DNA of 64,000 nucleotides, taken from a virus. Both the position numbers and the translations under genes were made by a program. A model generated the notes under the pieces. That model did no database searches and had not been told where the DNA came from. It saw only the letters and a list, made by a program, of their open reading frames with translations. Where the stretch lies: IMG/VR virus record IMGVR_UViG_3300012954_000009, positions 38,474 to 102,473 of that record; one strand, given 5' to 3'. Below are positions 1 to 64,000 of this stretch, piece by piece. The number at the start of each line of letters is the position of its first letter. The stretch's first letter is position 1.

Positions 1-1
1 T

Positions 2-2491
2 TAAATCTTTTGATTGTTGTATAGTAAAAAGTCCACGGTATGTTTCTATAAATCTATTAAAGTTAAGAACATAACCAATATACTCTGGTTTACCAAAGTT
101 TGCAGGATCTTGTATATACTCAGAAAACTTTCTTGTTTGTTTTAAACCATCTCGTAGTAGTCTAGTATATAATGTACTTCTAGCTTTAGGGCCTTCTTCT
201 TTAGCAACAGCAATAGCTGCAAGTGTGTGTTGTATATTTTCTTTAGTTGCTTTAGCAGTCCTATCCATGAAAATGCTACTTTCTATTTTATCAATAGCAT
301 CCTCTTTTTTAATTAGTGCAATCTCATATGAATCTAATGCACCGCTTATTGTTGCATACTCTGTAAGACCGTTAGCATCTAATGTATCTTCTGACATCTG
401 ATCAACTGGATCTAGTATATCATCAGGTGTTATTCTTGCATCATCTGATAACTCATCTGCTGCATCTATTTGATCCTTGGCAACTGGGTCTACAAATGAT
501 GGTATTAACGTGTTTACCATGTTAATGTTTTGGCTGACAGGATGAGGCATCCAAGTGTCAAACTCAAAATCACCATTAAACTTTTGCTTCTTTCCTTTAC
601 CGGTTATATCAACCTTTATATGAAATGTAGAAGTAGAGAACTCACTCTGGTCAACTTCATAACCCATATTCTCTAGCATTCTTCTGTATAGATTTACTTG
701 GAGATTATGTTGTTGTCTTGTAGATAGTCTGTCTACACCTTTTTGTTTTAAGAAACTATCATTCTTGAGATCCCAACCTTCATCATACTCTTCATTATTT
801 CTAACAAAGTTTTTACTAGTCTTTAAATCTATAACTCTTAAAGCACCACTGCGTGTTACAATAACTAAATCAGCTGTACCAGCAATCCCGGTCTCTTTAT
901 CATAAAGAACAACTTGAGGTATTGCTATTGCACCATCTGTTGTAAGCATTCTTACATTAGCCTCCATAGTTTTGTAGGCTGCTTCTGCTTTAACAGGGTC
1001 TAAGAATTTAATATTATCTTTTATTTCGTCAAAAGTTTTGTCAGATACAATAGCATCTAATATCATATCAAACTCATTACCAATATCTAAGTTAAGCTGA
1101 TTCTCTGCTTGTTGCTTTGGAGTCATCTTACCTTTGATAACTTGAGTGGCTGACAAATAATCTTTACCGTTAACTATATCTAGGTATGTATGGTCTTTCT
1201 CATTTAGAACTACAAGCGTATCTGCACCTTCTTTTGCACTGGCAGATAGTGTATCAACCTCTTGATCAGAAGTCTGTGCTAAGTTAAATAACCTCTTTAT
1301 TACTTCTTCTTGTTTTGAGTTTACAGCTTGTCCTAAAGCATAATCTATAATGGATTGCTTCTCTGGAGTAAGATTATATCTAACCTTTGTATCAGCTACT
1401 CTTTCTAATTTAAACTCTATGTCTGAAGTATTAAGAAGTCTTGCAATATCAGATAGTTTGGCATTAGTAGTTAAAGATGATGCTTTAAATTGTAATGGAC
1501 GCCCTGTTAAATACTGACTAAAGTTTTTAATTATCTCAGAAAACCACTGTAAAAATTGTTTTATAACATCTTTGAATGATCTTGTTGGATTTGTTTCATA
1601 CTCATTATTAAAATGTCTAGACAGTGCTTGAGTAACAAGTTCTAGGTTTCTATGTCTTTGATTAAAACCTCTAGCGTCTGTATAGGAGTCTTCTATTTCT
1701 TGATTTAATACAGGAAAGTTTTGTTTAGCTTCTGCTAGTAATTTGTTAAACAATTCTGTATTATCTACAAGTAACCCATCTACAAATGGGTGTAGTATTT
1801 CTTCTATTGCTGTTTCATTGCTTACTCTTCCTTTTATTAAGACAGCATTGCCATTTACATAGAAAGATCTAATCTTATCAAAAGGCACCTTAGCTTTTTG
1901 TGATTCAGGTAAAGAATCATAGTACCGCTTTGCTTGAGCAACTGTGACAACCTCAACATTAATCTGCGGGAATATATTTGCTAAGTGTTGTACTAATTGT
2001 ACAGAGTGTGTAGATTTATTATTTGTTGTAGCATCAATTAGATCTTTAGGAGTAAATACATTTTGCTTAACTATTACTTCAAAAGCTTTTTCTGTTCTCC
2101 TAAATGTTACAGCTTCTTCAGGTATATTATTTATCCTTAAATATCTTTTAGTAAGAGTTAGATTCTTCTGTAATACTGATTCATTGTATGTCCAAGTGTT
2201 TTGATCCCATGTTGTTCTCTCTGAGTTATTAATATAGAACCTACCTTTGTACATGCTACCATAACCAAGCCTACTAAGATTACCTAATAAAGCATCACCA
2301 AACTCTCTTCTTTTCAAAGAAAACAAAGCTTGTTGATCTTTCTTAAGCTGCATTGCTTGTTGTAGTGTTGGCAACTCTTCTGATCTGTTTAGCTTCTGCC
2401 AAGTATTAATAACATTTTCTGTTTTAAGATCAGTTTTAAATTGTTGCTTTAATGCTTGAAACTCACTTGTATTTCTATTTATACACGCCAT
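2..2491 (-). CDS. Giant virion cargo protein, partial (runs off left edge); degenerate zincin-like domain plus PD-(D/E)xK nuclease domain
   Basis: Missing from the ORF track because there is no stop in the window. Hand translation gives 830 open codons from ATG at 2491 (MACINRNTSEF...). Motifs: AIEEILHPF (~1788-1810) and PQVVLYDKETGIAGTADLVIVTRSGALRVIDLKTSK...QHNLQVNLYRRML (~670-920). It follows the vRNAP, as giant cargo genes do in crAss-like phages. Confidence 0.85.
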   Translation of the reverse strand, partial: MACINRNTSEFQALKQQFKTDLKTENVINTWQKLNRSEELPTLQQAMQLKKDQQALFSLKRREFGDALLGNLSRLGYGSMYKGRFYINNSERTTWDQNTWTYNESVLQKNLTLTKRYLRINNIPEEAVTFRRTEKAFEVIVKQNVFTPKDLIDATTNNKSTHSVQLVQHLANIFPQINVEVVTVAQAKRYYDSLPESQKAKVPFDKIRSFYVNGNAVLIKGRVSNETAIEEILHPFVDGLLVDNTELFNKLLAEAKQNFPVLNQEIEDSYTDARGFNQRHRNLELVTQALSRHFNNEYETNPTRSFKDVIKQFLQWFSEIIKNFSQYLTGRPLQFKASSLTTNAKLSDIARLLNTSDIEFKLERVADTKVRYNLTPEKQSIIDYALGQAVNSKQEEVIKRLFNLAQTSDQEVDTLSASAKEGADTLVVLNEKDHTYLDIVNGKDYLSATQVIKGKMTPKQQAENQLNLDIGNEFDMILDAIVSDKTFDEIKDNIKFLDPVKAEAAYKTMEANVRMLTTDGAIAIPQVVLYDKETGIAGTADLVIVTRSGALRVIDLKTSKNFVRNNEEYDEGWDLKNDSFLKQKGVDRLSTRQQHNLQVNLYRRMLENMGYEVDQSEFSTSTFHIKVDITGKGKKQKFNGDFEFDTWMPHPVSQNINMVNTLIPSFVDPVAKDQIDAADELSDDARITPDDILDPVDQMSEDTLDANGLTEYATISGALDSYEIALIKKEDAIDKIESSIFMDRTAKATKENIQHTLAAIAVAKEEGPKARSTLYTRLLRDGLKQTRKFSEYIQDPANFGKPEYIGYVLNFNRFIETYRGLFTIQQSKDL

Positions 2492-2493
2492 AC

Positions 2494-5400
2494 TTATATA
2501 TTATAACATTCTTTTAATTTGTCTAAGAACTCTTGCTCACTTGCATATGTACCTGTCTCATACTCATTTATAAAGTCCTCTAAGCTATTTATACCATTCT
2601 CTGCTAAGGTAGCTTTTTTCTTGCTATCTTGTTGTATATTATCATCCCAATATTCAGTAAGCTCAGGATTTGTAGTTTCATTTGTACTACTTGAAGTGTT
2701 ACCTAATAAAGCAGCTATTGCTTGATTATCATTTTGTATATCATCTTCTGTAACTTCTCTTTCTACAAGCTCAGCTTGTGGTACTTCACCAACTGTAGTA
2801 TTCTTACCATCATACTCTACTGGTGCACCTTGTGCAATTTTTTGTGCACTATCTGTTGGTCCATCACCAATATTAATCTTATCAATCTCATCTAGCACAT
2901 CTCCATAATTATCTGCAGTATCCTGACCAGTTGTATTACGTACATACTTTCTAACTTCTATCATAGTTGGTCTTTCACCAAACATAAACCCTATTGGATT
3001 TTGTGAATCTGATCCCATTGGCTCTACCTCAACATATTCAGCATAGTTTCCACTAACTAAGTTAGCTGCTGTTATAGGTTGTGGATTTACACTTTGTACT
3101 TTTGATAACTCAAAGTATCTATATCTTGGTTGATCCTGAGTTCCAACATTTACTTTAATTACATAAGGTAATAATGCTTCCATATAACTTCTATCCCCAG
3201 ACTTCTCAAGAGTAGTTGATATATTCTTTCTGGCTAGTGTATTCTCAGCATTACCACTCTTAGAATTACTAGGTTTTCTTACTGACAAGAAATCGTCTGA
3301 CTGAGTTATCCTTTGCCCTGGATATACATTAACTATTAACTTTGATGTCTCTGTTGTTTCATCTATGTATGCTACTTGTTTATTTGCATTTTGAGAACTC
3401 TTACTAACAGCCTTCTTGCCATCTGCAATATTATAACCAAACCTATTATTTAAACTATCCTTAATATACTTAAATACCTCTGGACTATTCTTCTGTAAAG
3501 CTTTTAGTTCTGACCTTGGTATTAAATACTTAGGGAACTTAACATTTTCATACTGACCTATTAAACTATCTAATGCATCCAGTTGAGCTTCAAAGTTTGC
3601 AACAAAAGTATCTAGCTCTTCATTTGTATAGTAGTTAGACTCAATATCAGCTAGTCCTTTCTTATATATAACTCCAAAACTATTACCATTGTCTCTAACA
3701 GAACGGTTGCCATCTTTTCCTAAAGCAGAAGCATTATCACCAAACACATACAATGTATTCTCATTAATACTTACAGTATGTGGTTTATAAGGTGAACTTT
3801 GGATTTCTATCTTTGTTGGATTAGGATTATATGTTGCAATATTATATGTGTTTCTTAAGTCTCTTCTATTACTAGCACTAGTTAAGTAACCCTTTAAGAA
3901 GTCTTCTACAAGATCATTATAGTTCATTCCAAATGTAGACTCAAAGAATCTATTACTACCATCTCTTAGTGCTGATTCTACATTATTTACTTGCTCTAAA
4001 TAAGTGTCATAAGTAAATGGTGTGACTGCATCAAGTAATGATTGATAGCCGTATCTAAAACCATCCTTAACCATCATGTAGTGTATAATTTTTACAGCAT
4101 CATTTCTGGTCTCTAGATTACCATACAATCTTGCAAATGATGATTGCAAGTTTACTTTTTGACTATCACTAATTCTATTAAAAGTATTTGCTGCTGCTTT
4201 ATCAATACCATCTTTATTTCCTTCTTGATTTGCATTCTCTAATATTACAAAACTGTCTAAGAAGAAATTATTATTATCTATACTTCTAAGTCTTTCTACT
4301 ACATCTGTAATTTTCTCACCCTCTAATTGTGGATATATTAAACTATTGCTCAATGATCCGGCTTTTACAGGATCATTATCCACTAATTTTTTATCATAAG
4401 CTTTAATGGTAAGGTATGCTAATATATCTATCCTAATGTTTTCCTTAACTTCATCAGTAAGCATTCTGCTGTTCATATTAGTCATAACCTTATTATAAAG
4501 ATCTTTGAACAGCGGTGTTTGAGTTAAGAATACTTTTGGTAATATCTTAGATTCAATCTCATTAAATATTTTTATGTATTGACCTTGCCATGTATTCTTA
4601 AACATAGGTCGTACATCAATCAATGGTTGCTTGGCAGCAATTCTTTTTTCTCTATAGACTTTGTATGCTTTATCAGATAAACCAATACCTAAGTCTTTTA
4701 GATCTTGCTTTCTAGAAGCTATATCTGTAACTGTTGCACCAAGACCATTAGTAAGATTCATAACAGAACTTAGTTTTCCAAGATAAGTCTTAATACTATG
4801 TGCTGTTTGAAATTGTTTCAGTGTTGAGTATTCTTTTATTGCTTGATCTCTTGTAAACTCATCATCTTTTACTTTCTTTGCTAACCCAGCTTTTGACATA
4901 CTAATCTTATAGTTAGCATCAATCTCATCTATAAGTAATGCATCTGTTACCTCTACCTCTGAAAGATCACCAAACTCTTCTTCAAGATTTGCAAGCCTTT
5001 CTCTCACAAGTGTTGCAATACCAGCATCAAATTGATCATCTTTATTTGTGGCTTGATAGTAAAGTTGTCTTAGTGATGGGTGGTTTATTAATAATATAGA
5101 TGTCTTGATAGGTACACCTAATGCTGTCATTGAAGCAACAGTTGCTAATGCATCTCTATTTAAACCTAACTTACCTGACAATCTTAACTTTCCGTTATCA
5201 GTCATTGCTGTAATAAGAGCAGATAAAACATATTGGTTTCTATAATTACCATTGCTATCTTGTGTTTCTGAAAAACTATTATATTCTTTACCTCCTAATT
5301 CAAGTTGTGTAGTTGTACGTTGTTTACCCGCTGTAATTTGCTCTATAGTAATACCATACTCCTGTAGCAAGTTCAAGTATAAGTTAGGTAATACTACAGC

Positions 5401-8400
5401 ACCAATAGATTTAGCTCCTGCTTTATTTGCTTCAAAGCTTAATAGTTGACCTAATGGGCTATCAACATCTATATCCTCATTATCTAGCATTTGCTTGAAG
5501 TAAGGAACTTCTGCTGCTAACTCCTGTAACAAGTCTTCAAGAGGCTGTGTAACTGCAGGTTGATAAGTAATAGGAACATCCTCACCAGGTGTATTAGTAA
5601 CATGCTCATTACCCATTAAGGTAGACTTATAATCAACAATCTCATTGCTTATTGCTTCTATATATGGTTCATGCCCTGTCTTTTCTTTATACTCTGTGTA
5701 TTGTTCAAATGTTATAGGTAATCCTAAAGCACTTAATGCTTTCATTGCATCCTCATTAAAACCTGCATCTGATCCTTGATCAAAGTCCACAGTAACTTCA
5801 GCACCGCTATTTCTAAATTTAAGTAATGCTTCATTTATACCAGTGCCTGGTTTTTTAACAGAGTTGTTTATTGCTCTTATATAATCTGAATACTTACCAT
5901 CTTCTGTCTTAGCTTTTCCATACTCAAAGAACTCACCATCTTCTTCATAAAAGTCTTTTGATTGTACATATACCTTATCAATATCAAAGTCAGCACCTGA
6001 TATCTCAATCAACTCTCTAGCAAACACTGCACTAGAACCATAGTATGTTGGCATAAAGTCAACCATTCTAATGTTTACTGTAGAGTGATTATCCTGTGAT
6101 GGTATTCTAACACCAAACATTTTACTTACAGCTTCTGGCATAGCTTTATCAGTGTCTTTGATAAGATTACCTACATCTGCATGATGCGCTGGCATAATAG
6201 ATTCTGTATATCTTTCTTGTTGATATTGACCTTGATCATTATAAACCTTCATGTTAGATCTTAAACGGTCTATTATAACAACACCTTCTGATCCTGCATT
6301 TTCTACAAGTCCTGCAAGACCATCAAGATTTTTATCATTACCTTCTTGGTATCCGCCTTCATCAATGTTTGCTACAATCTCTGGCTTTGATCCCATTCTT
6401 TCCCAAACATCTTCTCTTATAACCTCATGCTTATCTGGCATTCCGTTTTCATCTACTGAAAGAACTCTTCTATATATTCTTACACCATAGTCAGACACTA
6501 GAGCTAATGACATACCTGTAGTCTTTTCTGCAAGTACACCCTTAGAAAAGAATGAAAGGAATAACTCTTCAAACTTCTTAACTGTTTGCGGGTTATTTAA
6601 GTTATACTTTTGTTGTCCTGTTTCATCAAGTGAGAACATTTCAAGTGTATTACTTGTAGCATTAGATGCTTCTAAACTTGATTGTGCATACTTAAGATAT
6701 ATATAGAGATCTGGTTTGATTTCACCTTCAGCAATACTTTCTTTTAATAATTCATTTGCATATTCAATATCAAAATTAAATAAGGAGTTTCTTCTATTTA
6801 GGTACTTGAGAGTTACTCTATCACTAACAGCTTTATTATAGTTTTCTCTTATCTTACCAACAGTAGTCTTCTCACCATTTAAAATTACAGGAGTATTATC
6901 GTTCTGCTCAGATGTTACAAGAGTTTTAACCTGTGTAGGATCTGTAACTAAAAGCTTATTAGATGGATTTACTGTCTGTAGACCCATAAAGTTTGCATCA
7001 AGAACCATAGATTGGTCTTCTTTAAACGCATTTGTATTATCTAATTCTGATAGTGGATTAACATTCTCCTTCAGCATCTTAAGTGCTGATACAGGTGCAG
7101 CTAAGGCAATAGTTTCTTTACCTTTCTCAAACTCCTCCAACTTAACTCTTAAGTTATGTAGTCTTACTTTATTTGCTTTTGGTTCTGTAAATCCAGATTC
7201 TTTTGTTGATGTATATTCAGGAGTTAAAACAAAAGCTGACATCTTAACAAAAGTTTTACCATCAGCATAGACAAACTTCTTAGAGTTTATCATTTCACTT
7301 GCTTTAGCATAGCTTTCATTTGTCTGATCAGCATTTCCAACTAACTCTTCATATGCTATATCTTCTCCTTTTTCAATTCTATTTAATAAGTCTGCTTGCT
7401 TAGCACTTAGCTTACCAAGACCAAACCACATATATCTAAACGCCTTGGTTGTCATCCAAAGTTGTGCATCAGCATTATCAGTCTTACCATCATTAAATGT
7501 ATTATCTACACTTGGTTCTGTAAAAGCAAATAGATTCATCTTTTGCAGAGGATGATTGATACCATACTCTTCTGCTTTTATTATTGATGCAACACTATCG
7601 TATGCTGCATTCTGTGCCTTAGCTCTTTTGACCTCATCAGTAGGATCTTTAAGAGTCATAGCAACATCACCTAGTAATACTTTATTTAACTCAGAAGCAT
7701 TAATCCAGTTGTTAAAGAAAATCTGCCTTAAGTTGTAGTTAATATCATCTGTTAAATTTAACAACCTATTAGACAGTCTAACTTCTGGAGTTACTGATCC
7801 ATTTGCATTTTGCAATCCGTTTCTAATATATGTACTAAGATCTGATTCATTAGCAACAGAGTCTAGCTTTCTTCTAAAGTTGAGATACTCTTGCTCTAAT
7901 CTATCTCTTAAGAAGTTGTCAAATGCAGCTTGATCACCTATAGCATCTTCAAATGATATGTCTTCTCCATTTCTGTAAGCTTCATTAATCTTAGACTCTA
8001 GGTAAGTTTCATAGTTATTAATAACTTCTGATGCACCATCTGTATCTTCTGTAGCATTGTCTTCTGTTCTAACCACTTCATATAGGAACATTTCTTTTGT
8101 ACCCTTTAAGAACTGTCTCATGTCACCAGACTCAACCCAGTATTGTGCCTCACCTATACGTACAGGATTTGTGTGCGTATCTGTCTTTTCATTGCTAACA
8201 GCTGCACCAAGTAGATTAATTATTCTATCTCTGTTTTCTGAGTTAACTCTCGTCTTACCTAAACTCTTTATAGGGCCTTCAAAACTATTTGTTGCTTTAT
8301 CAAACTGCTGGATTAATACATTACGTACTTCGTTGTCAGCAGTAAACTTAATAACATTTTTTGCATTCTTTTCATTATATACAAATGCATTCTGATCACC

Positions 8401-11400
8401 CTCTTTAATTCTATTTACCTGTACTTCTGAAGTTTTAGCTCTTACAGTTTTAGTAAAAGTATCTGTTTCCTTTGCTTCTCTAAGTATATAACCAGTCTTT
8501 GTAAACTTAATATTTCTCTTCTTACCACTATTATAGTCTACTATGTTTCTTTCAGTTGCTGTATCAGGATTTGTTTCTTTTTTTATTCTTTCAAACTCTG
8601 CTTTAATTTGATTTTTAAATACATTAAGAGCTTGATCAGTCAATACTATTTCACCTTTCTTATTTTCAACAGCTTTGATGATTGGAAGTTTTGCCATATC
8701 ACCAGTATTAGAAGCCTCAATAACTCTTATCAATACAGGAGCTAAAGCTGTTTCTACAAGCTCACCTGTCACAGGATCTTCTGTAATAATTACTTGATCC
8801 ATTCTACCTGTATTATTTCTAAATAAATAAGTATATGAGTTAACTAAGTTTGTAATAAAATCCTTTGGAGTAAAGTCACCATACGTTGTACCTGTACTTC
8901 TTGATTCATCTACACCATCTTCTGTAATATCTATGTTACCTGTTTTACCACCTGATATTCTAGTAATCCCTATCATACCAGCAGAAGCCATGCTTATAAA
9001 CGCATCATTATTTAGTAACCAGTTATTAATTAAGAAGTCATCATCCTTTGTTTTAAGATCTTCTAACAGCTCAGGATTATTTAATGCAGCCATTCTTTTT
9101 AAATGATATGTAGGCTTTTGATGTGCGTATACTAAGTCACCGTTTGCATTTTTAAATACTGATGCACCAATTGTTTCATCAAATGGAGCGTTTGTCATAG
9201 ACATTTTTTTAAGCACTCCCTGCATACCTACCTCAGATGTACTAAATACATATACATTATTTTTTATGGTACCTTTTAAATTACTAAGGTCTTCTGAGTC
9301 TAATGGTTCTGCGTTTTGATAAGCATCTAATAGTAGTTTTTCATCTGCAGAAAGATTCTCAGGTTTTACTCTTTGTAGTATGCTATACTTAATAAATGTA
9401 GGACTTATAGTAATACCAACTGTTCTAGATAAGTTCTTTGATAGTCTTGTAAATAGATCATTACCGTTCTCATCTTCCTTATACATATTCTCTTTAGTCT
9501 TTTTACCTAAAGGTTTATTTGGTGAAACTGCACTCTGTAAAACATTTAGTACGCTAACAGCTTCATCTCTTGCTGTTTTATCTACTGATAAACTATTTCT
9601 GTAAAGGAAGCTATAAGCTTGACCCCACTTATCTATCTGTGAACTTGCATCATCTCTATTTGCTGCAGAATACGTTAATACTCTTCCGTTCTTATTTCTA
9701 TGTATAAAGATGTAGTCAACTCTAAAGTTTTCCATACCCTTGATAAGAGCATTAAAAAACAGAGGATTCTCAACACCTTCTGTCCATTGATTATTATTTA
9801 TTTTATCCTGAGTGATCCCAAGGTCATTAAAAAATCTATTAACAACAGCTCCTGTTTGTGGATTTGTTTGACCAAATACATATAACTGTTTTAGTATTTG
9901 TGTTGGATCTGTGGTATTCTTTACAGCTTTTAGCATACCATTATATACTTCTGCAAAATCTACAGGAACAATAAGTTTTTCTCCAGGTGTTAATTCTGTA
10001 TTTCCAAAGATGTCTTGCTGTTCTAGCGTAGTAGTCATTATATAACGTCTAAGCTTTGCAGATAAAGAATTAAATCCACCAATTAATGATGCATCTACAT
10101 CCCAATTATCAACGTTTCTTAAACCTTGACTATCTTCTTTTTGCTCTGCCACAAATATTTGATCTTCTAAATTTATATCTACAAGATTTAAAAACTTAGA
10201 TACAGAGTTTTTAATTTCTTCAGGGAAGTTTTCTAATGCATCACTATAGTCATTCATTAGTAGTAGCCTCTCGGTAGTTTGATTTTCATTAGCAGGACTA
10301 CCTACATCATATAGCTTTTTAAAATCTTTTAAGACATCATCTAATAACTCTTCTCTTGTTATATTTGCATTAGTATTAGCCTCTTCTCTTTGTATATAAA
10401 TAGCAGCCATGCTTCTGACCATTGCATTAGCATTGTCAGAATCTAAATATTGAAAACCAACCTTATCTCCTACCTCTATCTTTTCAAAAGGCACTAGAGC
10501 ATTTGCTTCTATTGTTAACCCCTGTAACGCAGCTTGTGTAAAGCGGTTTTCAACCGGTTGTGCTGACTTATACTTACCAGAATCAATATTTTTAAATAGC
10601 TCTGTAAGCTCATTCTTACTGTATACACCCAGTACAGATTTAATCCATTCAAGGATTCTAGTGAATAAAGACTTAACCTCACTACTTGTGTTAGTGTCTT
10701 TTGGGCTCGTCTTGAATTTCTCAAATTCATCTGCCAAATACTCTTCATAATACTCTTCTATCAAACGTGCTTCTGACATATTCTGATATGTGTCAGCAGA
10801 GTTTCTAAATTTATTTAATTCTTCTTTAAAGTTTTTACCCTCAGCTCTTAGCTTAGCTCTTACTTCTCTTCTTGCTATACCTAGATATTTAGTTATCTCT
10901 TGATCAGTAAGTAGCATTCTAAATACACCGTGGAATGCTTCATGATATTTAAATGGGCTTGTTGCTCCTGTATATATAGTACCTTTAACATTAAGACCAC
11001 CAGCTAAACTGTTAAGACCTAAAACAAATGCACCAACTCTAACACCACCTGCTTTCTGATTATTAGCTAATGTTCTTATATCTTGTACAGTAATATATGC
11101 TGGTAAGTTAGCAATAGCCCACGCTTCAAACTCATCTATACTTGTAACATCTGTAACTGATAGCTCAGGACTTATTACTTTATTAGCAATAAGATTATTT
11201 AATTCTGCATTTAATCTTTTTAATTCAGCATCTTGTTTAAGTGCTTTCTTTAAATTCTTTAATTGCTTTGCAGCTTTTAACTCTTCTGTAATCTGAGCTT
11301 TTCTAGCTTTAATATCTTCTTTTAACTTAGCTTTTTGAATTTCTAAATTAGCTTGTGGATTATTAGAAGCAAGTTCTTTAATCTTTTTGTTAACCTGTGC

Positions 11401-14400
11401 TGTTTTATCAGACATTATTGCAGTCTCTCTATCTGATAAAGTTTCTCCTGTCATTACTTTTCTTGCAATGTTCTCTATTCTTTCATTGCTAACTTTACCA
11501 TTATCAATAAAGGCTTGATACTCTTGATCAGAAATTTGTCCAATAGGTGCATCTTCTTCACTCATTTGAGCAACCATGTCTTCTAGAGTCCTAGTATTCT
11601 GTTTTTCTTGCTCAGTCTTTTTCTCTTCTACGTTAGCTGCATCTTCACTAGCTTGCATGCTAGCAGAATCTTGCGTAAGATCCAATCTTATATTGCTTCT
11701 AACTCTACCATCTAGTGTTGTAGTAGTAAGGTCAACCAAGTTTCTAACACCTTTATCTGAAGAAGTAACAGGTATTTTCATATCAAAGCTCTCCTTCATA
11801 TTCTTTGTGGTGACTTTGATACCTTTTTCTTTGGCTACTTCTGTTTCATTCAATAAATCAAATAGTTCTGCTACATCCCCATAGCTTTCTGACTCTGCTA
11901 TTTTTGCTACACCCTCTTGAGATATTACAATAGGATTTGGTTTACCTTTTAGTTTACCCTTAGTGTGTAGTATAATAGGCTTACCCGTCTCTTTATCTAT
12001 AATATTTGCTTCTATTCTACCTCCTGGATCTACTCTTAACTGTATCTTATAACCAGGAATTGTAGAGATAAAAATATCTTTAGTAAAGTCTTCATTCCAT
12101 TTCTTATTATAAACTAAGTCTTTTCTTTTTGACTGGCTTACATTTTCTGGATCAGATAAGTTTTCTTGTCTTGTTTTAACTGCTCTATCTATAAGTTGCT
12201 TAAACTTGTCATTGACAGCTGCTGGTGTAAGTTCTGCTGGGTTTAGTTGTGCTAAAGTATAAACACCCATAGGAGACTTTATGATTGCAACATATGCTCC
12301 CATATTTCTTGCTGTCTTATATAATCCTTGTGATGTTAAATCTTGTTTTATTTTTTCTACAACTGCTGCCTCTTCTTCAGCATCTTCTATATTAGTCTTA
12401 AAGTCTTCCCTTCTTGTTACTTTTGTTTTACCATTCTCATCTACATCAGTCTGGTATCTGTTATCTAGAATAACAATATTACCATCAACAGTATAGTAGT
12501 CTAATTCCGTTAGAGACTTAGGTGCATCAAAGCTAAATGATCCTTCATTATATGTAAATCCAAAACCAGTACCTAAGAAATCACTAAGTTTTACAGTAAC
12601 TGTGCTATTCTTACCTAACTTCTTTTCAACAAACTCTAAGAAGTTAGCTGATATAGTAAAGTTATCTCTAATTTTAGAAAGTGCATTTACTTGATTACCA
12701 AAGAATGTATTTTGCGCAGTATCTTTATCTATTGTTCTAGGATCAATAGCTTGACCTTGTTTATTGTAAATAACAACATTGTCATTTGGTACATATCCAA
12801 ATATACCACTTGCACTATCAGACGGTTTAATACCTTTTGATTTTAAAATACTATTTATTTTTTTAGCAACTTTTGGGTTTCCTATCTTAAGAGCAATAGT
12901 ATATTTCTCTGACTTTCTCTTTATATATGGGTTTGAAGATTTACCTTCATATGCATAGTTCTCTCCTATAACCCCTCCATTAGGATTTACAGTTATAACT
13001 AGTTCTATAGTAGCTCTTTCTTCTGGAGTAAGCTCAGTCATAATCACATCATATCTTCTCTGAGCTTCTTCTCTTGATTCTCCTTTGTTTTGATGAGCAT
13101 ATGTTTTAGTTGGTTCACTAATTTGTAATCTACTTACATCAGTTGGTACCGTGCTAAAGTCTAGTGTATCTATTATTGTATATGCATTAGCAAACTCACC
13201 CGGTTTGATTACTTTTGTAGCATCTTTTCTTTCTTGACCTTTTGTATCTACTTTATCAACAGGAAGCAAGGAAAGATTTCCAAACTTTTCTAGAGATGTA
13301 GGAGATGTAGTTACTATAAATTTGTTACCGTCTGCATCTTCTACTTCTGTACCATATGATAACATTATATCATTTCCGTTTACATCTTTATCAAATGCAA
13401 ACGTATCTGATGTAGGTACTTTTTCTGCTAAAGTATTTAAACCTTTTACTGCTGCCCCTACTTTGCTATATACTCCATTTGGTGTTAATTCAGCTGCTTG
13501 TAAAAGTTCTTCTGATACATCTTTATTATCAACAGTTCTAATTTGCCAGTACTTTGTGGCATCTCCTGAGTCTGGATCTATAGTAGAAAACTCTACAACA
13601 ACATAACCACCTCTTGGTTTTCCAATAACTTTACCACCATACTCTACTTCTTGAACACCGTCTCCTAAATCTTCTGCTTGTTCTACTGTATAGAAGTCAT
13701 TGTATGTCAATCCACCTGCCTCAAGAATATCTTTTACATCTGGATTTGTTTCTTGATTTACTAACCATGATGTAAAACCTTGATCAGTATTATAGGCTTC
13801 CATTAGATCTTTCTGTGATTTATACTCTTCTTTTAAACCACCTTTGTCATACCAATACTTTTTAAGAGCTTCATAAGCTTTTACTGCCAACACAGCTTCT
13901 TGTGAATTTAACCAAGCTGCTTGACTCTTAGCTTTCTTACCAAGAGATTGCTGATCTCTCTTATGCTTTCTATATAATTTATTTAGCAGTGCTTTAATTG
14001 TAGGATTCTGTGTAGTATCAGTACCAAACGTTTGACTTTCTGGAGCATTTATTTCTGCATTATCTAACACACTATCAATCTTATCCTCTGACTCTTTAGT
14101 TTCTTTAGCTCTTGTTTCTGCAGCTTGTGGATCTTGTTGTACATCTTCTGTATCAGATATGTCCATACTATCATTATAATTATCAATGGCTGCACGGACT
14201 TTTAGATATAAATCTTTATCCATTTTAGGATCAACAACACCTTGTTCATTAAAGAATAATTGTAGGTATCTTGCATCTCCTGTTTTTAGGAACATCTCAG
14301 CTTGATCAGCATCAGGGTATACACCTAAATCATTTAATTTATTGAGTAATAAATTTGCTTCAATCTTGTTAATATACTTCTTTACTCTCTTTTCAAAATC

Positions 14401-17325
14401 AGTCTTGTTCTTTTTAAATAGCTCTTTGTTGATAGCATACTGTCTCGCAACAATTTTATCTAATTGTTCAGGATTGCTTAAATATTGTATTGCTTTATCA
14501 TATGTTTTTGCTCTACCTTTTAGTGCTTTGTAGTCTACAATTTTCTTCAATACCTCATCTATTCTTGCATTATCTACAAACCCATCTTTACTCTCTGCTA
14601 GGAACTGGACATAGTTTTGAAATACACTTCTTACTTTACCTATCTTTCTTCTATCAAAAGAACCATCTTTAGTAAGATTCTTTGGATCATTTAATATTTT
14701 TCTAATAGCATCTAAACGTTTTGCTTTGTCTACTAGTTTTTTCTTCTGTTCTTTATTTCCTTCTATGTCATCTAGAACTGCAGCTTCAGTCATTAAAGTC
14801 TGAATCTCTTTTGTAAGAGTGTCCTTATCTAATAACACTGTTAAATCAGAAGCCTCTAACTTTGATAAGATAGGATCTGCAGCTAGTTCATTATATATTT
14901 TATTTGATCTTTCAAGTGCTCTGTTGAAACCATCTTCAGTAAACATTTGCAAGAACCTAGCATGTTCAAATGCTATTTCTTTTAATGCCTCATCATTATA
15001 CTCTCTTGTTCCTTTTTCAAACTTACTTCTATCAAAAGGATTTACATACTTATCTTTATTTCTATTATATCTATCTTCATAAGTATCTATCTGACCAAGC
15101 ATGTCTGTTATCCTTTCTCTAAGCTTACCTGATTTAATTTCTTTTTTAGATGCAGGAAATGCTTCTGATAGTTCTTGATCTGTCAAGTTTAAAAAGTCTT
15201 GAAGTTGGTTTCTAAATAAACCTGCTGTTCCATTTTGGAATATGGTGTGATACTGATGAAACTTACCAAAGTCTTTTGCATCTGTAAAACCAAATTGATC
15301 TTGGTCATATAGATTTTTCTTCATTTCATTTGCAACTTCTTTTTGCACCATGAAGTTCATCTTCTGTGGATCAAATAATGCGCTAGGATCTTCTGCTTGT
15401 TTATTCCATGCTTCATTATGTGTGTCTACAAGAGACTTAATAAAATTTTCTCTCTTCTGTTTTATATCAGCCATACCTTTAGGATCAGTAACCCTTTGGT
15501 ACACATAAGGTAAAGCTTGGAAATATAGCTTTTGCGGTCCTTGCACAATACCACCCATCAAGAAACCAGACATAAATGTTTCAAAACCTTGTGCACTAAA
15601 CTGACTACCAACTGCTGATGCAACAACATTACTATGTAGATCAATACCTCCTTGCGTTGGATCATTCAATACTGCAGAATAGTAGTCTTTAGTTCCTTTT
15701 GATATAGCTTCTTGAGCAACTTCTTGAATACCCTCCGCAAGATTTTGTGAAAAGTATCTTAGACTGGCACCAGCCGCCATAGACAGTGATCCTTTTACAC
15801 CTGCAGCTTTTAATCTATTAAAATAACCTTTGATTCCCGTTCCTGCATCTTTAAATACATTCTTTGCAATTTTACCATCAGCACCAATTGTCTTAGTTCC
15901 TTGTATAATTCTTCTACCAAATCCCGTTATTCTATCATTCATTAATCTACCAAGTGACTTATTAAAACCACCCATTGCATTACCTAAGACAAACTGATTT
16001 GATAAGTATATAAGAGGAGCATTCCTCATGATTGTTCCAAATGCTGCTTTCTCTGCATTCTCAGCAATACCTTCCATTTGTTCAGGTGATATATTCTCAT
16101 TACCACTCTTGGCTCTTTCTATAAGCATACCATTAGATATCTGCTGTTGGTACACCATACCCCCTTCAAGTTTAGACTCAGCCATAGCAAGGTTTAGTGA
16201 TCTTGCATCTCTATAGAATCCTCCCATAAATTTACTGGCCTTAGCCATATTGGTAAGATTCTGAGCACCATTCTTAGCTGTATGTAAACCTTTAACAGCA
16301 GCCATAGTCTCAGGAACAAACAATGTACCTATTGCACCCCACTCACCAGCTTTAGTTGCTTTCCAAAAATCTCTTGCTTTATCAACATTATTTATCGTCT
16401 TAAGCATATTCCTTGTAGCCTTAGCCATTCTAGTAATAGCAAAACTATTTGCAATAGCTTTTCCAATTCTACCAAAATTCCACGCTGTTCTTGCAGCTGC
16501 CGGTCCTCCTGCAGCACCACCTGTAGCTAATGTTGCACCTGCTAATAATAATTCTTCTACTGCAATAGATGATATAATACCTACAGTATATCCACTATTT
16601 AAAAGCATGTTATTTGCAAAGCCACCAAAACCACCTCTAGAAGACATACCTATAGCCATTGCATCCTCAAACTCTCCAGCTGTTTTAAGATCTGGTGCAC
16701 TAAAATAAGGGTCTGCATCAAATAAGTCACCTACAGATCTATATACACTTGTAAATCCAGAACCTACAAGTCTTCCAAATTGACCCCACATTCTAGACAT
16801 ATCATCATATATATCTGAATTAGCATTATAAAATTCTTCATTATTTGCATATGGATGAAAACCTAATTCAGCAAACTTAGGATGCTCGTAATATCTATCA
16901 AAACCAGATGCTTTTCTACTAGCATATATAGGATCTTCTATAAAAGGTTTTTCTGGACCTAAATCAACTCTGCCTGGATTGTCTATTAAGTTCTGTAGAT
17001 TACGCATAACACCCTCTTCAGTACTTATATCAGCGGGAAGTTGTTGTAATCTTGGATTGTACTGACCTACACTATTTTCAGGATAAGGTGTATTCATATT
17101 AGCCAATGAAGTTGGTGCATAACTATTTATGACCGGCTTATAAGAGTCCAGCATTTTTACATAGTCAGCATCTAAGCTTGGATCAAACTCTTCTGTATTA
17201 GGTCCTTCCCACCACTGATCTGTAGGTATAAACTCAAATCTATCAGTAGGAACCGATGCAGGTACTGTACTAGCACCTAGCCCTGCTGATTCAGCATTTA
17301 TTTTTGGTTCATTTGGTAAGCTCAT
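2494..17325 (-). CDS. Virion-packaged RNA polymerase polyprotein (crAss-like two-barrel vRNAP) fused to an N-terminal ejection/membrane region and a zincin metallopeptidase domain
   Basis: 4943 aa. Catalytic loop SGADFDIDK (~5977-5991) preceded by RIPSQ, the DFDID signature of phi14:2/crAss vRNAPs. HEAFH zincin motif (~10930-10944) with downstream EEYLADEF. Gly/Ala-rich hydrophobic N-terminal segments. Confidence 0.92.
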   Translation of the reverse strand: MSLPNEPKINAESAGLGASTVPASVPTDRFEFIPTDQWWEGPNTEEFDPSLDADYVKMLDSYKPVINSYAPTSLANMNTPYPENSVGQYNPRLQQLPADISTEEGVMRNLQNLIDNPGRVDLGPEKPFIEDPIYASRKASGFDRYYEHPKFAELGFHPYANNEEFYNANSDIYDDMSRMWGQFGRLVGSGFTSVYRSVGDLFDADPYFSAPDLKTAGEFEDAMAIGMSSRGGFGGFANNMLLNSGYTVGIISSIAVEELLLAGATLATGGAAGGPAAARTAWNFGRIGKAIANSFAITRMAKATRNMLKTINNVDKARDFWKATKAGEWGAIGTLFVPETMAAVKGLHTAKNGAQNLTNMAKASKFMGGFYRDARSLNLAMAESKLEGGMVYQQQISNGMLIERAKSGNENISPEQMEGIAENAEKAAFGTIMRNAPLIYLSNQFVLGNAMGGFNKSLGRLMNDRITGFGRRIIQGTKTIGADGKIAKNVFKDAGTGIKGYFNRLKAAGVKGSLSMAAGASLRYFSQNLAEGIQEVAQEAISKGTKDYYSAVLNDPTQGGIDLHSNVVASAVGSQFSAQGFETFMSGFLMGGIVQGPQKLYFQALPYVYQRVTDPKGMADIKQKRENFIKSLVDTHNEAWNKQAEDPSALFDPQKMNFMVQKEVANEMKKNLYDQDQFGFTDAKDFGKFHQYHTIFQNGTAGLFRNQLQDFLNLTDQELSEAFPASKKEIKSGKLRERITDMLGQIDTYEDRYNRNKDKYVNPFDRSKFEKGTREYNDEALKEIAFEHARFLQMFTEDGFNRALERSNKIYNELAADPILSKLEASDLTVLLDKDTLTKEIQTLMTEAAVLDDIEGNKEQKKKLVDKAKRLDAIRKILNDPKNLTKDGSFDRRKIGKVRSVFQNYVQFLAESKDGFVDNARIDEVLKKIVDYKALKGRAKTYDKAIQYLSNPEQLDKIVARQYAINKELFKKNKTDFEKRVKKYINKIEANLLLNKLNDLGVYPDADQAEMFLKTGDARYLQLFFNEQGVVDPKMDKDLYLKVRAAIDNYNDSMDISDTEDVQQDPQAAETRAKETKESEDKIDSVLDNAEINAPESQTFGTDTTQNPTIKALLNKLYRKHKRDQQSLGKKAKSQAAWLNSQEAVLAVKAYEALKKYWYDKGGLKEEYKSQKDLMEAYNTDQGFTSWLVNQETNPDVKDILEAGGLTYNDFYTVEQAEDLGDGVQEVEYGGKVIGKPRGGYVVVEFSTIDPDSGDATKYWQIRTVDNKDVSEELLQAAELTPNGVYSKVGAAVKGLNTLAEKVPTSDTFAFDKDVNGNDIMLSYGTEVEDADGNKFIVTTSPTSLEKFGNLSLLPVDKVDTKGQERKDATKVIKPGEFANAYTIIDTLDFSTVPTDVSRLQISEPTKTYAHQNKGESREEAQRRYDVIMTELTPEERATIELVITVNPNGGVIGENYAYEGKSSNPYIKRKSEKYTIALKIGNPKVAKKINSILKSKGIKPSDSASGIFGYVPNDNVVIYNKQGQAIDPRTIDKDTAQNTFFGNQVNALSKIRDNFTISANFLEFVEKKLGKNSTVTVKLSDFLGTGFGFTYNEGSFSFDAPKSLTELDYYTVDGNIVILDNRYQTDVDENGKTKVTRREDFKTNIEDAEEEAAVVEKIKQDLTSQGLYKTARNMGAYVAIIKSPMGVYTLAQLNPAELTPAAVNDKFKQLIDRAVKTRQENLSDPENVSQSKRKDLVYNKKWNEDFTKDIFISTIPGYKIQLRVDPGGRIEANIIDKETGKPIILHTKGKLKGKPNPIVISQEGVAKIAESESYGDVAELFDLLNETEVAKEKGIKVTTKNMKESFDMKIPVTSSDKGVRNLVDLTTTTLDGRVRSNIRLDLTQDSASMQASEDAANVEEKKTEQEKQNTRTLEDMVAQMSEEDAPIGQISDQEYQAFIDNGKVSNERIENIARKVMTGETLSDRETAIMSDKTAQVNKKIKELASNNPQANLEIQKAKLKEDIKARKAQITEELKAAKQLKNLKKALKQDAELKRLNAELNNLIANKVISPELSVTDVTSIDEFEAWAIANLPAYITVQDIRTLANNQKAGGVRVGAFVLGLNSLAGGLNVKGTIYTGATSPFKYHEAFHGVFRMLLTDQEITKYLGIARREVRAKLRAEGKNFKEELNKFRNSADTYQNMSEARLIEEYYEEYLADEFEKFKTSPKDTNTSSEVKSLFTRILEWIKSVLGVYSKNELTELFKNIDSGKYKSAQPVENRFTQAALQGLTIEANALVPFEKIEVGDKVGFQYLDSDNANAMVRSMAAIYIQREEANTNANITREELLDDVLKDFKKLYDVGSPANENQTTERLLLMNDYSDALENFPEEIKNSVSKFLNLVDINLEDQIFVAEQKEDSQGLRNVDNWDVDASLIGGFNSLSAKLRRYIMTTTLEQQDIFGNTELTPGEKLIVPVDFAEVYNGMLKAVKNTTDPTQILKQLYVFGQTNPQTGAVVNRFFNDLGITQDKINNNQWTEGVENPLFFNALIKGMENFRVDYIFIHRNKNGRVLTYSAANRDDASSQIDKWGQAYSFLYRNSLSVDKTARDEAVSVLNVLQSAVSPNKPLGKKTKENMYKEDENGNDLFTRLSKNLSRTVGITISPTFIKYSILQRVKPENLSADEKLLLDAYQNAEPLDSEDLSNLKGTIKNNVYVFSTSEVGMQGVLKKMSMTNAPFDETIGASVFKNANGDLVYAHQKPTYHLKRMAALNNPELLEDLKTKDDDFLINNWLLNNDAFISMASAGMIGITRISGGKTGNIDITEDGVDESRSTGTTYGDFTPKDFITNLVNSYTYLFRNNTGRMDQVIITEDPVTGELVETALAPVLIRVIEASNTGDMAKLPIIKAVENKKGEIVLTDQALNVFKNQIKAEFERIKKETNPDTATERNIVDYNSGKKRNIKFTKTGYILREAKETDTFTKTVRAKTSEVQVNRIKEGDQNAFVYNEKNAKNVIKFTADNEVRNVLIQQFDKATNSFEGPIKSLGKTRVNSENRDRIINLLGAAVSNEKTDTHTNPVRIGEAQYWVESGDMRQFLKGTKEMFLYEVVRTEDNATEDTDGASEVINNYETYLESKINEAYRNGEDISFEDAIGDQAAFDNFLRDRLEQEYLNFRRKLDSVANESDLSTYIRNGLQNANGSVTPEVRLSNRLLNLTDDINYNLRQIFFNNWINASELNKVLLGDVAMTLKDPTDEVKRAKAQNAAYDSVASIIKAEEYGINHPLQKMNLFAFTEPSVDNTFNDGKTDNADAQLWMTTKAFRYMWFGLGKLSAKQADLLNRIEKGEDIAYEELVGNADQTNESYAKASEMINSKKFVYADGKTFVKMSAFVLTPEYTSTKESGFTEPKANKVRLHNLRVKLEEFEKGKETIALAAPVSALKMLKENVNPLSELDNTNAFKEDQSMVLDANFMGLQTVNPSNKLLVTDPTQVKTLVTSEQNDNTPVILNGEKTTVGKIRENYNKAVSDRVTLKYLNRRNSLFNFDIEYANELLKESIAEGEIKPDLYIYLKYAQSSLEASNATSNTLEMFSLDETGQQKYNLNNPQTVKKFEELFLSFFSKGVLAEKTTGMSLALVSDYGVRIYRRVLSVDENGMPDKHEVIREDVWERMGSKPEIVANIDEGGYQEGNDKNLDGLAGLVENAGSEGVVIIDRLRSNMKVYNDQGQYQQERYTESIMPAHHADVGNLIKDTDKAMPEAVSKMFGVRIPSQDNHSTVNIRMVDFMPTYYGSSAVFARELIEISGADFDIDKVYVQSKDFYEEDGEFFEYGKAKTEDGKYSDYIRAINNSVKKPGTGINEALLKFRNSGAEVTVDFDQGSDAGFNEDAMKALSALGLPITFEQYTEYKEKTGHEPYIEAISNEIVDYKSTLMGNEHVTNTPGEDVPITYQPAVTQPLEDLLQELAAEVPYFKQMLDNEDIDVDSPLGQLLSFEANKAGAKSIGAVVLPNLYLNLLQEYGITIEQITAGKQRTTTQLELGGKEYNSFSETQDSNGNYRNQYVLSALITAMTDNGKLRLSGKLGLNRDALATVASMTALGVPIKTSILLINHPSLRQLYYQATNKDDQFDAGIATLVRERLANLEEEFGDLSEVEVTDALLIDEIDANYKISMSKAGLAKKVKDDEFTRDQAIKEYSTLKQFQTAHSIKTYLGKLSSVMNLTNGLGATVTDIASRKQDLKDLGIGLSDKAYKVYREKRIAAKQPLIDVRPMFKNTWQGQYIKIFNEIESKILPKVFLTQTPLFKDLYNKVMTNMNSRMLTDEVKENIRIDILAYLTIKAYDKKLVDNDPVKAGSLSNSLIYPQLEGEKITDVVERLRSIDNNNFFLDSFVILENANQEGNKDGIDKAAANTFNRISDSQKVNLQSSFARLYGNLETRNDAVKIIHYMMVKDGFRYGYQSLLDAVTPFTYDTYLEQVNNVESALRDGSNRFFESTFGMNYNDLVEDFLKGYLTSASNRRDLRNTYNIATYNPNPTKIEIQSSPYKPHTVSINENTLYVFGDNASALGKDGNRSVRDNGNSFGVIYKKGLADIESNYYTNEELDTFVANFEAQLDALDSLIGQYENVKFPKYLIPRSELKALQKNSPEVFKYIKDSLNNRFGYNIADGKKAVSKSSQNANKQVAYIDETTETSKLIVNVYPGQRITQSDDFLSVRKPSNSKSGNAENTLARKNISTTLEKSGDRSYMEALLPYVIKVNVGTQDQPRYRYFELSKVQSVNPQPITAANLVSGNYAEYVEVEPMGSDSQNPIGFMFGERPTMIEVRKYVRNTTGQDTADNYGDVLDEIDKINIGDGPTDSAQKIAQGAPVEYDGKNTTVGEVPQAELVEREVTEDDIQNDNQAIAALLGNTSSSTNETTNPELTEYWDDNIQQDSKKKATLAENGINSLEDFINEYETGTYASEQEFLDKLKECYNI

Positions 17326-17330
17326 ATTAT

Positions 17331-20300
17331 TTATTTTGTACCGTTTTGTTTTGCATCTGCATCATACAGAGTGTTATTAGAGTTCATTTTATCTTCAAGA
17401 GTTATCTCAAAATATTTAACAGCATTATCTAAATGACTTTCTACTGTTCCGCCTTTATATGTACTAGCTATCCATTCATTTAAATTAAATGCTGGTGTTG
17501 CTATATCTACAAAATTACCTTCTTCTGAAGGTTTATATTGTTTGTAAGTAATCTGTGCCATATGTGCTCCATTAACATCTTGAAATACTTGAATTGAACC
17601 TCCGTTTGTAACCGAGTTAAAATATTGTTTATTATCAGAAGTGTTTATTTTATCTTGTACATATGAATAATTATACATACCATCTCTTCTTATACTTATA
17701 TCCATTTCTTTATCAAACGCAAATGTTAATGTACTATATGATGCTAAGTCTGCATTACTTATCATTGCAGGATTAGTTCCTGTTGTTTTACCTGCTTTAA
17801 TCAAAGGTAGTGTTTTTTTAACCCATTCCTGATCAAAATTAATAACATATGCTGCATGAGTCTTATCACCAACCTCTGGGTTACCATATACATTATTATA
17901 GGTTATTGTTGCTTGTGGTCTACCCGTTTGTGGTTGATCTGGATTTTGACTCCAAGATTTCATATCTCTAATGTATGATCTAAATAAGTCCATTGCTATT
18001 GTATTACTTACAGCATTAAAGTCTGCTCTAGTATTTCTACCCATATCACCAGGCTGTATAGTCATCTTTTGAGTAGGAGTCTCATTAAATTGAGTAATTA
18101 TATCCATAACTATTGATGCACCGTTTGCATCCTGATTAATCATTGCAGGATCTATATCAATATCATATTGAGGATTAATTATTAAATCACCTACACTGCC
18201 TAAATATTCTCTACCACGCATAAACTGTGTAAAATTAAATGTGGTAAAGTCATCAGTTGGGTTACCACTTACAGTAACTTGTTCTGGTGTACCGCCTTTA
18301 GTCAAAACTTCTGTAATATCTGGTGCTATAATTGAACCCTGTGATTTATTTAATGCACCATACATTAAATCATAAAGCATTGATGCATCTTTTTTAGCCT
18401 CATCTGTCATAAAGTATTTCTCTGTACCCGCTAATATTTTGGTACCATCTTTTATACTACCACTTCCATAGTATACATTTCTTTCACCAATATAGTTTTC
18501 ATCATGCCCTGAATCAGGACCAAACCAAGTATGTTGTGACCACCATCCTCGGTTACCATCAGTAAGTTTCTTTTGTCTAGCAAGGGTTACATATTCATTT
18601 ACAAACTCCTCTTTAGTTTTTAAATGATGGTTGCCATCACCTAAGTTAGTAAATAAGAAGTCTAATGGAAGTGCACCACTACCGTCTTTATTTAATGTAC
18701 CCTTATCAGGGTTTGTAAACTCTTTAACTTCACTGCTACCTTCAAATAAATCACCAGCTGCTGCCATCAAGTTATACTGATTAAAGTAGTGATTATGCAA
18801 TCTCTGATTACCTTCAATTAGTTTTGCTTCATATTGATTTACATTTTCAAACTGAGATTTAAGTTTTAGATAATCAATTCTTTTTGCTCTAGCTACTGCA
18901 TCAGATGGATCTGCATCTACTGCTGTATTATCATAAGCTAAATGCGGATACTTTTCAGCTAAAGCATTTTGATTTTCACTATTTGGTACTAGTATGCTAT
19001 TAAACTCTGCATATATTCTATCTATATCACCTTTATATTTAAAAACACCATCCGCACTTGTATTTAATAATTGATAGAAATTCTGTCCATCTGTTGAATT
19101 GACGCCACCTATAGGTAATTTTTTCTCTTCACCATCAATTGTAAGTGTGTATAAATTATCTGTAACACCCGGTTGCATAGATCTAAGGGCTGTTGTAATA
19201 GCTTTTATTTTTTGTTCTGTATTTACATTATCAAACTCTGCAACTTTGTTTAAGTTATATTTTACAATATCATATTTTCCTTCTCCATCATCTACAAAGG
19301 TAATATTACCAGGACCACCAGGTTTAGCGTTTAATGATGAATTGCTTAAAACTCCCGGTTGATTCTTAGGATCTAATGATGCCTTTAATACTTCAAGATC
19401 AATTCTGTTTTGTTGTCTTATAGCTTCTAATGCTTTAGAATATTGAAACTTTCTTTGTCTACCATACTCTGGGTTTTCCATTTTAATAGTAGTAGAAGCG
19501 TTCATCTTACCAAAAGATCTAGCAGCAGCAATCATATCATCTTTGATATTAAACTGCATTTGCATATTATAAGCTCTATTAAGAAGATCTTGTGTAGATG
19601 AACTAGTAGTAGGCATAACTCCTTCAGAAATAATATTATTGCTAGTTTCTATTCCAGCCTTTAAAGACTGATATACTTCAAACTGTTGACGCATTTGTCT
19701 TTCCTGTACAGAACCAGCAACTATACCTTTTTGTTTTTTAAATAAATCCCAACTTGCATTACTATTTGTAGATTGATTTAACTCTGTTTGCTGATTGATT
19801 TTTCTTTCACCAGCCTGTGTAGTAAACTGATTTATTGTTTTAAGAGCCCATTGTCTTTGACCCTCTTGTACAGAGTTAACAGCACCTGAATCAATCATTT
19901 TTTGTGCCGTGTTTCTACCATCAACATAGCTCTGAGTAAAATAAGCTTGTTGTACTCTTGGGTCACCAGTCAAAGTTCTTTGTAGCATTTCTAAAGCCGG
20001 ACCTGTTACAAGATCACCGTTCTCTCTTGTAATAATCCATTGACCATCAGGACTTAATTCATCCATTTTTACATTTAAACCAGACTCTTTTAATACATCT
20101 AATGACATTTGATATAAGTTAGCATTAGGTATATACTTAGGTATAGCCATGTTTAGTGCATCATCTTTTGGTGCATTAACAAAATCTTGCATCTGGTAGT
20201 CCATTGCTTGTAGTCCTGTCTGCCACCACATCTGCCTTCTATCTTTATCAGGATCGTTCATCAATCTATTAGCATAAGCTCTTTCATTTTGATATGCTTT

Positions 20301-20636
20301 AGTTCTAACCATATCACCTACAATTATATCTTCTTCAAAGAAAGGTTTAAATACAGCCTTAGCTGCATCAACATTTTGGATTAATGATAAATCCATTCCT
20401 GATATTTTTTGTAGTTTATCAGCAAGACCAGCTGTGTACTGATCTCTCATTGTCTGTGTGTCTTCTCTAGATAGTGGTGCATAGACAATCTTACTATACA
20501 TATCATTTAATTGCTGATAGTTAGTATTATATCTATTTGTTTTTATATCTAATACACTAGACAAAAACTTGTAGTCCGGAGTAAATGGTTTAAACTCCGG
20601 CATATATGATTTAGAACCTGGTATATATGTTGCCAT
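17331..20636 (-). CDS. Internal virion/ejected cargo protein
   Basis: 1101 aa, Cys-free, helical N-terminus, directly upstream of the vRNAP as for crAss-like cargo proteins (synteny). Confidence 0.6.
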   Translation of the reverse strand: MATYIPGSKSYMPEFKPFTPDYKFLSSVLDIKTNRYNTNYQQLNDMYSKIVYAPLSREDTQTMRDQYTAGLADKLQKISGMDLSLIQNVDAAKAVFKPFFEEDIIVGDMVRTKAYQNERAYANRLMNDPDKDRRQMWWQTGLQAMDYQMQDFVNAPKDDALNMAIPKYIPNANLYQMSLDVLKESGLNVKMDELSPDGQWIITRENGDLVTGPALEMLQRTLTGDPRVQQAYFTQSYVDGRNTAQKMIDSGAVNSVQEGQRQWALKTINQFTTQAGERKINQQTELNQSTNSNASWDLFKKQKGIVAGSVQERQMRQQFEVYQSLKAGIETSNNIISEGVMPTTSSSTQDLLNRAYNMQMQFNIKDDMIAAARSFGKMNASTTIKMENPEYGRQRKFQYSKALEAIRQQNRIDLEVLKASLDPKNQPGVLSNSSLNAKPGGPGNITFVDDGEGKYDIVKYNLNKVAEFDNVNTEQKIKAITTALRSMQPGVTDNLYTLTIDGEEKKLPIGGVNSTDGQNFYQLLNTSADGVFKYKGDIDRIYAEFNSILVPNSENQNALAEKYPHLAYDNTAVDADPSDAVARAKRIDYLKLKSQFENVNQYEAKLIEGNQRLHNHYFNQYNLMAAAGDLFEGSSEVKEFTNPDKGTLNKDGSGALPLDFLFTNLGDGNHHLKTKEEFVNEYVTLARQKKLTDGNRGWWSQHTWFGPDSGHDENYIGERNVYYGSGSIKDGTKILAGTEKYFMTDEAKKDASMLYDLMYGALNKSQGSIIAPDITEVLTKGGTPEQVTVSGNPTDDFTTFNFTQFMRGREYLGSVGDLIINPQYDIDIDPAMINQDANGASIVMDIITQFNETPTQKMTIQPGDMGRNTRADFNAVSNTIAMDLFRSYIRDMKSWSQNPDQPQTGRPQATITYNNVYGNPEVGDKTHAAYVINFDQEWVKKTLPLIKAGKTTGTNPAMISNADLASYSTLTFAFDKEMDISIRRDGMYNYSYVQDKINTSDNKQYFNSVTNGGSIQVFQDVNGAHMAQITYKQYKPSEEGNFVDIATPAFNLNEWIASTYKGGTVESHLDNAVKYFEITLEDKMNSNNTLYDADAKQNGTK

Positions 20637-20647
20637 AATTTGTTTAT

Positions 20648-23404
20648 TTACGGTAGCATTGACCCACTATAAAATGGGACAGCCATTCTTTTTAATTTTT
20701 TTGTTTGTCTTCCTTTCCTTTCTCCACCTCTTGCTTGTACATATCCTGGAGTTTGTGTTGACATATTAGTATTATTACCTGGATATCCAAATGGATTTGT
20801 ATATGGATTCATCATTGCATTTTGATATTCTCTTTGGATATTAGTTTGTTGAGGTGTTGAATTATTATTTAGACCCATAAACATTGTAAGCATCTCAGGT
20901 GATACCTTGGTATCTGCTGGCAACTCTCTTCTTAATTTTGCATAACTGTTTAAGAATGCCTGTTGCTGATCAACCGGTTGTACTGCATCAAATGCTCTTG
21001 CATCCACTTGTCCTATCATACCGCCTGTCATAGGATCTATATTAAAGTAATCTTGTGTAAGATTCATATTATATGTATTGGCTCTGTTAGTTAAAGCATT
21101 AGCATATGCATCAGCGTATTGCTCTCTATCAAAGTTCTTTTCATCCATATAAGTTTGTAATGCATTAACTGTATCATCATACTCTTTAACATTTCTATCT
21201 CTTCTCTCACGGTTAATCTTCATGTCAATCATTGCATTCTGATACTCACCTCTATTTACAATACCTACATTCTTGGCTTGTATATCATTTACTGCATCTG
21301 CAACAGCTTTCATTGTTTTACCAACTGCAGCACTATTTCTTGCTGATCCTGCAGACGCTCCTGAATACATATTATTTGCATTCATCAATATAGAGTTCTG
21401 CTCATTAACTGCAGCAATAGTTCTTGTTGGATCTATTACATCATAACCAACAGATACATCTTCTACTTCAGGTTGCCATGGTAAAAATAAATCTCTTTCT
21501 CTATTAGCAATAGCATCCATCTTTAGTAAGTCCTGTACCCAAAAATCTGCATTAGGTAAAGGTTTAGGTCGTGCTACATCTGGTGGTGTAAATGGATCTT
21601 TTTCTTCTTCTACTACAACTTCACTAGGTTTATATGTCTTAGTAATATTAAGCTGATCTTTCTGACCTAAAGTTGTATTACCATACCATGTATCTGCTTT
21701 AGATACACTTTTCATGTATTTAAATTCAGGATCATCCCCTTCTTTCCATGCTGGGTTTAATACTACATCACCTTGATCATCAACACCCTCTGTGAAATAG
21801 CTACCAAGTATTTCTTCATCAAACTTTTCACCATTGATCATCTTTTTATACTCCTCAATTCCTTGCTGTTGTAAGTTATTGATATAACCTTGTTGGAAGG
21901 TTAGAGTTTCTTGTTTACTAGGTACAGTTAATGGAATATAGCCAGGTTGACCTTCCATCTTTGTATTATAAAGATCAATAATACCTCTTAATTCTTTTGT
22001 TGCATATCCTCCAGCTTTATCTAAAGAAAATCCTTTATCTAATCCTTTTGATCTTATATCAAAACCATTATCTTCTAAAAGCCCTGGGTGTTCTTGAGCA
22101 AACTTATATATCTCAAAGTTTCTTCTTTGAGCTTCTTTATAAAATTTATGATAGTCATCTTCTGATACTGGTTTCCTACCTGCACCTTCAGTACCTTGAA
22201 CATAAGCTTCATACCTAAGCTTTCTAGCATCAGCAAACTGATCTGAGTCATAATATTCTAGATACTCTGGAGAACCACCAGTCAATGATGTTTCTATAGG
22301 ATCTGTTCCTTCTTCTGGTTGAATGGTTGTTGTAGTTGTAGATACATTATTAGTATTATTGGTATTGTTAGTATTGCTAACATTAGGATTACCCATACCG
22401 TTATAAGGATCAAGAGGATATCTATCTTGGAAATTAGGAATACCGTCTCCATCTGTATCTTGTTTTCTAGCTCTTCTGTTGCCAAAGAAACCATACTGTG
22501 CTTCAGGTAATTGTTCTCCCATCATTGAAGGATCACCCATAGGCATTGGAGCAGCCATTCCAGGCTGAGGCATCAACTGTGCTTGTGCTAAATCAACTTG
22601 ACCTTCAGGTGAAGGTGGCATTTGACCTTCTCCTTGTTGTTGAGCTTGTGCCATCAACTGCTGCATCATCATTATTTTCTGTTGCTGCTCTGCTGGTAAA
22701 GCTTGAAATGCTTTCTCTTGAGCTTTTTGCATATTTATCTGCTCTATTTTTGCAGTAAATTCTATTGGGTCTTCACCTATAGACATTAGATAAGGGTGAG
22801 ATGCTACTGGTACACCTTCTTCAAAATCTTTTTTAAGTTCTTGACCAAAGGCTAATGTAGATAAACCTAACTTATTTTTCTTCAGCATAAGTTCTGCAGA
22901 TTTAACTTGAATGTCATCTGCATATTCATCTTCAATGGCTCCGTAAAATTTATTTAATTGATATTTTTTAGATACATCAGCAGGTGTCTTAGACTTTCTG
23001 CTAGTAATTCCAAACTCTTTAAGCTCTTCACCTTTCATCTTCAACGCTTTGGTATCAGAAAAGATAAAGGACTGTTCTGGTAAAAACATAGGGACTCCAC
23101 CACTACTATGTCTTGGACCAGTAATATTATATAAACCAAAGTTACCGTCATTATTTAAATCAGTTAAAACAGTTTCTCCTCCTTCAGCTTCTATATTAGC
23201 TTCTTCTCTTGGTACAGATGATAAGCTGAATCTTACATCTTTATCATTATCATCATTTATCTGAGAACCTGATACAGTTGTAGGTATAGTTGTTAAACCA
23301 AAATTTAATTGATCTCCTGTAGTAGGTCCACCTTCTTGCATAGGTATCAACTCTCCGTCTTTCATAGACATTCCTTCCGGTAGACTGTTAATTTTTATTT
23401 TCAT
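20648..23404 (-). CDS. Internal virion cargo protein with EAEGGE / GPxHxxGG module
   Basis: 918 aa, Cys-free. NIEAEGGETV...GPRHSSGGVP motif seen in Bacteroidota phage internal proteins, Q/M/P-rich linker, DTDGDGIPNFQD Ca-binding-like motif. Confidence 0.6.
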   Translation of the reverse strand: MKIKINSLPEGMSMKDGELIPMQEGGPTTGDQLNFGLTTIPTTVSGSQINDDNDKDVRFSLSSVPREEANIEAEGGETVLTDLNNDGNFGLYNITGPRHSSGGVPMFLPEQSFIFSDTKALKMKGEELKEFGITSRKSKTPADVSKKYQLNKFYGAIEDEYADDIQVKSAELMLKKNKLGLSTLAFGQELKKDFEEGVPVASHPYLMSIGEDPIEFTAKIEQINMQKAQEKAFQALPAEQQQKIMMMQQLMAQAQQQGEGQMPPSPEGQVDLAQAQLMPQPGMAAPMPMGDPSMMGEQLPEAQYGFFGNRRARKQDTDGDGIPNFQDRYPLDPYNGMGNPNVSNTNNTNNTNNVSTTTTTIQPEEGTDPIETSLTGGSPEYLEYYDSDQFADARKLRYEAYVQGTEGAGRKPVSEDDYHKFYKEAQRRNFEIYKFAQEHPGLLEDNGFDIRSKGLDKGFSLDKAGGYATKELRGIIDLYNTKMEGQPGYIPLTVPSKQETLTFQQGYINNLQQQGIEEYKKMINGEKFDEEILGSYFTEGVDDQGDVVLNPAWKEGDDPEFKYMKSVSKADTWYGNTTLGQKDQLNITKTYKPSEVVVEEEKDPFTPPDVARPKPLPNADFWVQDLLKMDAIANRERDLFLPWQPEVEDVSVGYDVIDPTRTIAAVNEQNSILMNANNMYSGASAGSARNSAAVGKTMKAVADAVNDIQAKNVGIVNRGEYQNAMIDMKINRERRDRNVKEYDDTVNALQTYMDEKNFDREQYADAYANALTNRANTYNMNLTQDYFNIDPMTGGMIGQVDARAFDAVQPVDQQQAFLNSYAKLRRELPADTKVSPEMLTMFMGLNNNSTPQQTNIQREYQNAMMNPYTNPFGYPGNNTNMSTQTPGYVQARGGERKGRQTKKLKRMAVPFYSGSMLP

Positions 23405-23406
23405 AA

Positions 23407-26400
23407 TTATAGTATTTCTATATCAGCTCCAGCTGAAATTAATTTAGCAACTGTTTTATAATCTAAATCAACAATATTTTCTTCTTGTTTCATTGGAGGC
23501 ATCATAAAGGTTTCTTTACCCATTCTTGCCTCATAAGCTCTTATGTTATCTGGTTGTATTATACCAGTATTCTCATCTGTTAAACCTCTATCTCCTTCTC
23601 TTGATTCAACCATTCCATATGCCTTATCAGCCATACCAGAATAAACTAAATCTTCTTCTGCTTTACGTGCCTTCCTGTTCTTAAACATTTCATTTATAAC
23701 TCCTGCTCCTGCTACAAGAAAGTTAGACACATCTCCAAACTTTTCAACAAATCTACTATCCTTAATACGGTTGACTGTTCCCATCAACTTATTCTTTCTT
23801 TTTATCTTTGGATCTTGCATAGCTGTAGGATCTTCAGTTTGTGTTGCTGCAGGATCTCCAGTTTGTGCTATATTTAAACCTCTAAGTTGCATGTCCGGAG
23901 GATCAACTTCAAGTGGTTGTATACCAATTGGTTCTAGTCTAGGAAAATCTCCAGCAGGTGCAGTTACTGTAAATTCATCAAGTTCTATATTCTGTTGAAT
24001 TTCATCATCTGGTATTGTTGCATTTGCAGGATCTTGCAAATATTGTAATAACTGTGTATTTTGTGCTGCAGTTCCACTATACTGCTGACCTAAATTAGCA
24101 TCTTGATAGATAGCACCTCTTTCAGGTATGCTGGGTAAATCTTGACCCATACCTGAATAATACTCATAAAGTGTATTAGCACCACCATCTTGTTTTTCAT
24201 CAAGTGGTTTTTTAGCGTTTAACAAAGATTTAATTGTATGTAAGTAGCCACCATCATCATTATACCAAGTTTTTTCGTCCATGTTATATGAGTTACCATC
24301 ATCATCAACAGGACCTGTATTAAATGGTATTCTATCTTTATATGTTACTGTAGTTTGACCACCATCAGGATTTATTTCATTTGCTATATGTTGAAGTAAA
24401 TCAAAATTAGCCATTCTTTTAGCCATGCCCAAATTCTGACTGCTACCTAAAAGTAAAGTATCAGCACCAGTAACACCCATCTGAGACATAATATCTTTTA
24501 CAGCTGTCTCATCACCTTTGTTATTTAATCCAAACTGCTCTATATATTGCTGCAAGTAAGGATGATCATAATCTTTAATTCTTTTCTTTCTTTCTTTATT
24601 AGTTTCACCTGCATTTTGCCTCATGTCAAGTTCAGGTGGATCTGCCATTTGATCATTTAGAATCAGCTGCATAGGATCATTAGGATCATCTACTTTACCA
24701 GTTGTGTAATCACCATCTCTGACACCTTGTATAACTCTACTTACAACATCTTTATCACTATCAGATCCTACTGAAGTTAAACTTCCTAAGAAATTATTAT
24801 ACATATCTTTACCAGACTCTTTAATTTGAGTAAGTAAAGTTCTATCTGAATCTTTGCCATAATCCATATAAGCTGATACCTCATGACCTAATCCCAAAGC
24901 ATTAGCACCTATAATTCCAGCCATGTCATCCGCTCCAACAAAATCTAAAAGTCCTCCTATGTATGGTGTACTTTTTATTTTATCACTAATAGCTCTAGCA
25001 GTAAGACCACTTGTAGTTCCATGACGTAATGGATCTGCATTTTCTGTATAGAATTTTCTAATTACTTCACCTTTTCTACCAATATCACTATCCCTAAATT
25101 TTTTCTCTAAGTTATCTAATTCTCTATAAAGGTTTTGTTCTTGCACATGATCTAGCTGACCTTCTTTCATGTACAAGCTATTTAATTGATCAACAACATT
25201 TTGATATTCATCACTTTGATAAAATGCAATTTCTGCTTCTTCAAACTGTTTGTATCCCGGAATATCTTCTAATCCGGCTTCTTTATCCATAACACCACCT
25301 AAAGATTCATTAACCTTTCTTTCTATGCCTGGGATATCACCTTTCCTTACTAAATCATAAACACTACTTTCATCTCTAGTATTATTTAAATTTATAGTCT
25401 CAATTCTTTGCTTTTGGAGTTCTCTTAATTGCTGCATTCCAGCTTCTAAGTCTAATTTTTGTTGTTCTGTAGTAGGTATGCCTCCTGCATTTTGATATAC
25501 AGGTAATTCCGTACCTCTAGATGCTTTACCTTTTATATTAGGTTGATTACCAACACCAATAGCTTGTGTTATATTTCCTTTCTTAAATGCAGGATTAGTA
25601 ATTGCATCTGTAGCTTGTGTACCAATACTTGTATTAGTATCCATAACACCAGCATATCCTGCTGTATCTTTTATTAATGAACCAGCTGCTGTTGCTAAAC
25701 CATATCCAGGTACTGCAGATGATGCATTTAATATTGCATTTTCCGTATGTACCTTTCTTTGCTCTGATCCTTCTGGTGCTGCATATGCTCTTACTCCAGA
25801 TAAAGCTGAATTAAGAAGATCTGCTCCTGCCGCAATAGGTCCAGAATAATCTTGCATGCCTGCTACAGTTAATCCTGTTTGTGTATAATCTAAAGCTTTA
25901 TTAACTGTTGGATTTTGAGAAATAGTTTGCTTAGTAGATTGTCCTTTATAATCAGGGATAAATCCTTGTTCTCCTTTAAGATAACCTGCTAAGTCAAAAC
26001 CAAACTGTGCTCTTTGTAAAATAGATGCTGAATCTAAATTTTCAACATCAATAGATCTAGAATCTATTTTACCCATGTCTATAGAACCTCCGTCTATACC
26101 TACTGTACCACCACCTTGTCTTTTTAAATTAAACATGTCTAATGAATACTGTTGTGATGGATCACCTGTGTATACATTATTTAACATCATTGTATCATAT
26201 AAATATGGATTTGCACCAAAATATGAAGCTGCTGCACCATCTTTGTTTACACCATAAGATACACCTGCAGGAAGCTTATCATCTTTTAAAAGCCCAAAGT
26301 CTTGAGCAAGAAGTTCAGCATGTCCTGGATTATTTTTAAGACGTTCTGTAAAATCAGATAATGAAACACCATCATTAATTAGATTCATCATATTACCTGA

Positions 26401-27273
26401 CAAACGTTTGTTTTTACTTAGTCTATTTTTGAGTTGATTATTTGCAGAATTTAAAAACTTATCTGAGTATGGATTATATATCATGTCATACTGACCAGTA
26501 TTAACATTATAATTTAGTTTTGAGTTATCCATTAAATCTTGATTATACTCATCTTTAGTTCTAAGCTTCCCATCAAAAAGATCTTTGTTTGTTACAAAGT
26601 AATTATCTTCACTGTCATTCGGGTCAAAGGTAACTTCATAATTATAATATGAACCTCTTCTATCTTTTTGTCTTAGTCTTTTAGCTTTGTTATCTCTAAA
26701 GCTTCCATCCATCAAACCATCACCATCAGTATCTTGTGAGCTAAACATGTTATTAAAACCCTGAGCTAATACCCCAAGAGCTCCATCAACATTACCTTTA
26801 TTACCTAAATTTTGTGGTAAATAAAAATTCCTAGCCGGTCTATATCCAGTAATAGGATTTGCATTAGCTGTAGATACTGTACCAAAGAATCCACTGGTAG
26901 GCATTCTCATAGCTCCTCTAAGAGCCATACCTGGTGTAATACCTATATTACCTGCTTGTGCTTGAGGAAGAGTGCTACCTTCAATATTTCCTTTATTAAT
27001 ACTTTCTCTAGAAGCACTTGCTTGTTCTTGTATTTGAGACATAATATTTGACAACATTGTCTCATCATAACCTAAACTTGTAAAAGCACTTTGTATTTCA
27101 TCTAATGGAATTTTTTGATCCATAAGATTTTGAAATACTTCTACCTCACTTATACCTCCTTGTAGTTTTTCTCTAATTCCTTGAAGAACACTATCAGTAT
27201 CCATAGTCATTTTAGGTACGGGAGCACCACCCCTCTGCAATAAACTTTTTTTATTTAAATTTAATCTTCTCAT
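23407..27273 (-). CDS. Modular (polyvalent) virion cargo protein with pre-toxin-like, toxin-like and peptidoglycan-binding-like modules
   Basis: 1288 aa, Cys-free. Modules are separated by QxGG/AQxG linkers and include LDYTQTGLTVAG...GADLLNS, ADPLRH...GHE...DMYNNFLG and YSGTAAQNTQLL. Confidence 0.55.
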   Translation of the reverse strand: MRRLNLNKKSLLQRGGAPVPKMTMDTDSVLQGIREKLQGGISEVEVFQNLMDQKIPLDEIQSAFTSLGYDETMLSNIMSQIQEQASASRESINKGNIEGSTLPQAQAGNIGITPGMALRGAMRMPTSGFFGTVSTANANPITGYRPARNFYLPQNLGNKGNVDGALGVLAQGFNNMFSSQDTDGDGLMDGSFRDNKAKRLRQKDRRGSYYNYEVTFDPNDSEDNYFVTNKDLFDGKLRTKDEYNQDLMDNSKLNYNVNTGQYDMIYNPYSDKFLNSANNQLKNRLSKNKRLSGNMMNLINDGVSLSDFTERLKNNPGHAELLAQDFGLLKDDKLPAGVSYGVNKDGAAASYFGANPYLYDTMMLNNVYTGDPSQQYSLDMFNLKRQGGGTVGIDGGSIDMGKIDSRSIDVENLDSASILQRAQFGFDLAGYLKGEQGFIPDYKGQSTKQTISQNPTVNKALDYTQTGLTVAGMQDYSGPIAAGADLLNSALSGVRAYAAPEGSEQRKVHTENAILNASSAVPGYGLATAAGSLIKDTAGYAGVMDTNTSIGTQATDAITNPAFKKGNITQAIGVGNQPNIKGKASRGTELPVYQNAGGIPTTEQQKLDLEAGMQQLRELQKQRIETINLNNTRDESSVYDLVRKGDIPGIERKVNESLGGVMDKEAGLEDIPGYKQFEEAEIAFYQSDEYQNVVDQLNSLYMKEGQLDHVQEQNLYRELDNLEKKFRDSDIGRKGEVIRKFYTENADPLRHGTTSGLTARAISDKIKSTPYIGGLLDFVGADDMAGIIGANALGLGHEVSAYMDYGKDSDRTLLTQIKESGKDMYNNFLGSLTSVGSDSDKDVVSRVIQGVRDGDYTTGKVDDPNDPMQLILNDQMADPPELDMRQNAGETNKERKKRIKDYDHPYLQQYIEQFGLNNKGDETAVKDIMSQMGVTGADTLLLGSSQNLGMAKRMANFDLLQHIANEINPDGGQTTVTYKDRIPFNTGPVDDDGNSYNMDEKTWYNDDGGYLHTIKSLLNAKKPLDEKQDGGANTLYEYYSGMGQDLPSIPERGAIYQDANLGQQYSGTAAQNTQLLQYLQDPANATIPDDEIQQNIELDEFTVTAPAGDFPRLEPIGIQPLEVDPPDMQLRGLNIAQTGDPAATQTEDPTAMQDPKIKRKNKLMGTVNRIKDSRFVEKFGDVSNFLVAGAGVINEMFKNRKARKAEEDLVYSGMADKAYGMVESREGDRGLTDENTGIIQPDNIRAYEARMGKETFMMPPMKQEENIVDLDYKTVAKLISAGADIEIL

Positions 27274-27275
27274 AG

Positions 27276-27291
27276 TACAATTATAATATAC
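27276..27291 (-). promoter_or_regulatory. Putative phage late promoter GTATATTAT-W4-GTA
   Basis: GTATATTATAATTGTA, intergenic, 2 nt before the ATG of the 1288-aa gene. Confidence 0.65.
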
Positions 27292-27318
27292 AAATAATTA
27301 GGCACAAAATCTAATAAT

Positions 27319-30300
27319 TTACATGCTTCCCTCGTCAAGGTAGCTCATTATATAGTTTGGTGCAGACATTCCAACCTGACCTGCTTTGTTATAATAAACC
27401 CTATTAAGTTTATCATAAATAGCTTCTGCTTTTTTTAAGTTTGATTTATTATCATACTTACCATTAACATAATCTCTATATATTTTAAGATCAGAAATCT
27501 CACCTCCTATACTTTTATATTCATTAATTATGTAAGTATATTTTTCATTATTTATAGCAGCATCATAGTCTTTATTAAACTCATCATTGTTTCCTAATAT
27601 CTTATTTACGTAAGTTCTTGTCTCCTTTGGTAGCTTATCAACCCAATCTAATGAATTGTATATATCAAAGTCAGCTTTCTTTTCATTTAAGAAATCAACT
27701 AAATTTCCTCTACCCCAATTGTATGCTGCTAATGTTTTTGCTATTCTTACTTCATCTGACTGATTTTCTTTATCTATAAATGAAGCATTATATAAATCAT
27801 TCATGTACCACTTTTGTACATCAACTGCATTGCTTACATTAGTTAAGTCTACATCACCTTCAATATCATTTGCTTTAATGTAATCACCAAGAACATTAGG
27901 TCTAATTTGTGTTAAACCTTTTGCGTTTGCTGATGAGGTTACTTTAGGTCTAAACGTTGATTCTGCATATGCTTGTTTTAATAATATATCAGAACCTACA
28001 CCACCTCCTTCTTGAAAGGTTGTCTTTTCTTTAATGGTAAAGTACTTTGAATTTTTGGCTACACCCCGTGTATATACATCTCTATTAGGGTCTTTGCTGG
28101 TTACACCCGCCCATTGCCTTGGTAGATCTTGCATTATATCATCTACCTTTCTATTATTATAATAGTATGAAAGTATAGCTGCAGTCCCTAGTGCCGCCTT
28201 CTCAGCATCTAAGAAATCTTTATTACTTGTTATACCTAAAGTTTTCAGTCTTTGCTTTAGATCTCCTCCTTGTTCTGAGTCTTTCTCAACCCACTTCCAT
28301 CTAAACTGAGTTAGACCTACGCTATTTTGATTTTCATCTGCACCATACGTGTCATACTTGGACATGTAGTCTGGACTACTTGAACCAGATCTATCAAAAT
28401 ATTTATTTGCAGCTCTACCTAAATTACCTACTGCACTATGGGTATCACCAAAATTAGTCTCATTACCAAGTATACCAAAAGCAACTTTAGCAATATCATT
28501 ATAAGCATCTCCATCAACCTGCATAACTTTCATTATCTGTTGTTTGTTATCTTGTAAAGACTTTGCAAATGGTACTACAACGTTATTATATTCTTCTTCA
28601 TCATTAAAATCAAAGTATGTAAATTTATCATTTGCAAATGACTCCTTGTCTATATCTATTTGTATAGGTCTATAATTAAGAGTATTTCTTGTTTTATTTA
28701 TACCTTGCCCTCTTTGTTCATTACCTTCAAGATCAATATAACTCTCAGCGTCTGCTCTATTCCGAGAGGAAGTTTTAAAGTTTAACTGTCCATTTTGAAA
28801 TACAAACTTATTTCCATCATCTTCAGGTAAAATAAATATCTCACTTCCTTCTCCTATATCATGTATGTTATGCATATCTATTAGATCACTACACGTACCG
28901 TTAATACAACCATTAGTCATTCTCATGTTAAAAGGATCTTCAGCAGTTAGTGCATTAATTCTATTTGCACTTTTACTACTTGGTACTGTATGTATAACAG
29001 TAGATACTTCATTACCATCTTCATTTTTTAATACAAATGATGGTGTTTTTCTATTCTGCCCTGAGTCATCATAGAAACCGCTATCTTCATTTACTGTACC
29101 AATGGTAAATTTACCCGCACCAGTTGACTTATTACCAGCATTCCAATTTGTTTCAGCAGAATATCCAGGCATTTCCATAAGAGCATCTACAGAGCTAGCA
29201 CCTGTTTCAGCCATTGCTTTATTTAAACTGGCTTGGTCAAGCTGCTCTCCATTATAAAAATAATCTGCTTTAGTTACTGTCTGTGCATCTCCTGCATTGG
29301 AGCCAGATAGTATTGGATAGCTCTCTTTAGGTTGCTCCTCACCAGGATAATATAAATGCATTCTTCCCGCATTTTCATCAACAATAAGATATGGTTTTTC
29401 AGCATTTGCTAATTGATAGCTAACTATAAGATCTGCTTGATCCATTCTGTTAAGATTAGCATTATTCTTTTTTATATTCTCAAAGTCTTCAAACTCATCA
29501 AATTCTACTATATTGTCATCAGTATAGGGACTAACAACAGACCTGTTCTGCTTATAAATCTTTTCTCTTTGCTGTGGTTTTAAACCTGCTGAAACCATAT
29601 CTTCTTCACTTGGTTCAAATGTTTCGCCTGCTAAATTAGTACCAAATTGTTTTCCGTTATATTCAAATATTTTATTAGCTCCATAATAATCTCTTGCAAT
29701 TCCAAATGCTGAATTAAAATCTTTAGCCTTGTTTATTTTATCATTTATTTCTTCTGCGCTTAGTGTAGCATTTGCTGCATTAGAATTTGTATTTGCAGGA
29801 GGTAAAGTATTAGAAGGTTTTCTCTTAAACTGACTTGGTGTAGATAATAATTTATTTCTTAATTCTATATTCCCAGCATATGATCCATCTGTAAGTCCTT
29901 CAGCTTTTGCTTGTGACCAAGGAGTACCTGTAACATCTTGCCATATTTCACTTACAGAACCACCTTGTTGTTTTTTACTTATTGTTTTAACTTTCCCATT
30001 ATGAGTTCGTGCATATATATTATTTTCATCTTCACCTATCTTTGGACCTGAGTAGTTTTTACCTTTCCATTGCCAGCTAACTGTCCCTCCTTTTTCAAAA
30101 CCAAAAAAATCACTTATACTTTTTCCAGCATCTTCTAAAGCATCACCTGCAGGATTTATAACATTCTTCTGCCACCACGGGATTATATTATCTACACCTT
30201 GTGAAGAAATATCAAATGGTGTATTTTCTCTAATGGGTTTATTTACATATTGTTCCCAACTAGCTTCTGCTGCAGAAGGAATTGTTCCGTCTGGTAATTT

Positions 30301-32010
30301 TATAACGGCATCAACAAAATCTCTACCTGATGCAAACAAGAGAGGTTTCCACCATTCATCACCCGCTTGCACTATCTTCTGTATCATAGGATTTTCAGAT
30401 AACCCTTCTACTGCTTGAGTAAGGTCTTGCCCATCTAAACCATCAAGATAATCTGTAACTGCTGTAATAGTTCTTGGATCAATGTCTTTTTTAGCAAACC
30501 CTAACTCCTTCGCAAGAAGTTTTCTAATACCTTCTCTCTTAGTTACTTTATTTCCTTTGTAATCTTGTTCTGGGTCATAGTAGTCACTAAAAGTATTTAG
30601 AATATTATCCATAACTTGATTTGGATCAGTTATCCCTGCTGTTGTATTTGCTGGATTATCTGGATCTAGACCTAACCCTAAACAAACACCTGTAGCACAG
30701 TTAGACTCTATAAAGTCATATCTTCTTTGATCATCCCCAGCTGAAATAGGAAGTTCATTTCTTCCTAAACCTAAGTTTCTGTGAACATCACTTTTCCTGC
30801 TAGGTCTAAACTCTTGTGCTTGAACTAAAAAATCTTTGAGTTCTTCATCTGGTAATCTTAAATCCACAATTTGTACATCCTCATCATCTTCATAATCTCT
30901 TTCTTTTACAGGTTTATTTCCTTGTGTTGCCCATCTATTTATATATCCTTTATATTCAGTACCGGGTAATTTATTTACCAACTCTCCTGTTTCTTTATTA
31001 AACAACACTGCTTCAATATGACCAGGAGTATTCTTTCTGTGTCCTACTGGGTAAGCAATAACTCTAAGACCATAATCAGAAGTATCAAGTTCTTGAATAT
31101 TCTGCTGAATTTTTTTCTTTCTACTTTTGAATACTTCTGTTAAACCTGATTGGATATTGTTAAGTATACCGCTTGACTCATCAGATACATTTTCACCATA
31201 TATTTTTTCTCTGATTGCTGTCTCTGCATTGCCAGATGCCAGTGTCCAATCTGGTTGTTGTTCTGAGTCCCATTCTCCTTCTCTTTTTCTTGTATAAAAT
31301 TTATCTCCTTCTCTTTTATATTCATATGAGTCTCCATTTGGTCTAATTATTTCTTGACCGTCTTGAGCTTTAGATAATGTACCACCTTTTCCAAACCTAT
31401 GTGTAAATGAAATAACAGGATCCATTTTTTTATTAGAGTTACCTTTAAGTGGTATATTAAAGTCAAGACCTATATTAGTGTTTCTTGACAAAGGTTGATT
31501 TATACCTACATCAATATTACCTTGATTTTGAGATTTTACATCAAAGGGTAAAACATCATCAAAGTATTGTAATGGTAACACACCCCTCACGTCTACTTTA
31601 GTTTGTGTAGGTAGTACAGTGCTAAATCTTGGGTTAATGTTTCTAAAATCTGTTGAAACACCAAGCTGTATATTTTTTTTATCTTTTAGTGGGTTGCTTA
31701 ATGCTAATGTGTCTCTTAAAGGTATTTCAAATACTCTACTGCCAGGAAATTTGTAATCATCATCATTAGGGTTCATAATTCTACTGTTGCCTAAATTATC
31801 CATTCCAAGTATAGAAAAAGGGACGTTATCCATAGTTATTGGTGTGCCATCTTTATCTCCTCTTATAACGTTAAATGGATTCTCAAAGTCAGGACTATCT
31901 AGTTTATAACCTTCAGTAGAAAATACCCCGGTTACATATGTAAACATCTCATTGGGTCCACCTGGTAAACCTCTTCTTTCTGTCTTGGTATGTTTTTTCT
32001 TATGTGCCAT
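27319..32010 (-). CDS. Multi-enzyme virion protein: permuted papain-like (PPPDE-type) peptidase, YkuD-like L,D-transpeptidase, lysozyme-like domain and SLT lytic transglycosylase
   Basis: 1563 aa. GHIEAVL...YDFIESNCA; LIVDENAGRMHLY...HTVP...TNGCIN; GILGNETNFG...SVGLTQ; QAYAESTF...AKGLTQI...LAAYNWG...ETRTYV (classic SLT). Confidence 0.8.
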   Translation of the reverse strand: MAHKKKHTKTERRGLPGGPNEMFTYVTGVFSTEGYKLDSPDFENPFNVIRGDKDGTPITMDNVPFSILGMDNLGNSRIMNPNDDDYKFPGSRVFEIPLRDTLALSNPLKDKKNIQLGVSTDFRNINPRFSTVLPTQTKVDVRGVLPLQYFDDVLPFDVKSQNQGNIDVGINQPLSRNTNIGLDFNIPLKGNSNKKMDPVISFTHRFGKGGTLSKAQDGQEIIRPNGDSYEYKREGDKFYTRKREGEWDSEQQPDWTLASGNAETAIREKIYGENVSDESSGILNNIQSGLTEVFKSRKKKIQQNIQELDTSDYGLRVIAYPVGHRKNTPGHIEAVLFNKETGELVNKLPGTEYKGYINRWATQGNKPVKERDYEDDEDVQIVDLRLPDEELKDFLVQAQEFRPSRKSDVHRNLGLGRNELPISAGDDQRRYDFIESNCATGVCLGLGLDPDNPANTTAGITDPNQVMDNILNTFSDYYDPEQDYKGNKVTKREGIRKLLAKELGFAKKDIDPRTITAVTDYLDGLDGQDLTQAVEGLSENPMIQKIVQAGDEWWKPLLFASGRDFVDAVIKLPDGTIPSAAEASWEQYVNKPIRENTPFDISSQGVDNIIPWWQKNVINPAGDALEDAGKSISDFFGFEKGGTVSWQWKGKNYSGPKIGEDENNIYARTHNGKVKTISKKQQGGSVSEIWQDVTGTPWSQAKAEGLTDGSYAGNIELRNKLLSTPSQFKRKPSNTLPPANTNSNAANATLSAEEINDKINKAKDFNSAFGIARDYYGANKIFEYNGKQFGTNLAGETFEPSEEDMVSAGLKPQQREKIYKQNRSVVSPYTDDNIVEFDEFEDFENIKKNNANLNRMDQADLIVSYQLANAEKPYLIVDENAGRMHLYYPGEEQPKESYPILSGSNAGDAQTVTKADYFYNGEQLDQASLNKAMAETGASSVDALMEMPGYSAETNWNAGNKSTGAGKFTIGTVNEDSGFYDDSGQNRKTPSFVLKNEDGNEVSTVIHTVPSSKSANRINALTAEDPFNMRMTNGCINGTCSDLIDMHNIHDIGEGSEIFILPEDDGNKFVFQNGQLNFKTSSRNRADAESYIDLEGNEQRGQGINKTRNTLNYRPIQIDIDKESFANDKFTYFDFNDEEEYNNVVVPFAKSLQDNKQQIMKVMQVDGDAYNDIAKVAFGILGNETNFGDTHSAVGNLGRAANKYFDRSGSSSPDYMSKYDTYGADENQNSVGLTQFRWKWVEKDSEQGGDLKQRLKTLGITSNKDFLDAEKAALGTAAILSYYYNNRKVDDIMQDLPRQWAGVTSKDPNRDVYTRGVAKNSKYFTIKEKTTFQEGGGVGSDILLKQAYAESTFRPKVTSSANAKGLTQIRPNVLGDYIKANDIEGDVDLTNVSNAVDVQKWYMNDLYNASFIDKENQSDEVRIAKTLAAYNWGRGNLVDFLNEKKADFDIYNSLDWVDKLPKETRTYVNKILGNNDEFNKDYDAAINNEKYTYIINEYKSIGGEISDLKIYRDYVNGKYDNKSNLKKAEAIYDKLNRVYYNKAGQVGMSAPNYIMSYLDEGSM

Positions 32011-35000
32011 TATCTAAAAGATAAATTAAGTTTTGTATTATTTAACTTGAGTAACATTTTTCTATCATTAGACATTCTTCTTCTGAGTAAGAACTTATTA
32101 TAGTAGTGTCTAAACTTCTTATGTTGTAAAGGATCTTTATTATAGTTTAAGTTAGTAGCATTAAGATCTCTAATGTATCCGTTTTCTTGTGTAAAGAATA
32201 TTTGTTGCTCTGCATTTGTAAACTCTCCTCTGTCATTTGTAATATCCCAGAACTGATTGATCCTATACTTCTGCTCTATCTTAGATGCCACAACATCAAT
32301 ATCATTTAGATTAATTTGTGGAAAGTTAAGACGTGCAAGAGGATCATTCTTAGGCTCTTGATTAATTCTAAGAAGTCCAGAAACTTGTTCTGTATTATGT
32401 ACTATTAGCTCATCAAAGTTAAAATCTAAATCATGCCATCTGTCATCTCCACAACCATTAAACATATCTCCTTTGTATACATATGACTCTAATTGATATT
32501 CTAAATTTCTTACTGTATTTACTATCTGTCCGCTATTCTCAACAAACTCAACTTCCCATGGATAATCTTCTCCATAGTAATTTGCAAATAAATCACATCT
32601 ATAATTATGTCTCCACAGAGAACCTCTTTCATAACTTGCTTGAGTAAACTGTTGAAAGAAAAATGTGCATATTAACGGGTTTGGATTTGTGTAACTTGAA
32701 CTACCAACTAAATATATATCATCACACTGACCAGCTTCGGTAGTTGTTGCACCTACAAATGGAGGAGGTGGACATTCACATTCTATCTTTCTACATATAG
32801 GTGGATTATCAGGATCACATTCACCAGTAGCTTCTGTGTATCCGTTAGCACCTGGAAATACCATTGTATAACCAGGAGGACAATCACATTCTGGAGGTGT
32901 TCCACATACCAGACCAGCAATAATAGAAGATGCAGTAGCAATATCATTTGGTACATTAGCATCTATTCCAAACTGAGTTTGATCTCCAGCAAAACCATTT
33001 GTTGATGTTGATGTTGGACCAGCGGTACAAGTTATATTATTCATTATAGCTTGGTTAGGAGCATTCTGATTTAGTCCAGCAAATAATGAAATTACAAATT
33101 CAAAAGCTGCGCCTGAACCTCCCAATGTAGGAGATTGGAATGGGCATCCTACATTAGCTGGTGCTGCTGCAGTACTATCAGTTATAAATAAAAGAATAGA
33201 TCTATAAGCAGGATTTGCACTTCTATCTCCTAATTCTGAAGTAGCTCTCTGCTGTCTAACTCCATCACCGCCAACCATACCGGCTTGTATCATGGTACCA
33301 CCACCACCGCCTCCCCAGTTAGCATTATACCAAGCTGTCACAGCAGGCTCACCAATTGTATTACTCATGGAAAATCCATTCGGGTTCATTGATAATGATA
33401 TAGGATTATTTGCAGGAGGGTTAAGCATACCAGACCATCTAGTAAATCCTACTTGTATATTTCCATTCTGCATTCCATTAAAAACAACAGGATCATTTAA
33501 GAACCCAGTTAAAAATGCTTGTTGAGCAGTTCTACGTGCACCATTTGTACTACCAGAAACATCCATTGCAACAACTATATCTAATAAACATTGTTCTAAA
33601 CCTCCTGTTATAGTTACTCCAACTTCCTCAACATTAACTGGTGCAGGAGCAGTCTCTTGTAGTGTTATTTCACACTGCCCGGTTACAGCATTAAATGTAT
33701 ATCCAGGTGGGCAATAAGGTTCATCTGATTCAATTGTCTTAGTAGTTAAAAAGTGATTTATACTTGGTAGGCAAAGTTCTGGGTGCCAGTCATGAAATGA
33801 TATCCACGCTTTTGCTTTTGGATCATAACTTACTGTCCATGAAGCATCTTCAAAATATAATGGGTCTCCAAGATCAATTGGTACATATTTATCAGTAGGT
33901 ACTGGAACTAATATAGGATCTGTTATAGGTTCTAATATAGGATCTAATACAGGATTCGTAGGACCAGTAGGATTAGTTATTGTTTTATTTGGAGTTACAG
34001 GACCAGGAGTATATGATGTACTTCCTAAACCTACAGTTTTACTTAACTGGGCTTGTGTTTGTGCAAACTGTATATTACTTCCTACATCAGTTCTTGATGG
34101 TTTTACTGGATCAGCGGTACCAATAGGACCAGTGCCTACAGGACCGGTGCCTACAGGACCTCCATCAGTTACTAAATAAAACTGGCAATCATCTTTATCA
34201 AATACAATGTTCCATTTTTCTTTTGCTTTATAATCTTTTTTACAGAAATAAACAACATCATCATTTATATCATATATCACCTGACAACCTACTCCTATAA
34301 CAGGATTATCTGCTAAAGGTGTTTCTTCTAACTCAGGGAATTGTCTTATTAATTGTGAAGGTAAATATTTATTAAACCACCACTTCATACCTTGATTGGC
34401 AATATTTTCTAATTTACCTGTATAATGGAAAACTTTACCTTGTGCTTGTGATAAAAAGAATAATCCCATTGGTGTGTTCATGACAGCTCTGTGACTTTCA
34501 CATGAACCATATTCATTTGATAAGTCTGAGTTTGCAACATTCTGAAATGGTTGACTAAATAACCCGCCATCACCTAGAGTCAATTTTGTACCTAAGTCTG
34601 TTTTCAAAGTATCAAGACCTTGGAACATCTGTGGTGATTGATATGGGAAAAATATTATAGCTCCACTCTTGTTAATAGGTTTTATTACATTAACAGGATT
34701 TTTAAAGTCTTTATAGTTGTTAGGTAAGAATACTCTCCAAAAATCTTTCTTAGATTCTTTCTGTGCTTGTAAAGAATATATTAATCTTTTAGGATAATAA
34801 CTAAAACATTTTTCAGCAACATAAGGATCATAATCTCTTGTTTGTACTTCACCAAAGTTAGATATCTGTGTCAAAAATTTTGAGACACTTAATGACATAT
34901 CATACTTATAAAAGTTATCTTCTTTTACAATATCTGCATGAAATAAATCATCTGTATTAGAGTATGTATAGGTATCATAATGGCGTTTAGCTTGAGTATC

Positions 35001-38000
35001 TTCCCAATCCCTTTGAGCCATATTATATTCAGACTCTACAAAAAAGTCCTGTACACCATTACAATGTGTGTACATATATCCTATTCTCATATTGAATATA
35101 GGATTGAACGAATTACCTGAATTAAATATTTGACCAAAACTAAATCCACATTCACCAGTTGGTCTATCTAAATAAAATAGGTCATTAGGTAGAGCATTAC
35201 CTCCACTACCAATACCAAAATTAATTATTGTACCAGCAAGTTCTTGAGTATCAAATAGACGTGTGTTCATCCAATATCTTGGATATGGTATATTTATTCT
35301 TTGCAAATAGTTATATGTATACTGATCAGGTTGCCCATTCAAAAAGTCTGTAAAGATTGGCATTATTGTTTTCTCAGTATATCTATTTACATAAACATCT
35401 CCGGCAAATATTTGATTACTTTCAAATGTTTCTGTAGGAATTTGTGGTTTTACAAACTTAACACAATCCCTCATTTGTATTTGTTTTATAGAATCTATTT
35501 GACCATATTGATTTTCAAACTGAAATTTTAAACCTCCATATAAACATGAAATAGGAGACTTTTGCATTCTTTCTGGTCTATCCATAAAAGCATTACCCTG
35601 ACTAACACCAACACCAAATGCTCCACCTCCTGTTCTACCACCTCCTACAACAAATCTTGATCTGTCTTGTGTTTGTGGATTATCAAATTCTTTGTCTGTA
35701 TTTACTGCAACAGTAGAAGGTCTAAATAGATTATTGATTTTATAACTTTGAATAGCTGCATCACCAAAAGTTTGAAATGAACTACCAACATAATTTGAAT
35801 CTAAGTTTTTACATCTAAATAATGTATCAATAGATTTACCTCTAAAGTTATCATAAAAACCATGTGAATTATATTTAAAAGCAAAATCATCTTCTTTTAC
35901 AAGGTTATATATTAAATCAACTATTTGCTGTGAACCAACTGCTATATTCATTCTAGAAATACTACGCCCCATAATTGTTCTAAATAGATTTGGCATATTA
36001 GATGTAGCATTATCATACATAACAACATTATCAGTTCTACCACCAATAACACCTGGTTGTGCACCCATTACATACTGAACACCTGCTTCACCTGCATTTA
36101 ATACAGTACTCAATGTTCCACCAGTTGTTAGATCTGCAATATCTACAGCATCATCTATAAGTATATCTACTAATGTATCAACTAAAACAGTTACACCCCC
36201 ATTAATACCTAAACCAGTTACAGCTCCCCAATATTCTGGGTTTGGATAAGCTTGCCCACCACCTACAGCAGTTGCAATAGTAAAGTATGGGGCAGTACCA
36301 GGCATCAATGCACTAAGCTGTGGTCCTATGGTGTTAATACTTCTTGTACCTTGCATTTGCTGTATTGCATAACCAACACCAATTAATCCAGCTACAATTG
36401 AAGCACTGTTTCTTAATAGTTTATTCTGAGGATGATTCTCTGATTTTATAAAATGACCAATAGAATTACCATGAAGTTCTCCATATATCCTAGTCTCATA
36501 AGCATTTAAAAATGGTCTTTTAAAAGTTAACTCTGGGGAGTGAAATGTAAAAACATCTTTTTTATAAGTAGTAAGAGGTGCGTAGCCACTTATACTATCG
36601 TCATATTCATCACAACCATCTGTTTTAGGATTATTTTGATTACCCGCATTCCAGTGATACATGTCTCCTCTCAAATCATTATAAGGAAAGTTTGGATATA
36701 AACCTTCATTTGATCCTTCTCCCACTCCACCACTAGGTATCTGATACCCACGCATATTTCTAAATATACCTTTTGCAAGTATTGATTTATTTCCTTCTCT
36801 AGAGCCTCTTAATATTTCATAACCAACTATATTTTCAATTATAGTTCCATCATTATATAAAGGAGGTTTAATATTTTCAAATTGAACACCAAGTATTCTT
36901 ACAGTTCCTGATCCATCAGATATTTCTACATTAGAAGAAGTTTCTTCACTGGGCATCTTATGATGTCTTATAGGTTTACCACAGAGATCATAATCTGTAT
37001 TATTTGTATTACCTATGTTTATATTAGTTTCTGGATCTGTGTATGTTGCATTCCATATTTCTGGTTGAAGCGGTGGATATATTTCTGTAGACTCCCAGTA
37101 TCCCATTTCTCCTTCAGCTATGATTACACCGCCATCATCTAATTGATCACTTAATGTTCCTGTTTCTGCTCCTGTATTATATACTTGCCAATTAAATTCT
37201 GGTGCACCTGGATCTAAGGTATTCTGACTGTTATTAACAGTTAATTCTGATTGTCCTGTTTGCCATATACCATTTGCCATAAACCCACTTGTCTTTGGAG
37301 CTCTTCCTGGTATATGGTAAGACTTAGATCTTTCTCCTGTATTGTATATCCATCTTATAAAAAAAGCATATTGCTCGTCTCTCATAAACCCTGTCTTATT
37401 TCCACCTTTATAGTAATAAGAAGCAGGGTATTCAGCTATAACCCATTTAGCTAATATCTGATTTGCAATAGGTTGATAATTAAAATCAAACTGTTCTGTT
37501 GGACCTTTTCTTATAAGCCAGTCATTTACTACAAACATAGAATCTGACTTTTCATAAGCGGGAGATCTAAATGGTAATTGTTCTAATGCAACAGAAGGTA
37601 ATGATTGATCTATATAATCTAAACCTATGGTGCTTATTTCTGTACTATATAGACCTATCCTTTTAGCTACATAGCTATTTTGATTATTACTTAAAATAAC
37701 TAGTTCAAAAAACTCAAACTCTTTATCTAAATTACTAACCTTAATATCAAGAGCTCCTGCTGTACCATCATGATCAAACAAACTTTGTATATTAGAAATA
37801 CCAATATAATCTGTTACTTTCTGTTCATTTAAGGTATATGCAATAAACGCCTGATATGTTCCATTTCTTAATTGACCTCCATCTGGAGCTTTTGTAATTT
37901 TTATGCAAGGTGTATCTAATAAAGGAGCAATTCTTAATTTTTCACAATCCAAAAGAGGAGTGTCTTCCATTATAATACATGGGTCACCCAGTGCACTTGT

Positions 38001-38480
38001 TTGCTCTTGTATATAAGGTACTCTATCTAAATTTAAAGTTCTACTTGGATTAAAAGAATCATCAAAATATATTTGCCATGTACAATCAAAATTTTCTTTT
38101 GCTGCACCAGTAATCAAATATTTTCTATTGAAATTTAAACACTGATCATTAACTATAGTTTGATATGTGCATTCACTGTCATCAAATATACCAATCTCAG
38201 AATCTAAATCATTAGTTGAAAGAATAGCCCATTTGTCTGCATATAAATGGATAGTACCTATTACTGTATATGGTATCAACCCACATTCTAAATTTGCTGG
38301 CTCATTACCTAACATGCCAACATCACCATCTACGGAATTATTTGCTGCGTTTCTAGCATGAGTCCAATTTTGTTTAGGTTCATAAGAAGGATTAAAATCC
38401 TTATTCATTCCCTTTACAAAAGTATTAGTCTCTATTGAAGACGTATTAGGAGATTTAGGTTGTCTTTGTTTCTTTGCCAT
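32010..38480 (-). CDS. Tail stabilisation / muzzle protein (crAss-like, P22 gp10-type) with inserted vWA domain
   Basis: 2156 aa. N-terminal FVKGMNKD...NAANNS start typical of this family, directly after a ring gene and before the cargo genes. MIDAS motif DIVVAMDVSGS (~33549-33580). Confidence 0.75.
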   Translation of the reverse strand: MAKKQRQPKSPNTSSIETNTFVKGMNKDFNPSYEPKQNWTHARNAANNSVDGDVGMLGNEPANLECGLIPYTVIGTIHLYADKWAILSTNDLDSEIGIFDDSECTYQTIVNDQCLNFNRKYLITGAAKENFDCTWQIYFDDSFNPSRTLNLDRVPYIQEQTSALGDPCIIMEDTPLLDCEKLRIAPLLDTPCIKITKAPDGGQLRNGTYQAFIAYTLNEQKVTDYIGISNIQSLFDHDGTAGALDIKVSNLDKEFEFFELVILSNNQNSYVAKRIGLYSTEISTIGLDYIDQSLPSVALEQLPFRSPAYEKSDSMFVVNDWLIRKGPTEQFDFNYQPIANQILAKWVIAEYPASYYYKGGNKTGFMRDEQYAFFIRWIYNTGERSKSYHIPGRAPKTSGFMANGIWQTGQSELTVNNSQNTLDPGAPEFNWQVYNTGAETGTLSDQLDDGGVIIAEGEMGYWESTEIYPPLQPEIWNATYTDPETNINIGNTNNTDYDLCGKPIRHHKMPSEETSSNVEISDGSGTVRILGVQFENIKPPLYNDGTIIENIVGYEILRGSREGNKSILAKGIFRNMRGYQIPSGGVGEGSNEGLYPNFPYNDLRGDMYHWNAGNQNNPKTDGCDEYDDSISGYAPLTTYKKDVFTFHSPELTFKRPFLNAYETRIYGELHGNSIGHFIKSENHPQNKLLRNSASIVAGLIGVGYAIQQMQGTRSINTIGPQLSALMPGTAPYFTIATAVGGGQAYPNPEYWGAVTGLGINGGVTVLVDTLVDILIDDAVDIADLTTGGTLSTVLNAGEAGVQYVMGAQPGVIGGRTDNVVMYDNATSNMPNLFRTIMGRSISRMNIAVGSQQIVDLIYNLVKEDDFAFKYNSHGFYDNFRGKSIDTLFRCKNLDSNYVGSSFQTFGDAAIQSYKINNLFRPSTVAVNTDKEFDNPQTQDRSRFVVGGGRTGGGAFGVGVSQGNAFMDRPERMQKSPISCLYGGLKFQFENQYGQIDSIKQIQMRDCVKFVKPQIPTETFESNQIFAGDVYVNRYTEKTIMPIFTDFLNGQPDQYTYNYLQRINIPYPRYWMNTRLFDTQELAGTIINFGIGSGGNALPNDLFYLDRPTGECGFSFGQIFNSGNSFNPIFNMRIGYMYTHCNGVQDFFVESEYNMAQRDWEDTQAKRHYDTYTYSNTDDLFHADIVKEDNFYKYDMSLSVSKFLTQISNFGEVQTRDYDPYVAEKCFSYYPKRLIYSLQAQKESKKDFWRVFLPNNYKDFKNPVNVIKPINKSGAIIFFPYQSPQMFQGLDTLKTDLGTKLTLGDGGLFSQPFQNVANSDLSNEYGSCESHRAVMNTPMGLFFLSQAQGKVFHYTGKLENIANQGMKWWFNKYLPSQLIRQFPELEETPLADNPVIGVGCQVIYDINDDVVYFCKKDYKAKEKWNIVFDKDDCQFYLVTDGGPVGTGPVGTGPIGTADPVKPSRTDVGSNIQFAQTQAQLSKTVGLGSTSYTPGPVTPNKTITNPTGPTNPVLDPILEPITDPILVPVPTDKYVPIDLGDPLYFEDASWTVSYDPKAKAWISFHDWHPELCLPSINHFLTTKTIESDEPYCPPGYTFNAVTGQCEITLQETAPAPVNVEEVGVTITGGLEQCLLDIVVAMDVSGSTNGARRTAQQAFLTGFLNDPVVFNGMQNGNIQVGFTRWSGMLNPPANNPISLSMNPNGFSMSNTIGEPAVTAWYNANWGGGGGGTMIQAGMVGGDGVRQQRATSELGDRSANPAYRSILLFITDSTAAAPANVGCPFQSPTLGGSGAAFEFVISLFAGLNQNAPNQAIMNNITCTAGPTSTSTNGFAGDQTQFGIDANVPNDIATASSIIAGLVCGTPPECDCPPGYTMVFPGANGYTEATGECDPDNPPICRKIECECPPPPFVGATTTEAGQCDDIYLVGSSSYTNPNPLICTFFFQQFTQASYERGSLWRHNYRCDLFANYYGEDYPWEVEFVENSGQIVNTVRNLEYQLESYVYKGDMFNGCGDDRWHDLDFNFDELIVHNTEQVSGLLRINQEPKNDPLARLNFPQINLNDIDVVASKIEQKYRINQFWDITNDRGEFTNAEQQIFFTQENGYIRDLNATNLNYNKDPLQHKKFRHYYNKFLLRRRMSNDRKMLLKLNNTKLNLSFR
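33890..34165 (-). repeat. Low-complexity Pro-rich insertion within the muzzle gene (GPVGT x3, DPIL/EPIT repeats)
   Basis: Protein GPVGTGPVGTGPIGT...PVLDPILEPITDPIL. DNA direct repeat gtgcctacaggacc twice at 15-nt spacing (~34132-34160). Confidence 0.7.
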
Positions 38481-38494
38481 GGTTCATTATAATA

Positions 38495-39373
38495 TTATCC
38501 AACAGTAGGATGACTTTTAAACATGTTGTAATAATTATGATATTGAGCCCTTCTATTAAGCCACCACATTTTTTGCATCTCCTTAAAGTTTGGAGTATTA
38601 ACAAAACCAAGAGCATTATTTCTTGCAGCTCTTAAACGCCCTTCTATTAAACCTAATTGATTAGAAACGTTTTCTCCTGCAAAAATCATATTCTCTAGTA
38701 TTCTTTGCTTTAGTGCATATTCATAATATTCATTACAATATGGATGATCTAAAACTAAAAGCCTTCCTTGACTATCTTCCATAGCACCTTGAAAGCTCAT
38801 ATAAACTTTACCAGTTGTAAAATTAGTTATAAGATATCCATCTTTTATTTCAGCTATATAAGCTGCTTGCTCTCCTACATTTGCACAATCACATGTTGCA
38901 TCATTAACATTCTCAATACATAAAGGATAGAATGCTGTGTAGTGTCTAAATTGTCCACCCCCTATTCTTTGTACTAACTGGTAATCTTTATCACATGACT
39001 TAATAACACAAACATCTCTACACTCTGGATCTTCGCATGGACCTGATTCTCCAGGTGCAGGTACATATGGAACTGGATTATCAGTTTCTACATGTGTACC
39101 AGATGGCATTTTAGTTTCAATACTGTATTCACCACACATAAATGCATAATTTAAATATGCAAAATCATGTGGTAGTTTTGCCTTACCATGCTCTACATCT
39201 AAGACTACTTCTTTTGTTCTATGAATCCTAAGTCCAAGATCATAGTTAACTCTCGTTGCTACTTTAATAAGCTGCTGAGGTTCTATCATACCTTCTAAGG
39301 CATATGTAGAAAAGTCAACAGTTACGTCTTCTAACAACTGATCAAATGTTCTGTATTTTTGTGACACGCTCAT
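38495..39373 (-). CDS. Tail tubular / ring (head-tail adaptor) protein
   Basis: 292 aa, immediately upstream of the muzzle gene. Helical ends around a beta core (GYLITNFTTGKVYMSF). Assigned by crAss-like synteny. Confidence 0.65.
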   Translation of the reverse strand: MSVSQKYRTFDQLLEDVTVDFSTYALEGMIEPQQLIKVATRVNYDLGLRIHRTKEVVLDVEHGKAKLPHDFAYLNYAFMCGEYSIETKMPSGTHVETDNPVPYVPAPGESGPCEDPECRDVCVIKSCDKDYQLVQRIGGGQFRHYTAFYPLCIENVNDATCDCANVGEQAAYIAEIKDGYLITNFTTGKVYMSFQGAMEDSQGRLLVLDHPYCNEYYEYALKQRILENMIFAGENVSNQLGLIEGRLRAARNNALGFVNTPNFKEMQKMWWLNRRAQYHNYYNMFKSHPTVG

Positions 39374-39376
39374 AGT

Positions 39377-39664
39377 TTACCATTTTACTTTATGTGACCA
39401 ATATCTTGCAGAAAGTTTTGATGGTTTAGAATCTTGTGCATTATGTCTAGCATAATATGATTTCTTTCTTGCTTTGTCTTTTTTACTTTTAGGATTCTTA
39501 CCAGCTCCTCTAACACCTTGCTGTCCAAATCTTATTAATTTTGTTTTATCTCCCACTTTAGCAACAACAACATGAGACTTGGTCTTATGTCCTGGTGTAC
39601 GTTTTGGTTTATTATAACCTGATACTCCAGCTCTTACTAATTTAGGATCTCTTTTCTTGGCCAT
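39377..39664 (-). CDS. Small Lys/Arg-rich basic protein
   Basis: 95 aa. KLIRFGQQG...KKSYYARH...SARYWSHKVKW. TAATG-coupled to the upstream gene. Confidence 0.75.
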   Translation of the reverse strand: MAKKRDPKLVRAGVSGYNKPKRTPGHKTKSHVVVAKVGDKTKLIRFGQQGVRGAGKNPKSKKDKARKKSYYARHNAQDSKPSKLSARYWSHKVKW

Positions 39665-39948
39665 TATTTCTTTTTTCTTTTGGTTGTTCTTCTTTTCTTA
39701 GCTCCTGTTCTATTAGTTCCTTTATGAAGACCATGCTTTGCATGTTGCTTACCTGCTTTAGTTGCAGCTCTTTTTTTCTTATTTGCTGCAGCTAACTTCT
39801 TCCTTCCCTTAGATGTACTCTTAAGTTTTGAGATTGTTCTTGAGGGTGCATACACCTCTCCTGTCTCAGAACTTTTCTTTCCAGAAGGAGTTCTCCATTT
39901 TTGCTTAGTCCATCTATCTAGACTTTTTTGTTGTTTTGTTTTAGCCAT
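39664..39948 (-). CDS. Small Lys/Arg-rich basic protein (resembles the C-terminal part of DUF5872-type proteins)
   Basis: 94 aa. QKSLDRWTKQKWRT motif. TAATG overlaps at both ends. Confidence 0.7.
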   Translation of the reverse strand: MAKTKQQKSLDRWTKQKWRTPSGKKSSETGEVYAPSRTISKLKSTSKGRKKLAAANKKKRAATKAGKQHAKHGLHKGTNRTGAKKRRTTKRKKK

Positions 39949-40196
39949 TACTTGCCTACTTTTCTCTGAGCCATTTTATGTGACGCAGTAAATGTTGCAC
40001 CTTTTTTCATAGCATCAACCATAGCTTTAATATGCTTCTTAGTATGATGTACAGAATGCTTTTTAAGTGTAGTAGCTTGTCTGCTAGTCAATCCTTTTGT
40101 TGGAACACCTTTTACAGTCTTAACTGATCCACCTTTCTTATATACGCTTTTAGCCATTGGCTTTGCACCTACAGGCTTTTTCTTTTTTAGTGCCAT
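39948..40196 (-). CDS. Small Lys/His-rich basic protein
   Basis: 82 aa. KKHSVHHTKKHIKAM...GATFTASHKMAQ. TAATG overlaps at both ends. Confidence 0.7.
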   Translation of the reverse strand: MALKKKKPVGAKPMAKSVYKKGGSVKTVKGVPTKGLTSRQATTLKKHSVHHTKKHIKAMVDAMKKGATFTASHKMAQRKVGK

Positions 40197-40393
40197 TACT
40201 TTTTACTTTTATATCCTCCACCAGCTGCTTTATAACGCTTAGCTAACATTTGAGCTTTACGTGCTGACCATTGTCCTGGTCTTCCACCTTTGCTTCCGGC
40301 TTTGATTTGGTTAAACAATCTTTTACGCATAGTAGGTTTAGTATAGTTCCCACTACTATTTACCGTACTTTTTTTCTTTTTCTTTGCTGGCAT
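40196..40393 (-). CDS. Small basic protein (resembles the N-terminal part of DUF5872-type proteins)
   Basis: 65 aa. NYTKPTMRKRLF...GSKGGRPGQWSARKAQMLAKRYKAAGGGY. Confidence 0.75.
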   Translation of the reverse strand: MPAKKKKKSTVNSSGNYTKPTMRKRLFNQIKAGSKGGRPGQWSARKAQMLAKRYKAAGGGYKSKK

Positions 40394-40395
40394 AA

Positions 40396-41067
40396 TTATC
40401 TATTTATATTTTGTTTATTGTCTGCATCTTCTGACGGTACCTTAATAGTATTAAATATTACAGCAAGTACTTGTTGTTCTATTTCAGCAAATAAAAATTC
40501 TGGTATATTCATTTGTTGCATATATCTAGGAATACAGTCATCATCTTTATCACAAGTCCACTTTGATATATCTCCTTCAAATACCCCTTCTAATAAAACA
40601 GCATCCCAATCTATATTTGGCATATATAAATATCCATTTAGATACCAAAAATATTTAGTTGAATTATATTTAAATGATGTTGTTTTAGTCATTGAAGTAT
40701 ATGTACCAGGTTGAGTGGCTTGCAATTCTATAGAACCATCTATTGAACTTACTGTTCTAATTAGTGGTCCCCAATAACCTTCCATAAATGTTGGAAGCTT
40801 ATCTTTAGTCCTTTTTATGATACATCCTGATCTTATTCCTGTACAGTGAGCTTCTACTTTATCTACTTCAATTAATTCTAGATATGGTAATGTTTGCCAA
40901 ACACTATTGAATTTCATAAGTTTGTTAGCATGGTCTTGCCTTCTCATTAACAACTGAGCAAACTTTAGAATTAAACTATAAATGTATCTATCAGTAACAA
41001 AAGCATCTTGTACTTCTGCTTTTACCTGACCTCTAATTCTTGATACTACATCTCCTATTGTTGTCAT
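40396..41067 (-). CDS. Ring / adaptor-like structural protein
   Basis: 223 aa. Same helix-beta-helix layout as the other ring genes (YFWYLNGYLY). Assigned by crAss-like synteny. Confidence 0.55.
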   Translation of the reverse strand: MTTIGDVVSRIRGQVKAEVQDAFVTDRYIYSLILKFAQLLMRRQDHANKLMKFNSVWQTLPYLELIEVDKVEAHCTGIRSGCIIKRTKDKLPTFMEGYWGPLIRTVSSIDGSIELQATQPGTYTSMTKTTSFKYNSTKYFWYLNGYLYMPNIDWDAVLLEGVFEGDISKWTCDKDDDCIPRYMQQMNIPEFLFAEIEQQVLAVIFNTIKVPSEDADNKQNINR

Positions 41068-41073
41068 TTTACT

Positions 41074-41634
41074 TTAGCTTTCAAATTCATCATAACCATC
41101 TAACTTTGATTTTGGAGGATCAAAGTTGAATAAATGGGCTATTCTATATTTATTTTTCATTACTCTATACATGTTCCAATTATCAGGATATGCTTTAGCA
41201 ACTGATCTCTTAAATTTTCTACAGGCCTTAAATCTCCAAAACTCCCTGTTTTTAAATCTATATTTAGTAGACCAGTTAGTATAAAATATCTTTCCTATGT
41301 TACCATCAGTTTCCCAATTTTTATTTTGTAAAACCTTACCATATTCTTTTGATAATGCATAGTTTGTATTAACAGTTTTAGAAGGTGAACATGTTCCTAT
41401 AAAAAGAAACCCTAATGAATCTGGTAATTCTACACCATCTCTATTATCTATTACTCCATTCCATAACCTATTATTATATAATTTAATAATATCTTTTAAC
41501 TTATCATTATCTATATTTTCATAATGAGGATACTTATCTTTAAATTTCCTTATTATTTCTGCATTTAGTAGCCCAAGTCTTTTTTCTCTATATCTAGGAG
41601 CTTTCAAATCAGGCTTTCTAAAATTGTTAATCAT
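41074..41634 (-). CDS. Basic protein, possibly IHF/HU-like as found in crAss-like tail modules
   Basis: 186 aa. IKLYNNRLWNGVIDNRDGVELPDSLGFLFI resembles the HU/IHF helix-strand motif. Position matches the IHF-like genes of crAss-like phages. Confidence 0.45.
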   Translation of the reverse strand: MINNFRKPDLKAPRYREKRLGLLNAEIIRKFKDKYPHYENIDNDKLKDIIKLYNNRLWNGVIDNRDGVELPDSLGFLFIGTCSPSKTVNTNYALSKEYGKVLQNKNWETDGNIGKIFYTNWSTKYRFKNREFWRFKACRKFKRSVAKAYPDNWNMYRVMKNKYRIAHLFNFDPPKSKLDGYDEFES

Positions 41635-41668
41635 AGTTTATATTTATAATTTACAAAAAAAAGACCAC

Positions 41669-42919
41669 TTATGAAAGTTTAAATGGTTCTGATTCAGTTG
41701 AGGTATAAGTTAATTCACATATGTTACCTTCATCTTTTGTCTGCAGTTCTAGTTTTGCTGATCTTCTATTGCCTACATACTTATTATGATAATGGTAGTA
41801 ATCTGTTCTACATAGGCTTGGTAATGTCTTGTGTATGAAACCCGTTGTCTCACTTGTTGTTACATATTCTATTTTCCTATTTTGATGAAAGTGTCCTGTA
41901 AATAATGTTCTATTTTTAGTTCTACCCCAATCAAGAGGAAATTCTGAAGCATATACAAGAGGTGTATTTTTACTTACTGCATCACCATGTTCAAATGCAT
42001 TGAAGTTATTACCCCATACATGAACTTTTCTTTCTGCATATTCTGTATCCCATTCTATTTGATCACTTACTATAGACTTAGATAAAGCATGAACTAAATG
42101 ATAAGAAGATAATCTATCATGATTACCAGGAATATATACCACAACTAACTTGTTACAGTGGTTTACTAAAACATTTATAGCCCAGTGCATTGCATCAAAG
42201 GCTTGTATATATGCATTAGTTGCTCTAGTAGAGTTATCTAATGGAGTTCCACTTGTAGTTGTACCATTCCAAGTATCCATATTTATTAGATCACCTCCTA
42301 CAATAAAATATAATTTATCTATATTATGAGCAGCAACTCCTCTTTTTATTAAATCTAAAACAGCTTCTTCAAAATCTTGATCTATTGTTTCATTCCCTTC
42401 TTTACCAAAATGTATATCTTGTAGTGACATTATACCACATACGTTTTCTTTTTCATAACTAAAACCTTTTGGTACTTTTAGCTTCGGTATTTTATATTTT
42501 TTGGGACTCCAATTATTAATTAATTCTTTTAAATAATTTTCTTCTTGATCTTTTAACTTAGTAACTAGAGCGGATATTCTCCAGTGATCTGACATTTGCT
42601 TATTCCAGAATTGAGAAAGTTTCCATTTAGAAGTATCTATATTTAAAAGCTTTACTATTTCTTCAGCAGTCTTAGGCTCAGACTGAGAAACACCTGTAAA
42701 AGTTGCTCTGCCTTCATCTATATCATATTTCTGATCATAACTACCTGATACTTCTTGTGATGATAACTTATTTAATCTTCTTGTTTTTTTTCTGTCTGAC
42801 AGTATGGTTTTCTTTATATCTCTATACTCCTCCTCTGATATACCAATCTTATCTGCACAGTATTTATCATTCTTTTTCCATTTTAAAGAATGTACTACTT
42901 TTTTCTTTAGATTTGACAT
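41669..42919 (-). CDS. Calcineurin-like metallophosphoesterase with N-terminal HTH-like region
   Basis: 416 aa. Complete motif set: DIHFG, GGDLIN, PGNHD, EHGD, TGHFH. Confidence 0.9.
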   Translation of the reverse strand: MSNLKKKVVHSLKWKKNDKYCADKIGISEEEYRDIKKTILSDRKKTRRLNKLSSQEVSGSYDQKYDIDEGRATFTGVSQSEPKTAEEIVKLLNIDTSKWKLSQFWNKQMSDHWRISALVTKLKDQEENYLKELINNWSPKKYKIPKLKVPKGFSYEKENVCGIMSLQDIHFGKEGNETIDQDFEEAVLDLIKRGVAAHNIDKLYFIVGGDLINMDTWNGTTTSGTPLDNSTRATNAYIQAFDAMHWAINVLVNHCNKLVVVYIPGNHDRLSSYHLVHALSKSIVSDQIEWDTEYAERKVHVWGNNFNAFEHGDAVSKNTPLVYASEFPLDWGRTKNRTLFTGHFHQNRKIEYVTTSETTGFIHKTLPSLCRTDYYHYHNKYVGNRRSAKLELQTKDEGNICELTYTSTESEPFKLS

Positions 42920-42968
42920 TAGAAATTTATATTAGTTAGAATTTGCAATTTAGTAAATTTTTTGCTAT

Positions 42969-43001
42969 AAAAAAAGAGGGAGCACTAAAGGTGTCCCTCT
43001 T
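42969..43001 (-). terminator. Rho-independent terminator
   Basis: Minus strand GAGGGACAC-CTTTA-GTGCTCCCTC followed by T7, just after the 192-aa gene. Confidence 0.75.
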
Positions 43002-43041
43002 CCAACTTCTGTAATAGAAAACCAACAAACTATCACTTCTG

Positions 43042-43620
43042 TTATAATGTTGACTTGTACACCCAAATTTCAGAGTCACATACCTCCCCTGCAATTGCGG
43101 TTGCTTCAAGTTTAAATCTGTATCCTGTCTGAGGAGTAAGATTAGGAATAGTAAAACTAAATACCCCTGCTCCTACAGTCCCTTGACTTACCCATCCTGT
43201 TGGGTTAACCGCTGTATCCATTAAAATATTAATAGTTGCTGTTCCTGGATCTTCTCCGGCCCATAATATTTGAATTGTATTTGCGGTTACTGTACCAAAA
43301 TATATATTGTTTGGTGCATGAAATTTGTTGCTAGATGTACAATCTGTAAGACCATTAAGAGCCTGACTAGTAGTTGCTCCTATTAATCTCATCATTCTTT
43401 GTAGGATAGATTCTAATCTTTCTCCTTCACTTATAACAAACGTTTCTCCTTTATCATCTTCTACTTCTGTTGTTGGACCATTCCATACAACACATGCCAT
43501 AGAAACAGACTCTTCACATCTTTCTGCAGGAGGATTGCACTCAGTATAAGTACATGGATTTGAAAGAGCACCATTACCACAGCACTCACTCGGATGACAT
43601 TTTGTACAATTGCAAGCCAT
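43042..43620 (-). CDS. Cys-rich structural protein with C-terminal fibronectin type III domain
   Basis: 192 aa. N-terminal CxC/CC cluster, then TANTIQILW...FTIPNLTPQTGYRFKLEA (FN3 pattern). Confidence 0.7.
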   Translation of the reverse strand: MACNCTKCHPSECCGNGALSNPCTYTECNPPAERCEESVSMACVVWNGPTTEVEDDKGETFVISEGERLESILQRMMRLIGATTSQALNGLTDCTSSNKFHAPNNIYFGTVTANTIQILWAGEDPGTATINILMDTAVNPTGWVSQGTVGAGVFSFTIPNLTPQTGYRFKLEATAIAGEVCDSEIWVYKSTL

Positions 43621-43639
43621 ATTTTATTTTTTTAATTAT

Positions 43640-46600
43640 TTATTCTAAATTATTTGTACAAGTTATACAATCAGTTTCTATTGTATATGCTTGATTTGTT
43701 CCTGTATCACTAGTACCTTGAACTTGCCAGCATGTTTCTTTTCCACCAGGACCTGCTGTTCTAACTACATCTCCTACTTTTAATGTTTTAGCTGGATCTT
43801 CTAGTATACTAATAACTATGTCTGTTAACGCACATTCCTCATTATACTCTTGTAGTCTAAAATAATTATTTACTACAACTGGAGGATCTGCAGGAGTAGG
43901 ACAATCAGCTTGTCCATCTTTGAATAAGTATACACCTTTTTCAACCCAGTATCCTTCATCTGAAAGATTAGCAATAGAAGTTAATGTATCTGCCATTGAT
44001 GACTCACCAGGCTGATTCCAGAATCCTGTAATATTTTTAGTACGTAAACCTTCAACCATATTTCCACCTGAAGTAACTGCTTGAAAATAAGGCATAGCAT
44101 TAGCAATTCCTTGCATCATATAATTAGCTAAGTCAGGATCTGTTATTATACCATATTCATTTGGAGCAATTAGCCTACCCGCATAAGCACCAAATTGCTG
44201 TAATATATTAGCTGCTGTTACACTTTGAACATCCATTGTAATAGGAAGTACTGCTATCTGGTATCCGCTTTCAAAATAAGGATTTCCATCAAAACCTTGA
44301 CTTATACCAAAGGCACTTGTTTGTGATCCAGTAAGTATGTCTAAATGCTCATCATAATTTTGTAAATACTTTGCTGTAGGTTGTCCGTTAGGGAATGCGC
44401 CCCATCCTGAAACTAATGTTGGATCATGATAATCAGGAGATGAACCATTACTCATGACTAGAATAGCACAAGATTTTGCTTTTTTTCCTGATGTCCATTC
44501 TGATGGTAGTCTTCTAATTGCTACCCACTCTGGTGAACCATTTAAAGATGCTCCGGTCTCTCCAACTATCATTGCTTTACCATAACCTAACCAAGCAGAG
44601 TCAGTTGTTGGTATGATATTATATCCATAACCTGCAGCATCCCATTCTGGACATTCTGCTTTAGTTTCAGATTCTAGCTTATCAATTACAGATTTTACTG
44701 CAGCTGCATCAGCTGTAGAAAAACTACTTGTATTAACAAATACATTTACATCACCTTTATTAGGTCTGCCTGAACCAACTGAACTACCCATAATTGTAAT
44801 TGGGATAGTAACTGTTGAACTAGAACAAGCACCTTGTACTACTGTACTAATTTCTAAAGTTATAGTATCACCAATACATTGATCACTACCATTTTGTTGA
44901 TACACAAATTGATTATTAAATGTAGAGCTTTGTGAAAGAGTACCACATATTGGATTTTGAATTACATTTATTACTGGCGTTCCATCTCCAATTAAGTAAG
45001 GTACAGTGATTGTAGTATCTCCTCCAACAGGAACTTGTAATTGTTTTGTTATCTTCCAAGGCATTATAAATGCTGGACATTCACAACATAGAAGGACAGC
45101 TGTACAGTCTCCAAGTTCCGTCCAAGCAGAGTAAACATAATATATAGGTTCACTTGCTTGTGCTTGATACTTTCCAACATATGCCCAATATGATCTTGTC
45201 ATTGAATTACTACCTGGAACTTGATAAGATACATTATCACATTCAATTGCTCCTTTAGCAACTTGTATACCAGCTGGACAAGCTAAAGGTTGTAATGGAG
45301 TACCCAATAACTCTTGACAATTTTCAGCATCACTAAATACTGTCTGCTGATTTGTATTAAAGTCATATCTTAGAATAGTAAGTTTACTTGGGAATAAACC
45401 ATTAGGTAAACAATTCTCAAGTGCTTTTACATAAATAGATCCAGCAGCTACTCCTGTATTTACAGTAATAGTATTAGGAAATGAAGCTGGTTGGAATGTA
45501 CCAATGTCTGTCCAATTTATAAAGTCTGCACTCCATGCAACAGTTATATCACCAGGTGTAGCATTTCTTGAATCAATTTTAATATCAAAAGTTCCATTAG
45601 CAGATACTGTTGTATCCCAAGATAACTCAGGGTTTTTACAGTAACCGTTTCCTGCTTCTGTTGGTGGTTGTTTTATTAAACCATTAATAGGATCATAGTA
45701 ATATGGTTTCTGAGCATCACCAAGGTTTTTTCTACCTAAGTATATATCTGTTCCTGCTATGGTTGTATCTTTTGATGTACCAGAATGTAACACACTTGTA
45801 CAATTTACACCAGGTATGTCATATGTTCCTAATGGACATGTTACAGAAGCTCCAGAAGCTGTTGTAATTACAACAGTAAATTGAAGAGTTAATCCGGGTG
45901 TTAAACTATTAGCATCAACAACAGCAGATAAATTAGTACCAGGATTAGTTATCAAACCACCTGCTACTTGTGATCCCGTTTCTACAAATGTTGCTGACCA
46001 ATCATATGTTACAGTATTACCTAATGAATTAGACCATTGAAATACTACTGCATCACCTTTTGGTACTATATTAAATACTTGTGGGCAAGGTACTGACATA
46101 GGTATGCTAATCTGCGTACTGTCATTACATTGCTCATTTCCGCCACTAACACAAGTTATTACCTGAGCATTTATAGGAGCTGTAATATCTAAAGTTCCAA
46201 TTTGAATAACAACAGGTGCTACTGAACCACTTGATCCTGTTCCTAGTGCTGACCCAACTACATTAAAATTAGTACTTATAACGTTTCCTTGTGAGTCTGT
46301 TAAAATAATACTAGACCCACAATCAGTAAATCCTTGAGGAATAGTTGTAGCACTAAAGTTAAAAGCAATAGCTGTTGCTGCTCCTGTAGAGTCATCTGTT
46401 CTTACGTCTGCTGTATATAAAATATTTACACCGTCACAACCACTATCACAACAATTTTGTTGAATATCAGAAACTGCATTATATAAATCACATATAACAG
46501 CCCACTGATTTTGGTGACTAGCAGCTAAAGTATTAGCATTTACTACCCAACTTCTACCTGAACCATATGAAGTTCCAGTAGTTAAACTAAGGAAGGTTCC

Positions 46601-47275
46601 ATCAATACATTGTGCATTTATAGCTGCTTGTAATTCAATATTATCTCCAACTAAAGCAACGTGTGCACAAAATGCTGACTCTAATGCTAGTAATAAAACA
46701 GATGCTGGACCCGGTTGGCCTCCTGGTATAATACATTTTGATACTACTAAAGGATCTCCTCCTGTTGAAGGATTACAAGGTAATACACAATTTTCTAATA
46801 CTACAATTCTCTCTATTAATTCACTTATTTGATTGTTGATAATTGCTATAGCATCTAAAATATCACATATTGTGTTTGCTAGATATAAAGCATATTCATC
46901 TATTGGTAAAGCTGTTACTGGATTACCCTGTGCATTATTATAATGTAAACAGTCTGGTAATTCTACTATTATATTATCCGGACCTGTAGGAATAGCACAT
47001 ACATACTCAATTATTGCATTTAAATACTGAGCTAAATCTGGATTTTCTTGAGAAGGTGGTGGTATGCAATTTAACTTTAGTTCTCTTAAGTCAGGATTGC
47101 AATCACATGTTGCGTCTATAATATCACACAACTCTTGTGCAAGTTTAGCAATTACTTCACTAACTGTATCTCCATTGCATAAGTTTATACATGGAATATC
47201 TGGACCCTGCCATATCACACAATTTGATGATATAGGGTTACATGGTGCTGAACTGCCGTTATTAGTAGGAATCAT
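43640..47275 (-). CDS. Large Cys-rich fibre-like virion protein (short coiled coils plus Ig/FN3-like beta domains)
   Basis: 1211 aa, very Cys-rich. Heptad stretches (AIINNQISELIERIVVLE) and beta-rich repeats. Confidence 0.6.
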   Translation of the reverse strand: MIPTNNGSSAPCNPISSNCVIWQGPDIPCINLCNGDTVSEVIAKLAQELCDIIDATCDCNPDLRELKLNCIPPPSQENPDLAQYLNAIIEYVCAIPTGPDNIIVELPDCLHYNNAQGNPVTALPIDEYALYLANTICDILDAIAIINNQISELIERIVVLENCVLPCNPSTGGDPLVVSKCIIPGGQPGPASVLLLALESAFCAHVALVGDNIELQAAINAQCIDGTFLSLTTGTSYGSGRSWVVNANTLAASHQNQWAVICDLYNAVSDIQQNCCDSGCDGVNILYTADVRTDDSTGAATAIAFNFSATTIPQGFTDCGSSIILTDSQGNVISTNFNVVGSALGTGSSGSVAPVVIQIGTLDITAPINAQVITCVSGGNEQCNDSTQISIPMSVPCPQVFNIVPKGDAVVFQWSNSLGNTVTYDWSATFVETGSQVAGGLITNPGTNLSAVVDANSLTPGLTLQFTVVITTASGASVTCPLGTYDIPGVNCTSVLHSGTSKDTTIAGTDIYLGRKNLGDAQKPYYYDPINGLIKQPPTEAGNGYCKNPELSWDTTVSANGTFDIKIDSRNATPGDITVAWSADFINWTDIGTFQPASFPNTITVNTGVAAGSIYVKALENCLPNGLFPSKLTILRYDFNTNQQTVFSDAENCQELLGTPLQPLACPAGIQVAKGAIECDNVSYQVPGSNSMTRSYWAYVGKYQAQASEPIYYVYSAWTELGDCTAVLLCCECPAFIMPWKITKQLQVPVGGDTTITVPYLIGDGTPVINVIQNPICGTLSQSSTFNNQFVYQQNGSDQCIGDTITLEISTVVQGACSSSTVTIPITIMGSSVGSGRPNKGDVNVFVNTSSFSTADAAAVKSVIDKLESETKAECPEWDAAGYGYNIIPTTDSAWLGYGKAMIVGETGASLNGSPEWVAIRRLPSEWTSGKKAKSCAILVMSNGSSPDYHDPTLVSGWGAFPNGQPTAKYLQNYDEHLDILTGSQTSAFGISQGFDGNPYFESGYQIAVLPITMDVQSVTAANILQQFGAYAGRLIAPNEYGIITDPDLANYMMQGIANAMPYFQAVTSGGNMVEGLRTKNITGFWNQPGESSMADTLTSIANLSDEGYWVEKGVYLFKDGQADCPTPADPPVVVNNYFRLQEYNEECALTDIVISILEDPAKTLKVGDVVRTAGPGGKETCWQVQGTSDTGTNQAYTIETDCITCTNNLE

Positions 47276-47309
47276 AAATATTTTTTTTACAGCTGTTTAC
47301 GTAGTATAC

Positions 47310-47325
47310 TACTATAATAATATAC
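47310..47325 (-). promoter_or_regulatory. Putative phage late promoter GTATATTAT-W4-GTA
   Basis: GTATATTATTATAGTA upstream of the 1211-aa gene. Confidence 0.7.
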
Positions 47326-47374
47326 AAAAGTTTTCATAAACAAGCAAGGTTTATATATAGTATCTATTTTCATA

Positions 47375-48475
47375 TCATTCACTCTTATTTGATGATGGTA
47401 GATTGTCACAGCTAAAAGGTGTTCCAATTATTGTTGTTTTAATTTCCACTTCATCACACATTTTCATTGGTGTGCAATCTGGTTTCTCTTTACCTGTGTC
47501 TACAGTAATAGTAATTTTTTGTTGTCTACATTTACCTTCAGTCTTAAAACAATAACATATCTGTATAGTATGATCAGTGTTTTTTCTAGCATTAGGAATA
47601 ACTTGGTAAAACATACCATCATGATCCGTAAAACCTGTATTGCCACCATCTAAAATAATTTCATAATTATCAACTGGGTCTCCATATTGATCCTTTACAT
47701 GTATTGTAATACACTCACTACCATCACAAAATAAAGATTCTAGTTGGTTAATCTTAATTAAAGTTGCTTGTATTGATGCTTGAATATTTTGTAGTTCAAT
47801 ATTAAGTTCTTCAAGACTAACATTTAACTCATCAATAGCAGCTTGTGTATCTTTTATTACTTGTAAAAGGATCTCTTGTTCAGATATGAGTTTATCTAAA
47901 AGTTCTGATAGTTCCTCAAACTCTCGTTTAAGAGTTTCACATTCTCTTTCTCTTGCTTCATCTCCACAAACTTCTTTTAATTTTACTTCAAGAACTTCTC
48001 TCTCTGCTTCTAGCTCATCTATCTGCTGTTGAATAACTTTTAACAGTTGAGTTGCAGTCTCTAGCTTATCAGTTAAGTTGCTAATTGATAACTGTAAATC
48101 TGCAATTTGAGCTTCTATTTTACTTTCTGTAGCACATAATTCTTCTAGCTTATCATAAAGTTCTGCCAGTTGATCTAATATATTTTTAGAATCTTCTGGT
48201 TCAAAATACCCGCATCTTTTACACCAATCAGGTGCTAAAGGATCATCACAAGGATGTAGAGGTGAATTAGGATAAAAAATTTCAGAGTGTATTTTTTTTA
48301 TTTCAGGTATATCTTTCTTTAAACTTTCCCAGTCAGATATTTGTTTTTTGATTGATGCACCTATTGGATCTGAAATGCAACAAGGGGTAATACCAAATCT
48401 TTTAGACATAAAATCCAGATATACATTTTTAGCAAATACCTGTTGTGATTCTATTATTTTTATAGTATCGGTCAT
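47375..48475 (-). CDS. Coiled-coil, Cys-flanked structural protein with C-terminal beta domain
   Basis: 366 aa. About 150-aa heptad region interrupted by VCGDEARERECE. ATGA overlap with the upstream gene. Confidence 0.6.
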   Translation of the reverse strand: MTDTIKIIESQQVFAKNVYLDFMSKRFGITPCCISDPIGASIKKQISDWESLKKDIPEIKKIHSEIFYPNSPLHPCDDPLAPDWCKRCGYFEPEDSKNILDQLAELYDKLEELCATESKIEAQIADLQLSISNLTDKLETATQLLKVIQQQIDELEAEREVLEVKLKEVCGDEARERECETLKREFEELSELLDKLISEQEILLQVIKDTQAAIDELNVSLEELNIELQNIQASIQATLIKINQLESLFCDGSECITIHVKDQYGDPVDNYEIILDGGNTGFTDHDGMFYQVIPNARKNTDHTIQICYCFKTEGKCRQQKITITVDTGKEKPDCTPMKMCDEVEIKTTIIGTPFSCDNLPSSNKSE

Positions 48476-48654
48476 CTATTTAAATTTTTCTTAGCTCTTT
48501 CTATGTTCTGTGTTAAAGAACCTCTTAGTCTTTTATTACCTCCATTTTTAGCATTATATGCTGATAAACATGTTTTATGAACTGTAGCCCCATTTGTTGC
48601 TTTTGTTTTTTGACAGCCACATGTAAATCCTTTTCCGCAATGTGCACATCTCAT
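48472..48654 (-). CDS. Small Cys/His (zinc-finger-like) protein
   Basis: Probable true start is ATG at 48654 (60 aa, MRCAHCGKGFTCGCQK...VHKTC). The longer track call overlaps the upstream gene. Confidence 0.65.
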   Translation of the reverse strand: MRCAHCGKGFTCGCQKTKATNGATVHKTCLSAYNAKNGGNKRLRGSLTQNIERAKKNLNR

Positions 48655-48674
48655 TATGTTAGTTTTTATTTGGT

Positions 48675-49226
48675 TTAACAACAGAGAGCTGAGCAATCAA
48701 TTTTGCTCAATCTTCTCTTAGCATAATTATATAATTCCATACCTGCAGTAGCATCTTGACAGTATTCTACTTTTGCAACAGCAGCATCTATCAATGTTTT
48801 TATGTAACCTAACTCTGAAATTAATTCAGCTCTTTCACTATCTGGTTCACATGGTTTCATATCAATATCACAAAGAACTTGATGATATCTACTAAGAATG
48901 TTGCATACTCTAAGATGATTATATTCTACGTAAACCTTTTCTGTAGGTGCTACACTATATCTTATTATATATACACCATCTACAATATTACCTCTTGTAG
49001 TGCCACAATCTTCTTTTTGTATACCCAATGCACAACTGTTCAAACATAAATCAAATCCATGTTGTACATTTATTAAAGTAGGTTTGTTAAATCCCGGAGA
49101 AGTAATCAATAATTCTTCACAATCAATAGATAAGTCTGAAGTGTACTGACTAGTATCTTTTATGCATAGTATCTCACAATTGGATACAGGAGATAATTCT
49201 AAGCTTAATATGTGTTTATTAGCCAT
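48675..49226 (-). CDS. Structural protein, possibly tail-hub/fibre-docking
   Basis: 183 aa, Cys-rich. DGVYIIRYSV strand plus C-terminal helical hairpin. Position comparable to hub genes of crAss-like phages. Confidence 0.4.
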   Translation of the reverse strand: MANKHILSLELSPVSNCEILCIKDTSQYTSDLSIDCEELLITSPGFNKPTLINVQHGFDLCLNSCALGIQKEDCGTTRGNIVDGVYIIRYSVAPTEKVYVEYNHLRVCNILSRYHQVLCDIDMKPCEPDSERAELISELGYIKTLIDAAVAKVEYCQDATAGMELYNYAKRRLSKIDCSALCC

Positions 49227-49259
49227 TAATTTTTTGTTTTAGATATAGAATTAATACAA

Positions 49260-49275
49260 TACAATAATAATATAC
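49260..49275 (-). promoter_or_regulatory. Putative phage late promoter GTATATTAT-W4-GTA
   Basis: GTATATTATTATTGTA, just downstream of a terminator and upstream of the 183-aa gene. Confidence 0.72.
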
Positions 49276-49293
49276 AAAAAATAATCATAAGAT

Positions 49294-49329
49294 AAAAGAA
49301 AAGGGCCAGTTATAAAACTAGCCCTTTTT
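49294..49329 (-). terminator. Rho-independent terminator
   Basis: Minus strand GGGCTAGTT-TTAT-AACTGGCCC followed by TTTTCTTTT, after the 427-aa gene. Confidence 0.8.
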
Positions 49330-49354
49330 CTATTAAAGTTAAGAAAATTGCAGA

Positions 49355-50638
49355 TTACCCTTCAATTGGTTCTCCTGGTCCTTCTTCTTCTCCTGGTATT
49401 TCAGGTGTAGTTTCTACAGGGAATGACTCAACTGGGATTCTAGCAACTTCTGCTAGTCCGTCCCATACTTCTTTTATGAACTTATTGACAATATCAGATG
49501 TTTCACTTCCATCACACTTAACGTAGATTTTGTAAAGATACTGATCATTATCAAATACTCCCGTAGGGTTATTAAATCTAGGAATACTGTGTAATAAGTA
49601 CCAAGCTTTGTACATTACAGGATTTCCTAAAGCATCATTTCTGTCAACAGAAGCTAAGATTCTGTCAGATCCTTCAATCTCACGGATTCTTGCACTATCT
49701 CTGTTCCCTTGGTTAAATGGTGATTGCATGTAGTTCTCAGTCATTATGATTTCTCTTAATACTGTGTCTCCATAAGTTCCACCCATTTGTCCTGGTGTAC
49801 TTGTAGTAACACCACAATCAGAACAAGGATCTCCAGACTCATCTAGTAAAGAAGCAACAAGAGTTACAGGTTCTTTACCATAAAAGTCTCTAGTATCAAA
49901 TGAACAGTTGCCAAACTTAGTATCTACATAAGCACCTACTAAACATAGTTTTACTTCTGTGATATCTGTTGCACCTGGCGTGTATCCAGTTGATGTAAGA
50001 ACTTGTTCAATTGTATATTCAGCTGTTCCTGATGCAGTAGTTACAACAATACCACCTGAAGTTGCTGCGTTTTTCTCAGCAACAAAAGGTTTTACAATAG
50101 GATCTTCTAGTAACATTGCACCCGCAGTTGCTAAAGCAACAGCTGGATCAACATACTCTTCTCCTTCTGCACAACATGCTCCACCTGAATCACCAACTGC
50201 ATATGCATTACGGTTTAAAAACCTTAATGCTGCTGAACCTTTTACATCTAATCTTAGATATAGTGGGCTTCCACATGGAGCACACTTAGGTCCTACAGAG
50301 ATACAAGTTTCACCTTGAGTAGGTGTAGTACAGTCCTCACTCCAAAGTCTTGTTACATACTTAGGATTAATTCCTTTTGATTTCACGGATTCTGCGTACC
50401 CTCCGTGCCCTGGGTTGTTTCCAATAGTGTCACCGCCTGGTACATTGTGATAAGACCCCTGAACAATATATAAAAGTCCAGCGTTTGGAGAACCAATTGC
50501 ACCCGTAGATACAGTTGTCCATTTGTCATCACTTACCAATCCGATCATACCTGGAGTCAAGTCTTTAGTAGCAACTTCTGTGCTAGCTACTTTACTTGGG
50601 TTAAAGCTTTTACAAAAAGCATGATTAAAATAAGCCAT
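49355..50638 (-). CDS. Abundant structural protein, probably auxiliary capsid protein
   Basis: 427 aa. Has its own promoter motif and terminator, consistent with high expression. Position after the first ring gene matches the auxiliary capsid gene of crAss-like phages. Confidence 0.5.
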   Translation of the reverse strand: MAYFNHAFCKSFNPSKVASTEVATKDLTPGMIGLVSDDKWTTVSTGAIGSPNAGLLYIVQGSYHNVPGGDTIGNNPGHGGYAESVKSKGINPKYVTRLWSEDCTTPTQGETCISVGPKCAPCGSPLYLRLDVKGSAALRFLNRNAYAVGDSGGACCAEGEEYVDPAVALATAGAMLLEDPIVKPFVAEKNAATSGGIVVTTASGTAEYTIEQVLTSTGYTPGATDITEVKLCLVGAYVDTKFGNCSFDTRDFYGKEPVTLVASLLDESGDPCSDCGVTTSTPGQMGGTYGDTVLREIIMTENYMQSPFNQGNRDSARIREIEGSDRILASVDRNDALGNPVMYKAWYLLHSIPRFNNPTGVFDNDQYLYKIYVKCDGSETSDIVNKFIKEVWDGLAEVARIPVESFPVETTPEIPGEEEGPGEPIEG

Positions 50639-50691
50639 TTTTCTTTAATTTTTAGTTATACATAATTTTAATAAATAGTACCTACTTAGGG

Positions 50692-50707
50692 TACAATAAT
50701 AATATAC
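50692..50707 (-). promoter_or_regulatory. Putative phage late promoter GTATATTAT-W4-GTA
   Basis: GTATATTATTATTGTA upstream of the 427-aa gene. Confidence 0.72.
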
Positions 50708-50731
50708 ATAAACTTTTTATATATATCAAAT

Positions 50732-51442
50732 TTAATTACTTCTTTCTGCGGCTTGTTGACTCATTTGAGCTTCACCGTAGTTAGAAATATCACCTGCTAT
50801 AATAGCAGCTGCCTCGTCAATAAATAACTCAACAATATCATCTTTAAACTCAGAATCTACATCTACTGCTGGTGCTACTCCAGTGTATGGATCTATAATT
50901 CCAGCAACCTCAATATATGTGGGTCTTCTATAATATGTTAAAACAGGATTTACAATATTAAAATCCTCTTCTCTGTATATTCTTAGCTCCCCATCTATTA
51001 AAGTACAAAATGTTTCTCCCCATTCAAAACTAGGTTTTTTGAGGGGATCTCTCAATATAAGATTTACGTTAGCTTCTTCTGCTAAATATACTGTCATAGA
51101 CCTTGCTTCTGGACAACATTCTGTATTAGCATCTGTACTTACTCTTTTAAACTCTAAGTACTCTTCCTTACTAGGAAAGTTATTAGATTGAAAGTATGTT
51201 GCAGTACTTGTGCCTGTTAAAGGTATTTCACGTAAAAGAATTTGCATATCATCTATTCTTCTTTTAGATGATTCATCTCCTTCTTTATACATGTTACCAC
51301 CATGCAAGTTACGTCTGCACCACTCAACTTGAGCTTTATTAAAAGCTTCAATCATTTGCCAAGCTTCTATATTATCAAAATCTTGACTATCTAATTTATT
51401 AAGCCTTTGTTTTAGTTTTAATTGAAGTGTTGCGTTATTCAT
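50732..51442 (-). CDS. Ring / head-tail connector protein
   Basis: 236 aa. LNKLDSQ...FNKAQ N-terminus and LTYYRRP motif typical of crAss-like ring proteins downstream of the capsid gene. Confidence 0.6.
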   Translation of the reverse strand: MNNATLQLKLKQRLNKLDSQDFDNIEAWQMIEAFNKAQVEWCRRNLHGGNMYKEGDESSKRRIDDMQILLREIPLTGTSTATYFQSNNFPSKEEYLEFKRVSTDANTECCPEARSMTVYLAEEANVNLILRDPLKKPSFEWGETFCTLIDGELRIYREEDFNIVNPVLTYYRRPTYIEVAGIIDPYTGVAPAVDVDSEFKDDIVELFIDEAAAIIAGDISNYGEAQMSQQAAERSN

Positions 51443-51453
51443 AATTTTTTATT

Positions 51454-52470
51454 TTAAGAGTTCCAATAAGATTCTACTTTAGATAATAGACTCATAAGTA
51501 CTTCTTCTTGTTCAGGTTTCTTTAGAAACTTAACTACTTCTTCTTGTCTCTTTCCTAGTTTTAAACCAGTATCTAATGTTTCAATCCATCCTCCTGCTTT
51601 TGATGTAATAAATCTATAGTAAAGGCAATCCTTAACTAAAGCAGTAACTTTTAAATCCTCCATATTAAGCTTAGAAGCTTTAATAAATGATTCTGCTGCT
51701 TTCTTTTTATTACTTTCAGTTCCTTCTCCATTAATGTGAATATCCATATTCTCATAAATAACATCTACTGGAGTATTCTTTGTATATTGTACACTATCAA
51801 AATCAACAATCTTAGCTACGTACATAAGTTTAGTATTATTCTTATTATACATTTGCTCTAAAGCAACTAATGCTTTATTTCTTAGTTTACTATATTCAGT
51901 TCTTGTAGATATAGATTCTTCTACTGTATCTAAATAAAATTTTGGAGTTGGGCTAGACTTCTTTGCATCCTTTAATGATTTAGCTACAATAGAAAAACCA
52001 CCTGCTTTAATTGCATGAATCTTTATAAGATCATAAGGATCTGTTTCTGGATCTAAATAGACTGGGTCATTACCACATCTTAGATTAATTCTAGACCAAA
52101 ACTTATCATTGTCTGGTTTCAATAATGTTAATTTATTCCAGAACTCTTTATCATCTGGATCAACAACATTAGCTGCTAAATCTTTTTCTAGTTGAGAAAC
52201 TGTAGCTCTAATTTCTTTAACTTTGATTTCTCTTTCTCCAGGTGGGAGTAGTTTAACATCAGGAGCAAATTCATTAAGTCCTGTTACATATCTTTTAACT
52301 CCATTTATTTCTAAACAAGCTAAAGTTTCTTCATGATATACTCCATCATGTAATGCCATTCCATAGTTTTCTAAACCCATGTTTTGTTTACTTGGGTTAA
52401 AAAAAGGCTTGATAGCAATAGCCTTCTTTTTTCTCTGCTGATATTTTTCAACAATAGTGTAATCTTCCAT
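51454..52470 (-). CDS. Conserved crAss-like capsid-module protein of unknown function
   Basis: 338 aa. FWSRINL...YLDPETDPYDLI motif. Lies between MCP and ring gene, as in the conserved crAss-like gene block. Confidence 0.5.
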   Translation of the reverse strand: MEDYTIVEKYQQRKKKAIAIKPFFNPSKQNMGLENYGMALHDGVYHEETLACLEINGVKRYVTGLNEFAPDVKLLPPGEREIKVKEIRATVSQLEKDLAANVVDPDDKEFWNKLTLLKPDNDKFWSRINLRCGNDPVYLDPETDPYDLIKIHAIKAGGFSIVAKSLKDAKKSSPTPKFYLDTVEESISTRTEYSKLRNKALVALEQMYNKNNTKLMYVAKIVDFDSVQYTKNTPVDVIYENMDIHINGEGTESNKKKAAESFIKASKLNMEDLKVTALVKDCLYYRFITSKAGGWIETLDTGLKLGKRQEEVVKFLKKPEQEEVLMSLLSKVESYWNS

Positions 52471-52505
52471 TTTTATTGGTTTTAATTAATAATTATTACT
52501 TCACT

Positions 52506-52513
52506 CAAAAGTA
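52506..52513 (-). promoter_or_regulatory. Possible Bacteroidota housekeeping-sigma -7 element (TAnnTTTG)
   Basis: TACTTTTG, 35 nt upstream of the 338-aa gene. No clear -33 TTTG at the expected spacing. Confidence 0.3.
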
Positions 52514-52597
52514 CAAAAAATTTGTACAGTTTATTATTAATATATCTATAAGCAAGCTTTTACACTTGCTTAAAGTTTTGATTCAGTAATATCTAAT

Positions 52598-52828
52598 CTA
52601 AGCTTCAGCACCGCCACCAAGAGCTTCAGCTACTTCTAACATCAATTGAACTTCATCACAAGTCAAAAATTGAGTTGGTATGCCATCAAAAATTGTTGTA
52701 ACTCCTTGAACTTTGTAAAAACCAGGTCCCTGATCTTCACAAGGTTCAATTACAAAATTTCCTTCTGGGTAGTTGATTGCAGGTATTGATTCCTTTAACT
52801 TCTCTATTAATTCACTAAAATGTCCCAT
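52598..52828 (-). CDS. Small acidic hypothetical protein, paralog of 52848-53108
   Basis: 76 aa. CEDQGPGFYKVQGV...LTCDEVQLML. Confidence 0.65.
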   Translation of the reverse strand: MGHFSELIEKLKESIPAINYPEGNFVIEPCEDQGPGFYKVQGVTTIFDGIPTQFLTCDEVQLMLEVAEALGGGAEA

Positions 52829-52847
52829 GTCTTATAATTTTATTTAA

Positions 52848-53108
52848 TTATGATGCACCAGCAAATTGCTGCAATGATTGATAAAGAGCCAAAAGCTCAT
52901 CAACCTCTTCACAATTCAAAGTTTTAAAAACTTCATCACCCTTTGACTCAGCATGAGGATTTATTCCTTGCACTGTATAGTGATCAGGTCTATCATCACA
53001 ATTATCAAATCTCATGATCACAGAACTTGACTCTTCAGGGTTAGGTGACCCTAGTATAGTTCTTATCATAGTATTAATTTGTTCTTTTACTTTTTCAAAT
53101 GCGTCCAT
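52848..53108 (-). CDS. Small acidic hypothetical protein, paralog of 52598-52828
   Basis: 86 aa. CDDRPDHYTVQGI...LNCEEVDELL. Confidence 0.65.
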   Translation of the reverse strand: MDAFEKVKEQINTMIRTILGSPNPEESSSVIMRFDNCDDRPDHYTVQGINPHAESKGDEVFKTLNCEEVDELLALYQSLQQFAGAS

Positions 53109-53131
53109 AATATTATTATTTTAATTAATTT

Positions 53132-54250
53132 TTAAGCTTCTTTAGGTGCTCCACCTTCGGCTAATAGCTTTTGTAAAAACATTAGCTGATCAACTTGTTC
53201 AGGATTTAATTCACAACATTCAGCTGCTTGACCTCCAGAACATGCTGATGAAATACTTGTTCTACCTACAGCTAAAGAGTTCATTTCACCAATACCAGAA
53301 GCTACACCTTGTCCTATTGAGATATAATTATCTTCTGCTTTTGTTAAAGTGTCACTCATAGCATCAGCTTTAAACTTAAGCTCATCATTCAATTTTGAAG
53401 CTGCAGAACGTAAACCTTTAAGTTCAGCCACTACTTCTTCTTGTGCTTGATATTGAGCTCTTACCGCTTTAATTTCTGCATCTAATTGAGATATTTGAAC
53501 TTCAAGATCTGCAATTTTAGAAACTACTCCTTCGCTCAACAATGTAGTTAAGTCCTTACATGCAGATTTACCTGAACCTTCTTTCTTGGCTGACGCACAT
53601 TTGGCTTCAGCAGTATCAAGATCTTCCTTTAGCTTCTGTAATTGTTCATTTGCTTGATCTCTTTGTGACTTAAGTACATCCAGCTCCTGGTCAAGAACAT
53701 CTGCTTCTCTAGATGCTTCTTTAGCTTTATTGGCGTAAATTTCATCTTGGACAACAGAATCAGCACGCATAGTCTCTATACCAACAATACTATCTTTAGC
53801 CTCACATAGTGCAGCTTCAAATGGTGTTAAGATTCTAATTTCATAAACTACAGTTTCACAACCTTCTACGTTAGCGGCTATTGATACTTCACCTTCTTCT
53901 GGCTCTGGCTTTTCACCTATAGGCTCAATTACTTCACCTTCATGTCCTTCTCCTATTGGCTCTACAATCTCTTCCATTACCTCTTTGGCATGTTCTAATC
54001 CTGGAGGGCCAATTGGCTCTTCACCAAAATTTTCTAGTCCAGTTTGAAATTTCTGTCCTAGACCATACATATCACCAATACGTAGACCAGCATTCCAAGC
54101 TTCATAAACCGTCTTAAAAACTCTAAGTTCAGTTTGACCTCTATGCACACTATCTACTACTCCAAGTGCAGCAAGATTTGAACCGGCATTACCATCAAAA
54201 ATATTACTTGTAAATGGAAGCAAAGGCTTCCCTACTTTTAATTCACTCAT
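53132..54250 (-). CDS. Coiled-coil accessory (capsid decoration-like) protein
   Basis: 372 aa directly after MCP. FKTVYEAWNAGLRIGDMY motif, EPIG repeats, long heptad region. Confidence 0.55.
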   Translation of the reverse strand: MSELKVGKPLLPFTSNIFDGNAGSNLAALGVVDSVHRGQTELRVFKTVYEAWNAGLRIGDMYGLGQKFQTGLENFGEEPIGPPGLEHAKEVMEEIVEPIGEGHEGEVIEPIGEKPEPEEGEVSIAANVEGCETVVYEIRILTPFEAALCEAKDSIVGIETMRADSVVQDEIYANKAKEASREADVLDQELDVLKSQRDQANEQLQKLKEDLDTAEAKCASAKKEGSGKSACKDLTTLLSEGVVSKIADLEVQISQLDAEIKAVRAQYQAQEEVVAELKGLRSAASKLNDELKFKADAMSDTLTKAEDNYISIGQGVASGIGEMNSLAVGRTSISSACSGGQAAECCELNPEQVDQLMFLQKLLAEGGAPKEA

Positions 54251-54267
54251 TTTTTTATATTTTTAAA

Positions 54268-54297
54268 TAAAAAAGGGAGGGGTTACCCTCCCCTTTC
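54268..54297 (-). terminator. Rho-independent terminator after major capsid gene
   Basis: Minus strand GGGAGGG-TAAC-CCCTCCC followed by T6. Confidence 0.85.
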
Positions 54298-54318
54298 TAA
54301 GGTTAAACTAATTCAAAT

Positions 54319-55938
54319 TTAGAATGAGCCTCCAGTAACTGGATTTCTCATTACAATTTTCAAGACTTTAGTCGGATCTTTAACCCATACAGCAGGCATG
54401 GTTTGAGTCATATATACTCTATATCCATTGAACTGTCCTGTGGATGCAAAACCTTGAGTTCTTCCCATATAGTCCATAGTACCATTTTGGTAGAACCACT
54501 TAAGTTGATTATCCCAAGAAAGTTTCAATAAGAATATATTATCATTACCTTCTTCTGTAACATCAAAAATGATAAAGCTATAAGAGCTTAATGGTCTTCC
54601 ATCAATTAATGGATTCTCAATATCATTTGTATGTAGGTTATCAAACGCTGGATTCAATACAAATTTAACATTAGCTAAGAATGGAATAGTAAAGCTTGTG
54701 TAAGCAAAACCAAAATCAAGATCCATTCCTTGACCTGTTACAGCACCAATATCAGATGCATTTTGTACTAAACCTGAACCAAATACTTCATCAGCAATTG
54801 CTTTGTTAATTAACTGCATACCACCAATACCTGTTTGTACAACAAGTTTTCTTTGTGGGTCTGGTCCTTTAAATTCAACTTTACCTTGATAGAAGTTATA
54901 AAGTTCAGACTTAAACATATCCAATGTAAACTGTGACTTGTTATATACTCTTTTGAAAGAGTTATCTAACTGAGACCAAAGACCTACTGATAATCTAATA
55001 TCATCTGGACCATCTTGTTTAATTCTACCACCTTTACCCCACATTAGGTAAGTTTCAATATCATTAGCAATTTTAGATAAATGAGCTGCTTCAAGATTTG
55101 TGATGAATGTTCTTGTTAAAGTACCATTCTCAAATGCATCTCTTGCACCTGCTTTACCCATATTTGCTACTAACTGCTCAATGCTTGATACAGATGGGTT
55201 GTTTGGATCTTGGTTGAAGTTTCTCCAAATCTCTGTTACAGGTACTGTTCCGTCAGCATTCAATCCTCCTTTGATCATAAGATCAGCTCTAGAAGAAATA
55301 GAATAGTGTACGTGTGCCTCAGCTCCTCCTACAAAGTTGTAGAATTCTCTGAAACCAGATCCTGTTTCAATATCTGAAAATCTTTCTCCATACTCACCTC
55401 TTGCAGAACCTTTTCTAAAGTACTTAGTTCCTGCTACTAAATATTTAGCAGCGTCTAACGTAGCACCATTATCATTGTTTACAAGCTGAACAGTATAGAC
55501 ATACCCATCACCCGCTGGTAAAATATCATCAGCAGTAACGTATAGCTCTAAACCGTTGTATTTGTCATAGGTAATAATATCACCATGTCCAAAAGAACGT
55601 TTAGATAACTTAATTTTGAAGGTCACACCATCTGCACCTAGTTCACTAGATGATTCAATGTTACCTACACAGAACGGTAAGTCCTGTGCTACTGGAGTTT
55701 GCCATTTATACTCACCTCTAGCATTGTCTACCTCAATTGTATTCTTTCCACCAAAAGAAGCCATTTGATATAAAGGCATTTCAACTTTTTGAGTCATTGC
55801 CCATAAATCAACTGGTCCCATATCCATAGGCTCGGCAGAACCAAGCATCTGGGTAAGGTGATAAGAATCAACATGAGAACTTGCTTTGTAGCTTGTATCT
55901 CTTAGGAAAATTCCATTGTTTAAAACTGGAGTTGCCAT
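54319..55938 (-). CDS. Major capsid protein (crAss-like HK97 fold)
   Basis: 539 aa, after the scaffold and before a strong terminator. ETYLMWGKG, GLWSQL and C-terminal VWVKDPTK motifs typical of crAss-like MCPs. Confidence 0.85.
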   Translation of the reverse strand: MATPVLNNGIFLRDTSYKASSHVDSYHLTQMLGSAEPMDMGPVDLWAMTQKVEMPLYQMASFGGKNTIEVDNARGEYKWQTPVAQDLPFCVGNIESSSELGADGVTFKIKLSKRSFGHGDIITYDKYNGLELYVTADDILPAGDGYVYTVQLVNNDNGATLDAAKYLVAGTKYFRKGSARGEYGERFSDIETGSGFREFYNFVGGAEAHVHYSISSRADLMIKGGLNADGTVPVTEIWRNFNQDPNNPSVSSIEQLVANMGKAGARDAFENGTLTRTFITNLEAAHLSKIANDIETYLMWGKGGRIKQDGPDDIRLSVGLWSQLDNSFKRVYNKSQFTLDMFKSELYNFYQGKVEFKGPDPQRKLVVQTGIGGMQLINKAIADEVFGSGLVQNASDIGAVTGQGMDLDFGFAYTSFTIPFLANVKFVLNPAFDNLHTNDIENPLIDGRPLSSYSFIIFDVTEEGNDNIFLLKLSWDNQLKWFYQNGTMDYMGRTQGFASTGQFNGYRVYMTQTMPAVWVKDPTKVLKIVMRNPVTGGSF

Positions 55939-55993
55939 AATTGTTTTCTTTTTTTTTGATTAATAATTAATTGTTTACTTATATATATATTCT

Positions 55994-57316
55994 TTAATAT
56001 CTTTTAAAAATGTTGTTAGGTCTAGCAATTTTCTTTTTAGAAGTTCTTGCGCCTTCTTTATCTCTTTGTTCAACACCTAGTGAACTTCCTCCGCTATTTG
56101 CTTGCTCAGTTTTTAGTTTTCTAACAGTTTTTTCAACTGCTGATTGAGCACCCTTCTCCATTATTTTAGTCTTGTATCCATTTGGATCTGCAAGTAACCA
56201 AAGAGCTTCAGCTATAAGTGGATAGTTTGGTTCTACAAACTGATACTTTTCTAATAGATGTCCTAATAGATTTGTATTCTTTCCACTAACTGAAGGATAA
56301 TTTGGTTGAACTAATCCGTTATACAACATTGCTTGAACTTTTCGGTCAACTTTAATTTCATTTACTTTACCTTCTTTTAAGGTATCATATACACTTTGCA
56401 TGTAATTTTGTGACGCTTGTTCTTGTTGCTTACGTTTCATCTCTTGTTGTTGTAACTTTTGTGCAACAACTTTTTCTTGCATCTTATCCAATTTCGGTTT
56501 GAACTTTTTTGCTTGTTGTTCAAGCTTTCCAAGATCTTTCCAAATTTCTATTTCTTCTGCTATTTCTTGTTCTGTTCCATATCCTGTAGCAGATAAATAG
56601 TCTACAATAATTCTTTCTTGGTCCCTTTCTCTTTTTATATCTAAAGATTTAGTTTCCTCTGTTTGTGCAAGAGTTTGAAATAAACCCTTTAAGTCTTGAC
56701 CTCCTTCAGCAACATATCTTGCCGCTACCTGGAGTTCTTTTGGTAAACTGTCAAAGAACTGTTTTGGAGTTTCACTTCTAACTTGTCTTGCTCTTTCTTC
56801 TAAGTTAGCTTCTATTAACTCCTCCCAATCTTTAGTTGAATATTCTTCTAAAGATTTGTCATCATCAAAAGGAACAATTTTATCATCTTTAATAAGCTTC
56901 TTAAATACATCACTTATTCCACTTATAGACTTACGTCCCCTTGTTTCTTTCTTCTTTTCTTTAGCTTCAGGTTTTACTTCTTCTGTTTCTTCTTCTATTA
57001 AAGAATCTAATACATCAGAAGCTTCTTCTTTAGCTTCAGCAGTAACTTCTTCAGCTACTGTTTCTTTTTCTTCTTTAGCAGGCTCTTCTGTTTCTGCTGT
57101 TTCTACATTTAAATCAGTAGCTTTTTCTACCTCTTTTTCTGTAAATGACATATCTGCTTCCCTATTAGGTTTAGAAAATATGCTCTTTTTCTTTTCTGTT
57201 CCTTCTGATGGAACTGTTACTTCAGATGCTGTAGGTGCACCGTTAAAAATCTCATCAAGATTTACTTCAACATTTGCTTCTACTTTGCTATCCACAGTAT
57301 TATTATTATCACTCAT
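55994..57316 (-). CDS. Capsid scaffolding-like protein
   Basis: 440 aa. Acidic disordered N-terminus, coiled coil, immediately upstream of MCP. Confidence 0.7.
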   Translation of the reverse strand: MSDNNNTVDSKVEANVEVNLDEIFNGAPTASEVTVPSEGTEKKKSIFSKPNREADMSFTEKEVEKATDLNVETAETEEPAKEEKETVAEEVTAEAKEEASDVLDSLIEEETEEVKPEAKEKKKETRGRKSISGISDVFKKLIKDDKIVPFDDDKSLEEYSTKDWEELIEANLEERARQVRSETPKQFFDSLPKELQVAARYVAEGGQDLKGLFQTLAQTEETKSLDIKRERDQERIIVDYLSATGYGTEQEIAEEIEIWKDLGKLEQQAKKFKPKLDKMQEKVVAQKLQQQEMKRKQQEQASQNYMQSVYDTLKEGKVNEIKVDRKVQAMLYNGLVQPNYPSVSGKNTNLLGHLLEKYQFVEPNYPLIAEALWLLADPNGYKTKIMEKGAQSAVEKTVRKLKTEQANSGGSSLGVEQRDKEGARTSKKKIARPNNIFKRY

Positions 57317-57346
57317 GTTATTGGTTTTTATAGTTAATCAATTATC

Positions 57347-57362
57347 TACATATATAATATAC
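57347..57362 (-). promoter_or_regulatory. Putative phage late promoter GTATATTAT-W4-GTA
   Basis: GTATATTATATATGTA upstream of the scaffold-MCP operon. Confidence 0.7.
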
Positions 57363-57431
57363 GCATATATTTTTAAATAAACTTAATAAATTTTATTGAA
57401 CTTTTCTTTTTTGTGCAGTATATAGCTAACA

Positions 57432-58991
57432 CTAGTTAGATGTATTACAATTAGCTAGTGGAGGTTTAGGTAAGGTCCAACTATTAGTACCACTAAACAT
57501 GTTACTACACTGTCCATCTACTACTCCAGATAGGTCCCAGTTAGAACCATCAAAGTTCATTTGCCGTGCATCCCGAAATGCAAAACGTGCTGTCCTTACA
57601 GCACTTGTATTCCAAGATCCTAAGTTCATGTTAATCTTAGTAGATGAGTTAAATATACTACCCATATTAATTACATTAGATACATCCCATGCTCCACAAC
57701 CAATATCACCATTATCAGTAGGTCCATCAGCATGAGTTAATGCCATAAAGTTTGCAAGACTTACAGATTCATTAGTATTAAAAGTCCAACCTTCTATCCA
57801 TATATTTCTGGATGCAAATGATGGTGATAAACCACCACCTCCATTATGGAAACATCTATAAAAGTATCTACAACTATCCCAGTTAGCATCTTGTAATGGT
57901 TTAGATGATTTAGCAGCAGTTAACCCACATACATTACTATCTTTAAACATTTGCTCAGCTGTTTGTATATTACTAAGATCCCAATCACCAAGCTTTTGCT
58001 CACCTGGATAATCTCCTGACCATGCTTGTCTGTTAAATCTAAATGCAGCAAGCATACTTACACATTCTGATAAATCTGGTGTATCAGATGGGTTTCCAAT
58101 ACCTGGATCATTATTATCTGGATTACCATATGGATCAGGATTGCTACTACCAGTAGATCCTTGGAACATGTAATCCCAGAACTTCCATTTAGCAGGACCC
58201 CATCTTCTTATTCTAACAGCTGCATAAACTGCCTCAGTATCTGAAAACTTAAAGTGATTAAAACTAGTTCCAGGTATTGTATCATCATGTGCTACATATA
58301 CTAAAATTTTTCCAGTTCCTGCTGGTACAAGGGATTTACTTAACTGTATTTTCCTATTCCCTGCAGGGTTATTTAATTTAAATTCTGCTATCTTTTGACC
58401 TGTAGATTCAACTTCAACTTTAATTTTTAATGCTTGAGGTCCATTACTCTTATCAACAGTAATTGCTTCATCAGGTGTTCCTGGCACATTTGCAATTATA
58501 CTAAGTGCTTGGGTATTGCTATCAAAAGCACCATTTGTACCTAGTTCAACAAAATCCTCTGCTGTCTGAGAAGCAACTTGATCATATCTATATTCATAAG
58601 TAAATGCATCCCAAGCGGTTTCTCCTGTTGCAGTACTGGAATAAAAAGTATTTTCTTCTTGAGGTTGACCTTGATTGTTTGTTGCAAAAACTCTAAAGTA
58701 ATATGTAGAAGTACTATCTAGCCCAGTAACAGTGTGTGTATTTGTAACTGGAAGTGTGCCTGGAAAGTTAGTACCAATAGGAGATACTTGAGCACCTGGA
58801 GTATCTAGTGTGACTTGAGGATCAGTTTTAGAATATACTATACCATAAGCATAAACAGGTTCATTCTTTCCTGAATCAACCAATTTAAATTCTAGCTCAG
58901 CTTCTGTAAGATTTGTGCTTAAAACTTTAAGGTTAGCAACAATAGGAAGATCACTTTCTCCTTGACCCCAAAATGCAAATGGTATTTTCAT
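57432..58991 (-). CDS. FN3 plus BspA/DUF285-type repeat surface protein (putative fibre/adhesin)
   Basis: 519 aa. TVTGLDSTSTYYFRVFATN (FN3); repeats WDLSNIQTAEQMF, WDVSNVINMGSIF, WNTSAVRTARFAF, WDLSGV...SNMF. Confidence 0.75.
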   Translation of the reverse strand: MKIPFAFWGQGESDLPIVANLKVLSTNLTEAELEFKLVDSGKNEPVYAYGIVYSKTDPQVTLDTPGAQVSPIGTNFPGTLPVTNTHTVTGLDSTSTYYFRVFATNNQGQPQEENTFYSSTATGETAWDAFTYEYRYDQVASQTAEDFVELGTNGAFDSNTQALSIIANVPGTPDEAITVDKSNGPQALKIKVEVESTGQKIAEFKLNNPAGNRKIQLSKSLVPAGTGKILVYVAHDDTIPGTSFNHFKFSDTEAVYAAVRIRRWGPAKWKFWDYMFQGSTGSSNPDPYGNPDNNDPGIGNPSDTPDLSECVSMLAAFRFNRQAWSGDYPGEQKLGDWDLSNIQTAEQMFKDSNVCGLTAAKSSKPLQDANWDSCRYFYRCFHNGGGGLSPSFASRNIWIEGWTFNTNESVSLANFMALTHADGPTDNGDIGCGAWDVSNVINMGSIFNSSTKINMNLGSWNTSAVRTARFAFRDARQMNFDGSNWDLSGVVDGQCSNMFSGTNSWTLPKPPLANCNTSN

Positions 58992-59002
58992 CTTAAATTA
59001 TT

Positions 59003-59569
59003 TTAATGATTAACTGAAGCAGCCCCTAAATAACTAGGTGCTTGAGGACCTACACCAGAATCTCTAGCGTGACCAGTAATTGTAACAACATCATATTTTT
59101 GATCTGTTAAAGCCCAAACTGGATCAACACCGTTAGACCATTTAACATTTATCCAAGTCATAGCTAAGTTGTTATTAAGTGGTCCGTATTTTAAAACAAG
59201 TTGTTTAGTACCAACAAATGTTTCATCTTGAGCTGGTAATAAAGTTATTTCAAGAGGAGTTGGACCACCTGGAGGACCACCCATCCCTATTATTGCAGTC
59301 ATATCTAATACAAAATAGTCAGATTCGCTTAAATCAATTGATAATGCAGGATTAACCATGTTCCCAACATATTTATCAATTAGCTTCTCTTCTGGAGCAG
59401 GAGAAAGGTCAGATGCTTTTATTAATCTTACATCTCTTTCAGATGGTGCACCTACGCTTCTACTTTTAATTTCTGCTACAGCCAGATAATCATTATCTTT
59501 TAACTGCTTACTAGTAATTATTTTCTTTCTTGTAAATAGTCCTAGTATATCTTGTAATATAGTATTCAT
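59003..59569 (-). CDS. Fibre-associated/decoration protein
   Basis: 188 aa. C-terminal TWINVKWSNGVDP...YDVVTI pattern seen in phage fibre modules, next to the BspA-like gene. Confidence 0.45.
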   Translation of the reverse strand: MNTILQDILGLFTRKKIITSKQLKDNDYLAVAEIKSRSVGAPSERDVRLIKASDLSPAPEEKLIDKYVGNMVNPALSIDLSESDYFVLDMTAIIGMGGPPGGPTPLEITLLPAQDETFVGTKQLVLKYGPLNNNLAMTWINVKWSNGVDPVWALTDQKYDVVTITGHARDSGVGPQAPSYLGAASVNH

Positions 59570-59592
59570 TTTAAACTTCTTTTAATTATAAT

Positions 59593-62364
59593 TTACTTAT
59601 TTTTTTTGTCTTTTGCAATTTTATTTCCACCCTTTACATCATACTTGTTCTTATTCTCTCTTGCTATTTCTAAATTTTTATTAGCTATATCTCTCTGAGT
59701 AGCAAGTTTTTCACGCTCTATATCCATTTTTTGAGTTTGCATTGCATTCTTAGTTGCTGCTTCTTGTCTCTTAAAGTTCATAGTTTCTCTATACTCAGCC
59801 CTTTTTCTAATATCTTGCATTTGATCTTGGAAATCTGATTGCATATTTTGATTTATATCTTGCATAGATCCATAACCAGCAGCTCTTATTTCTGCAACCA
59901 TTACATCTTTCTGTCTTTCTTTTTCATTTTCTTGCTGCTCAAACTGTAATTTCATTTGCTCTTCTTGCTGCTTAGCTTGAATCTGTTCTTGCTGCATTTG
60001 TTGTTGCTGTTGCATTTCTTGCTGTCTTTGCATAGATTGTTTAGTTTCTGCATCTTTAAGTATGTCAGATACTTCAGCAATGCTATCAGCTTTTATAATA
60101 TTACCTAGATCATAAATAGTTGCACCAGAAGTATTATTAGTCATTGCTAATTGTTTTAACTGTTCTAGTGTTTGTCTATGATTTGTTTTAGTTGTACAGA
60201 AAATATTAAAGTCTCTCATTAGTAAATCTGTTCCATTTATTGTAAAGTTTACTTTTTCTGCTTCTGATGAGATATATGATAGTCTTACACTTGGATTTGT
60301 ACTATAGTAAAACTGAGCCAAGTCTGTTCTCATTTGATGTACTCTTGGCATTAGGTTATCTGAATGCTGAGTAAAATAAGTTTCTGTCTGTGCATATGAT
60401 TGGTTAAGAGCTTGAACAACACCTGTTGCAGTTTCTTGACCAATAGGAGCACCTAAACGCTGAGGATTAATTCCAATAGAATCAAAACATTGTTGTTTAA
60501 AATAGTTGGCTAATTGAATCCTAGACATTAATCTACCAGTCTGCTCCATGTTTAGAGTCTGATAATGATTAAAGTTTGTAGCATTCTCAGTATTAGTTAT
60601 AGATGTATCCAGAGGAAGCATGCTAAAATCTTTCATTGCTGTCCATGCTTTAGCATAGTTTGATTTACCCCAATCTTCTCCCATAGAGTGACGTGGTAGT
60701 GCATTCTGGTCAAACATAATCACAGTACCTAATTCATCTACTAAGATATCTGCTATTTGATTATTAACCATATTATACCCTACCTGATAAGCTTTCATAA
60801 GATCAACCAATGATGTTGACCTTGTATTTCTATCAGAAAATACTCTACCTTCTACAGGCAACTTACAACCGTACAAGGTTTCATTGCCTTTAAATTGGAA
60901 TGGAAGTCTTCCAGGTTTTGTTCTATCTATACCTAAATATATTGGATTTATATTATCTGCTGACATATTAGATCTCCACATTGCTGGTAAGTTTGGTCCA
61001 ATCTTTACACCACCCCATACTTCATTAATCCAAAACCAATCTAAATGTTCACCTTGAAGTAAGTTTTCTTTATTTTTATTTTTAAATATGGATGTATCAT
61101 ATAATGGTTTTACTGTAACCTTAAATGTTTCATCTACTATTTCCTGTGTTATTTCACCATCAGCTTCAATCTTGGTAAGGTGACCAACTTTTCTTTGAGT
61201 TTTCCAGTATGATGTTGTTACTCTCATCAATTCACCTTCACCCCATGCGGTAACATCCTCCCCTTCATTTAGTATTGAACTAATAACATCTCCACCTCTT
61301 GCGGGATCATTTGACCAATTACTTGCATATTGTCTATATGCTAAACCTGGCATATTAGTATTCCACTTATGAGATCTTGAAGGATCATAGTATGATCCAT
61401 CATTTTGATATCCATTAACTTGATACATAGCTGATCTTGCAGGATAAATCTTTTGTAAAGATTCTAATTGTTCTTTTGTCATAAGATAACCATATCTATC
61501 TATGACATCTGCAACTGTCATTAAATCAATCTTACCAACAAAATTAGAGTCAGATATATATCTTGTATCAGGAGATTTTTGATAAAATGTTAATACAGGA
61601 TTCCACAGCTCAACATCATAATCATCTTCTAACATGCGGAAATGCCAAAACTCTCTATCAGTAATAAGCATATCTCTAAATGCTCTTTCTTCTAGTTCTT
61701 GCATTTTGAATCTTTCCTCATCAACATTAGTTTGATGTGATGCCCATTCTTCTATTAAACTTCTATAATCTTTAGAAAAGAAATCTTCTATTTCTGGTAA
61801 TGATTTTATATTCTCAGGAGACATTTGTGCTTTTGCTTCTTCAGAGCTTGGATCCATGCCCATCTCTAGCATCTTAGCAATTAACTTTGCTTCTGCATCT
61901 GCAAGAAGATTCTCTTCTACCTGCATTCTTTTAGCTTCAAGCAACTCATTATATGATAAATCATCTACAGCTCTAAATTGAACTTTTGAATATCTCTTTG
62001 AAAACTCACCGGATAATACATTTATGACATTGGGAATAATAGGATAAAACTTGAGTTCTAAAGCAGAGTTATCTTCTTTAGTTAGTACATCCATTAAATC
62101 TTTGTACTCATTGTCTTCTTCAACAATGTAGTCAGTCTTATCAATAATCCCTTTTGCTAATTTATAATTTTTAAGTAACCTTCTTGCGTTTAATCTTAAG
62201 AACTCCAAACCTTGTAACTCAAGCCAGTCCATATTCCAAGCTCTCCAATCATCATCTTTCTTTTTAGCAGGTAGAAATTGTATTGGTTGTGTAAGGCTAG
62301 ATGAGGTAGGATAACCTTCTCCCTTTGCTCCACCTTTCAATTGCATTGCGTTTAGTACTCTCAT
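59593..62364 (-). CDS. Portal protein
   Basis: 923 aa after the terminase. YPIIPNVINVLSGE, GINPQRLG...ETATG motifs and Q-rich C-terminal barrel coil typical of crAss-like portals. Confidence 0.88.
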   Translation of the reverse strand: MRVLNAMQLKGGAKGEGYPTSSSLTQPIQFLPAKKKDDDWRAWNMDWLELQGLEFLRLNARRLLKNYKLAKGIIDKTDYIVEEDNEYKDLMDVLTKEDNSALELKFYPIIPNVINVLSGEFSKRYSKVQFRAVDDLSYNELLEAKRMQVEENLLADAEAKLIAKMLEMGMDPSSEEAKAQMSPENIKSLPEIEDFFSKDYRSLIEEWASHQTNVDEERFKMQELEERAFRDMLITDREFWHFRMLEDDYDVELWNPVLTFYQKSPDTRYISDSNFVGKIDLMTVADVIDRYGYLMTKEQLESLQKIYPARSAMYQVNGYQNDGSYYDPSRSHKWNTNMPGLAYRQYASNWSNDPARGGDVISSILNEGEDVTAWGEGELMRVTTSYWKTQRKVGHLTKIEADGEITQEIVDETFKVTVKPLYDTSIFKNKNKENLLQGEHLDWFWINEVWGGVKIGPNLPAMWRSNMSADNINPIYLGIDRTKPGRLPFQFKGNETLYGCKLPVEGRVFSDRNTRSTSLVDLMKAYQVGYNMVNNQIADILVDELGTVIMFDQNALPRHSMGEDWGKSNYAKAWTAMKDFSMLPLDTSITNTENATNFNHYQTLNMEQTGRLMSRIQLANYFKQQCFDSIGINPQRLGAPIGQETATGVVQALNQSYAQTETYFTQHSDNLMPRVHQMRTDLAQFYYSTNPSVRLSYISSEAEKVNFTINGTDLLMRDFNIFCTTKTNHRQTLEQLKQLAMTNNTSGATIYDLGNIIKADSIAEVSDILKDAETKQSMQRQQEMQQQQQMQQEQIQAKQQEEQMKLQFEQQENEKERQKDVMVAEIRAAGYGSMQDINQNMQSDFQDQMQDIRKRAEYRETMNFKRQEAATKNAMQTQKMDIEREKLATQRDIANKNLEIARENKNKYDVKGGNKIAKDKKNK

Positions 62365-62366
62365 AT

Positions 62367-62462
62367 TTATATGCTTATAGTGTATTTGATTGGCTTATTA
62401 TAATCTTTAGTGTATATATAAATATAACTAATATTATCTGTAGATGTTGAATAATATATCAT
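62367..62462 (-). CDS. Putative 31-aa micro-protein between terminase and portal
   Basis: MIYYSTSTDNISYIYIYTKDYNKPIKYTISI*. Its ATG overlaps the terminase stop (TAATG) and its stop lies 2 nt before the portal ATG. Confidence 0.4.
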   Translation of the reverse strand: MIYYSTSTDNISYIYIYTKDYNKPIKYTISI

Positions 62463-64000
62463 TATCTAAAGTTTTTAAAACCTGATCTTCTCCTTTTATT
62501 ACTTGTTTTACCTGCCTTACGTCCTATGTTACTAAATGGACTATACTTTAATTTAAACAAATTTTGTGAATTATCCAAGGGTTTTACGGTATCAGATTCA
62601 CGCCTTCTGCTATATCCTCTATTAGATTGTTGTACTTTAGCAAATGCAATTAATGCACAAAAAGAAACCATTCTATCTACGTTTAAACCAGGATAGTATG
62701 CAAGCATTTCTTTTATCAGCATAGGATCAGGTATTCTTTCTACACCAAATGTTTGCTTTGTAACGGTTCCATTTTGATCAGTCTCTTCATCTGTTACCTC
62801 TCTTAAAAATTCTAACCCGTATGATATTAAATGGTTTTTAAATAATGTTCCTGTATTCTTCCAACCATACTCTTGATATACAGTTCTATTTGATCCTAAA
62901 TCTTTTAAAAACAAAATTTGTTGTTTTGGAACTAAATACTTTTGCTTTCTTCTTGAGATCATATGCTGTATAAATAATGAAATATTATTTTCAACAACAG
63001 TCCATGCATTATACCATTCAATAATTTTTTCTAACTGTTCATGTGTCTTGTTAATATCATCATATCTACCACACCATGACGCAACAATCTTATCTCTTTC
63101 TATAAATGTCTCAAGTCCACTTGATGTTTCTCTTGTTACCTCAACTGGATTTTTATAAACAAATATACTACATAATGAATCTGATGTTGTTGTTTTACCT
63201 TCTGATACAGGGTCAATAGATGCATAGTAAGTACCAAACTCAGGATTCTTAGTTGGTTTCTCCCATACAACTAAAACACCAGTTTTGTCTGTTTGCTTTT
63301 TATTTACAGGAAATTGTGATATAGGAAGCTTCCTGGATTTCTTAGCTATTATACCGCTCTCATCTCTTTCTAATTCTATAAAATCATATGAGTATTCTTT
63401 TTCTTCTATTCTCTTAAGTTGTTTAGATAACAACCCTTGTGGAAAAATTGATTCTTTTCTATAAGCAAACCCTTCAGCTATATTAGTTGGTTTCTGTGAT
63501 ATACGTAATTGATACTGTTCTGGATTTAATTCATCTTTCCAACGCTCTCTTTCAGTGAATATGGCTTCTAATGCTTCTTCTATTTTAGAATTACCATACT
63601 CATCAATGTGTGGAGGCATAGACCATTGCTCAGGAATAAATAATCCTGACAAACCTATCGTGCCATCTTTATCTAAAAGGTTACTTTCAACAGCATAGAT
63701 ATCATTTATTGTAGGATTAAGTATCATTTCTTTTAGTGGATTACATTGATCAAGATCACCCACAGATCCAGCTGCTATAAACACACCAGTAGTCAACATT
63801 CCAGATGTCATTGCTGGTCTTAAATATTCATATGTATCCATCATCTTAGGTGCAATACCTGCCTCCTCATGAAAGAAATATGTTGTAGGTCCACCAACAC
63901 CAGTGGTAGCATTCTTCTCAAAAGATGCTCCTTGTATTTTAGATTTTAATCCTCTCTTTGTTTTTCTATTACCAACTTTAACTTCTATCTGTTGTTGCCA
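62462..64000 (-). CDS. terL: Terminase large subunit, partial (5' end outside window)
   Basis: The frame stays open to the window edge beyond the track start. Walker B YFFHEEAG (~63860-63885), RNase H-like nuclease motifs YYASIDP, VENN, NVDRMVS. Confidence 0.92.
   Translation of the reverse strand, partial: WQQQIEVKVGNRKTKRGLKSKIQGASFEKNATTGVGGPTTYFFHEEAGIAPKMMDTYEYLRPAMTSGMLTTGVFIAAGSVGDLDQCNPLKEMILNPTINDIYAVESNLLDKDGTIGLSGLFIPEQWSMPPHIDEYGNSKIEEALEAIFTERERWKDELNPEQYQLRISQKPTNIAEGFAYRKESIFPQGLLSKQLKRIEEKEYSYDFIELERDESGIIAKKSRKLPISQFPVNKKQTDKTGVLVVWEKPTKNPEFGTYYASIDPVSEGKTTTSDSLCSIFVYKNPVEVTRETSSGLETFIERDKIVASWCGRYDDINKTHEQLEKIIEWYNAWTVVENNISLFIQHMISRRKQKYLVPKQQILFLKDLGSNRTVYQEYGWKNTGTLFKNHLISYGLEFLREVTDEETDQNGTVTKQTFGVERIPDPMLIKEMLAYYPGLNVDRMVSFCALIAFAKVQQSNRGYSRRRESDTVKPLDNSQNLFKLKYSPFSNIGRKAGKTSNKRRRSGFKNFR

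Follow-up and report, generated by a model that had tools for sequence, protein, structure and literature searches.

Among the phages of the human gut, crassviruses are the most abundant. In the Crassvirales a block of giant genes encodes virion cargo, and the fusion of its three modules, which we term M1, M2 and M3, is variable. The modules gp47, gp49 and gp50 are present in the crAss001 virion, and the way in which ~700 kDa of polymerase proteins exit the capsid and are put together again in the host has yet to be explained (PMC10172136). In N4-like phages, the ejection proteins (Schitoviridae gp50/gp71, gp51/72 and gp52/73) suppress cysteine (PMC11445570). A bond between two ejection proteins has been described in the pre-ejectosome of cyanophage A4 (Anabaena phage A-4L), where a disulfide between Cys1715 of gp27 and Cys5 of gp26 was seen by cryo-EM (PNAS 2025, PMC12002296). 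On checking the A4 sequences we found that these are the sole cysteines of the two proteins (residue 1715 of 1717 in gp27, residue 5 of 1114 in gp26). In that study the bond is presented as a stabilising feature of local scope and is not connected with any rule about where genes are split (PMC12002296).

Here we analysed a window of 64,000 nt from a viral genome (IMG/VR record IMGVR_UViG_3300012954_000009, positions 38,474 to 102,473), in which all genes lie on the minus strand and two giant genes, V and N, are consecutive. The locus resembles A4 in that consecutive genes for large ejection proteins, here predicted ones, carry their sole cysteines at facing ends (here 4940/4943 and 3/1881). 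It differs in that the A4 proteins are a pair within a pentameric core of the T7-like type, and that pair is not a polymerase. No sequence similarity was detectable between A4 gp26/gp27 and the crAss modules (blastp best E 0.1), and therefore A4 is a precedent by analogy, of mechanism and not of descent. Like the giant virion polymerase and co-ejected proteins of N4-like phages, the predicted cargo proteins here, encoded by five ORFs, are almost free of cysteine, whereas the N4-type polymerase is a single chain with zero cysteines and no conserved terminal pair. With phi14:2 (g067-g066-g065) and crAss001 (gp47-gp50-gp49) the locus shares homologous proteins, the DFDID motif and cysteines at the protein ends. 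However, M1 and M2 form one gene here, as in the Suoliviridae cr4_1 and cr1_1, and thus one junction and one cysteine pair remain.

Cysteine content of the giant cargo proteins

Protein V (4943 aa; 2494..17325, minus strand) contains one cysteine in its whole length, Cys4940, the fourth residue from the C-terminus (KECYNI*), encoded by a TGT codon at 2506..2508 (minus strand). Its stop codon (2494-2496) is separated by a spacer of 2 nt (2492..2493, minus strand) from the start codon of protein N, whose first 830 residues lie in the window (2..2491, minus strand) and which continues beyond the window start. Read from the whole genome (G000:C1 35319..40964), N is 1881 aa long and has cysteine only at residue 3 (MAC..., TGT codon at 2483..2485, minus strand). 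An earlier note, made by eye from the window, had claimed a single cysteine in V and a single visible cysteine, residue 3, in the next protein. The computed counts bear out both statements, the latter for the 830 visible and for all 1881 residues, and the observation is thus confirmed and stronger than first stated.

Upstream of V are three cysteine-free ORFs (1101, 918 and 1288 aa; 17331..27273, minus strand), and in relatives the protein upstream of the M1M2 fusion is likewise free of cysteine. No PHROG family was matched by these three ORFs or by V. The three ORFs are probably further ejected cargo, outside the cysteine-linked set. Taken together, the five ORFs hold 2 cysteines in 10,131 residues against ~168 expected from the 1.66% cysteine in the other 20 ORFs of the window (Poisson P ~2e-69). 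Given one cysteine per protein, the two would both fall no more than 5 residues from their common junction with a probability of ~3e-6.

Module composition of V and N

Sequence comparison identifies V as two crAss RNA-polymerase cargo modules fused in one protein, the crAss001 gp47-like M1 and the gp50-like M2, the predicted catalytic virion RNA polymerase; by the same comparison N is module M3, like crAss001 gp49 and phi14:2 gp65. For M2, blastp matched gp50 1392-1496 to V 3694-3792 (E 5e-13) and phi14:2 g066 1289-2008 to V 3715-4471 (E 7e-11), and tblastn matched V to crassvirus genes annotated 'putative RNA polymerase'. The DFDID catalytic motif of two-barrel RNA polymerases lies at V residues 3779-3783 (5977..5991, minus strand), as in phi14:2 gp66 (1361-DFDID-1365), in a region that aligns with gp50, g066 and p-crAssphage gp44 (alignment A3). 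For M1, gp47 1993-2294 gave a weak but collinear blastp match to V 1960-2256 (E 1e-4), with further collinear M1 matches from cr4_1 (E 2e-5) and cr1_1 (E 3e-4). This segment (10558..11448, minus strand) resembles the C-terminal portion of M1 proteins that have a gene to themselves. Just downstream of it, near V residue 2300, is the M1/M2 fusion point, which has no cysteine, and the lengths are compatible with a fusion (2341 + 2412 aa vs 4943 aa). N was matched by gp49 796-1282 at residues 1284-1808 (blastp, E 4e-26), by cr4_1 M3 (E 6e-27), by g065 (E 1e-6) and by the C-terminal parts of M2M3 fusions, for example p-crAssphage gp44 3794-4049 (E 2e-18). Unlike blastp, phmmer returned no match of the reference modules to V; phmmer of V against PDB sequences also gave none, nor did megablast of the sequence around the junction against phage records.

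The reading of V as a virion RNA polymerase therefore stands as far as the polymerase module M2 is concerned, but V is not a polymerase only: fused to it is M1, which in other crassviruses is a separate gene, and there the M1/M2 split has a cysteine pair of its own. Judged by these similarities, V and N are most likely packed in the virion and injected into the host, the crAss001 and phi14:2 orthologues being the only ones for which packing has been shown by mass spectrometry.

Protein ends at the junction and their conservation

The last 59 aa of V (2497..2673, minus strand) form a conserved, cysteine-bearing C-terminal mini-domain (PEL..W-D-N-IQ ... LEDFI ... EEFL/I..K.C..), preceded by a variable acidic linker. 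In alignment A2 its W200 and C247 are invariant and D201, N203, L222 and D224 nearly so. On the other side of the junction, the head of N begins M-A-C or M-A-x-C invariantly, both in alignment A1 and in all clade relatives. Within the N-terminal 300 residues of N (1592..2491, minus strand), residues ~157-300 appear weakly zincin-like from alignment A1, a predicted model (pLDDT 78) and fold searches. Foldseek returned weak hits of the N head to anthrax LF and PPEP proteases (E 0.04-1) and nothing at E 0.001 or better, and VIA-align of residues 157-300 gave Z 5.2-6.6 to YbeY, LF, PPEP and SprT-like folds, which is weak and below the level that stands out. The HExxH zinc-binding motif is absent from the N head, where a conserved EEILHP has Glu replacing the first His (alignment A1).

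All ~100 clade relatives (21 + ~77), at 30-60% identity, keep the cysteine pair. In these V has its cysteine 1-5 residues from the end and N at residue 3-5, each being the only cysteine of its protein. The V-N spacer ranges from -1 to 24 nt, the reading frames differ and the exact cysteine positions vary. Since position, spacer and frame all vary, selection acts on the protein. No homologue was seen to have lost the pair, an outcome named beforehand as counting against a link between V and N; every examined relative retains it.

Cysteines at module splits across the Crassvirales

Among 17 reference crassviruses from four families, a cysteine pair is present at every protein-level split between modules, and no terminal cysteine was found at fused junctions or at the outer ends (M1 N-terminus, M3 C-terminus). 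The modules are arranged M1/M2/M3 in phi14:2, crAss001 and Dulem virus 41, M1/M2M3 in p-crAssphage and M1M2/M3 in this window. In phi14:2 the sole cysteine of g067 is its last residue, g066 has cysteines only at 3 and 2179/2180, and the sole cysteine of g065 is at 3. The crAss001 proteins carry C2339/2341 (gp47), C5 and C2404 plus one internal cysteine (gp50) and C5 (gp49). Moreover, gp47 and gp50 of crAss001 lie on opposite strands and the pair is still present, which argues that it is not a nucleotide signal of the gene junction. The rule is also obeyed by Dulem virus 41, cr116_1, p-crAssphage, crAss002, cr107_1, cr3_1, cr110_1, Rudgehvirus, cr127_1, cr4_1 and cr1_1. The earlier note had proposed examining conservation across the Crassvirales, and there the pair proves to follow gene fission and fusion.

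A blind survey of 80 loci gave a cysteine within 9 residues of both facing ends at 88 of 100 non-redundant junctions. Eleven of the 12 exceptions are accounted for, six of the 12 being a cysteine-free outer boundary. Cysteine offsets across junctions float (1-7 and 2-7 residues), and a few lineages (L122, L153 and L160) have 30-290 extra residues beyond the 'terminal' cysteine. Cysteine is depleted, the pair sits at the facing ends, and it is conserved and tracks gene splits; all of this is directly observed. In the literature we found no paper describing a rule of cysteine-tipped junctions for crassviruses, and the published accounts of phi14:2 gp66 (Drobysheva et al.) and of crAss001 (Bayfield et al., PMC10172136) do not mention these cysteines.

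Several apparent departures were set aside. Three relatives (L143, L148 and L168) looked like full fusions; a single in-frame TAG sits exactly at the cysteine-tipped junction in each, and it is therefore a stop codon and not Gln. V appears split in seven others (L023, L035, L088, L092, L157, L160 and L167), which is probably the result of frameshifts or misassembly and not of true protein ends. An ..IKMC* end in cr116_1 was rejected, since it arises by reading on into an intron that carries a LAGLIDADG gene and sits inside the DFDxD motif. M3 of the relative L007 is interrupted by a GIY-YIG endonuclease gene, an arrangement absent from this window, with new ends ..KKCS* and MSCK... The unsplit relatives L112 and L113 have no cysteine at this position, the peptides at the new ends do not resemble the native V and N ends (z below 1.5), and Rfam found no intron. 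The cysteine-tipped ends of L007 may be genuine ends of proteins or part of an intron, and were kept out of the evidence for the rule.

Proposed link and its alternatives

The pair is kept and tracks gene splits, and the same signature in A4 is a disulfide; a covalent tail-to-head link between V and N is therefore well supported by comparison. The earlier note had read the pair as a disulfide or shared metal site through which the two proteins would exit as one ordered chain and come apart in the reducing cytoplasm, a reading that is supported in part, namely for the link. That the bond exists, when it forms and what it does in ejection are inferences: an end-to-end V-N disulfide formed in the virion, with a role in ejection, is the most likely explanation and one we hold to be probable. 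Once the particle reaches oxidising surroundings, Cys4940 of the M1M2 protein and Cys3 of the M3 protein would form an intermolecular disulfide, joining the two polypeptides tail to head as one chain of ~6,800 residues, with each end reaching just 2-3 residues past the bond. The disulfide would stand in for the peptide bond found where modules share one gene, and would hold the polymerase modules together in the capsid at equal copy number. It would probably persist through partial unfolding and passage along the tail channel, and the host cytoplasm would then reduce it. Counting against the link, the habitat of gut crassviruses is anaerobic and of low redox potential, and disulfide formation there is less assured. 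Moreover, according to the literature fused polyproteins may be cleaved into their components, which fits oddly with a need for linkage. The residues that follow the 'terminal' cysteine in L122, L153 and L160 also count against it. Disulfides do occur in crassvirus particles (PMC10172136); the terminal cysteine peptides are not taken up in the published reduced/non-reduced mass spectrometry of the crAss001 virion.

Facing, paired positions would suit any two-thiol bridge, and the two thiols with neighbouring side chains might instead share a bridging metal ion (Zn or Fe), for which the weakly zincin-like N head offers conserved E, E, H and D residues. We consider this unlikely: there is one cysteine per side with no conserved His or Cys beside either, the floating offsets are easier to reconcile with a flexible disulfide than with a metal site of fixed geometry, and the A4 pair is a disulfide. 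That N begins with a weakly zincin-like domain, and that orthologues have been described as carrying a zincin-like protease, would also fit regulatory or catalytic thiols acting within each protein, such as a 'cysteine switch' holding the protease latent. A switch, however, requires no partner cysteine on the preceding protein, HExxH is not intact in N (EEILH), and the same pair occurs at M1/M2 junctions although the N-terminus of the catalytic M2 is not a protease, all of which makes this reading very unlikely.

Each terminal cysteine could also bond elsewhere, to another copy of its own protein or to a protein of the capsid or portal to which the cargo is anchored, given that crassvirus capsid, portal-vertex and tail proteins are rich in cysteine and form disulfides. 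Complementarity is strict, however: each C-terminal cysteine has a counterpart at the N-terminus of the module that follows, a middle module is tipped with cysteine on both sides, the outer ends have none, and the pair vanishes jointly at fusions, so that other partners seem quite unlikely. Finally, the two cysteine codons, each of them TGT, fall within 26 nt of one another, as might a gene-junction nucleotide signal (translational coupling or RNA structure), or they might coincide by chance. Among relatives, however, the codon spacing (18-29 nt), frames and flanking codons differ, and a nucleotide signal is refuted by crAss001, which keeps the pair with genes that are non-adjacent. Chance amounts to ~1e-6 to 4e-5 per genome for a pattern recurring in many lineages, and we regard signal and chance alike as extremely improbable.

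Implications

As an annotation aid, the cysteine rule marks true start codons, which in crAss002 gp33 and cr110_1 gp40 appear to be at an internal MSC, and it distinguishes genuine splits at the protein level from introns and frameshifts. The disulfide link between V and N, if true, would explain how modules encoded apart stay together in equal numbers, in what order they exit and how they are released in the reducing cytoplasm. More tentatively, and with rather less confidence than for V and N themselves, we hypothesise that across the Crassvirales disulfides may serve as substitute peptide bonds that rejoin split modules of the virion RNA polymerase into a continuous thread of 5,000-7,000 residues, required for equal-number packaging and ordered, head-first ejection by way of the tail, and that new splits, for example by homing endonucleases, may survive only with such a pair.

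Cysteine content and identity of the giant proteins

All large ORFs of the window are encoded on the minus strand. The 4943-residue giant cargo protein V (2494..17325, -) terminates in KECYNI*, with Cys4940 encoded at 2506-2508, and two bases separate its stop from the start (2491, -) of the next protein, N, which begins MAC and has its Cys3 codon at 2483-2485. The earlier note had claimed, from the visible sequence, that each protein has a single Cys at the facing end; the computed count was one in V and one in N, and this was borne out over the full 1881 aa that N reaches in the whole genome (102,473 bases), where Cys3 is still the sole Cys. The three ORFs upstream of V (1101, 918 and 1288 aa) contain none. 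Since Cys content is 1.66% in the remaining 20 ORFs of the window, about 168 would be expected in the 10,131 residues of these five proteins, against 2 observed. With a single Cys in each protein, both would fall ≤5 residues from the shared junction by chance with a probability of ~3e-6. Upstream, the Cys-free block is adjoined by a 1563-aa protein (27319-32010, -) whose four Cys form two C-x4-C pairs (438/443 and 1035/1040) and whose C-terminal part matches PHROG 'lytic tail protein' families. Several virion-module ORFs at 43042-49226 (-) contain 3.7-7.1% Cys, in sharp contrast to the Cys-free cargo block, one having 11 Cys in 192 aa with 9 in the first 43 residues.

V carries the motif DFDID (residues 3779-3783), which is catalytic in phi14:2 gp66, within a region that matches many crassvirus genes labelled 'putative RNA polymerase'. 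In blastp comparisons, the second half of V aligned with crAss001 gp50 and phi14:2 g066, and crAss001 gp47 gave a weak, collinear match to V 1960-2256. N matches crAss001 gp49 (E 4e-26) and phi14:2 g065, as well as the C-terminal parts of the long proteins named 'catalytic subunit fused to RNAP subunit' in p-crAssphage and related phages. On the strength of these matches we identify V as a fusion of polymerase modules M1 (gp47-like) and M2 (gp50-like, catalytic), and N as M3 (gp49-like), a layout like that of the Suoliviridae cr4_1 and cr1_1. In crAss001, gp47, gp49 and gp50 are virion cargo inside the capsid, and their partial unfolding is thought to be needed for tail passage (PMC10172136). 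The predicted fold of N residues 1-300 is of moderate confidence and its second half weakly resembles zincin-like proteases, which agrees with, without proving, the zincin-like protease domain published for gp65 orthologues.

Conservation of the facing cysteines

Relatives sharing 30-60% identity were recovered from IMG/VR with the C-terminal 700 residues of V (21 loci) and the head of N (~77 more). In all clade relatives the visible 2,500-3,300 residues of the upstream protein include a single Cys, which lies 2-5 residues from the C-terminus, and the downstream protein, of about 1,900 residues, has one at position 3-5. Because exact offsets, flanking residues, spacer (-1 to 24 nt) and relative frame all vary, what is conserved, at the protein level, is that each facing end has a Cys close by. 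The Cys of V closes a conserved 59-residue mini-domain preceded by a variable acidic linker, and that of N is followed by a conserved N-R/K-N-T-x-E-Y stretch.

The pair, whose conservation in homologues the earlier note had left to be established, is thus kept in all clade relatives found, and also across crassvirus gene splits. In phi14:2, the sole Cys of g067 (1797 aa) is its last residue, g066 (2180 aa) has only Cys 3 and Cys 2179, and g065 (1421 aa) has a sole Cys 3. In crAss001, gp47 has a sole Cys at 2339 of 2341, gp50 has Cys 5, Cys 2404 of 2412 and one internal Cys, and gp49 has a sole Cys 5. Dulem virus 41 and cr116_1 repeat this three-part pattern at both junctions. Where M2 and M3 are fused (Intestiviridae and Crevaviridae), M1 has a Cys at -1 or -2 and the fusion starts MSC, MAC or MNYC. 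Fusion points of fused modules, including M1M2 in the window, lack Cys, and terminal Cys never occur at the M1 N-terminus or M3 C-terminus.

For the M2M3 fusion genes of crAss002 (L108, MN917146; 8151-8260) and cr110_1 (L118, NC_055879; 7689-7740), the start given in the annotation lies 32 and 14 codons, respectively, upstream of an in-frame M-S-C. This M-S-C agrees with the conserved start of relatives; it is probably the true start and the annotations wrong. The gap between crAss002 gp32 and gp33 (7985-8150) contains an inverted repeat rich in G+C, with a T run after it. Given this terminator-like element, these Cys-tipped partners may be separate transcription units.

A blind survey, in which IMG/VR was queried with a catalytic-motif alignment, yielded 80 diverse loci. 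These gave 100 non-redundant junctions of the catalytic ORF with a neighbouring ORF ≥300 aa long. Cys lay ≤9 residues from both facing ends at 88 of the 100. Six of the 12 exceptions fell at the outer boundary, where an M1M2 fusion adjoins a Cys-free cargo protein, as it does in the window; four were frame breaks, one an unrelated neighbouring gene and one a 32-residue extension past the Cys. Of 121 distinct pairs, 118 have their C-terminal Cys 1-5 residues from the end and 112 have their N-terminal Cys at position 3-5. In 88, residue 2 is Ala, Ser or Gly, and the downstream proteins therefore probably lose their initiator Met. Three apparent full fusions were rejected, the single TAG at their Cys-tipped junction being a stop and not Gln.

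Extensions and inserted elements

At relative loci L153, L160 and L122, catalytic or M1 ORFs run 30-290 residues beyond the usual terminal Cys and include a shared motif, G-S-P-K-A-K-D-G .. W-K/R-I/V-I/V-K-D .. K-G; the L153 extension is itself tipped with Cys, 10 residues before the stop. In cr116_1 (L115, MT774389; 14380-15260), a ~840-nt insert bearing a LAGLIDADG-type ORF (215 aa) lies exactly within the DFDxD motif of the catalytic module, and the record annotates two separate proteins. Because ..GSDFD closes exon 1 and VDKEY.. opens exon 2, the insert is probably a self-splicing intron in the active-site codons. At L007 (9300-10260; contig shared with L036 and L111), a gene for a homing endonuclease of the GIY-YIG type (Pfam E 1e-8) splits the M3 gene. 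The ORFs on either side terminate in ..KKCS* and begin with MSCK.., and their Cys codons overlap the start and stop codons of the endonuclease; L112 and L113, relatives in which M3 is unsplit, lack Cys at this place. This interruption may be either a protein-level split or an intron.

A candidate disulfide between V and N

N4-like phages are known to suppress Cys in the proteins that they eject (PMC11445570). Moreover, cryo-EM of the cyanophage A4 pre-ejectosome revealed a disulfide between gp27 Cys1715 and gp26 Cys5 (PMC12002296). In the A-4L genome these genes are consecutive and the two residues are the only Cys of the 1717-aa and 1114-aa proteins, a terminal sole-Cys signature exactly as at the V-N junction. 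The A4 proteins have no sequence similarity to the crAss modules, and we therefore regard the two cases as analogous, not related. Structural disulfides are present in crassvirus particles (PMC10172136). Taken together, suppression, precedent and particle disulfides make a Cys4940-Cys3 disulfide in the particle the best reading, its chemical nature being our inference.

A signal in the nucleotides of the junction is ruled out because crAss001 gp47 and gp50, which keep the pair, are encoded on opposite strands. A metal shared by the two Cys, bonding of each to some other partner, and a protease cysteine switch agree less well with the complementary pattern of facing Cys.

The disulfide would join M1M2 with M3, leaving overhangs no longer than 2-3 residues; so nearly linear a joint could fit through a narrow channel, and the cytoplasm would reduce it. 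The time at which the bond would form is a matter of conjecture, the gut habitat of these phages being free of oxygen, and it may serve co-packaging, ordered ejection or reassembly. The early/replication module of several Intestiviridae includes genes for thioredoxin-family proteins (p-crAssphage, L107, BK010471, 22869-24136; L105, 29935-30210; L119, 14396-14665); a link to reduction of the putative cargo disulfides is conceivable. We found no mention of these cysteines in crassvirus structure papers or full-text literature searches. At the V-N junction such a bond would be a variant, in the M1M2|M3 layout, of a link type that has been solved in one phage.

Follow-up and report, generated by a model that had tools for sequence, protein, structure and literature searches.

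A conserved junction peptide at the module seams of three probable cargo proteins of an uncultured crAss-like phage

Introduction

Crassvirales rank with the most abundant phages of gut and marine habitats, and how megadaltons of protein are loaded into their particles and ejected is a general question. It is raised by a locus of an uncultured crAss-like phage in which three adjacent genes encode proteins with a short peptide that recurs between unrelated modules: what is this peptide, and what does it do for the chains that carry it? The sequence analyzed (the window) comprises 64,000 nucleotides of IMG/VR record IMGVR_UViG_3300012954_000009 (record positions 38,474-102,473), the whole record being a 102-kb genome. 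Feature coordinates below are positions in the window unless marked as genome positions; the three cargo genes, their motif sites and the giant virion protein p4943 lie on the minus strand.

The locus and its gene order

The window encodes a Crass-type major capsid protein (PF23898, 1.3e-31 by Pfam), tail ring proteins 1 and 2 (PF24228 at 4e-8 and PF25702 at 2e-16), a P22-like portal (59593-62364; PF16510, 7e-8), a muzzle-like protein of 1211 aa and a 2156-aa protein that matches phrog_37948/15100 as well as virion proteins from phages of Cellulophaga and Flavobacterium. By these matches, the joint presence of the major capsid protein, rings, portal and giant RNAP-block proteins identifies a Crassvirales virion gene block in the window. 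Between the putative virion RNA-polymerase gene and a gene for a 1101-aa protein lie three open reading frames (ORFs), c1563 (27319..32010, 1563 aa), c1288 (23407..27273, 1288 aa) and c918 (20648..23404, 918 aa), whose products are probably carried in the particle and injected into the host. None of the three has a transmembrane helix (maximum 19-residue window mean 1.21, Kyte-Doolittle), and tblastn searches with c918, the 11-kb region and a 30-aa motif segment gave 0 matches in 50,697 phage records.

A junction peptide confined to three genes

The initial annotation had placed 16 short strings at module boundaries of these proteins and read them as a recurring (A/K/R)Q-x-G(G) linker. All 16 are present at or near the positions given there, and the recurrence is borne out; the definition is not, for the strings represent a single peptide of 14-18 residues, in complete, halved, split or decayed form, with the consensus x-A-K-Y-G-G-[S/E]-L-P-K-[A/Y/F]-Q-x-G-x-E derived from relatives. 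Conservation is 95% at G5, 90% at both L8 and P9, 75% at A11 (Y/F in 24%), 97% at Q12 and 73% at G14. L-P-x-(A/Y/F)-Q is the conserved core, and the glycines only flank it. A profile of the peptide gives 281 matches of at least 4 bits in approximately 280 cargo homologs, versus 1 in decoys (reversed and shuffled cargo sequences, twice the real amount), and its LPKAQ half alone gives 166 matches of at least 3 bits versus 0.5 in decoys; the GG half by itself lacks the length needed for profile scoring. In the window the profile matches at four sites only (two in c1288, one each in c918 and c1563) and nowhere among the remaining ORFs, whether of the window or of the rest of the genome, which confirms the earlier observation that the pattern is missing from the virion RNA polymerase and the 1101-aa protein.

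Glycine pairs as such are not enriched in the three proteins (26 seen versus 28.6 expected, so GG enrichment was rejected), and QxGG is mildly so (6 versus 1.7 expected). The proteins do resemble the ASFV pp220/pp62 and adenovirus precursors (GG-X, clan CE) in having glycine pairs near module borders, but here GG is neither the core nor enriched, and Pfam identified no protease of the C48/C5/C63 type in nearly all genome ORFs of at least 110 aa, although it could miss divergent enzymes. With its core in L-P-x-(A/Y/F)-Q and with GG unenriched, the peptide is no di-Gly site like those of ASFV and adenovirus, which was one of two readings offered by the initial annotation, on the analogy of ASFV pp220. 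A repeat or recombination signal at the DNA level was likewise rejected: the motif copies share 235 same-codon positions versus 227 expected, synonymous identity that is no higher than codon usage predicts, which indicates selection on the peptide and not on the DNA. The junction peptide is thus real, one selected linker motif confined to three cargo genes. No published description of it was found (papers retrieved for 'LPKAQ' were all unrelated), nor does the motif occur in crAss001 gp44-gp50 or in the cargo regions of the cultured phages Cellulophaga phi17:2 and Flavobacterium Fpv1.

Module seams in the cargo proteins and their relatives

The proposal that the motifs delimit modules withstands comparison with a null: 11 of the 16 sites are no more than 10 aa away from a cluster of homology breakpoints (null 5.1 +/- 1.8, P=0.0016), and all seven sites covered by AlphaFold models are inside or bordering segments of pLDDT<50. 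Among relatives, 275 breakpoint clusters fall within 15 aa of a motif (81 +/- 9 by chance), and a breakpoint is nearby at 194 of 252 internal motifs of cargo homologs. Modules are gained, lost and swapped in relatives exactly at the motif, and transfers also occur between the three genes. The last 100 aa of a chain never contain the motif, which is often 10-90 aa from the N-terminus or immediately after the N-handle and tolerates inserts of 26-31 aa between its GG-S/T and LPKAQ halves. The three proteins are beads on a string, with family-specific N- and C-handles and, between them, interchangeable payload modules connected by flexible linkers in which the peptide lies. A plug-and-play arrangement of modules, with a conserved seam, is supported.

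The c1563 protein consists of a conserved N-handle (aa 1-98), variable modules, an L,D-transpeptidase-like module (aa ~686-1330, matched by Foldseek to YkuD/Ldt folds with probability 1.0), an SLT domain (PF01464, aa 1340-1445, 1.7e-10, 40.9 bits where the cut-off is 21.3) and a C-handle (aa ~1500-1563), with homology breakpoints at aa 98, 212, 638, 679, 1338 and 1502. Its one profile match (RFGKGGTLSKAQDGQEII, aa 205-222, 31345..31398, 5.9 bits) coincides with the breakpoint cluster at aa 212 and lies within a stretch of pLDDT<50 (AF2, aa 190-284); in homolog P0026 the module downstream of this site directly follows the N-handle motif. FEKGG and KQQGG, previously counted as separate sites, belong to a single motif split by an insert, FEKGGTV and TISKKQQGG being separated by a 31-aa beta mini-domain (aa 638-684, 29959..30099, breakpoints at aa 638 and 679). 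AF2 predicts that aa 643-678 form four strands, with low-confidence residues on either side, up to G642 and at Q681-G683. In relatives this cassette ends in LPKAQ(S/E)G, and it is deleted in P0033, leaving KKGGTVSKKQEGG.

Two further c1563 strings, FQEGG and KSIGG, are conserved half-motifs at seams. TFQEGGG (aa 1331-1337, 28000..28020) lies just before the SLT domain, with 106 homology ends clustered at aa 1338 and pLDDT<50 from aa 1332 in the AF2 model, and relatives have K-x-K-x-(F/Y)-Q-x-GG joined to SLT, LysM or other modules. YKSIGGE (aa 1498-1504, 27499..27519) begins the conserved C-handle at the breakpoint cluster of aa 1502 (n=50) and appears as (Y/F)-K-x-x-GG-(E/P) in relatives. The claim that unrelated modules start just after the motifs is thus upheld by Pfam for the SLT domain after FQEGG and by AF2 for the beta mini-domain between FEKGG and KQQGG. 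Relatives of c1563 combine modules of periplasmic type (SLT, LysM, YkuD, VanY) with modules of cytoplasmic type (SET, ART-PolyVal) in one chain, and some contain PG_binding as a further module.

The c1288 protein is a module mosaic (23 mosaic homologs) with a conserved N-terminus, a conserved C-terminal tail (aa ~1166-1288, common to L002_979, L004_1117 and L005_819) and no Pfam family. Its first profile match (GNIEGSTLPQAQAGNIGI, aa 95-112, 26938..26991, 5.7 bits) has no breakpoint cluster nearby. RQGGG and RAQFG, also listed apart before, are again one split motif, KRQGGGTV and ILQRAQFG flanking a 26-aa SID-repeat insert (aa 384-425, 25999..26124, breakpoints at aa 384 and 426); in P0009 and P0010 the motif is unsplit here, reading YK(A/KQ)GGSLP(K/E)AQ(G/F)G, and a module of ~220 aa found in P0004/6/8/9/10, whose right edge is the motif, is missing from c1288 at this site. 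At the second profile match (KASRGTELPVYQNAGGIP, aa 583-600, 25474..25527, 8.9 bits, breakpoint at aa 601) the joint itself is the motif, and relatives attach three different downstream modules to one upstream sequence, GVG.Q..KSKAGRGYELP(Y/S)YQ. Two sites are decayed copies, since their orthologous positions carry the full motif: ELDMRQNAGE (aa 881-890, 24604..24633, breakpoint at aa 881) corresponds to GYELP(Y/S)YQ(G/E)AGE followed by the same TKKERKNRIK module, and LDEKQDGG (aa 1024-1031, 24181..24204, breakpoint at aa 1028) corresponds to GRGYELPYYQAGG followed by the same ANTLYEYY module.

The c918 protein (820 homologs, AF2 mean pLDDT 66) has a strongly conserved N-domain (aa 62-255), a disordered linker, a domain at aa 364-590, a long-helix domain (aa 620-865) and a disordered tail. 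The best copy of the junction motif in the window (PSMMGEQLPEAQYGFFGN, aa 292-309, 22478..22531, 16.8 bits) lies in the middle of the linker (pLDDT<50, aa 256-363), and 84 of 120 family members have the motif, mostly at aa 250-350. The N-terminal peptide GELIPMQEGG (aa 17-26, 23327..23356) resembles the half-motif and is below profile scoring; the family conserves M-Q-x-GG-x-(S)TGDQ here, at the start of a disordered stretch (aa 23-61). MQEGG, like LQRGG, QARGG and EARMG, is a family-specific conserved terminal peptide that merely looks like the half-motif. No Pfam family was found in c918, Foldseek returned nothing at E<1, a VIA-wide search returned generic helical hairpins only (Z<=8), and the PDB sequence profile matched only low-complexity TBP.

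Protease candidates

Searches of nearly all ORFs of at least 110 aa in the 102-kb genome by Pfam and PHROG detected none of the clan-CE, C39 and prohead proteases, although divergent enzymes could escape them; the Pfam scan covered all but the left-arm ORFs of <110 aa, a handful of 110-146 aa (G 895-1224 and G 6687-7073 among them) and some small ORFs of the window. The ORFs between the portal and capsid genes (188, 519 and 440 aa), the place of a prohead protease of the S77/S78/S49 type in capsids matured that way, had no protease match in Pfam, PHROGs or PDB sequences, and Pfam recognized no peptidase in the three cargo proteins, MPTase-PolyVal included. The only virion-borne candidate is a 4943-aa giant protein (p4943, 2494..17325) with a zincin-like YHEAFH at aa 2128, within F(K/R)YHEAFH(A/G)VFRM, which stays invariant across five relatives that are ~37% identical; crAss001 gp47 has TYHEAFHVVF at aa 2159, and Drobysheva et al. 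noted a zincin-like domain in this gene class. Pfam detects no peptidase in p4943, which also has no junction peptide. HExxH is present in p4943 and in many c1563 homologs, and not in c1563, c1288 or c918 themselves. A second protease candidate is a DUF2201_N metallopeptidase-like protein encoded at genome positions 14353-15510.

Comparison with known systems

The nearest precedent is crAss001, whose cargo proteins are C1 (gp45) and C2 (gp46); short C1 segments are docked there in 12 copies on the tail rings, muzzle and portal, and the structural study makes no mention of a motif or of proteolysis (Bayfield et al. 2023, PMC10172136). The two phages are of the same order, the genes have the same kind of position beside RNAP-block genes, and P0134 of the c1563 family has crAss_CARG1 (PF25725, aa 860-911), just past the end of its c1563 alignment at aa 853, the equivalent of the SLT seam in the window. 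They differ in that the three proteins of the window have no PF25725 or gp45 match (PF25725 at E<=5 for c918 and c1288, at E<=0.01 for c1563), and in that gp44-gp50 have no junction peptide. An Atlas feature match of 0.90 in the PF25725 comparison is a lead only. A relationship of c918 to gp45 was considered and rejected (hhalign of the c918 family against gp45, probability 0.2).

Polyvalent proteins likewise combine unrelated effector and enzyme domains in one polypeptide, encoded beside virion genes and extensively mosaic, and have been proposed to be delivered with the DNA and to free their domains through a metallopeptidase embedded in the chain (Iyer, Burroughs, Anand, de Souza and Aravind 2017, PMC5512222). 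With an Ldt/YkuD-like fold and an SLT domain in one protein, c1563 shares this multidomain architecture. A conserved peptide at linkers or junctions is absent from that study, where the word 'linker' does not appear, and fixed N- and C-terminal handles are a feature of the cargo proteins here.

The prohead-protease systems of giant phages (phiKZ gp175, SPN3US) and of T4 (gp21) also act on packaged, later ejected proteins with a short recurring consensus, removing N-terminal leaders inside the prohead, which in the case of T4 gp21 are capsid-targeting. The phiKZ-like protease gp175 has the consensus S/A/G-X-E. Such sites are three residues long and end in Glu, whereas the peptide here has 12-14 residues around Gln, and no gene for an S77/S78-type protease was found among the ORFs searched.

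Possible functions of the peptide

A passive seam, that is, a flexible hinge or cap for independent folding and unfolding that looks conserved because in-frame recombinants survive only there, is an improbable explanation: the region is rich in Gly and Pro and disordered, recombination joints pile up at the motif and individual copies decay, but a hinge has no need of L-P-K-A-Q at 75-97% conservation amid unalignable flanks and saturated synonymous sites, nor any role 10-20 aa from the N-terminus. Still more remote, by our estimate, is a motif for a host factor of the envelope or cytoplasm, which the peptide would capture after ejection and which would pull or position the chain, as with the colicin Tol/TonB boxes. 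Those boxes lie within Gly-rich disordered translocation domains, and a short glycine-flanked epitope in disordered regions of proteins that would have to cross the envelope would be comparable, but the peptide has no similarity to known Tol/TonB boxes and its central Pro disfavors beta-augmentation.

We tentatively prefer, at somewhat less than even likelihood, an uncut multivalent docking handle: the peptide would be recognized as a short linear motif and stay uncut, and any module between two handles would be packaged and ejected without signals of its own. This is favored by the positions of the motif (never near the C-terminus, often near the N-terminus or after the N-handle), by the toleration of inserts inside it, by the decay of some window sites while others persist, as expected of redundant, multivalent sites, and by the lack of a dedicated maturation protease family among those found in the genome; the 12 docked copies of C1 segments in crAss001 also count for it, but crAss001, the sole structural precedent, is without the peptide. 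A near-invariant Gln followed by small residues, with six to eight specific positions, fits a high-specificity viral protease site as well, and periplasmic and cytoplasmic modules in one chain would be easier to use if released. That the peptide is a site for a phage protease, the chains being cut into modules in the capsid or after ejection, is a rival that we rate as only a little less likely than the handle, the best candidate enzyme being the zincin-like region of p4943 and the alternative the DUF2201_N protein. It accords with a motif placed in flexible linkers exactly between modules, with its Gln, the Gly two residues on and the L-P upstream, with the mixture of modules for different cell compartments in relatives, and with a zincin-like motif that travels in a virion giant protein and is invariant in relatives and crAss001 gp47. 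Drobysheva et al. call fused RNAP-block polyproteins 'likely cleaved', MPTase-mediated processing of polyvalent proteins has been proposed (PMC5512222), and in phiKZ-like giant phages the prohead protease is reported to cleave both head proteins and ejection proteins (PMC7411985, PMC5694885). Against cleavage, the zincin motif is not specific to the peptide, since crAss001 has the one without the other; Pfam does not recognize p4943 as a peptidase; the N4 virion RNA polymerase, which has an MPTase domain, is packaged unprocessed (PMC5512222); many window sites have decayed; cuts at motifs near the N-terminus would free peptides of just 10-30 aa; and the motif can be split by inserts. The narrower proposal that the zincin-like domain of the p4943/gp47 class cuts at L-P-K-A-Q|x-G in the capsid or on ejection, which would release changeable periplasmic and cytoplasmic effectors, is somewhat less likely again.

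Implications

The seam peptide allows module borders to be predicted in giant proteins that lack annotation, of which there are hundreds, and suggests a natural rule for inserting foreign modules into phage cargo. Its L-P-x-A-Q core offers a mutable target, with the zincin region, the portal, the ring proteins and the muzzle as candidate partners. If cleavage by the zincin were true, the peptide would define a payload cassette that is programmable and released by a protease, in a phage order that ranks among the most abundant.

Genome setting of the cargo genes

The window covers the right-hand 64 kb of a virus record that is a single contig of 102,473 bp, and the minus strand carries all large genes of the window. 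Pfam identified a Crassvirus major capsid protein, crAss tail ring proteins 1 and 2, and a P22-like portal. The gene order is a 2156-aa RNAP-like protein, three cargo proteins named by length (c1563, 27319..32010; c1288, 23407..27273; c918, 20648..23404), a 1101-aa protein, the 4943-aa virion protein p4943 (2494..17325) and an 1881-aa protein, and it is kept in five IMG/VR contigs (L001-L005). The 2156-aa protein matches PHROG virion proteins and is ~25% identical to giant virion proteins from crAss-like phages of Cellulophaga and Flavobacterium; it includes a six-glycine run (NANWGGGGGGTMIQ, aa 1723-1728, window 33297-33314), and GG is mildly enriched in it (25 versus 16.4), yet it has no junction motif. 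The three cargo proteins have no match among cultured phage records. A 416-aa SbcD/Mre11-like DNA repair exonuclease (window 41669-42919; phrog_704, 3e-46) lies within the tail/ring gene block, an unusual location for a nuclease, and the 1881-aa gene, last of the virion block (window 2-2491, continuing to genome 35322-40964), has a weak, below-cut-off PD-(D/E)XK nuclease match (E 5e-4).

A single junction peptide

All 16 xQxGG-type strings listed in the initial annotation were found in the sequence. GG dipeptides are not enriched in the cargo proteins (26 observed, 28.6 expected), and QxGG shows only a mild excess (6 versus 1.7). Clear copies of a longer motif occur in the cargo ORFs of relatives (NGGSLPKAQDG, RYGGQLPKAQEG, KYGKELPRFQDTGE, RYGGSLPYYQNRGE), and a profile was built in three rounds on ~280 homologs from the protein collection. 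The consensus of 165 unique copies is x-A-K-Y-G(95%)-G-[S/E]-L(90%)-P(90%)-K-A(75%, Y/F 24%)-Q(97%)-x-G(73%)-x-E, and matches of at least 4 bits number 281 in the homologs versus 1 in reversed and shuffled decoys of twice the size. Thus the proposed motif does recur, but it was wrongly defined: "xQxGG" and "GG-TLSKAQDG" are opposite ends of one peptide. Of 421 identical-residue positions in motif copies of the same genome, 235 have matching codons (227 expected from codon usage), which rules out a DNA repeat or recent copying as the source of the similarity and indicates that it is maintained at the peptide level.

Four of the 16 sites reach the profile (c918 aa 292-309; c1288 aa 95-112 and 583-600; c1563 aa 205-222), and two pairs of sites are single motifs interrupted by an insert. 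The one in c1288 (KRQGGGTV, a 26-aa insert, ILQRAQFG) is unsplit in the homologs P0009 and P0010 (YK.GGSLP(K/E)AQ.G); the one in c1563 (FEKGGTV, a beta mini-domain, TISKKQQGG) corresponds to a cassette that ends in LPKAQ.G in relatives and is deleted in P0033, where KKGGTVSKKQEGG remains. ELDMRQNAGE and LDEKQDGG in c1288 are decayed copies, because the orthologous positions carry GYELPYYQGAGE and GRGYELPYYQAGG, respectively, before the same downstream modules. Conserved half-motifs in c1563 mark the LDT/SLT seam (TFQEGGG) and the start of the C-terminal handle, or conserved family-specific end (YKSIGGE). LQRGG, MQEGG, QARGG and EARMG bear a mere resemblance to half a motif and are instead terminal peptides, conserved and specific to their families. 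The profile matched no other ORF of the window or genome; the one motif-bearing "upstream" ORF, in L004, is homologous to c1563 rather than an RNAP.

The peptide at module boundaries

When the homologs were compared with each other by BLASTP, all against all, 2289 breakpoint clusters emerged. A motif Gln is at most 15 aa away from 275 of them, versus 81 +/- 8.7 in permutations (maximum 106); right-hand homology ends concentrate 0-4 residues past the Gln, and a breakpoint falls within 15 aa of 194 of the 252 internal motifs. The proposal that the sites delimit modules is borne out in the window, where 11 of 16 have a breakpoint cluster no more than 10 aa away (5.1 +/- 1.8 by chance, P=0.0016). 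Breakpoint counts from the homologs and the window are not phylogenetically independent; explicit cases of the predicted module swapping are unambiguous. A shared upstream sequence (GVG.Q..KSKAGRGYELP(Y/S)YQ) precedes IPTTEQQ..., ANTLYEYY... or TKKERKNRIK... in different phages, the right edge of a 220-aa module gained or lost in the c1288 family is the motif, and other phages carry the c1288 aa 419-608 module in ORFs of c1563 and c918 type.

In AlphaFold models, the c918 motif is inside a linker of pLDDT<50 (aa 256-363) that joins two confidently modelled domains, MQEGG starts a disordered stretch (aa 23-61) and QARGG is in the disordered tail. In c1563 aa 190-1340, low-confidence stretches end at G642, span Q681-G683 and start at aa 1332, and a four-strand mini-domain occupies the place of the small module reported between FEKGG and KQQGG. 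This disorder is supporting, not independent, evidence, because disorder is commonly predicted for glycine-rich peptides. A thrombospondin-type-3-like calcium-binding signature (DTDGDGIPNFQD, c918 aa ~311-325, window 22430-22475) directly follows the motif and precedes an Asn/Thr-rich low-complexity run.

Architecture and payloads

Each cargo family keeps its own ends around a variable middle: an N-handle (aa 1-98, RGLPGGPNE...FPG..VFE.P) and C-handle in c1563, an N-terminus (MRRLKVNKKSLLQKGG) and C-tail in c1288, and an N-domain in c918 with 60-70% identity across 820 homologs. In relatives the c1563 N-handle runs straight into P(M/I)AQDG; among homologs the motif is common near N-termini and never <100 aa from the C-terminus.

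c1563 carries an SLT domain and a large conserved module (aa ~686-1330, window 28021-29955) with an L,D-transpeptidase (YkuD) fold (Foldseek probability 1.0 to Bd1075, LdtA and YkuD) and an H...(about 30 residues)...NGCING signature, for which Pfam YkuD is under threshold on the window protein; c1563 is thus a predicted two-enzyme peptidoglycan-remodelling cargo. Payloads in relatives include LysM, YkuD, SET, VanY, PG_binding, ART-PolyVal and various HExxH modules, and P0134 carries the crAss001 C1 domain (crAss_CARG1). Another c1563 module (aa ~313-472, approximately window 31065-30595; AF2 pLDDT around 90) has a conserved PGHIEAV...SNCATGVC, with His and Cys ~115 residues apart, and recurs in cargo proteins of other phages (L005_1972, P0061/62/66/122/124/130); a possible identity is a permuted hydrolase of papain-like or NlpC/P60 type. 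DUF7831 (PF25176, 3e-13) is found near the p4943 C-terminus (aa 4516-4623, window 3457-3780) and is precomputed on the c1563 homolog P0131, so modules may be common to p4943 and the cargo genes as well.

Protease candidates and possible roles of the peptide

Pfam and PHROG scans of almost all genome ORFs of at least 110 aa found no prohead protease, clan-CE or C39 peptidase, or ClpP/S49. Two metalloprotease-like candidates are present. The DUF2201_N putative metallopeptidase and VWA-like protein (HELLH; replication arm, genome 14353-15510, L014) has the sole Pfam-recognised peptidase-like domain of the genome and represents a gene pair that crAss-like phages often carry. The other candidate is F(K/R)YHEAFH(A/G)VFRM in p4943 (aa 2128-2132, window ~10930-10945), followed ~70 residues on by EE.(L/M)AD.FE, undetected by Pfam, invariant in five relatives at ~37% identity and common to crAss001 gp47 (aa 2159). 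It corresponds to the zincin-like domain mentioned for this gene class by Drobysheva et al., who also offer cleavage of fused RNAP-block polyproteins as a speculation. Both candidates are present in crAss001, which lacks the junction peptide; therefore neither is tied to it.

Cleavage at the peptide is a possibility to which we give only slightly less credence than to an uncut role: the near-invariant Gln, the long, specific recognition sequence, payloads with mixed destinations in one chain and the zincin-like motif of p4943 all favor it. Peptidase-mediated domain release was proposed for polyvalent proteins, although N4 vRNAP is packaged without processing (Iyer et al. 2017, PMC5512222); that paper describes no linker motif. 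A passive hinge is unlikely, as it leaves the conserved L-P-K-A-Q unexplained, and a putative host-factor motif is slightly less likely still. For crAss001 cargo, no proteolysis is reported, and short C1 segments are docked on rings, muzzle and portal (Bayfield et al., PMC10172136). The genome's lack of a dedicated protease in these scans, the tolerance of inserts within the motif, the decay of individual sites and the N-proximal copies lead us tentatively to favor the junction peptide as an uncut, multivalent handle that may dock the cargo proteins.
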